DNA of 24,000 nt, taken from positions 859,819-883,818 of the forward strand of contig NZ_FO538765.1 of the NCBI RefSeq assembly GCF_000968135.1. The letters run 5' to 3'. Under the pieces are notes generated by a model. That model saw only the letters and a program-made list of their open reading frames with translations, had not been told where the DNA came from and ran no database searches. This DNA comes from Magnetospira sp. QH-2 (GTDB lineage: Bacteria > Pseudomonadota > Alphaproteobacteria > Rhodospirillales > Magnetospiraceae). Below, piece by piece: positions 1 to 24,000 of the stretch (within the stretch, counting starts at the first letter, position 1; the number at the start of each line of letters is the position of its first letter). Made by a program: the position numbers and the translations under genes.

Positions 1-1
1 T

Positions 2-811
2 TTCAGCGTGGCCAAGTTCGGTCTTGCCGCGTTTCCGCCTTTGATGATGGTCGCTTTGCGGTTTGCGCTGCTGTTGCTGTTGCTCGCGCCGTTCCTGTTC
101 AAGCGGACCGGTATCCCCGTGCGAGGATTTATCCTCGTCGGTATCTGTTTGGGCGGGTTCCATTTCGGGCTGTTGATGACCGGGCTTTCGGGGACCGATG
201 CCGGGGCGGCGGCGGTGGTTATCCAATTGGCCATGCCGTTCAGTGCAATGCTGGCCTGGGGCATGCTCGGGGATCGCATGCGGCCCATTCAGATTGTTGG
301 TATGATGGTGGCCTTTGCCGGCGTGTTTATCCTCGCGGGCAGCCCGCGTTTTTTGGATCAGTGGGGCGCGTTGCTGTTGGTGGCCGGGGCGGCTTTCGCC
401 TGGGCTCTGGCCAATATCCTCATTCAGCGATTGGCAAAGGTGAACGTGTTTGTGCTCAATGCCTGGGTGGCCTTGTTCGCCCTACCGGTACAGGCCGTGG
501 CCAGCCTGACCTTGGAAACCGGTCATCTTGAGCTCTTGGCCTCGGCGGGATGGACCGGGTGGGGGTCAATCCTGTATCAAGCACTGGGGTCCATGCTCAT
601 CGCCTATGGACTTTGGTACCGGCTATTGGACAAACATCCGGTCAATAAACTGGTGCCGCCCATGCTGCTGGTGCCGGTGTTCGGGGTGCTGCTGGCCGAA
701 CCGTTGCTTGACGAGCCGCTCACGGCTGCCAAGATCATCGGCGGACTGATCACGATTCTGGGTGTGGCGATGATCGAACTGACGCGTGGCAAAAAAGCAG
801 AGGTCGCATGA
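2..811 (+). CDS. EamA/DMT-family permease; the 5' end is probably outside the window
   Basis: The frame is open to the window edge (track ORF 8..811). The protein is polytopic and hydrophobic with two EamA-like halves. It appears to lack the first ~30 aa typical of the family. Its stop overlaps the next start (ATGA at 808-811). Confidence 0.75.
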   Translation, partial: FSVAKFGLAAFPPLMMVALRFALLLLLLAPFLFKRTGIPVRGFILVGICLGGFHFGLLMTGLSGTDAGAAAVVIQLAMPFSAMLAWGMLGDRMRPIQIVGMMVAFAGVFILAGSPRFLDQWGALLLVAGAAFAWALANILIQRLAKVNVFVLNAWVALFALPVQAVASLTLETGHLELLASAGWTGWGSILYQALGSMLIAYGLWYRLLDKHPVNKLVPPMLLVPVFGVLLAEPLLDEPLTAAKIIGGLITILGVAMIELTRGKKAEVA

Positions 812-1485
812 TCTCCTATCCGTCGCCCAATCATGACAGCCGCGACGGCGCGGTGGTGGACATGCTGGTGATCCATTACACCGGGATGCATTCCCCCGAG
901 GGCGCCTTAGCCCGGCTCTGTGATCCAGTGGCCCAGGTCAGTGCCCATTACCTGATTGACGAGACCGGCGACGTGCACTGGCTGGTGTCCGAGGGACGCC
1001 GGGCCTGGCATGCCGGAGAGGCCCATTGGCGGCATCACACCAATATCAACGCCCGGTCCATCGGTATCGAGCTGGTCAACCCGGGCCATGAGTTCGGCTA
1101 CCGGCCCTTTACCTTTCCGCAGATGACCAGCCTGTGCCTGCTGGCCAAGCGGATTTTACGCCATCATCCCATCCCCCCTTGCAACATCGTCGGCCATGCG
1201 GATGTGGCGCCGCGCCGCAAACAAGACCCGGGGGAACTGTTCCACTGGTGGTCGCTGGCGGTGCAGGGAATCGGGCTCTGGCCGTACCTGCCCAGTACCA
1301 CGGCCACAGACGATCCGTTGGCCGGATTGGTGGAAATCGGCTACGAGCTGGTGGATGAAGAAGCCACCATCACCGCTTTTCAGCGCCATTACCGCCCGGG
1401 TCTGGTGGACGGTGTGCTAGATGGCGAGACCGTCGGCTTGATTGGCGGCATGCTCGATCTTGTCAGGGAAACGCGGCGGGACTAG
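808..1485 (+). CDS. N-acetylmuramoyl-L-alanine amidase (AmpD/Amidase_2 type) with a C-terminal peptidoglycan-binding-like segment
   Basis: Motifs VIHYTGM, AHYLIDETG, RAWHAG, SIGIELVN and GHADVAPRRKQDPG. The C-terminal TITAFQRHYRPGLVDGVLDGETV resembles a PG_binding repeat. Confidence 0.85.
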   Translation: MISYPSPNHDSRDGAVVDMLVIHYTGMHSPEGALARLCDPVAQVSAHYLIDETGDVHWLVSEGRRAWHAGEAHWRHHTNINARSIGIELVNPGHEFGYRPFTFPQMTSLCLLAKRILRHHPIPPCNIVGHADVAPRRKQDPGELFHWWSLAVQGIGLWPYLPSTTATDDPLAGLVEIGYELVDEEATITAFQRHYRPGLVDGVLDGETVGLIGGMLDLVRETRRD

Positions 1486-1495
1486 GGTGGCCGCG

Positions 1496-1893
<398 letters not shown>

Positions 1894-1944
1894 GTTATTC
1901 TGCATTACGACTGGATAAGAAACGACGGGAAAGGGGGGTAGCCC

Positions 1945-2238
1945 ATGTACGTGACACTGGTTCATGTGGTGGTCAAACAGGCCGATCTGGAAGCCTTTAT
2001 CGCGGCCTCGGCCAAGAACCATGAGCATTCGGTCAAGGAACCAGGCAATCGACGGTTCGATGTGCTGCAATCGGCGGAAGACCCTTGCCGCTTCGTGCTT
2101 TACGAGGCCTATGACAACGAAGACGACGCCCGGGCCCACAAGGACACCGCCCATTACCTGGAATGGCGCGAAAGTGTGGCGGACATGATGGCCGAGCCGC
2201 GTCAAGGGGTGCGCTACGATGGGCTGTTGCCGCAATGA
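1945..2238 (+). CDS. ABM-domain (antibiotic biosynthesis monooxygenase / putative quinol monooxygenase-like) protein
   Basis: 97 aa with an ABM ferredoxin-like pattern (MYVTLVHVVVK..., FVLYEAYDNEDDARAHKDTAHY). An SD-like GGGGGG lies upstream. The stop overlaps the next start (ATGA at 2235-2238). Confidence 0.75.
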   Translation: MYVTLVHVVVKQADLEAFIAASAKNHEHSVKEPGNRRFDVLQSAEDPCRFVLYEAYDNEDDARAHKDTAHYLEWRESVADMMAEPRQGVRYDGLLPQ

Positions 2239-3425
2239 TCGTGCCGTTCGAAATTGCCCGTCTGCCGCGCATTGTCTTCGGTTCCGGCAGCATCGCGCGG
2301 ATCCCCAAGGAAGCGGCGGCTCTCGGGCGTCATGCACTGATTGTGACCGGTTCCCGCTCGTTCCGCGAGACCACCCAATGGCCCGCCCTGCTCAAGGGCC
2401 TTGCTGACGAGGGCCTGGCAATCGCCGACATGGCTGTTGCCGATGAACCTTCGCCGGACATCGTCGATGCGGCGGTGAGCGAATTCAAGAATCTGGGCGT
2501 CGAGGTGGTCATCGCCGTGGGGGGCGGCAGCGCTTTGGATGCCGCCAAGGCCATCGCCGGGCTGCTGGTCAAGGGCAACTCGGTCATGGATCACCTGGAA
2601 GGGGTGGGGCGGGGAATCCCCTATGAAGGGCCGGCCTTGCCTTTCATCGCCGTGCCGACCACCGCCGGCACCGGATCCGAGGCGACCAAGAATGCCGTGC
2701 TGTCCCATCGCGGCCCCGATGGCTTCAAGAAATCTTTCCGCGACGAACAACTGGTGGCCCGAGTCGCCGTGCTCGATCCGGAATTGCTAACCCATTGCCC
2801 CAGGTCGGTGATCGCCGCCAACGGCATGGATGCCTTTACCCAACTCCTGGAGTCGGTGGTGTCGACGCGATCAAATCCCCTGACCGATGCCCTGGGCTGG
2901 TCGGGGCTGGAGGCGTTCCGCGACGGGTTCTGGGATATGCTCGACGGCACCGGGGACAAGGCCGTCGCCGGACGCGAGAAGATGCTCTATGCCTCGTTGC
3001 TATCGGGAATCAATCTGGCCCAGACCGGACTCGGCTCGGTGCATGGGCTAGCCTCGCCCATGGGTTCATTGTTTCCCATTCCCCACGGCGTGGTCTGTGG
3101 CACTCTGGTTGGTGCCGCCACCGAGGTGAATATCCAGGCATTGGGCGAACGGATGCCTGAAAGCCCGGCCTTGCCCAAATATGCCCGCGCCGGATCGCTC
3201 CTGACCCGCAGCGCCTTTGACCGGGACGAGGACGCCCGCACGGCCCTGATCACGTTATTGAATGAATGGACCGAAACCCTGGAGCTGCCGCGCTTGTCTC
3301 AATACGGAATGGATGACGCCCGGATGGATCAGGTGGTGGCGGCGTCCGGCGGCAATTCCATGAAGACCAACCCGCTGGTGCTGACACCGGAAGAGATCGA
3401 ACGGGTGGTGCGGGCGCGGTTATAG
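2235..3425 (+). CDS. Iron-containing (group III) alcohol dehydrogenase
   Basis: Motifs GGGSALDAAKAI, VPTTAGTGSE and GSVHGLASP. The start was taken at ATG 2235 (MIVPFEIA...), which is coupled to the upstream stop, rather than at the track start 2163. Confidence 0.85.
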   Translation: MIVPFEIARLPRIVFGSGSIARIPKEAAALGRHALIVTGSRSFRETTQWPALLKGLADEGLAIADMAVADEPSPDIVDAAVSEFKNLGVEVVIAVGGGSALDAAKAIAGLLVKGNSVMDHLEGVGRGIPYEGPALPFIAVPTTAGTGSEATKNAVLSHRGPDGFKKSFRDEQLVARVAVLDPELLTHCPRSVIAANGMDAFTQLLESVVSTRSNPLTDALGWSGLEAFRDGFWDMLDGTGDKAVAGREKMLYASLLSGINLAQTGLGSVHGLASPMGSLFPIPHGVVCGTLVGAATEVNIQALGERMPESPALPKYARAGSLLTRSAFDRDEDARTALITLLNEWTETLELPRLSQYGMDDARMDQVVAASGGNSMKTNPLVLTPEEIERVVRARL

Positions 3426-3437
3426 CCTCGCGCGTGC

Positions 3438-3455
3438 CGGGTCCGATCGGACCCG
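3438..3455. terminator. 18-nt perfect palindrome between convergent genes; possible bidirectional terminator hairpin
   Basis: ccgggtccgatcggacccgg-like palindrome (c3438...g3455) between the ADH stop (3425) and the SulP stop (3485). There is no clear U-tract. Confidence 0.35.
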
Positions 3456-3484
3456 TTGGACAGGCGCAATCCTATTGGAATAGA

Positions 3485-5014
3485 TCAAGCCAATTGATCG
3501 GTGGCCACATGGTATTTGGGGTCCTCGATCACGTTGACCTCCACCAGGTCCTTGGCGCGGCGCAGCAGCTTGCGGCATTCCGGGCTCAGGTGCTTGATGT
3601 GTAGCCGCTTACCCCGCCGTTCATAGCGCTCGGCCAGGGTGTCGATGGCTTCCAAGCCCGAATGATCGGCCACCCGGGACAGGCGGAAGTCCACGACCAC
3701 GTCGTCGGTGTCGTTCTCTGGGTCGAACAGGTCACGAAAGGCCGTGACCGAGCCGAAGAACAGCGGGCCTTGTAGCTCATAGACCTTGCTGCCCATGCTG
3801 TCGGTGCGGGTGTAGGCCTGAATGCGGGTGGCGTTGCCCCAGGCATAGACCAGGGCCGAGACGATCACCCCGACCACCACGGCAATGGCCAAATCGGTGA
3901 AGACCGTGACCGCCGAGACCAAAATCAAGACGAAGGCATCGGCGCGCGGGATTTTGTGCAAGATGCGGAAGCTGGACCATTCGAAGGTCCCCAATACCAC
4001 CATCATCATCACGCCGACCAAGGCGGCCAGCGGGATCATCTCGATGAGCGACGAGGCGAACAGGATAAAGAACAGCAGGAAAAGGGCGGCGGCGATGCCC
4101 GAGGTGCGTCCGCGCCCACCGGAATTCACGTTGATCATGCTCTGGCCGATCATGGCGCAGCCGCCCATGCCACCAAAGAAGCCGGTGACGATATTGGCCG
4201 TGCCCTGGCCGACGCATTCCCGGTTGCCACGGCCCCGAGTGTCGGTGATTTCGTCGATCACGGTCAGGGTCAACAGGCTTTCGATCAACCCGATGGCCGC
4301 CAGGATCACCGAATAGGGGAAGATGATGATCAGGGTTTCCAAGGTCCAGGGCACCAGCGGGATATGGAATTCCGGCAATCCCCCGGCAATGGAGGCCATA
4401 TCGCCAACGGTGCGGGTATCCAGGCCCAGGGCCATCACCAGGCCCGTGACCACCAGGATGGCCGCCAAGGGCGCTGGAATCGCGTTGGTCAGCTTGGGCA
4501 GGAAATGGATCACCGCCATGGCCAGGGCGACCAGGCCAAGCATCAGATATAGAGGCATGCCGGTCAGCCATTCCCAGGATCCATCGGTCCCGGTCACCTG
4601 AAACTGCCTGAGCTGGGCCAGAAAGATGACGATGGCCAGGCCATTGACGAAACCCAGCATGACTTGGTGCGGTACCATGCGGATGTATTTGCCCAACCGC
4701 AGCACACCGGCGAGCACCTGAATAAGGCCCATCAGCACCACGGTGGCGAACAGGTATTCCACCCCGTGATCGGCGACCAGCGCCACCATGACCACGGCCA
4801 GGGCCCCGGTGGCACCGGAGATCATCCCCGGGCGCCCGCCGATGACGGCGGTGATCAACCCGACCATGAAGGCGGCGTAGAGCCCGGTCAGCGGATTGAC
4901 CCCGGCGACAAAGGCGAAGGCCACGGCCTCGGGGACCAGGGCCAAGGCGACGGTGAGACCGGAAAGAATATCGGCCTTGAGGGAAAAGGCGCGGCGGATA
5001 TGAAACTCGAACAT
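3485..5014 (-). CDS. SulP-family anion (sulfate/bicarbonate) permease with a C-terminal STAS domain
   Basis: 509 aa. The N-terminus [23 protein letters not shown] is typical of SulP, and there are many TM helices. The C-terminal soluble part has a STAS-like sequence ([12 protein letters not shown]...[16 protein letters not shown]). Confidence 0.9.
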
Positions 5015-5202
5015 GACTATTCACCAAAAAAAACGGCCGGGGAGTACCCGACGCATATTCTGAAAAACTAATATTAGCTGTTGCTCATATATAGAGGGGG
5101 GAATCCGTCCGGTCCAGGAAAAAGCGCACAGGCCAGCCCTGCGTGGCGCGCATATTCCACTTTGCGCCGCCCATCAACGGAGACCCGTGGTAAACTCAAA
5201 CC

Positions 5203-6387
5203 ATGTTTCATCGCACCCGATATTGGACCCGAGAGAACGACGGTCGCATCCGTTGCGATCTCTGTCCGCGCGCCTGCAAACTGCGCAACGGCCAACTGGG
5301 GCTGTGCTTCAATCGCGCGGCGGTCAATGGCGAAATCGTGCTGACCACCTATGGCCAGAGCAGTGGCTTCTGCATCGATCCCATCGAGAAAAAACCGCTC
5401 AACCACTTCCTGCCCGGCACGCCGATCCTGTCCTTGGGCAGTGTCGGCTGTAATTTGACCTGCAAATTTTGTCAGAACTGGTCCATTTCCAAGGGGCAGG
5501 AAGACCTGCTCAAGGCACTGACCGAGTCCGCCAACCGCTCGTCTAATGTTTTTGAACAATTGTTAGATAATGAGATTGGGCGGGATCGCATCGTCGCCTT
5601 GGCGGGCATAGAGACCGATCCCGGGCGCCTGTTGTCCCCAGCGTCTCCCAAACTGATCGCCAAGGCTGCCGCGCAAACCAACTGCCGTAGCGTCGCCTTC
5701 ACCTATAACGATCCGGTGATTTTTCATGAATACGTGATCGACACGGCCAAGGCCTGCCACGCACGGGGCCTCAAGACCGTGGCGGTGACGGCGGGCTATA
5801 TCTGCCCCGAGCCGAGGCGCGAGTTCTTCGCTCATATGGATGCGGCCAACGTGGACCTGAAGGCTTTCACCGAGGACTTTTATCACCGGCTTTGTACCGC
5901 CACGCTGGCGGATACCCTCGATACATTGAAATATCTGATCCACGAAACCGACGTCTGGGTGGAGACCACGACCTTGCTGATCCCCGGTGAAAACGATTCC
6001 GCCGAAGAAATCGATGCCATGACCCGATGGGTGGTGGCCGAACTGGGGCCAGACATGCCCATGCATTTTTCCGCCTTCCATCCCGATTGGAAGATGCGCG
6101 ACAAGCCACGGACCCCGCACGCCAGCCTGATCCGGGCCCGTGACATCGCCTTGGCCAACGGGGTACGTCATGCCTATGTGGGCAACGTCCACGACCTGGA
6201 GCGCGAAAGCACCTATTGCCATCAATGCGGCACCCGGCTGGTAGGGCGCGACTGGTATGTGTTGTCCTCGTGGAATCTGGACCCCCAAGGGCGGTGCCTG
6301 GCTTGCAAGGCAGCCTGTGCCGGCGTGTTTAATGGACCGCCGGGGGATTGGGGGGCCAAGCGGGTGCCCCTTCGGCTCTCGCACTGA
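5203..6387 (+). CDS. Radical SAM enzyme of the AmmeMemoRadiSam type (PFL-activase-like)
   Basis: N-terminal CDLCPRAC Cys motif, DPIEKKPLNHF, the radical SAM cluster GCNLTCKFCQNW, AFTYNDPVIF, and a C-terminal CHQCG...CLAC zinc-ribbon-like pair. Confidence 0.8.
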   Translation: MFHRTRYWTRENDGRIRCDLCPRACKLRNGQLGLCFNRAAVNGEIVLTTYGQSSGFCIDPIEKKPLNHFLPGTPILSLGSVGCNLTCKFCQNWSISKGQEDLLKALTESANRSSNVFEQLLDNEIGRDRIVALAGIETDPGRLLSPASPKLIAKAAAQTNCRSVAFTYNDPVIFHEYVIDTAKACHARGLKTVAVTAGYICPEPRREFFAHMDAANVDLKAFTEDFYHRLCTATLADTLDTLKYLIHETDVWVETTTLLIPGENDSAEEIDAMTRWVVAELGPDMPMHFSAFHPDWKMRDKPRTPHASLIRARDIALANGVRHAYVGNVHDLERESTYCHQCGTRLVGRDWYVLSSWNLDPQGRCLACKAACAGVFNGPPGDWGAKRVPLRLSH

Positions 6388-6454
6388 TATTTTCTCTGGC
6401 ACAGCCATTCTCCTGTGATAAACCTGCGCTCCATCGGTAACGGAGTTGTCCTTC

Positions 6455-7441
6455 ATGGTGAAGAAATGGCTGGGATTGGCGCTGAAATTAGGCGTCTCGG
6501 GCGGATTGATCTGGTTTCTTTTACGAAACGTGGATACGCAAGCCGTCTGGACCCAGGTCAAGACCATGGGGTGGATGGCTCCGGTGATCGCCATTTTGAT
6601 GATCGTCATTTTGCAGATGGTGATTGGAGGGTTGCGCTGGTGGTTGGTACAACGGGCCATTCACGCCCCTTTGCCCCTGGCCAAAACCACCAAGCTGTTC
6701 CTGATCGGCGCGTTCTTCAATCAAGTGCTGCCTTCGGCGGTCGGTGGCGATGCGGTTCGGATCTACAAGGCGTTCAAATCAGGACTGACGTTCTCCCAGG
6801 CTTTCAATGGCGTGATGCTGGAGCGGTTGGCGACGGTTTTCGCCCTGGTTCTGTTGGTCGCCGCTATTCAGCCGCTATTGCTATCGCGCATTGATGCGCC
6901 CAGCGTGGAGTGGCTATTCCCTCTCATGGCTGTGGGTGGGGTTTTCGGCATAGCCCTGTTGATGAGCCTGGACCGCTTGCCCAAGCGCTTGCATGACCTG
7001 CGGGTGGTGCGGGGTTTGGCTGCCCTGGCCCGGGATGCCCGCAGGCTGTTTCTCAACCCGAAGGAGGGATTGGGATCGTTGGTGGTTGCCATCCTTGGTC
7101 ACGTCAACGTTTCGCTGTCCGTGTGGGTTTTGGCCAATGGCATGGGATTGCCCGTCGATCCGCTGGATTGCATCTTGCTATTCCCGCCCGTGCTTCTGGT
7201 TTTGACGCTCCCCATTTCCATTGCTGGATGGGGCGTGCGGGAAGGGGCCATGGTCACGGCTTTCGGCCTGGTGGGTGTCAGCAACGAAGGCGCATTGGCA
7301 CTCTCTTTGGTATTCGGCGGGGTTGGCCTGGTGGCGGCGCTCCCCGGTGGTCTGGTCTGGGCTCTGGGCCGCGACCGTATGGCCGACGTGGCCAAGGAAG
7401 TGGAGGCCGAAGAGCATCCCGAGCCCAGCAAATCGGCCTGA
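6455..7441 (+). CDS. UPF0104 / lysylphosphatidylglycerol-synthase-TM-region-like ('flippase-like') membrane protein
   Basis: Polytopic, beginning MVKKWLGLALKLGVSGGLIWFLLRNVD, with the motif FFNQVLPSAVGGDAVR typical of this family. ATG 6455 has a GGAG 9 nt upstream and is preferred over the TTG at 6446. Confidence 0.65.
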   Translation: MVKKWLGLALKLGVSGGLIWFLLRNVDTQAVWTQVKTMGWMAPVIAILMIVILQMVIGGLRWWLVQRAIHAPLPLAKTTKLFLIGAFFNQVLPSAVGGDAVRIYKAFKSGLTFSQAFNGVMLERLATVFALVLLVAAIQPLLLSRIDAPSVEWLFPLMAVGGVFGIALLMSLDRLPKRLHDLRVVRGLAALARDARRLFLNPKEGLGSLVVAILGHVNVSLSVWVLANGMGLPVDPLDCILLFPPVLLVLTLPISIAGWGVREGAMVTAFGLVGVSNEGALALSLVFGGVGLVAALPGGLVWALGRDRMADVAKEVEAEEHPEPSKSA

Positions 7442-7458
7442 GTGTTTTTGACAGGCTG

Positions 7459-7704
7459 CTTCTGTAATCGAGTCATTTGAGTCAAGCTGATTTCCAAGCC
7501 GTCGGTTTGAACCTGGGGTATGTGGCGCCCTTTGCTTCTGTCCGCGGTCGACGTCGTCGCCGCATGATGGGGATCAAGGGGGATCGGGTGCAGCAATCTG
7601 AAAAGCGTGGTCTTACGCCACTGCAGCCTGCGCGCTGTCATCCGAGCCCCGCGCGTCGCCACGCGTCCTGGCCGCCCTTCAGGCGATCTCGGTTTTCGTT
7701 GTGT
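7459..7704 (-). ncRNA. Candidate bridge/seek guide RNA in the IS 3' non-coding tail (copy A)
   Basis: Mirror of 22232-22477. It has the same guide-like segments and hairpins (target-loop region about 7596-7630, donor-loop region about 7533-7572). One SNP relative to copy B (7518) lies outside those segments. Confidence 0.45.
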
Positions 7705-8736
7705 TTAGATGGCGGTCTCCTCCTTGCGGTACTGGAAGTCCGTGCCGTCGATCCACATGCGATGCATGATTACGGCGAGACGCCGGGCAACGGCGACCTT
7801 GGCGCGTTTCATCCCGCGCCTTTTGGCGACCGCGAGCCCCCAGTGTTTGAGCCAGGACCAACGGCGGGTTCGAGTGAGAAGTGCATTGGCGGCCTCGAAC
7901 AAAAGCCAACGAACCATGGCATCTCCGCACTTGCTGATGGGGCCGCTTCGGTCCTGCTCTCCCGAGGCGTATCTGCGTGGGACAAGCCCGAAGTGGGCGC
8001 CGACCATGACCGACTTTTGAAACCGTTCCGGCACGTCGAGTCCTGTCCTGAAAGCGAGGGCGGTAACCGGGCCGACGCCGGGAACGGTCATCAGGCGCCG
8101 GCAAACGCTATCATCGCGCGCAGCGGCATGAACCTGCCGGTCGAGCTTGTCGAGTTGTTCGAGCAAGGCTTGGCGCGCAAGCAAGAGCGGCTCGGCGGCT
8201 GCGCTGAGGTGCGGGTTATCAGCCGTCAATTCCCGAACCCGCGCCGCGAAAAGGCGTCCGCGCGCCATACCGACCTTGAGGCCGAAAGCTTTCAATGTTC
8301 CTCGTACCGTATTGGACAACTGACGGACCTGATGAACCAGGGTCTCCCGATGGGTCAGCACCATCCGGAGCTCCTGACTGCGCGCGGTCTTGACGTGGGT
8401 CGCGCGGTACAAACCGGTCCGCATCGCCTGGCTGATCAAGCGGGCGTCGCGACGGTCCGTCTTGACTGGGCTGGCGCTGGCAAAGGCCTTCATTTGCCGG
8501 GTCTCGATACAAATCACAGGGAGGCCCCGACTGGACAGTCCTGCGTACAGCCAAGGCGCCAGAGGGCCAGCTTCCAACCCAATTCGCGCAAAGCCACGCC
8601 CGCTTTCCTCGAGCCAAGTGGCGACCGCCTCGGGTGTGCTTGACACCTTGCCTTCGCGAATGACGGTTCCCTTTGCATCAATCTCACAGATCGAAATGCT
8701 TGCCATCGATACGTCCATTCCAACAAAATACTCCAT
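7705..8736 (-). CDS. IS110-family DEDD transposase/recombinase
   Basis: N-terminal RuvC-like DEDD region (MEYFVGMDVS..., GLEAGP, KTDRRDA). C-terminal Transposase_20-type region (MTVPGVGPVTALAF, PRRYASGEQDRSGPISKCGD). Start taken at the ATG with AGGAG upstream (MEYFVG) rather than the track TTG at 8787. Confidence 0.93.
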   Translation of the reverse strand: MEYFVGMDVSMASISICEIDAKGTVIREGKVSSTPEAVATWLEESGRGFARIGLEAGPLAPWLYAGLSSRGLPVICIETRQMKAFASASPVKTDRRDARLISQAMRTGLYRATHVKTARSQELRMVLTHRETLVHQVRQLSNTVRGTLKAFGLKVGMARGRLFAARVRELTADNPHLSAAAEPLLLARQALLEQLDKLDRQVHAAARDDSVCRRLMTVPGVGPVTALAFRTGLDVPERFQKSVMVGAHFGLVPRRYASGEQDRSGPISKCGDAMVRWLLFEAANALLTRTRRWSWLKHWGLAVAKRRGMKRAKVAVARRLAVIMHRMWIDGTDFQYRKEETAI

Positions 8737-8847
8737 AGCTGGTCTCCTCTGTTCCATGTCCAGGAATTGACCCGGATACTTGATCAAGACCGAGTGTGGA
8801 GACCAGCTGACTGTTTAGGCAATCCCTGACTGCTCGATTACCGCCAT

Positions 8848-9020
8848 CTGAAAAAGTCCGATTTCGAGCCTGTGCCAACACATGCCTCGACAAGCTCAGC
8901 ATGAGGGCCTTTGAATTCTCAACAGGTTAGCCTCATCCTGAGCTTCCTCATCCCGAGCTTGTCGAGGGACGAAGGGCGAGGCGGGCCGTCGGACAACACT
9001 TTTTCAGCAGCCTGCTAAGG
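8848..9020. repeat. MITE/REP-like palindromic repeat element E1
   Basis: 10-bp terminal inverted repeats ctgaaaaagt (8848-8857) and actttttcag (8998-9007), plus a long internal inverted repeat (cgacaagctcag / ctgagcttgtcg). Largely collinear with E2, with scattered substitutions. Relative to E2 it carries a tandem 15-bp duplication (8931-8945 / 8946-8960) and a 7-nt insertion. Confidence 0.85.
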
Positions 9021-9026
9021 ACGCGG

Positions 9027-10886
9027 CTATTTCTTGACCTGGGTGGGATCGTCGTATCCGACATAGGGCCAGCTTTTCAGCCGCTCCCACGTCCCATCCG
9101 GGCGTCGTTCCAGAAGATGGGAAGACCGATCCGGTAGCGGGGTTCGGAAATACCTCTCAACCACCGCGTTGACCGAATGGATCCAGGCATGGCTGGGGGC
9201 GACCTTGTTCAGGTAGGGGACCATGTCCTCGTGATTATTGAACAGGTTCCAGCGCGCGACTTCGATGCCCACCGGATAAATATAGTAGCGCATCTGGAGC
9301 GGCATCTCACCCGTGCCCGTCGGGTCGATCAAGGCAATACGACTGCCGTCGGGGAGCATCTGGCGTAATTCGCCGCCCACCTCCCGGACATGTTGCTTCA
9401 CCGGGTGGCGGTCGAAGCGGACCTTGTTGACGAGGATCACGGGCAACAAGACCATCAGCGCGACAGCCAATCCGTTGGCCCAGCCTGGCAGGGCCGATCC
9501 CAGTCGCTTCTTGTAGAGCAGCGCCAGGCCATAGACGGCCGCGGCCCACATCAAACCGCCCAGATGGGTATTGTAGCGCCAATAGGAGGCAGCCCTTTCC
9601 GCTTCGCCGCCACCGAACACGGCGATGTAGGCGGTAATCAGGAACAGATTGTAGCCCAAGAAGACAAGGCCCGCGATCATGGCCAGGCTGTGAAAGGCGT
9701 CCCGGTAGCGCCAGAAGGCCTTGAAACCGAAGTAGACCATCACGAACATGCCACCGAAATAACCGACCTTTTGCGAAATGACCTTGGCCACCGACGCCAG
9801 GGTCAGAGGCAGAATATGAAACTGCCATTCATCGAAAGGCCGGACCTTCATGCTGGCAAACGCCAGGCCTTCGGTTTCCGTGTAACCTTTCCAGATCATG
9901 AATAGGGCCACGGCCGGGCCCAAAACCAGGATCATCAGGCGCAACAGCTCATGCAGACGGACCTGCGGATGCCGCCATCCCGCGATGCCAATGGCGATGG
10001 GCAGACACAAAAGGAGTGCCAGATTTCCCTGTTTGAGATTGGCCACCAGCAATAGGGCCAGGCCGCTCTGCAAGGCCAACGCGGCGGCGGTGCGGCGATT
10101 GCCTTCGGCCAGGGCCTCGATCATCAGCCATCCGAGAATACCGGCCATGGCGACCGCTGTGGTGGTGCCGACCTCGGCGTAGGCGGTAAAAACCAACTTG
10201 CGAACGAAGGTCGGGCTCAACAAGGTTGCCAACAGCAGCCCCAACCCCACAAGACCCCAACGACCGGCGACGGAACTCTTCGTATCCAGGCCCCGCTCGA
10301 TAAGACGCACCAGGGTCAGGCCGAACAGGAGGAGGGTGAGCGTATTAAAGATGGCGCCCCCGTTCTCGACGAAGAACCCGGTCAGCCGCGATGCCAAGTA
10401 GGTCACCAATGGCAGGGTATACGGGTAGGCGGGGAAACTGGCCGGATTGACCGGACGGTCGGCGGATGGCAGCCCATCCACTTCGAACAGATACTTGGCA
10501 CTCCAAAGCCACTGAGAAAACTCGTCCCATTGGGAGGGGACCATGGCGCTGACCAGCAGGATCAGAGGCAACCCGACCAGAACTAAGCGACCCAGATCCT
10601 TCGGGAAAAGCTGTCCATCCCGTCGCCAGGCCAGCCATCCAGCAACCATTGCCAAGCCGAACAGGAGGTAGGCGATCCAGCTAAAGGCCAAGGCGGGCAG
10701 ATAGATACCGCTTGTTGTGAACAACACCGTTACCACGGCCCACCCGGTCCATAAATCGGCCTCTTGGAATCGCGACCGGCCCCCAATCAGCGCGCCCATG
10801 GCCATCAACGCGGCCATGACCGCGCCCACGGCCGCCAAGCCAAGCAAGTTCTCGAAATCGGGGAGATAGGACAAGACGAGCGACAT
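9027..10886 (-). CDS. Large polytopic membrane protein, possibly a GT-C-fold glycosyltransferase-like enzyme, with a C-terminal soluble domain
   Basis: 619 aa with more than 12 predicted hydrophobic helices. An acidic DE in an early loop (SQWDEFSQW) resembles GT-C/ArnT/PMT-type enzymes. A good GGAGG SD precedes the ATG. The family assignment is not secure. Confidence 0.4.
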   Translation of the reverse strand: MSLVLSYLPDFENLLGLAAVGAVMAALMAMGALIGGRSRFQEADLWTGWAVVTVLFTTSGIYLPALAFSWIAYLLFGLAMVAGWLAWRRDGQLFPKDLGRLVLVGLPLILLVSAMVPSQWDEFSQWLWSAKYLFEVDGLPSADRPVNPASFPAYPYTLPLVTYLASRLTGFFVENGGAIFNTLTLLLFGLTLVRLIERGLDTKSSVAGRWGLVGLGLLLATLLSPTFVRKLVFTAYAEVGTTTAVAMAGILGWLMIEALAEGNRRTAAALALQSGLALLLVANLKQGNLALLLCLPIAIGIAGWRHPQVRLHELLRLMILVLGPAVALFMIWKGYTETEGLAFASMKVRPFDEWQFHILPLTLASVAKVISQKVGYFGGMFVMVYFGFKAFWRYRDAFHSLAMIAGLVFLGYNLFLITAYIAVFGGGEAERAASYWRYNTHLGGLMWAAAVYGLALLYKKRLGSALPGWANGLAVALMVLLPVILVNKVRFDRHPVKQHVREVGGELRQMLPDGSRIALIDPTGTGEMPLQMRYYIYPVGIEVARWNLFNNHEDMVPYLNKVAPSHAWIHSVNAVVERYFRTPLPDRSSHLLERRPDGTWERLKSWPYVGYDDPTQVKK

Positions 10887-10999
10887 GGTGCCTCCGGGGT
10901 GATCGCGGCGTGTTTAACATAGCTTCCACGCCTAACAAACCTTTGCCTTCGGCGTTCGCGGCATTACATTGAGCAGCAGCACATTCATGGAGAAGCCGA

Positions 11000-12499
11000 A
11001 TGAAGATCACTTTCGCCAAGCCAGCCCTGCCCGAAACCGGAACTCTGGTGGTGACCGCATTGGATGGCGGCAAACTGTCGCCCACTGCCCAGATCTTCGA
11101 CGAACGGACCGATGGGGCCCTTGGACGGGCGATCAAGACCGCGCGCTACAAAGGCAAAAAAGGCCAGGGGCTGAGCCTGTTGGCTCCGACAGGCACCGGT
11201 CTCGACCGGCTGTATGTGATCGGCTTGGGCAAGGCCAAGGACCTCAACGATCTGAAGATGCAGGATGTGGGGGGGACTCTGTATGCCTCGCTGGCCCATT
11301 GCGGGGCTTCGAGTGTCTCGGTGGCGCTGGATGATCTGGAGGACTGTGGGCTGTCCTTGGAAGATATGGCGGCCCATCTGGCATTCGGCGCGCGGTTGCG
11401 CACTTTCCGCTTCGACAAGTACCGCACCAAGGAAGAAAAAGGCGATAAGCCCAAGCTCAAGACTTTCAAGATTCACGGCGCGGCGGTGGCGGATGCCAAA
11501 GCGACCTTCGCCCCCCTGGACAAGATTGCCGACGGGGTGTTCCTGACCCGCACCCTGGCCTCGGAACCGGCCAACGTGCTGTATCCGGAAAGCTTTGCCA
11601 AGGAAGCCCAGAAGCTGAGCGACCTGGGCGTTAAGGTGAAGGTCTTGGGTGAAAAGGAGATGACTAAGCTGGGCATGGGCGCCCTGCTGGGCGTCGGCCA
11701 GGGCAGCATCCGGGAATCCAAGATGGTGACTTTGGAATGGAATGGCACCGGCGCAAAGAAATCCGGTGCGCCCATTGCCTTTGTCGGCAAGGGCGTCTGC
11801 TTCGATTCCGGCGGTATTTCCATCAAGCCTTCACCGGGCATGGAGGATATGAAATGGGACATGGGCGGCGCCGGCGTGGTGACCGGCCTGATGGCGGCAC
11901 TGGCCGGGCGCAAGGCCAAGGTCCATGCAGTAGGCGTCATCGGCTTGGTGGAAAACATGCCCTCGGGCGAGGCGCAGCGGCCCGGTGACGTGGTGACCTC
12001 CATGTCCGGTCAAACCATCGAAGTGATCAATACCGATGCCGAAGGGCGTCTGGTGCTGGCCGATGCCCTGCATTATTGCAACGAGACCTATCAGCCCAAG
12101 TTCATGATTGATCTGGCGACTCTGACCGGAGCCATCATCATCGGCCTGGGCGAGCATGTGGCGGGGACCTTCTCCAACGATGATGACCTGGCCGAGGCGG
12201 TGTCCGAAGCGGGCAAGGCGGTGGGCGAGGGGGTCTGGCGCCTGCCCATCGGCGAGGAATGGGATAAACAGATCAAGTCCGACATCGCGGACATGAGGAA
12301 TGTGGGCGGTCGCGCCGGAGGCAGCATCACCGCCGCGCAGTTCCTCAAGCGCTTCGTCGGGGATACTCCGTGGCTGCATATCGATATCGCCGGCGTGACT
12401 TGGTCGAAGAAAGACAAACCCACCGTGCCCAAAGGCGGCACCGGCTTCGGCGTGCGGCTGCTCGACCGGCTGGTGGCCGACAAGTATGAGAAGGACTGA
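11000..12499 (+). CDS. pepA: Leucyl aminopeptidase (M17 family)
   Basis: Motifs VGKGVCFDSGGISIKP and NTDAEGRLVLADAL, ~499 aa, followed by holC in the classical synteny. Confidence 0.95.
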   Translation: MKITFAKPALPETGTLVVTALDGGKLSPTAQIFDERTDGALGRAIKTARYKGKKGQGLSLLAPTGTGLDRLYVIGLGKAKDLNDLKMQDVGGTLYASLAHCGASSVSVALDDLEDCGLSLEDMAAHLAFGARLRTFRFDKYRTKEEKGDKPKLKTFKIHGAAVADAKATFAPLDKIADGVFLTRTLASEPANVLYPESFAKEAQKLSDLGVKVKVLGEKEMTKLGMGALLGVGQGSIRESKMVTLEWNGTGAKKSGAPIAFVGKGVCFDSGGISIKPSPGMEDMKWDMGGAGVVTGLMAALAGRKAKVHAVGVIGLVENMPSGEAQRPGDVVTSMSGQTIEVINTDAEGRLVLADALHYCNETYQPKFMIDLATLTGAIIIGLGEHVAGTFSNDDDLAEAVSEAGKAVGEGVWRLPIGEEWDKQIKSDIADMRNVGGRAGGSITAAQFLKRFVGDTPWLHIDIAGVTWSKKDKPTVPKGGTGFGVRLLDRLVADKYEKD

Positions 12500-12508
12500 T
12501 TCCCGCTC

Positions 12509-12958
12509 ATGGCCGAGGTCGCTTTCTACCACCTGATCGCCTGGCCGCTGGAACGGGCCTTGCCGAAATTGCTTGAGCGGACCGTGGAGTCCGGCAAGCG
12601 GGCGGTGGTAATCGCCGGGTCCGATGCCAGGGTGGAATCCCTGGATATGGTGCTCTGGACCTACGAGGCTGATTCCTGGCTGCCCCATGGCACCTCTCGC
12701 ATGGGACATCCGGCGAATCAGCCGGTATGGCTGACCATGCAGGATGAGAACCCCAACGGGGCGCAGTTTCTGTTCCTGACCGAAGGCATGACCTCGGATC
12801 GCCTGGCCGAATACGAGCGGTGTTTTGATCTGTTTGATGGCAATGATCCACAAGCCGTGCAGGCGGCGCGGGAGCGTTGGACAGCCTGCAAGGCCGCCGG
12901 TCACGATCTCGCCTATTGGCGGCAGACAGATCAAGGACGGTGGGAGCGGCAAGCCTAA
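12509..12958 (+). CDS. holC: DNA polymerase III chi subunit
   Basis: 149 aa, N-terminus MAEVAFYHL..., located immediately downstream of pepA in the conserved pepA-holC arrangement. Confidence 0.85.
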   Translation: MAEVAFYHLIAWPLERALPKLLERTVESGKRAVVIAGSDARVESLDMVLWTYEADSWLPHGTSRMGHPANQPVWLTMQDENPNGAQFLFLTEGMTSDRLAEYERCFDLFDGNDPQAVQAARERWTACKAAGHDLAYWRQTDQGRWERQA

Positions 12959-13102
12959 TCCGCGACGATCAATAACAATAATTCCACCAAGGACTTCAAA
13001 CCGATCAAATTTCGGTCTAAACTCCCGCTCGATGGGTTGTGACACGCCTGTGTGTTTGCGACCTTTCGGATTGGAATTGGACTGAGGTAGGTCAAGGACC
13101 CT

Positions 13103-13873
13103 ATGGATCTCGCAACAATTGTCGGCCTTGTCGCCGGGTTTGCACTGATTGTCGTCGCCATCTTGTTGGGCGGCGACCTGATGTCCTTTGTCAACGTCCC
13201 CAGTTTGATGATCGTGGTCGGCGGCACCATCGCCTCCGTGCTGATCCGCTATACCCTCAAGGACGTGGGCGTGGTCCTGAAGACCGCCATGGGTATCGGC
13301 TTCAATATGTCCAAGACCGATGCCCTGGACCTGGTTCAAAAGTCCCTGGAAATGGCCGAACTGGTCCGAAAAAACGGTCTGCTAGCCTTGGAAAGCCTGG
13401 AGATCGAGAACGATTTTTTCAAGCGCGGCATCCGGCTCTGCACCGATGGCCATAACCTGGACGTGATCAAGGAAACCATCGACAAGGAAGTGAACCTGAC
13501 CATCTCCCGGCAGGAAGCCGGCGAGGCCATGCTGCGCGGTATCGGTGATTCCGCTCCGGCCTTCGGCATGATCGGAACCCTGGTCGGTCTGGTGCAGATG
13601 CTGTCCAATATGGATGACCCGAAAACCATCGGCCCCGCCATGGCGATCGCCATGCTGACAACCTTCTATGGTGCCGTGCTGGCCAACGTGTTCGCCATCC
13701 CGTTGGCGGACAAGATTGCTGTCAAGAATGATCAGGACCGCAAGAATCACGAGTTGATCGTGCAAAGCATCATTCAAATTCATGGCAACCAGAGCCCCAT
13801 GGCCTTGAAGGAAATCCTCGCCGTTTACCTGCCGCTCAATAAGCGAGCCGCGCTGGCCGACGACGACGAATAG
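13103..13873 (+). CDS. motA: Flagellar stator protein A (MotA/PomA family, PomA-like)
   Basis: 256 aa. The N-terminus MDLATIVGLVAGFALIVVAILLGG closely resembles PomA. The C-terminal TM pair contains PAFGMIGTLVGLV and TTFYGAVLAN. Confidence 0.88.
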   Translation: MDLATIVGLVAGFALIVVAILLGGDLMSFVNVPSLMIVVGGTIASVLIRYTLKDVGVVLKTAMGIGFNMSKTDALDLVQKSLEMAELVRKNGLLALESLEIENDFFKRGIRLCTDGHNLDVIKETIDKEVNLTISRQEAGEAMLRGIGDSAPAFGMIGTLVGLVQMLSNMDDPKTIGPAMAIAMLTTFYGAVLANVFAIPLADKIAVKNDQDRKNHELIVQSIIQIHGNQSPMALKEILAVYLPLNKRAALADDDE

Positions 13874-13891
13874 CGGGGGATCCAGGCACCC

Positions 13892-14719
13892 ATGGCCGAC
13901 GAAAAATGTAAATGTCCTGCCGGTGCTCCTCTGTGGATGGTCACGTTCGCCGACCTTATGTCCTTGCTGCTGACCCTGTTCGTGTTGCTGCTGACCTTCG
14001 CCGAAATGGAAGTGATCAAGTACAAGGCGGTTTCCGGATCGATCCGCAATGCCTTCGGAATCGCCAAGGAAGACAAGCTCAAAGGGGTGATTGAGCTTGA
14101 GGGCTCGAAGCGCCGTAAGGCCGCCACCAACCCCGATATTACCCGCGAGAAAAACACCAGCCCCGAGGTGGTGGTCGATATCAAGGAAGCCTTCAATCGC
14201 CACCAGGAGATGGCGCAGGAAGAAAAAGAAAAGATGGAGATGAAGCAGCTTGAAGATGCCATCAAGCAGGCCATCGCCAAGGAAATTGCCGGGTCCGGCA
14301 TGACCGTGGATGTCACCGGCGACGGTGTGGTGATCCGTTTCCCGTCCGAAATCGCCTTCCCGTCGGGCAGTGGGGATCTGTCCAACCAATTCCGCGAGAC
14401 CCTGGACAAACTGGGGGGCGTGCTGGCGGCAACCGAGGGCCAGATCGTCGTTTCCGGCCATACGGATAACGTGCCCTTGGGCGGCGGTGGTCAGTATCGC
14501 ACCAACTGGGATCTGTCGGCGGCCCGCGCGGCGTCGGTGGTTCATCACTTCATCGACGACGAGCGATTCGATGGCGACCGCTTCACCATCCAGGGCTTTG
14601 GAGAAAGCCGACCCATTGCGGCCAATGAATCCATGGAAGGCCGGGCCAAGAACCGTCGCGTGGAACTGTTGGTGGTGCGCAAATCCGAAAAGACCACGCT
14701 GGCGATCCCGGGTCAGTAG
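13892..14719 (+). CDS. motB: Flagellar stator protein B (MotB/PomB family) with an OmpA-like C-terminal domain
   Basis: N-terminal plug/TM segment with the conserved Asp (WMVTFADLMSLLLTLFVLL). OmpA-like C-terminus (SGHTDNVP, NWDLSAARAASV, NRRVELLV). Central Glu/Lys-rich linker. Confidence 0.88.
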   Translation: MADEKCKCPAGAPLWMVTFADLMSLLLTLFVLLLTFAEMEVIKYKAVSGSIRNAFGIAKEDKLKGVIELEGSKRRKAATNPDITREKNTSPEVVVDIKEAFNRHQEMAQEEKEKMEMKQLEDAIKQAIAKEIAGSGMTVDVTGDGVVIRFPSEIAFPSGSGDLSNQFRETLDKLGGVLAATEGQIVVSGHTDNVPLGGGGQYRTNWDLSAARAASVVHHFIDDERFDGDRFTIQGFGESRPIAANESMEGRAKNRRVELLVVRKSEKTTLAIPGQ

Positions 14720-15856
14720 TTACCGGTCCGCATCTTTCCGCCATAGGACGAGGATACAGACCATGCCAGCGGCCCCGGCCCCGGCCATGGCCAAATAGGC
14801 TTGCCCAGCCAGAGCGGTGTAGAGATACCCGGCGGCGAAAATGGCAACGCCGATTCCCAATCCCATGACACTGGCCGCATAGAGGCTTTGGGCCGTTGCC
14901 GATTGGGCGGCGGGAATGTGTTTGGCCAAATAGGTCATGGCGCCCAGGTGGGTGGCACCGTAGGTGAAGGCGTGGAAGGCCTGCACCACCACCAAGAGTG
15001 TCAGATCGTCCGTCAGACCCGTGACCGTCCAGCGGATCGTCGCCGCCAGCCCGCCCAGGATCATCAGCGGCACGGCCCCGAAGCGCGACAACAGTCGGGC
15101 ACCGAAAAAGAACAGGATGATTTCCGCGATGACCCCTTCCGCCCATAAGGCCCCGATCAGGCTTTCCCCATGGCCGACCGACTGCCAATGCAGGGTGCCA
15201 AACGCATAATAGACGCCGTGGCTGCCTTGAATCAGTGCCGCGCCCCCGCATAGCAGCATGAAGGGACCATTTTGCAGCAAGGTGCGCATTGGCGCATGGC
15301 CGGTTTCTGGCTTGGGGGTGCGGGTATCGGGCAGCGGCAGCGTGGTCAGCAATCCAAGGACCACGGCTCCAAAGATCAACCAATAGATCAGCGACGGGTC
15401 GCGGTTTTCCAGCACCTGTCCGGATATGACCGCAGCGGCAATGAACGCCAGGGATCCCCAGAGGCGAATTCGCCCATACTGAATGTCATTGTCATGAATG
15501 GTCAGCAGCGTAAGATTCTCGCACAGGGGCATCAAGGCCGACCAGGTGATCATGAATAATGTGCTGATGATCAGCAGGTGCCAGAATCCCCCGCCCCAGA
15601 GAAAGGCCAGGTAAATCCCGACGGAGAGAAGGGCCAGAATCCGCATCAGCTTGCGCCGTTCACCGCTGTGATCGGCGATTCCAGCGATCCAGGGACCAGT
15701 CAGGACTTTGACCAGGATACTGGATGACATCACCAAGCCGATCTCGCCGGCCGTCAGACCCTGGGACTCCAGCCACACCGGCCAGAACGGCAGGTGCATG
15801 CCGATCATGGTGAAATAGCCCACGTAGAACAGGGACAGGCGCGGATAGAGATTCAT
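14720..15856 (-). CDS. MFS transporter (MFS_1_like / HcaT-like subgroup)
   Basis: 12-TM-type hydrophobic profile. The N-terminus MNLYPRLSLFYVGYFTMIGMHLPFWPVWL is typical of this subgroup. Start taken at ATG 15856. The track ORF extension to 16093 is Pro/Arg-rich and overlaps the divergent kinase gene. Confidence 0.8.
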   Translation of the reverse strand: MNLYPRLSLFYVGYFTMIGMHLPFWPVWLESQGLTAGEIGLVMSSSILVKVLTGPWIAGIADHSGERRKLMRILALLSVGIYLAFLWGGGFWHLLIISTLFMITWSALMPLCENLTLLTIHDNDIQYGRIRLWGSLAFIAAAVISGQVLENRDPSLIYWLIFGAVVLGLLTTLPLPDTRTPKPETGHAPMRTLLQNGPFMLLCGGAALIQGSHGVYYAFGTLHWQSVGHGESLIGALWAEGVIAEIILFFFGARLLSRFGAVPLMILGGLAATIRWTVTGLTDDLTLLVVVQAFHAFTYGATHLGAMTYLAKHIPAAQSATAQSLYAASVMGLGIGVAIFAAGYLYTALAGQAYLAMAGAGAAGMVCILVLWRKDADR

Positions 15857-15945
15857 GTCTTCCCATACCCGATCTCTTCCCTTCAGGTACAGCCCGGAAA
15901 CGAATGTGCTAGATAAGCGATCGGGCAAACGGGGGAATCGGAGCG

Positions 15946-16776
15946 ATGGATCCCATATTGGTGGTTGGGTCGGTGGCCGTGGATGAGGTGGTGAGGTTAC
16001 AGGCCCCCCTGCGTATCGGTAGTCACAACGCCGGAATGGATGCGGGCGCGCGGATCGGCGGCGGCGCGGCCAATACCGCCATGGCCCTGGCACGGGCCGG
16101 AGATTCCGTGTCCGTGGTCAGTGCCGTGGGCGAGGATGAGGCGGGTGCTTTGCTGTTGGATCAGTTGGCGCGCCTGGGGGTGGATCTTGCCCTGGTCGAT
16201 CGGCATGCGGGGGAAACAACGCGCTCCTTGATCATGTTGGAGGAAGCCGGCGAGCGAACCATTGTCAATCGGGCCCGGGCTCCGGTGGCCTTGCCCGCTG
16301 ATTTGGCCTCCCGTCCGGCTTCGGCTTTCTATGTGCGTAGTGCCGATCCTTTGCTGACCGAGGTGATTCAAGAGCGCAGCAAAAGTTGCCCGGTGTTGGC
16401 TCATGTGCCGCCGATGACAGCGGACTTCCGACCGGCACAGGTGTTGGTGGCGTCGGAATCCGATCTGGACCCGGCATTTTTGCACGACCCATGGCAGGGG
16501 GGGCGTCGCATTGCCGGAGAGACCCTTGAATGGATGGTCTTGACCCGTGGCGAACGGGGGGCGGCGGCCTTTGATGGCAAACAAGTGATCGAAGTCGGCG
16601 CGCCCAATGTATCGGTAATTGACAGTACCGGCGCCGGTGATGTTTTCGCCGCCGGGCTGCTGCATGGGTTAGCGCGTGGTTATGCCATGGGCCAATGCCT
16701 GGAAACGGCAGTTTCGTGGGGCAGTGCTTCCGTGGGCTACGAAGGAACCATGCCGCCGCATACCTTTCCGGCATGA
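15946..16776 (+). CDS. PfkB-family carbohydrate/nucleoside kinase (ribokinase-like)
   Basis: N-terminus ILVVGSVAVDEV, GGGAANTAMALAR, and the C-terminal signature DSTGAGDVFAAGLLHGL. Confidence 0.85.
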   Translation: MDPILVVGSVAVDEVVRLQAPLRIGSHNAGMDAGARIGGGAANTAMALARAGDSVSVVSAVGEDEAGALLLDQLARLGVDLALVDRHAGETTRSLIMLEEAGERTIVNRARAPVALPADLASRPASAFYVRSADPLLTEVIQERSKSCPVLAHVPPMTADFRPAQVLVASESDLDPAFLHDPWQGGRRIAGETLEWMVLTRGERGAAAFDGKQVIEVGAPNVSVIDSTGAGDVFAAGLLHGLARGYAMGQCLETAVSWGSASVGYEGTMPPHTFPA

Positions 16777-16871
16777 TGGCAATAGAGTTTGAGAATCACT
16801 TTCACGGTTGAACTATACGAACTGGTAATATACAATATATCATTGCTAGTCGGTATGCTCCGAACTGGCTG

Positions 16872-17711
16872 TTGGAGTGCGTGCGTTTGCCATTCGTGGA
16901 TGTGAAGAAAATTCCCTCGACGGGCAATGAACTGATTGACGAAGGCCACCGTCATTTGGCCGAAGTCATCAATCAGGTCTATGAGGCTTGGCTGCGCAAC
17001 GACCCACATGACAAACTTTGTGATGGCATTGACGATATCACCAAGGCGTTGGAAGATCATTTTTCCACTGAAATCGCCGTGGTGCGGGCTGCCGGATTCA
17101 CCAAATGGCAGGACCATATGGTGGTCCACGACAAACTGCGGGCAAAGATCAAAAATAAGCTACAGGTGCTCAAGGAAACCTGTGACTTCAATGATGCCAG
17201 TATCGATCTGTTCGAAACTCTTGACGGCTTGATCTACGAGCATGAGATCCTAGACGATGGCGATTTCTGGGCTGTATTCGGGCCACAGGGCCAGCGTCCG
17301 AAACGTGAAACCGTGCTGACTTGGAAAGACGCCTACCAAGTCGATGTGCCGGAACTGGATCGCCAGCATCGGGCCTTATGCGAGATCCTCAATCAGATCC
17401 ATGAGGTTGCCATCTCTGAAGCCTTCGACAGGGATGGCGCCCGATCTTTGATCGAACAATTCCAGCGACAGGCTCGTCAGCATTTCATGGCCGAAGACAC
17501 TTATCTTCGCGATATGATGGGGGAAGCGGCGGAGAGCCATGCCCATGATCACGCGGATCTTTTAAGTGAATTGGAAACCCAGCTGGATGATCTGGATGAA
17601 GCCCTTGCCGGGGATTTGCCCAATTTTGTCGAAGGCTATCTGGCCCCCTGGCTGATGGATCATATGTGTGTTGGCGACCGCAAGGCGTTCGGTCTTACTC
17701 CGGCCCACTGA
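16872..17711 (+). CDS. Tandem hemerythrin-like metal-binding domain protein
   Basis: Two hemerythrin-type repeats: first LIDEGHRHL...HFSTE...HMVVHDKL; second LTWKDAYQVDVPELDRQHRAL...HFMAED...HAHDHADL. The start is uncertain (TTG 16872; alternative GTG/TTG codons at 16881-16902). Confidence 0.75.
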   Translation: MECVRLPFVDVKKIPSTGNELIDEGHRHLAEVINQVYEAWLRNDPHDKLCDGIDDITKALEDHFSTEIAVVRAAGFTKWQDHMVVHDKLRAKIKNKLQVLKETCDFNDASIDLFETLDGLIYEHEILDDGDFWAVFGPQGQRPKRETVLTWKDAYQVDVPELDRQHRALCEILNQIHEVAISEAFDRDGARSLIEQFQRQARQHFMAEDTYLRDMMGEAAESHAHDHADLLSELETQLDDLDEALAGDLPNFVEGYLAPWLMDHMCVGDRKAFGLTPAH

Positions 17712-17715
17712 ACGA

Positions 17716-19608
17716 TCAGCCTGATTCCGCCTTCAAGATCGCCGTTTCCAATTCTTCGTGCGCCGTGAACCAGGCCTCCTCCGTTTCGTTCAGCGCCTTG
17801 TCTGTTTCCCCCAATTGCCGCTGCAACTCGGTGAGTGGTCCGCTGGGGCCGTCATAGAGTTTGGGGTCGGCAAGGCGCTGTTCCAGGATCGATTTATCCT
17901 GGTGTAGCTTGTCGAGCTTCATTTCCGCATTCTTCACCTGCTTGCGAAGCGGCGCCAATTTGGCGCGGGCCTCGGCGGCGGCGCGCCGATCATCCTTGCG
18001 GCTGGGACCATCGCGGCGACGGGTTTCCCTGCGGGCTGTGCGTTGCTGGTCCAACAGATAGCGGCGATAGTCATCCACATCCCCGTCAAAGGGCGTACAG
18101 GCCCCATTTTCCACCAGCCAAAGGCGGTCACAGGCGGCGGCCAGCAAGTGTGGGTCATGACTGACCAACACCACCGCGCCGTCATAGGTATTCAATGCCT
18201 GCAACAGGGCCTCGCGGGAGTCCACGTCCAGATGGTTGGTGGGCTCGTCGAGCAGCATCAGATGAGGTTTGTCGCGGCTCATTAGGGCAAACAGCAGCCG
18301 GGCCTTTTCACCACCGGAGAGACTGGCGACCGGCGTATCGGCCTGGTCGCCGGGGAATCCGAATCGGCCCAGATGACCGCGAACCCGGGCTTCCGGTTCC
18401 ATGGGCATCAAACGCGCCATGTGGAGGTAAGGCGAATCGGTGAGAATCAGTTCGTCGGTCTGGTGCTGGGCGAAATAGCCCACCTTCAGCTTATTGGATT
18501 TCCGCAGCTTGCCGTCCAGCGGTTTCAGACGGTCGGCAAGCAGCTTCATCAGTGTCGATTTGCCATTGCCGTTGGCGCCCAGCAATCCGATCCGGTCATC
18601 CATGTCGATGCGCAGATCCAGGTTGCGCAAAATCGGTTTGGATGCGGGGTCATAGCCCACGGTGGCCGCTTCCATGGCCACCAGCGGCGGCGACAAAGGG
18701 TCGGGGTCCGGAAAATCGAACGTGATGGTCCGCGATTCGACGGCGGTGGCGATGGGCTCCATTCGGGCCAGCATTTTCAATCGGCTTTGTGCCTGGCGGG
18801 CCTTGGTGGCCTGGGCACGGAAGCGATCGACAAAGGCCTGGATTCGGCGCCGTTCATCCATTTGGCGGGTGCGCAGGGCGGCCTGTTGGGCTTGGCGCTC
18901 CCGGCGGGTGGTTTCGTAGTAGTCGTAATTGCCCTGGTAACGAATCAACTTGCCTTCGTCCAAGTGGACGATTTCCTGCACCACGCTGTTGAGCAGGCTG
19001 CGTTCATGGCTGATCACCAACAAGGTCCCCGGCCAGGAGGCCAGATAGGATTCCAGCCAAAGAGTGGCTTCCAGATCCAAATGGTTGGTGGGTTCATCAA
19101 GCAGCAGCAAGTCCGGGCGGGCGAAAAGTGAGGCCGCGAGGCTCACGCGCATGCGCCAACCCCCGGAATATTCCTTGCAAGGGCGGGCCTGGGCATCGTC
19201 GTCGAATCCAAGGCCGGCCAGGATAGAGGCCGCCCGCGACTCCGCCGAATGGGCATCAATGTCAGCCAGGCGATTGTGAATCTCGGCGATTCGCTGAGGA
19301 TCGGTGGCGGTTTCCGATTCGGCGAGCAGGGCCGCGCGCTCCGAATCGGCTGCAAGGACCGTATCGAGCAGATTGGTGTCACCGGATGGCGCCTCTTGGG
19401 CCACATAGCCGACTCTGGCGCGGGGGCGGATGCTGATGGATCCGGCATCCGGCGTGCGTTCTTGGGCGATCAGGCCGAACAGAGTGGATTTGCCACTGCC
19501 GTTGCGGCCCACCAGTCCAACCTTGTGGCCGTCGGGTATGGCAAGAGTCGCCTGTTCAAACAACAGGCGTCCGGCGATGCGAAAGGTGAGATCATTGATA
19601 TGCAACAT
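17716..19608 (-). CDS. ABC-F family ATPase (two ABC domains, no TM domain, C-terminal coiled coil)
   Basis: Two Walker A motifs (GRNGSGKST, GANGNGKST), two LSGG signatures (YSGGWRMR, LSGGEKAR) and two Walker B motifs (LLLLDEPTNHLD, LMLLDEPTNHLD). 630 aa. Confidence 0.92.
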   Translation of the reverse strand: MLHINDLTFRIAGRLLFEQATLAIPDGHKVGLVGRNGSGKSTLFGLIAQERTPDAGSISIRPRARVGYVAQEAPSGDTNLLDTVLAADSERAALLAESETATDPQRIAEIHNRLADIDAHSAESRAASILAGLGFDDDAQARPCKEYSGGWRMRVSLAASLFARPDLLLLDEPTNHLDLEATLWLESYLASWPGTLLVISHERSLLNSVVQEIVHLDEGKLIRYQGNYDYYETTRRERQAQQAALRTRQMDERRRIQAFVDRFRAQATKARQAQSRLKMLARMEPIATAVESRTITFDFPDPDPLSPPLVAMEAATVGYDPASKPILRNLDLRIDMDDRIGLLGANGNGKSTLMKLLADRLKPLDGKLRKSNKLKVGYFAQHQTDELILTDSPYLHMARLMPMEPEARVRGHLGRFGFPGDQADTPVASLSGGEKARLLFALMSRDKPHLMLLDEPTNHLDVDSREALLQALNTYDGAVVLVSHDPHLLAAACDRLWLVENGACTPFDGDVDDYRRYLLDQQRTARRETRRRDGPSRKDDRRAAAEARAKLAPLRKQVKNAEMKLDKLHQDKSILEQRLADPKLYDGPSGPLTELQRQLGETDKALNETEEAWFTAHEELETAILKAESG

Positions 19609-19640
19609 GGCGACGCAGACTTAGCACGCCGATTCGATCC

Positions 19641-19681
19641 ACCACAAACGAAAGACGCCGCCCCCAATCAGGAGCGGCGCC
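19641..19681 (-). terminator. Candidate intrinsic terminator of the Gly/Tyr-rich protein gene
   Basis: GC hairpin pairing cgccgc (19656-19661) with gcggcg (19674-19679). On the minus strand it is followed by the T-rich tctttcgtttg. Confidence 0.45.
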
Positions 19682-19708
19682 TTCGCATAGAAATCTGAAA
19701 AACTCAGA

Positions 19709-20089
19709 TTACTTGGCCGGAGCGGCCGGAGCAGCCGGAGCGACCGGAGCAACCGGAGCACCATACGGAGCGCCATAAGGCATGCCGTAAGGGGCCGGGT
19801 AGCCATAGCCGTACGGAGCGCCATAGCCGTAGCCATTGTAGCCGTTGTAGCCATTGTAGCCGCTACCGTTACCATAAGCGTTGCCCGAACCACGGCCGGA
19901 GAAGCTCATGTTGAAGGAGCCGTCGCCGAAGCCGTCGCCCCAACCATTGCCGTTGCCCCAACCATTGTTGTTGCCCCAGCCATTGTTGTTCCAGGGACCA
20001 CCGCCCCACCAGGCGCTGGCGGAAGTGGCGGAAAGAGCGGCAGTGGCCAGAACACCGGCAACTGCGAGGGTCTTAAGGATGTTATTCAT
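19709..20089 (-). CDS. Small secreted Gly/Asn/Tyr/Trp/Pro low-complexity repeat protein
   Basis: Start at ATG 20089 (MNNILKTLAVAGVLATAALSATSASA, a signal-peptide-like sequence) with GGGGGA SD upstream. The mature part consists of WGNNNG, GYN/GYG, APYG and PAAP/PVAP repeats. Confidence 0.8.
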   Translation of the reverse strand: MNNILKTLAVAGVLATAALSATSASAWWGGGPWNNNGWGNNNGWGNGNGWGDGFGDGSFNMSFSGRGSGNAYGNGSGYNGYNGYNGYGYGAPYGYGYPAPYGMPYGAPYGAPVAPVAPAAPAAPAK

Positions 20090-20465
20090 GACAATCCCCC
20101 GATTGTTTAAAGTTTCCCACAAAACTTAGGTACAGGGCCGGTGCTCGACCAAAAACCTTGATACCTAGCGATCTATTAAGAGCGACTTGAGATGCTCTAT
20201 ATAAGCACCACCTAATTTAGTGATACCTAATATTAATGTCAACGACTTTTTTTCGCCGAGTTCGCCAAGGTGTGTGGAGAAGTTGGAAATATGAGTGTGA
20301 ATCAGGCGGAAATCAAGATTTCCCGGGAGATGTCGTCACGCGTGGGTTGCCTCTAACGGATGAAGCGGATATAAGGCGCGGGCCTTGCGGGGCGTAGAGC
20401 CGAATGGCTCGGTTCCCGGGCCCGGCTTTTAAGAATCGCACATGTTTACCGAAAGGTTTTACGTC

Positions 20466-20888
20466 ATGGCTATTGAGCGCACGCTGTCGATCATCAAACC
20501 CGATGCTACGGCGCGGAATATCACCGGCAAGATCAATGCCGTCTTTGAGGATAATGGCCTGCGGGTCGTGGCTCAGAAGCGGTTGTGGCTGAGCAAGAAG
20601 CAGGCGGAACAGTTCTATGCCGTCCATGCGGAGCGCTCGTTCTTTGGCGAGTTGACCGACTATATGGTCTCTGGGCCCGTCGTGGTTCAGGTGTTGGAAG
20701 GCGAAAGCGCCATCACCAAGAATCGCGAAGTCATGGGCGCCACCAATCCCGCCAATGCCGATGAGGGCACCATCCGCGCCCTGTTCGGGCAGAATGTGCA
20801 GGAAAACTCGGTGCACGGTTCCGACTCGCCGGAAAACGCGGCCATCGAGATCAGCTTCTTCTTTGCCCAGACGGAAATCGTCGGCTAA
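20466..20888 (+). CDS. ndk: Nucleoside diphosphate kinase
   Basis: [14 protein letters not shown]..., with the active-site NSVHGSDS and ~140 aa. Start at ATG 20466 rather than track 20442. Confidence 0.97.
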
Positions 20889-20911
20889 AGCTGAAATCAG
20901 GTATCGAGGAA

Positions 20912-20936
20912 GGGGGCGCTTGCGTCCCCTTTTTTT
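20912..20936 (+). terminator. Rho-independent terminator of ndk
   Basis: Stem gggggcg (20912-20918) pairs with cgtcccc (20923-20929), including one G.U pair. The loop is cttg, followed by a T7 run (20930-20936). Confidence 0.7.
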
Positions 20937-20942
20937 CGTTTA

Positions 20943-21088
20943 ACGGTCTGCTGAAAAAGTCCGATTTCGAGCCTGTGGTGACACATGCTTCGACAAGCTC
21001 AGCATGAGGGCCTTTGAACTTTCAACATGTTAGCCTCACCCTGAGCTTGTCGAAGGGCGAGGCGGGCCGTCGGACAATACTTTTTCAG
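20943..21088. repeat. MITE/REP-like palindromic repeat element E2
   Basis: Same family and orientation as E1. TIRs are ctgaaaaagt (20951-20960) and actttttcag (21079-21088). A perfect 14-bp internal inverted repeat pairs ttcgacaagctcag (20989-21002) with ctgagcttgtcgaa (21041-21054). Confidence 0.85.
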
Positions 21089-21199
21089 ATGGCGGTAATC
21101 GAGCAGTCAGGGATTGCCTAGACAGTCAGCTGGTCTCCACACTCGGTCTTGATCAAGTATCCGGGTCAATTCCTGGACATGGAACAGAGGAGACCAGCT

Positions 21200-22231
21200 A
21201 TGGAGTATTTTGTTGGAATGGACGTATCGATGGCAAGCATTTCGATCTGTGAGATTGATGCAAAGGGAACCGTCATTCGCGAAGGCAAGGTGTCAAGCAC
21301 ACCCGAGGCGGTCGCCACTTGGCTCGAGGAAAGCGGGCGTGGCTTTGCGCGAATTGGGTTGGAAGCTGGCCCTCTGGCGCCTTGGCTGTACGCAGGACTG
21401 TCCAGTCGGGGCCTCCCTGTGATTTGTATCGAGACCCGGCAAATGAAGGCCTTTGCCAGCGCCAGCCCAGTCAAGACGGACCGTCGCGACGCCCGCTTGA
21501 TCAGCCAGGCGATGCGGACCGGTTTGTACCGCGCGACCCACGTCAAGACCGCGCGCAGTCAGGAGCTCCGGATGGTGCTGACCCATCGGGAGACCCTGGT
21601 TCATCAGGTCCGTCAGTTGTCCAATACGGTACGAGGAACATTGAAAGCTTTCGGCCTCAAGGTCGGTATGGCGCGCGGACGCCTTTTCGCGGCGCGGGTT
21701 CGGGAATTGACGGCTGATAACCCGCACCTCAGCGCAGCCGCCGAGCCGCTCTTGCTTGCGCGCCAAGCCTTGCTCGAACAACTCGACAAGCTCGACCGGC
21801 AGGTTCATGCCGCTGCGCGCGATGATAGCGTTTGCCGGCGCCTGATGACCGTTCCCGGCGTCGGCCCGGTTACCGCCCTCGCTTTCAGGACAGGACTCGA
21901 CGTGCCGGAACGGTTTCAAAAGTCGGTCATGGTCGGCGCCCACTTCGGGCTTGTCCCACGCAGATACGCCTCGGGAGAGCAGGACCGAAGCGGCCCCATC
22001 AGCAAGTGCGGAGATGCCATGGTTCGTTGGCTTTTGTTCGAGGCCGCCAATGCACTTCTCACTCGAACCCGCCGTTGGTCCTGGCTCAAACACTGGGGGC
22101 TCGCGGTCGCCAAAAGGCGCGGGATGAAACGCGCCAAGGTAGCCGTTGCCCGGCGTCTCGCCGTAATCATGCATCGCATGTGGATCGACGGCACGGACTT
22201 CCAGTACCGCAAGGAGGAGACCGCCATCTAA
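21200..22231 (+). CDS. IS110-family DEDD transposase/recombinase
   Basis: Protein identical to copy A, with one synonymous difference at 22141. AGGAG SD precedes ATG 21200. Confidence 0.93.
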   Translation: MEYFVGMDVSMASISICEIDAKGTVIREGKVSSTPEAVATWLEESGRGFARIGLEAGPLAPWLYAGLSSRGLPVICIETRQMKAFASASPVKTDRRDARLISQAMRTGLYRATHVKTARSQELRMVLTHRETLVHQVRQLSNTVRGTLKAFGLKVGMARGRLFAARVRELTADNPHLSAAAEPLLLARQALLEQLDKLDRQVHAAARDDSVCRRLMTVPGVGPVTALAFRTGLDVPERFQKSVMVGAHFGLVPRRYASGEQDRSGPISKCGDAMVRWLLFEAANALLTRTRRWSWLKHWGLAVAKRRGMKRAKVAVARRLAVIMHRMWIDGTDFQYRKEETAI

Positions 22232-22477
22232 ACACAACGAAAACCGAGATCGCCTGAAGGGCGGCCAGGACGCGTGGCGACGCGCGGGGCTCGGATGACA
22301 GCGCGCAGGCTGCAGTGGCGTAAGACCACGCTTTTCAGATTGCTGCACCCGATCCCCCTTGATCCCCATCATGCGGCGACGACGTCGACCGCGGACAGAA
22401 GCAAAGGGCGCCACATAACCCAGGTTCAAACCGACGGCTTGGAAATCAGCTTGACTCAAATGACTCGATTACAGAAG
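22232..22477 (+). ncRNA. Candidate bridge/seek guide RNA in the IS 3' non-coding tail (copy B)
   Basis: caggctgc (22306-22313) is the reverse complement of gcagcctg at the right junction (22477-22484). ttttcagat (22332-22340) is identical to the left junction (21082-21090). acagaagca (22395-22403) is identical to the IS right end (22471-22479). ccccatc (22364-22370) matches 6/7 to the reverse complement of the IS left end gatggcg (21088-21094). Each pair of segments flanks a small hairpin. Confidence 0.5.
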
Positions 22478-22484
22478 CAGCCTG

Positions 22485-23132
22485 TTAGGGGGCGGGGTTG
22501 ACCAAGGCGCCGGTCGCACCGGGGCCTTCGATAATCACTTGTTCGTTTTCCACCCGGGCCCGGCCTTCGGCGATCAGCCGCAGAGCCAGAGGATATATCC
22601 GGTGTTCCTGTTCCAGCACACGAGCGCCCAACGCCGATTCGTCGTCATTACCCAGTACCGGCACCGCGGCCTGCACGAGAATCGGCCCGGAATCCATGGC
22701 CGGGCGTACATAATGGACCGTGCAGCCGCTGAGCCGCACCCCCGCGGCCAGGGCGTCCCGATGGGCATGGGCCCCTTTGAACGAGGGCAGCAGGGATGGG
22801 TGGATGTTGATCAACCGGTCATGCCAGCGATTGACGAATCCGTCCGTCAGCAACCGCATGAATCCGGCCAGGCAGACGAATTCCACCCCATGCGCCGTCA
22901 GGGTTTCATGCACCGCTTCTTCGAAAGGCGCGCGTCCGTCATAGGCTTTGTTGTCAACCATGGCGGTGGCCACGCCGGCCTTCGTGGCCCGCTCCAGAGC
23001 GAATGCCCCGGGAACGTTGGACAGAACCAGGGCGATCTCCGCCGGAAAGGCGGGATCGGCGGCGGAATCCAGCAAGGCCTGCAAATTGCTGCCCCGTCCA
23101 GAGACCAGGACTCCAACCTTCAGCCGCGCCAT
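22485..23132 (-). CDS. purN: Phosphoribosylglycinamide formyltransferase
   Basis: [29 protein letters not shown] and GCTVHYV motifs, 215 aa. It overlaps the purM stop, in the classical purMN arrangement. Confidence 0.95.
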
Positions 23133-24000
23133 GCCGCCTCCAGCCCGTCGATTCGGACCGCGGGCTCGTCTTCGGCGCGAGTCTCGACGTGCCCCAGGTG
23201 CAGGACCGTTTCGCCTGCCTGGGTGAGAATACGGGTGATGTCGGCTTCTTTCTCCGGCTTACAAAGCACGACCATGCCGATGCCGCAGTTGAAGGTGCGC
23301 GCCATTTCCGTCGGATCAACGCCGCCTACGTCAGCCAGCCAGAGAAATACCGGCGGTATGGTCCAACTCTTCGCGTCCAGGCGCGTGGCGGTGCCATCGG
23401 GCAGGACCCGGGGGATATTCTCCCACAAGCCACCGCCGGTGATATGGGCCAGGGCGGTCACCCCGCCAACCTTCATGGCCGCCAGACAGCTTTTGACATA
23501 GATCCGAGTCGGGGTAAGCAAAGCCTCACCCAGGGATCGGGAAGAATCGAAGGGCGCCGACGCGTCATAGGCCAAGCCGGATCGCTCGACGATCTTGCGG
23601 ACCAGCGAAAAACCATTGGAATGAATGCCGTCGGATGCCAATCCCAACACCACGTTCCCGGGCTCCACCGAATCGCCGGTCAGCAAGCGGGTGCGTTCAA
23701 CGGCCCCGACAGAAAAACCGGCCAGATCATAGTCGCCCTGGCTGTACATGCCCGGCATTTCCGCCGTCTCGCCACCGATCAGGGCACATCCGGCCCGGCG
23801 GCAGCCTTCGGCAATACCGCCCACCACGGCGCGACCTTCTTCGACCGACAGTTTCCCAGTGGCGTAGTAGTCCAGAAAAAACAAGGGTTCGGCGCCCTGA
23901 ACGATCAAGTCGTTGACGCACATGGCCACCAGGTCGATGCCCACCGTGTCATGACGATTGGCATCAATGGCCACTTTCAGCTTGGTGCCAACGCCATCGG
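23120..24000 (-). CDS. purM: Phosphoribosylformylglycinamidine cyclo-ligase (AIR synthetase); the N-terminus lies beyond the window
   Basis: The frame stays open to the window edge, and the translation there reads [31 protein letters not shown], the PurM signature. The track start at 23974 is an internal GTG. Confidence 0.95.

Follow-up and report, generated by a model that had tools for sequence, protein, structure and literature searches.

IS4321 and IS5075 insert at a single fixed position and in a single orientation in a 38-bp repeat of Tn21-family transposons, and IS621 has a REP-type target. The insertion of these two IS1111-family elements into Tn21 repeats, as cited in PMC11187229 and PMC11208160, is a precedent for the element described here; the host is a Tn21-family transposon there and a MITE of about 160 bp here. 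In Coxiella burnetii, 20 of 21 IS1111 copies are associated with QMITE2 (PMC5896051). As in our case, an IS1111-type IS has its preferred target inside a MITE and leaves a few MITE bases on one side, but the target is a GTAG REP palindrome rather than a terminal repeat, and the MITE, target and IS sequences all differ. ISPpu9 and ISPpu10 of Pseudomonas putida (PMC12288879) are likewise multicopy IS110-family elements located in a repetitive extragenic element of their host, which consists of REP palindromes rather than a transposon end; their copy number is lower (7).

ISEc11, ISKpn4, ISPst6 and ISPa11 (PMC11187229) share with the present element a long non-coding region downstream of tnp, a guide order with the top-strand complement 5′ of the bottom-strand one and matches that overlap in the target, and natural re-targeting among relatives, whereas the loops and guides reported here are sequence predictions. 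IS621 (IS110 subgroup; PMC11208160; PDB 8wt6) also combines a DEDD recombinase with a two-loop RNA (separate target and donor loops) and a 2-nt core common to donor and target, but its RNA is encoded upstream of the gene, in the left end, its guide order is reversed, and its core is CT instead of AG.

The 1389-bp element found twice in the 24,000-nucleotide stretch of Magnetospira sp. QH-2 DNA analyzed here (the window) belongs, as an IS not named before, to the IS1111 subgroup within the IS110 family. The IS and its target are new; the kind is already known, the mechanism is established for the family, and this is a clear but ordinary case. We consider it very likely (probability about 0.9) that the element is an RNA-guided IS1111-type IS whose own predicted guide matches its target at the MITE ends.

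The insertion sequence and its target MITE

Comparison of occupied and empty sites defined the element and its parts as follows.

21089–22477, forward strand: IS copy B, 1389 bp
21087–22475, forward strand: IS copy B under the alternative convention (common AG given to the left)
7459–8847, reverse strand: IS copy A, 3 mismatches to copy B
21095–21103, forward strand: left subterminal inverted repeat GTAATCGAG, separated from the left tip by 6 nt, read directly
22464–22472, forward strand: right subterminal inverted repeat CTCGATTAC, 5 nt from the right tip, partner of GTAATCGAG
21200–22231, forward strand: transposase gene, 343 aa, DEDD RuvC-like domain and Transposase_20
22451–22456, forward strand: TTGACT, −35-like hexamer

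By BLAST, the two copies form a 1407-nt inverted repeat in which 7451–8857 is the reverse complement of copy B with flanks (99.78% identity, three mismatches). Across the whole genome we counted 44 complete and 4 partial copies, representing about 47–48 insertion events; the 44 complete copies (99.4–100% identity) and one further copy at 98% have their ends in common. The transposase matched PF01548 (2.3e-22, N-terminal DEDD/RuvC-like) and PF02371 (6e-19, C-terminal), the NCBIfam model NF033542 "IS110 family RNA-guided transposase" (249 bits, cut-off 140), and the PDB entries of ISCro4 (7e-14) and IS621 (9e-11), the significant sequence alignment to the latter being confined to the C-terminal domain. 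Together with site-specific insertion and a duplication consisting of the short core alone, the two Pfam domains place the element in the IS110 family. The likeness to that family proposed in the preliminary description is thus borne out by three agreeing resources, and the subgroup can be refined to IS1111: the transposase has the length (343 aa; 330–350 aa in ISEc11 and its companions, PMC11187229) and the GL-P----S/TG motif (GLVPRRYASG) of this subgroup, and the non-coding sequence is longer 3′ (246 nt) than 5′ (111 nt) of tnp. The closest transposase relatives in a similarity search were at most 68% identical. A DNA search of the plasmid database with the IS returned only pieces of at most 77% identity, to which no named IS could be assigned.

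Subterminal inverted repeats of the IS1111 subgroup usually measure 11–13 bp, with asymmetric terminal extensions of 7 and 3 bp (PMC11187229), in contrast to the present 9-bp perfect repeat with extensions of 6 and 5 nt (8 and 3 with AG given to the left); related IS show the same arrangement. On circularization, TTGACT would come to lie 17 nt upstream of GAAGAT (right end plus left end), a putative junction promoter, and the arrangement TTGAC, 16–17 nt, GAAG/AT recurs among related IS.

The surroundings of the two copies comprise the following features.

20943–21088, no strand: MITE B, inner part, with its final 8 bp (cagcctgt) past the IS at 22478–22485; TA at 20941–42 and 22486–87
20943–20960: free left end of MITE B, reverse complement actttttcag/cagaccgt, a degenerate empty site
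8848–9015, no strand: MITE A, inner part, with its initial 8 bp past copy A at 7451–7458
8998–9015: free right end of MITE A, actttttcag/cagcctgc, with a perfect empty target CTTTTTCAG/CAGCCTG at 8999–9015
21087–21088, forward strand: core AG at the left junction, with its second copy at 22476–22477
22485–23132, reverse strand: purN (formyltransferase), intact; stop codon 22485–22487, its last base being the MITE tip

Copy B is joined to its flanks as actttttcag (21079–21088), atggcgg ... tacagaag (21089–22477) and cagcctgt (22478–22485). The interrupted element is TA-flanked, 154 or 176 bp long (152 or 174 bp between repeat tips), and present in about 80 copies (~83 bodies) that offer ~150 ends at intergenic positions. 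It is small, non-coding and multicopy, with terminal inverted repeats of ~17–18 bp and a target-site duplication, as is characteristic of MITEs. TA flanks both sides at offset 1 in 15 of 29 intact copies; a 4-bp YTAR duplication fits only 5 of the 29 and was rejected. No autonomous partner of the MITE was identified, and an Rfam search of 20850–22600 at E ≤ 10 gave chance matches alone, including a miRNA-like match to the MITE hairpin. Among 30 relatives searched, the target repeat was confined to this lineage.

The preliminary description had placed both copies in a terminal repeat of the MITE. The site is correct, as are the quoted strings and coordinates, but the repeat is longer than the 10 bp then assumed: it runs 8 bp past the insertion (cagcctgY, the outermost 8 bp, followed by TA), and the IS sits inside it and not at its edge. 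The MITE bodies 8848–8945 and 20951–21048 are direct repeats (92%), in agreement with the common MITE orientation described earlier; since one IS copy is in a left MITE end and its counterpart in a right end, the two window copies are inverted. Both purN and ndk are undisrupted. For purN this had been stated before, with the IS end placed 0–8 nt from the stop codon or overlapping it; the last IS base is in fact 22477, leaving 7 nt to the stop codon, which is overlapped by the MITE tip alone (T, 22485).

The sequence common to the right IS end (..AGAAG) and the left flank (..TTCAG) is exactly AG, and the left IS end (ATGG) has nothing in common with the right flank (CAGC). The AG noted earlier at both junctions is therefore the only sequence that left flank and right IS end share, as it is for target and donor, which supports its proposed role as core.

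A predicted guide RNA in the 3′ tail

In a minimum free energy (MFE) fold, the 246-nt 3′ non-coding tail forms two modules, each made of a stem, an internal loop and a hairpin.

22288–22355, forward strand: predicted target-binding loop of a bridge/seekRNA, basal stem 22288–22303 with 22341–22355 (MFE fold, covariation)
22306–22313, forward strand: predicted 5′ guide of the target loop, CAGGCUGC
22315–22329, forward strand: predicted inner hairpin of the target loop
22332–22338, forward strand: predicted 3′ guide of the target loop, UUUUCAG, followed by AU
22364–22401, forward strand: predicted donor-binding loop
22364–22372, forward strand: 5′ strand of the donor loop, CCCCAUCAU, whose CCAUC is complementary to G+ATGG (core plus left end)
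22372–22393, forward strand: predicted hairpin of the donor loop
22395–22401, forward strand: predicted 3′ guide of the donor loop, ACAGAAG, the same 7 nt with which the IS ends

CAGGCUGC and UUUUCAG match the two target strands and overlap at the AG core, in which both 3′ guides end. A comparison of the target with the predicted guide segments had been proposed in the preliminary description; the 8-nt and 7-nt matches co-occurred in 1 of 5000 shuffles of the tail. Of the two complements, that to the top strand comes first (5′) and that to the bottom strand second, the order given for IS1111-type seekRNAs in PMC11187229. In both 5′ guides the core A faces a mismatched A. For the donor 5′ guide the match covers 5 contiguous nt here and 6–8 nt in three relatives (L048, L024 and L002), and the donor 3′ guide tracks the right-end sequence among relatives (ACAGAAG, AGAGAAG, AAAGAAG, AGCGAAG, AGAGAAC). 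A "handshake", in which the 3′ guides run 2 nt into partner sequence (UUUUCAG-AU, ACAGAAG-CA), was considered as well. The AU and the GCA/GCG are kept in relatives whatever their flanks, so that a handshake is indistinguishable from conserved stem sequence, and the claim was dropped.

A competitor to RNA guidance is recognition of the target by the protein alone, as in a classical site-specific recombinase, the matches in the tail being incidental or remnants of target sequence that the IS carries. It would fit with no RNA having been observed, with the lack of any Rfam family match to the 3′ tail, and with the fold energy of the whole 246-nt tail, which was no better than that of shuffled sequences (z = 0.26). 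Structural support therefore comes from covariation and not from energy: across 13 sequences, compensatory changes occurred at 16 of 21 stem pairs, and 89.4% of cells were paired, compared to 36–46% with partners slid; none of 500 shuffles attained the observed 89.4%. Furthermore, in 11 related IS with different targets (one of them AATGTTGG), guides and flanks vary together. The 5′ guide matched its own right flank over 6–11 nt, whereas foreign flanks averaged 5.1 (none of 20000 permutations, p < 5e-5), and the 3′ guide followed the left flank (permutation p = 0.0016). The tail thus holds what is expected of a bridge/seekRNA, namely a conserved structured RNA in the long end with a both-strand target loop that covaries with the target, and a donor loop. 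Since guides change with flanks while stems are kept through compensatory changes, and since an RNA mechanism was experimentally demonstrated for IS1111-type elements (PMC11187229) and IS621 (PMC11208160), we regard protein-only recognition as very improbable.

Genome-wide insertion sites and their occupancy

A tabulation of all copies together with occupied and empty ends, as proposed in the preliminary description, gave one position and one orientation relative to the terminal repeat for all 47–48 insertions. Of the 43 copies whose two flanks could both be assessed, all carry (A/G)CTTTTTCAG and CAGCCTGY as flanks and 41 have a perfect 14-mer; the partial copies agreed with the common junction at their retained flank. 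Every assessable junction reads CTTTTTC-AG/IS/CAGCCTG, with the same IS end always toward the MITE interior; copies at opposite MITE ends consequently lie inverted relative to each other. These shared junctions are far beyond chance, and none of the genomic copies lies in an unrelated context, the finding named beforehand as fatal to a common target.

The uninterrupted site that had been deduced from two empty ends in the window, both confirmed, recurs at 107 uninterrupted MITE ends genome-wide. Occupancy depended strongly on the 14-mer. Ends with a perfect TTTTCAG/CAGCCTG were occupied in 41 of 75 cases (41 occupied, 34 empty), roughly half (~55%), compared to 2 of 75 imperfect ends (2 occupied, 73 empty; Fisher p = 1.8e-13).

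This dependence bears on the idea that the IS spread among MITEs by homologous recombination or gene conversion, with MITE sequence as homology arms, instead of programmed transposition. MITE copies are indeed 88–100% identical over about 150 bp inward of each insertion, and the IS copies are nearly identical. On the outer side, however, only 8 bp (CAGCCTGY) and TA are shared and every locus is unique beyond. Both MITE end types, which share the repeat only, are used as left flank (26 and 17 copies), leaving inner flanks in common over about 17 bp only. Occupancy falls sharply with single mismatches in the guide-matched 14-mer, to which homologous recombination would be insensitive. We therefore consider such spread highly improbable. 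A longer composite element, in which the IS and a MITE half always move as one, accords with the 10 bp (left) and 8 bp (right) shared by both copies within the window alone, but its probability is negligible, as the flanks are also joined without the IS at the 107 MITE ends, which already refutes it, the left flanks diverge into two unrelated types past 10 nt, and the flanks carry SNPs specific to MITE copies.

Proposed mechanism and implications

RNA-guided insertion is backed by the site specificity, the core, the protein family, the conserved structured RNA and the covariation of guides with flanks; by analogy with the family, the RNA would be expressed and transposition would proceed via a circular intermediate. 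In the proposed scheme, the DEDD recombinase would excise the IS as a circle, with the junction ...ACAGA-AG-ATGGCGG... as donor site (predicted circle junction ...GATTACAGAAG/ATGGCGGTAATC...). RNA from the 3′ non-coding tail (about 22240–22410) would bind the recombinase and bridge donor and target. In the target loop, CAGGCUGC would pair with the top strand of G+CAGCCTG and UUUUCAG with the bottom strand of TTTTC+AG, and the donor loop would read both IS ends likewise. Strand exchange at the common AG core would then give insertion in a single orientation, with nothing duplicated but the core. The programmed 14-mer sits 8 bp inside each of the two terminal repeats of the MITE, so that ~150 intergenic sites are on offer.

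A more far-reaching reading takes the IS as a hyperparasite of the MITE that follows rules beyond simple guide matching, which we regard as rather unlikely. By splitting the terminal repeat 8 bp from its tip, the IS should disable that end of the MITE. Doubly occupied MITEs were absent among 57 paired MITEs, and 14 of the 16 MITEs with two competent ends carry exactly one IS (probability of no doubles, 0.004). The lack of double occupancy could reflect target immunity or interference rather than the mere instability of a 1.4-kb palindrome. Apart from this, natural re-programming seems to have directed the guide to a repeat that, among the 30 relatives searched, is confined to this lineage.

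For annotation, programmed insertion into MITE ends accounts for the inversion of the two IS copies in the window. The element supplies a compact pair of IS1111-type recombinase and predicted guide, alongside 11 relatives directed at different targets. The main value of the system is a clean natural data set of ~150 near-identical target sites of known occupancy in one genome, in which occupancy reveals where among the 14 guide-matched positions a mismatch is tolerated.

Insertion of the IS into MITE ends

The insertion sequence (IS), of the IS1111 subgroup, lies within both arms of a 1407-nt inverted repeat (7451-8857 and 21079-22485; repeat search of the window), which differ at three positions according to BLAST. 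Its limits were set by comparison with two unoccupied ends of a small non-coding repeat, the MITE, one at 8998-9015 and the other, read as reverse complement, at 20943-20960.

IS copies, transposase ORF and neighbouring genes in the window
7459-8847 (-): IS copy A, 1389 bp, from occupied versus empty site
21089-22477 (+): IS copy B, 1389 bp, from occupied versus empty site
21200-22231: transposase ORF, 343 aa, PF01548 + PF02371
20442-20888: ndk, neighbour, intact
22485-23132 (-): purN, neighbour, intact

In IS orientation, the sequence is CTTTTTCAG|ATGGCGG across the left junction, ACAGAAG|CAGCCTG across the right one and CTTTTTCAG|CAGCCTG in the uninterrupted target. Nothing except AG recurs at both junctions, in line with the core proposed in the preliminary description. 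The two MITE bodies of the window are direct repeats (92%); one MITE carries copy A in its left end, and the other carries copy B in its right end. As previously suggested, the IS copies are inverted because they occupy opposite ends of MITEs with the same orientation. Insertion into the MITE terminal repeat also holds, but this repeat measures ~17-18 bp (ACAGGCTGCTGAAAAAGT) rather than the 10 bp first assigned, and the insertion point falls within the repeat, at a distance of 8 bp from its tip. Likewise, purN is intact as described, but copy B does not overlap it: the IS stops 7 nt before the stop codon, and the overlap belongs to the MITE, whose tip shares T at 22485 with the last base of that codon.

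The inverted copies (outer limits 7451-22485) enclose 12.2 kb of ordinary genes, a segment that could be inverted by homologous recombination between them. The MITE at copy A is adjoined by a 619-aa ORF (9027-10886, -) without a Pfam match at E <= 0.001.

Target and occupancy across the genome

The 4.02-Mb chromosome and a second contig of 31 kb contain 44 complete IS copies, together with a single left-end fragment and three right ends that lack a normal left end; identity is 99.4-100% for most copies. In each of the 43 copies whose two flanks could be assessed, (A/G)CTTTTTCAG precedes the IS and CAGCCTG(T/C) follows it, partial copies conform in the retained flank, and the genome-wide survey found no copy in an unrelated context, as expected from the single target claimed earlier. 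More than ~10 nt from the IS, left flanks fall into two types (...GCTCGAAATCGGA in 26 copies, ...GGCCGTAGGACAAC in 17), one for each end of the MITE. Another 107 MITE ends are uninterrupted and confirm the site deduced from the empty ends of the window; these empty sites exclude a composite element in which IS and flanks move together.

The genome holds ~83 MITE bodies. Intact MITEs span 152 or 174 bp from tip to tip (CAGGCTG...CAGCCTG), and 15 of 29 have TA on both sides, counting one further base per side. The central palindrome is present in other genomes of the order; neither the terminal repeat nor the IS was found in the 30 relatives searched. When all MITE ends were scored for their match to the 14-mer TTTTCAG|CAGCCTG, occupancy followed site quality (odds ratio 44, Fisher p = 1.8e-13).

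Occupancy of MITE ends by match to the 14-mer
Perfect: 41 occupied, 34 empty
Imperfect: 2 occupied, 73 empty

From position -7 to +7, conservation is 98-100% in occupied and 80-99% in empty ends, and no difference was found outside this stretch. Spread of the IS by homologous recombination is unlikely: outer-side identity between copies amounts to only 8 bp plus TA, the IS is found at both kinds of MITE end, and a single mismatch in the 14-mer almost eliminates occupancy (2/55 such ends occupied).

Insertion at both ends is seen in none of 57 paired MITEs (31 singly occupied, 26 empty). Both ends are competent in 16 MITEs, of which 14 were singly occupied, two empty and none doubly occupied (2.9 doubles expected, P(0) = 0.004). 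Two IS copies in one MITE would form a 1.4-kb palindrome around a ~140-bp spacer, and instability of such a palindrome may be a simple explanation.

Several copies deviate. Two (C1:2813182-2814570 and 2845490-2846851; C1, genome contig) have an extra AAG, ...ACAGAAG+AAG, before CAGCCTG and share a private SNP (IS position 1149 G); they therefore form a small sub-lineage with a right end 3 nt longer. In the copy at C1:1819060-1820447, with left flank CTTTTTTCGA, the left end diverges strongly (~24 differences between IS positions 13 and 86) and the rest is almost normal. CTAG at IS positions 30-33 (21118-21121, intact in the window) is a secondary insertion hotspot. It harbours a CTAG-flanked, 103-bp MITE-like element in five full copies and one left-end fragment (C1:257614-259105, 933977-935468, 995131-996617, 2104284-2105775, 3941258-3942749 and 172483-172516), and this element is also found directly next to the outer YTAG at several ends of the MITE. 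In four further cases (C1:2720013-2722254, 2865805-2868046, 3630867-3633108 and 2845490-2846851; locus L067), the same CTAG holds an IS5-family element of ~853 bp (DUF4096 + DDE_Tnp_1, two overlapping ORFs); it occurs in both orientations, indicating at least two independent insertions, and the left end of the IS is missing from one of the four copies.

A predicted guide RNA that covaries with target and ends

The 246-nt 3' non-coding tail is predicted to fold into two modules.

Predicted fold of the tail (copy B)
22288-22303 with 22341-22355: module 1 (target loop), stem
22306-22313: CAGGCUGC in module 1, internal-loop 5' strand
22315-22329: module 1, hairpin
22332-22338: UUUUCAG in module 1, 3' strand
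22364-22372: module 2 (donor loop), 5' strand, CCCCAUCAU
22372-22393: module 2, hairpin
22395-22401: ACAGAAG in module 2, 3' strand, GGACAGAAGC

Compared with the target, CAGGCUGC is the complement of the top strand G|CAGCCTG. UUUUCAG has the sequence of the top strand itself, TTTTC-AG, so that its pairing partner is the bottom strand. Both matches include the core, where they overlap, and they occurred together in 1/5000 shuffled tails. In the donor loop, ACAGAAG equals the final 7 nt of the IS, and CCAUC is the complement of G+ATGG at the left end. As reported for IS1111-type seekRNAs, the top-strand complement comes first.

From 54 related loci retrieved, element ends were defined for 16, and 11 with distinct targets entered the guide-flank test. 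A 13-tail alignment contains the same two helices, with compensatory change in 16/21 pairs; 89.4% of alignment cells pair, versus 36-46% with partners slid by 1-3 columns, and none of 500 shuffles attained the observed value. Target guides vary along with the flanks, as in the following part of the set.

5' guide / right flank pairs
CCAACAUUCU / AATGTTGG
CAAUGGGUCC / GACCCATTG
CCGAUUUU / AAAATCGG
UAUGAACAAUC / ATTGTTCATA

5' guides match their own right flank over 6-11 nt (foreign-flank mean 5.1; 0/20000 permutations), and the 3' guide tracks the left flank (p = 0.0016, 11 elements). The donor 3' guide likewise varies with the right-end sequence among relatives, including one with an AC instead of an AG core. 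Target recognition by protein alone is hard to reconcile with this covariation.

In four related loci of other genomes (L007, L008, L010 at about 2740-2900 and L035 at about 2790-2830), the right-end tail is tandemly duplicated. The duplication starts exactly at the DNA for the donor 3' guide, as if guide-coding DNA had served as a pseudo right end.

Classification, mechanism and precedents

The transposase scores 249 bits against NF033542 ('IS110 family RNA-guided transposase'; cut-off 140) and can be aligned with the PDB entries for the ISCro4 and IS621 transposases. Its sequence GLVPRRYASG corresponds to GL-P----SG, a motif described for IS1111-type enzymes. The non-coding ends measure 111 nt (5') and 246 nt (3'), which is the layout of IS1111. 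Subterminal inverted repeats are present (GTAATCGAG at 21095-21103, CTCGATTAC at 22464-22472; 6 and 5 nt from the tips), but at 9 bp they are shorter than those usual in this subgroup, and the terminal extensions are atypical.

Our data establish the site choice (single target, fixed orientation, AG core), the protein family and a conserved structured RNA with guide segments covarying with flanks and ends. By analogy with the family (PMC11187229, PMC11208160), the IS would excise to a circle with the junction ACAGA-AG-ATGGCGG, the RNA would bridge synapsis of circle and target, and exchange would occur at AG. Such a circle would place the -35-like TTGACT (22451-22456) at 17 nt upstream of GAAGAT, a spacing also present in relatives, which suggests a putative junction promoter.

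This behaviour is already known: IS1111 itself was found inserted in QMITE2 (PMC5896051), IS4321/IS5075 target Tn21-family terminal repeats (as cited in PMC11187229 and PMC11208160), and other IS110-family members target REPs (PMC12288879). The nearest proteins to the transposase reach at most 64-68% identity, and no plasmid record exceeds ~77% DNA identity to the IS, with matches at that level in pieces only. On these grounds the IS is new; its target is new as well, and its many copies make it a well-populated natural example.

What the first reader, a model, noticed from the sequence alone, without database searches (positions are those of the whole stretch)
22232..22477. The IS 3' tail has the architecture of a bridge/seek guide RNA, and its apparent guides match this element's own target and ends
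**Layout.** The transposase gene is followed by ~245 nt of non-coding IS sequence, against only ~110 nt upstream. That is the IS1111-type layout.

**First guide pair (target).**
- caggctgc (22306-22313) is the reverse complement of gcagcctg at the right IS/flank junction.
- A small hairpin follows (gtgg 22315-18 / ccac 22326-29).
- Next comes ttttcagat (22332-22340), identical to the left flank/IS junction ttttcag|at (21082-21090).

**Second guide pair (donor).**
- ccccatc (22364-70) matches 6/7 to the reverse complement of the IS left end.
- A hairpin follows (gcgg-cgac 22373-80 / gtcg-a-ccgc 22384-92).
- Next comes acagaagca (22395-22403), identical to the IS right end (22471-79).

**Interpretation.** Two guide pairs, each split by an inner stem-loop, one reading the target and one reading the donor ends, is the organisation reported in 2024 for IS110/IS1111 bridge RNAs (seekRNAs). 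Three exact 8-9 nt matches within 250 nt are very unlikely by chance.
Basis: partly seen in the sequence, partly recalled or inferred. Interest (0 to 1): 0.72.

Follow-up and report, generated by a model that had tools for sequence, protein, structure and literature searches.

The report
Guide RNA of an IS1111-type element
The 245-base tail of this insertion sequence very probably encodes the element's own bridge (seek) RNA, whose short guide segments spell out its insertion site and its own ends; this is an ordinary new example of a mechanism described in 2024.

Summary

**The element.** It is an IS110-family, IS1111-type insertion sequence at 21089-22477, from Magnetospira sp. QH-2. Its transposase is 343 aa. 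A 9-bp subterminal inverted repeat is present. The non-coding DNA is 111 nt upstream and about 245 nt downstream of the gene.

**Evidence from 54 relatives (32-68% aa identity).**
- Their tails share one scaffold. A covariance model built without the window hits 22268-22412 at E=2e-16.
- 25 of 28 scaffold base pairs show compensatory changes.
- The four guide segments vary between relatives and track each element's own flanks and ends. Permutation tests gave 0-1 of 100,000.

**Evidence inside the window.**
- A second copy lies at 7459-8847 on the minus strand, in the same 18-bp site.
- Two unoccupied versions of that site exist, ACTTTTTCAGCAGCCTGC and ACTTTTTCAGCAGACCGT.
- These fix the target as ACTTTTTC-AG-CAGCCTGT with core AG. 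The site is the terminal inverted repeat of a small palindromic repeat element.

**Logic.** Read in the RNA's own frame, the layout mirrors IS621: CT core, left guide then right guide, and 2-nt handshake extensions.

**Gaps.** Transcription and activity were not tested. No Rfam family matched.

**Verdict.** New member of a known kind; modest interest.

The parts
21079..21086 (+). Left target half (LT), ACTTTTTC
   Evidence: It is shared by both IS copies, and the flanks diverge beyond it. It is present in both empty sites.
21087..21088 (+). Core dinucleotide AG at the left junction. A second copy of the core lies at 22476-77.
   Evidence: The empty sites read ...TTTTTC-AG-CAG.... In relatives the core changes to AC at both junctions and in both same-sense guides (L015-17, L028).
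21089..22477 (+). IS copy 1, 1389 bp counting one core dinucleotide
   Evidence: Supported by the two-copy comparison, the empty sites and the conserved AGATGG / GAAG ends in relatives.
21095..21103 (+). Left subterminal inverted repeat, GTAATCGAG
   Evidence: pair I25: 9 nt, 100% complementary to 22464-72.
21200..22231 (+). Transposase gene, 343 aa; DEDD/RuvC-like N-terminal domain plus Transposase_20 domain
   Evidence: Pfam PF01548 at 2e-22 and PF02371 at 6e-19. NCBIfam NF033542 'IS110 family RNA-guided transposase' at 249 bits against a cut-off of 140. PDB hits to IS621 at 9e-11 and ISCro4 at 7e-14. The GLVPRRYASG motif is visible in the translation.
22268..22412 (+). Bridge/seek RNA scaffold, as matched by the covariance model
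   Evidence: Model R1 was built from 12 relatives without the window and scores 61 bits, E=2e-16.
22271..22284 (+). Hairpin P1, CGCGT-GGCG-ACGCG
   Evidence: Helix 1 covaries.
22286..22303 (+). Target-binding loop, 5' strand of the outer stem. It pairs with 22341-22357.
   Evidence: The window forms 14 of 15 model pairs. Helices 2 and 3 covary.
22306..22313 (+). Guide 1, CAGGCTGC. It is complementary to the top strand of the core G plus the right target (GCAGCCTG, 22477-84). In the tnp frame this is the right target guide.
   Evidence: Across 15 lineages the in-register run against the cognate right flank averages 6.9 nt versus 2.2 nt for non-cognate flanks, with 0 of 100,000 permutations reaching it.
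22315..22329 (+). Inner hairpin of the target-binding loop, GTGG-CGTAAGA-CCAC
   Evidence: In relatives, 34 of 37 distinct inner segments fold as a single hairpin despite differing in sequence and length.
22332..22340 (+). Guide 2, TTTTCAG+AT. It has the same sense as the left target plus core, then 2 nt equal to the IS left end (handshake-like extension).
   Evidence: Cognate identity is 4.27 of 6 versus 2.97, with 0 of 100,000 permutations. The AGAT is conserved in relatives.
22341..22357 (+). Target-binding loop, 3' strand of the outer stem
22364..22370 (+). Guide 3, CCCCATC. It is complementary to the core G plus the IS left end (GATGGcGG), a discontiguous match.
   Evidence: Cognate identity is 6.08 of 8 versus 4.70, with 1 of 100,000 permutations.
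22372..22393 (+). Inner stem-loop of the donor-binding region, TGCGGCGAC-GAC-GTCGaCCGCG
   Evidence: Helix 4 is 94.7% paired, and 6 of 8 pairs show compensatory changes. RNAalifold also finds it on the MAFFT alignment.
22395..22403 (+). Guide 4, ACAGA-AG+CA. It has the same sense as the IS right end plus core, then 2 nt equal to the right target (handshake-like extension).
   Evidence: Cognate identity is 6.85 of 7 versus 5.71, with 0 of 100,000 permutations. Four LD variants (ACAGA, AGAGA, AGCGA, AAAGA) each match their own guide.
22450..22455 (+). TTGACT, a candidate -35 box of a promoter completed only in the circular form (TTGACT-18 nt-GAAGAT across the junction)
   Evidence: This is inference. 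(c)TTGAC sits at a similar distance from the right end in many relatives. No sigma-70 site was found on the + strand inside the IS. Siddiquee et al. (PMC11187229) report only a junction promoter for ISEc11.
22464..22472 (+). Right subterminal inverted repeat, CTCGATTAC
   Evidence: pair I25.
22478..22485 (+). Right target half (RT), CAGCCTGT
   Evidence: Shared by both copies and present in the empty sites.
7459..8847 (-). IS copy 2, with 4 mismatches to copy 1 and identical guides. Its RNA scaffold is at 7524-7668.
8998..9015 (+). Unoccupied target site, ACTTTTTCAGCAGCCTGC (1 mismatch). It is the other terminal repeat of the palindromic element that carries copy 2.
   Evidence: (0 matches expected by chance).
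20943..20960 (-). Unoccupied target-like site, ACTTTTTCAGCAGACCGT (2 mismatches). It is the other terminal repeat of the palindromic element that carries copy 1.

Best explanation
**What it is.** The tail of this IS1111-type element encodes a bridge RNA, also called a seekRNA.

**Architecture.** A 5' hairpin is followed by a long stem whose internal loop is split by a small hairpin. That loop carries two target guides.
- Guide 1 pairs with one strand of the right half of the target.
- Guide 2 pairs with the other strand of the left half plus the core.

A second region is split by another stem-loop and carries two donor guides.
- Guide 3 pairs with the IS left end.
- Guide 4 pairs with the IS right end plus the core.

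**Mechanism (inferred).**
- The DEDD transposase, bound to this RNA, brings together the joined ends of the excised circle (ACAGA-AG-ATGGCGG) and the chromosomal site ACTTTTTC-AG-CAGCCTGT. It exchanges strands at the AG core.
- The 2-nt extensions of guides 2 and 4 match the recombinant junctions, not the substrates. This is what the handshake guides of IS621 do.
- The RNA is probably made as the 3' part of the transposase transcript, from a promoter assembled at the circle junction, and then trimmed.

**Shown here.** The sequence matches, the conserved covarying scaffold, guide/DNA covariation across relatives, the target site and the core.

**Not shown.** Transcription, processing, protein binding and strand order.
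For: **Transposase and IS type**
- The protein belongs to the IS110 RNA-guided transposase family.
- IS1111-type traits are present: a 9-bp subterminal inverted repeat, the long non-coding region downstream and the GL-P----SG motif.

**Scaffold**
- The tail scaffold is conserved in 47 of 54 related loci. The model excluded the window and hits it at E=2e-16.
- 87.4% of cells are paired, versus 36-46% when the pairing partner is slid.
- 25 of 28 pairs have compensatory changes, and 0 of 500 shuffles reach the observed score.
- RNAalifold recovers the same helices.

**Guides covary with their own DNA**
- Guide 1: run of 6.9 nt versus 2.2 nt.
- Guide 2: 4.27 of 6 versus 2.97.
- Guide 4: 6.85 of 7 versus 5.71.
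- Guide 3: 6.08 of 8 versus 4.70.
- Permutations reaching the observed values: 0, 0, 0 and 1 of 100,000.

**Core**
- In L015-17 and L028 the core switches to AC at both junctions and in guides 2 and 4. L037 shows AC at its right junction and in both guides; its left end was not reliably located.

**Target**
- Two copies sit in the same 18-bp site, and two empty sites exist.

**Published precedent**
- Durrant et al. predicted bridge RNAs in the right end of 93% of IS1111 elements (PMC11208160).
- Siddiquee et al. found seekRNAs from the 3' non-coding region with the guide order reversed relative to IS110 (PMC11187229).
Against: - There is no evidence of a transcript, and no internal promoter was found.
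- Single-sequence folding energy is no better than shuffles, z=0.05.
- Rfam 15 gave no hit, and the published bridge-RNA models could not be run.
- No conserved helix closing the donor-binding region was found.
- Guide 1 and guide 3 do not pair with the A of the core in the window.
- Left-target matches are short and imperfect in several relatives, for example the L002 and L021 groups.
- The covariation alignment was fitted to the model's structure, which biases pair counts upward.
Confidence: 0.85

Rival explanations
1. Only the first half (22268-22357) acts as a guide RNA, a short seekRNA that selects the target. The IS ends would be recognised by the protein through the subterminal inverted repeats. 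The similarity of segments 3 and 4 to the ends would then have another cause.
For: - Siddiquee et al. found a predominant 82-96 nt RNA carrying the two target matches, and they stress subterminal repeats for end recognition.
- No outer helix closing the donor region was found here.
- Guide 3 matches imperfectly.
Against: - Segments 3 and 4 covary with the left and right ends across lineages, with 1 and 0 of 100,000 permutations.
- Segment 4 follows the core change to AC.
- The stem-loop between them is the best-conserved helix, 94.7% paired.
- The 2-nt extensions match the recombinant junctions.
Confidence: 0.1
2. The internal copies of end and flank sequence work as DNA, not RNA. They would be extra transposase-binding sites or relics of nested or abortive insertions.
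For: - Guide 4 DNA is a direct repeat of the right end.
- In L007, L008 and L010 the stretch from that repeat to the right end is tandemly duplicated, so the DNA can act as a recombination partner.
Against: - DNA relics would not keep a base-paired scaffold with compensatory changes.
- They would not place one guide per strand in a fixed register around hairpins in about 40 diverged elements.
- The family's RNA-guided mechanism is experimentally established (PMC11208160, PMC11187229).
Confidence: 0.03
3. The matches are coincidental in a GC-rich 3' untranslated region.
For: Each single match has a 1-2% chance. The folding z-score is about 0.
Against: All three matches together occurred in 0 of 20,000 shuffles. 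The same pattern recurs in relatives with different sequences.
Confidence: 0.01

Closest known systems
IS1111-group bridge RNAs / seekRNAs (ISEc11, ISPa11, ISKpn4, ISPst6 in Siddiquee et al. 2024, PMC11187229; ISPa11, ISAzs32, ISHne5 and others in Durrant et al. 2024, PMC11208160)
   Same: - The RNA region lies in the long non-coding stretch 3' of the transposase gene.
- Subterminal inverted repeats are present.
- Two short segments match opposite strands of the target around the insertion point.
- The target is a repeated palindromic sequence. ISPa11 targets REP, and IS4321/IS5075 target transposon terminal repeats.
- No internal promoter is apparent.
   Different: - This is a different lineage. 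The nearest protein outside Magnetospira sp. QH-2 is 64% identical.
- Its target, ACTTTTTC-AG-CAGCCTGT, is its own.
- No experimental data exist for it.
- I could not compare its fold directly with the published figures.
IS621 bridge RNA (IS110 group; Durrant et al. 2024, PMC11208160; Hiraizumi et al. 2024, PMC11208158)
   Same: - There are two guide-bearing regions, each split by an inner stem-loop.
- One guide per DNA strand overlaps a 2-nt core.
- The match to the IS end that follows the core at the circle junction is discontiguous.
- 2-nt extensions match the non-cognate partner, like handshake guides.
- Read in the RNA's own frame, the core is CT. The order is same-sense guide first, then complementary guide plus extension, exactly as in IS621.
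- The transposases are homologous (E=9e-11).
   Different: - The RNA lies downstream of the transposase gene, near the right end, rather than upstream in the left end.
- In the transposase's orientation the core reads AG and the guide order appears reversed.
- The subterminal repeat is 9 bp here, versus 2-3 bp in IS621.
- The donor region has no evident closing helix.

Membership tests
IS110 family, IS1111 group | DEDD (RuvC-like) transposase with a C-terminal Transposase_20 domain | tested here: met
   PF01548 at 2e-22 and PF02371 at 6e-19. NF033542 at 249 bits against a cut-off of 140.
IS110 family, IS1111 group | Subterminal inverted repeats of 7-17 bp | tested here: met
   GTAATCGAG at 21095-103 pairs with CTCGATTAC at 22464-72, 9 of 9. 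Relatives have up to about 17 bp.
IS110 family, IS1111 group | The longer non-coding region lies downstream of tnp | tested here: met
   About 245 nt downstream versus 111 nt upstream.
IS110 family, IS1111 group | Transposase of 330-350 aa with a GL-P----S(t)G motif | tested here: met
   The protein is 343 aa, and FGLVPRRYASG appears in the translation. The criterion comes from PMC11187229.
IS110 family, IS1111 group | Site-specific insertion without a target duplication beyond the shared core | tested here: met
   Two copies sit in the same 18-bp site. The empty sites read LT-AG-RT.
IS110 family, IS1111 group | Circular intermediate with a junction promoter | not testable with these tools
   Only a candidate TTGACT-18-GAAGAT across the inferred junction was seen. 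This is inference.
Bridge RNA / seekRNA | A conserved, covarying secondary structure in the non-coding end | tested here: met
   25 of 28 pairs show compensatory changes. 87% of cells are paired, versus 36-46% when slid. RNAalifold agrees.
Bridge RNA / seekRNA | A target-binding internal loop with two guides, one per target strand, overlapping at the core | tested here: met
   Guide 1 is the reverse complement of G+CAGCCTG. Guide 2 equals TTTTC+AG. Both lie in the internal loop of the predicted stem.
Bridge RNA / seekRNA | Guide-target covariation across orthologues | tested here: met
   0 of 100,000 permutations for both target guides.
Bridge RNA / seekRNA | A donor-binding loop whose guides match the joined IS ends | tested here: met
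   Guides 3 and 4 match the ends and covary with them. The loop's outer closure was not resolved.
Bridge RNA / seekRNA | Match to a curated or published covariance model | tested here: inconclusive
   Rfam 15 gave no relevant hit. The published IS110/IS1111 models were not available. A model built here from relatives does match.
Bridge RNA / seekRNA | The RNA is transcribed, binds the transposase and is required and reprogrammable for transposition | not testable with these tools
   No expression or biochemical data are available.

The most novel reading that the evidence does not exclude
Two linked readings are not excluded by the evidence.

- **Same logic as IS621 in the RNA frame.** This IS1111-type RNA would use the same scheme as IS621: CT core, same-sense guide first, then complementary guide plus handshake. 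The two groups would then differ only in which strand the transposase-RNA module is read from, not in recombination chemistry.
- **Guide 4 DNA as a half-site.** The DNA encoding guide 4 (right end + core + first bases of the target) would itself be a usable recombination half-site. That would let the element recombine with its own tail, as the 79-bp tandem duplication in L007, L008 and L010 suggests.
Probability: 0.3. Interest if true: 0.4.

Novelty: new member of a known kind. Interest (0 to 1): 0.3.

Why it matters
- It adds a well-delimited natural example to the bridge-RNA systems: guide RNA, 18-bp target, core, two occupied sites and two empty sites, all within one 24-kb window.
- It comes from a lineage only about 60% identical to its nearest sequenced relatives.
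- The set of about 40 related tails with their flanks gives a ready covariation data set for the IS1111-type scaffold, which has been studied less than IS621.
- It does not change the current picture of how these elements work.

Tried and rejected
- **Rfam 15 scan of 20900-22700.** Only spurious weak hits appeared, including mir-532 on the flanking palindrome.
- **Single-sequence folding.** The z-score was 0.05, uninformative in this GC-rich RNA.
- **RNAalifold on a plain MAFFT alignment.** It found only 4 pairs because the stems were misaligned. I replaced it with a covariance-model alignment.
- **Alignment-free longest-match test for the left flank.** It had no power (5.6 versus 5.2). I replaced it with an in-register test.
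- **Other genomic copies of the IS.** Three look-ups found nothing on record. The one genome-collection scan did not contain this genome.
- **Plasmid collection search.** Only distant transposase similarity turned up.
- **Core of CAG.** Rejected, because the empty sites read CAGCAG.
- **Internal promoter for the RNA.** None was found on the + strand.
- **Helix closing the donor region.** None was convincing.

Full report
**1. What is in the sequence**

The region holds a 343-aa ORF at 21200-22231.
- It matches Pfam DEDD_Tnp_IS110 and Transposase_20.
- It matches NCBIfam NF033542, 'IS110 family RNA-guided transposase', at 249 bits against a cut-off of 140.
- By sequence it is related to the two bridge recombinases with solved structures: ISCro4 at E=7e-14 and IS621 at E=9e-11.

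A perfect 9-bp subterminal inverted repeat lies at 21095-103 and 22464-72.

The non-coding DNA is 111 nt upstream and about 245 nt downstream of the gene.

In 20,000 dinucleotide-preserving shuffles of the tail, the three exact matches were reached in 0.8%, 2.4% and 1.0% of shuffles singly. They were never reached together.

**2. Boundaries, target and core**

A covariance model built from relatives found a second hit in the window, at 7524-7668 on the minus strand. This is a second IS copy.
- The two copies differ at 4 positions.
- They are identical from 21079 to 22485. That span is the IS plus ACTTTTTCAG on the left and CAGCCTGT on the right.
- Beyond those points the flanks diverge.

Searching for the reconstructed site ACTTTTTCAGCAGCCTGT found two unoccupied versions.

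| Coordinates | Strand | Sequence | Mismatches |
|---|---|---|---|
| 8998-9015 | + | ACTTTTTCAGCAGCCTGC | 1 |
| 20943-20960 | - | ACTTTTTCAGCAGACCGT | 2 |

None were expected by chance.

Each empty site is the opposite terminal inverted repeat of the roughly 150-bp palindromic repeat element that carries an IS copy at its other end.

The empty sites read CAGCAG. The shared core is therefore AG, at 21087-88 and 22476-77, not CAG.
- The target is ACTTTTTC-AG-CAGCCTGT.
- The IS is 21089-22477, which is 1389 bp counting one core.
- The inferred circle junction is ACAGA-AG-ATGGCGG.

**3. Relatives**

One scan of representative genomes returned 54 loci encoding transposases 32-68% identical. Almost all come from alphaproteobacterial assemblies.

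Their 3' tails align with the window's tail. Conserved blocks alternate with variable blocks at the positions of the four segments.

The window itself comes from Magnetospira sp. QH-2.
- The protein is 100% identical to WP_046021950.
- The 4.02-Mb chromosome carries at least 11 annotated copies.
- The next relative is 64% identical.

**4. Structure**

I built a covariance model from 12 relatives, with the window excluded. It has 161 positions and 28 pairs, covering a 5' hairpin, the two-part outer stem of the first loop, and the stem-loop of the second region.

The model matched 47 of the 54 loci, and both window copies at 61 bits, E=2e-16.

| Measure (40 distinct sequences) | Observed | Control |
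|---|---|---|
| Cells forming standard pairs | 87.4% | 36-46% with the 3' partner slid 1-3 columns |
| Pairs with compensatory changes | 25 of 28 | – |
| Covariation score | 0.552 | 0.06-0.10 |
| Shuffles reaching the observed value | 0 of 500 | – |

- That alignment is fitted to the structure, which inflates the counts. The gap to the slid controls is nevertheless large.
- RNAalifold on the same alignment recovers the same helices.
- RNAalifold had already found the second stem on a plain MAFFT alignment.
- The window forms 14 of 15 pairs of the outer stem.
- The small hairpin between guides 1 and 2 varies in length and sequence. It folds as a single hairpin in 34 of 37 distinct relatives.
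- Single-sequence folding energy is uninformative, z=0.05.

**5. The guides track their own DNA**

With the model alignment fixing the register, I compared each guide with its own element's junctions and with those of other lineages.

| Guide | Compared with | Cognate | Non-cognate | Permutations reaching observed |
|---|---|---|---|---|
| 1 (reverse complement) | Right flank | Run of 6.9 nt | 2.2 nt | 0 of 100,000 |
| 2 | Left flank | 4.27 of 6 | 2.97 | 0 of 100,000 |
| 4 | Right end + core | 6.85 of 7 | 5.71 | 0 of 100,000 |
| 3 (reverse complement) | Left end | 6.08 of 8 | 4.70 | 1 of 100,000 |

Examples for guide 1 against the right flank:

| Locus | Guide 1 (reverse complement) | Right flank |
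|---|---|---|
| L005 | AGACCGTTGGA | AGACCGTTGGA |
| L014 | GGACCCATTG | GGACCCATTG |
| L024 | ATTGTTCATA | ATTGTTCATA |
| L027 | GCAAGATAA | GCAAGATAA |
| L026 | GCAAGATGA | GCAAGATTA |

- The core also covaries. In L015-17 and L028 it is AC at both junctions and in guides 2 and 4. L037 shows AC at its right junction and in both guides, but its left end was not reliably located.

**6. How it most likely works**

Durrant et al. describe the IS621 arrangement.
[quoted passage not shown] - Both overlap the core.
- An analogous pair reads the donor.

Hiraizumi et al. describe 2-nt handshake guides that pair with the non-cognate partner after strand exchange.

In this window:
- Guide 2 is TTTTC-AG-AT. 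That is left target, core, then the first 2 nt of the IS left end.
- Guide 4 is ACAGA-AG-CA. That is right end, core, then the first 2 nt of the right target.
- Both extensions match the recombinant junctions rather than the substrates.

If the element is read on the strand where the core is CT:
- Guide 1 becomes the same-sense left guide.
- Guide 2 becomes the complementary right guide plus handshake.
- Guides 3 and 4 behave likewise.
- The order is then the same as in IS621.

In the transposase's orientation the order looks reversed, as Siddiquee et al. reported for IS1111 versus IS110 elements. This mirror reading is my inference from the sequences.

Guide 3 matches the left end discontiguously: GATGGGG against GATGGcGG. 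Durrant et al. report a discontiguous match for the corresponding IS621 guide.

No sigma-70 promoter lies on the sense strand inside the IS. Siddiquee et al. found only the junction promoter in ISEc11, and they found two RNA species of about 82 and 154 nt. Here a conserved cTTGAC at 22449-55, followed 18 nt later by GAAGAT across the junction, could play that role. This is inferred, not shown.

**7. Comparison with what is known**

Durrant et al. predicted bridge RNAs in the right end of 93% of IS1111 elements. They also noted that the donor-binding nucleotides often sit in a multi-loop rather than a simple internal loop. That fits my failure to find a closing helix for the second region.

Targets in repeated palindromic DNA are typical of this group.

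The element meets every sequence-level criterion I could test for the IS1111 group and for a bridge/seek RNA. Three things are missing:
- a match to a curated model (Rfam 15 had none; the published models were not available);
- any transcript evidence;
- any activity evidence.

**8. Verdict**

This is a new, well-delimited member of a known kind. Its interest is modest: a specialist would expect it.

Noticed in passing
window 7451-8857 (- strand): A second copy of the same IS lies here, with its target halves. It has 4 mismatches to copy 1 over 1407 nt and identical guide segments. It is inverted relative to copy 1, about 12 kb away.
   Followed up: yes
window 20941-21088 plus 22478-22486; and 8848-9017: A palindromic repeat element of about 150-170 bp, MITE- or REP-like, has terminal inverted repeats ACAGGCTGCTGAAAAAGT...ACTTTTTCAGCAGCCTGT that are the IS target. 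Each element has one end occupied and one end empty. Its central hairpin gave a spurious Rfam mir-532 hit (20985-21058, 23 bits against a cut-off of 75).
   Followed up: partly
window 21128-21138 and 21189-21199: A perfect 11-bp inverted repeat (AGCTGGTCTCC / GGAGACCAGCT) in the 5' leader has a second arm that covers the GGAG just before the ATG. A similar pairing seems to be present in relatives (for example L001 CTGTTC/GAACAG) in the upstream alignment. It may sequester the ribosome-binding site.
   Followed up: no
L007, L008, L010: 2736-2900: The 79-bp stretch from the guide-4 DNA (AGCGAAG|AATGAAGCC...) to the right end is tandemly duplicated. The proper right target AATGTTGG follows only the second right end. 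The three copies sit in different left flanks, so the duplicated variant transposes. This suggests recombination between the right end and the identical guide-4 DNA.
   Followed up: partly
L015-L017, L028, L037: These relatives use AC instead of AG as the core, with matching changes in guides 2 and 4. AC is seen at both junctions in L015-17 and L028; in L037 only the right junction could be read.
   Followed up: yes
L003 about 2765 onward; L018 about 2760 onward: The tails are truncated or rearranged shortly after guide 4, with no right end found. These are probably decayed copies.
   Followed up: no
L030: 1278-1410: A second, weaker hit of the RNA model (23.5 bits) lies inside the stretch matched to the transposase. 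It resembles the L043/L048 type and is possibly a remnant of another element.
   Followed up: no
window 22485-23132 (- strand): The IS sits directly against the end of a 215-aa ORF whose stop codon overlaps the last base of the right target half. The ORF has an HPSLLP-type motif suggestive of PurN; this comes from memory and was not tested. On the other side, a 148-aa ORF at 20442-20888 ends about 55 nt before the repeat element.
   Followed up: no
L002, L004, L006, L009, L040, L041: In this lineage the right target (AATGTTGG) is constant, but the left flanks differ and match guide 2 poorly (3-4 of 6). This hints that the left half contributes less to site choice there.
   Followed up: no
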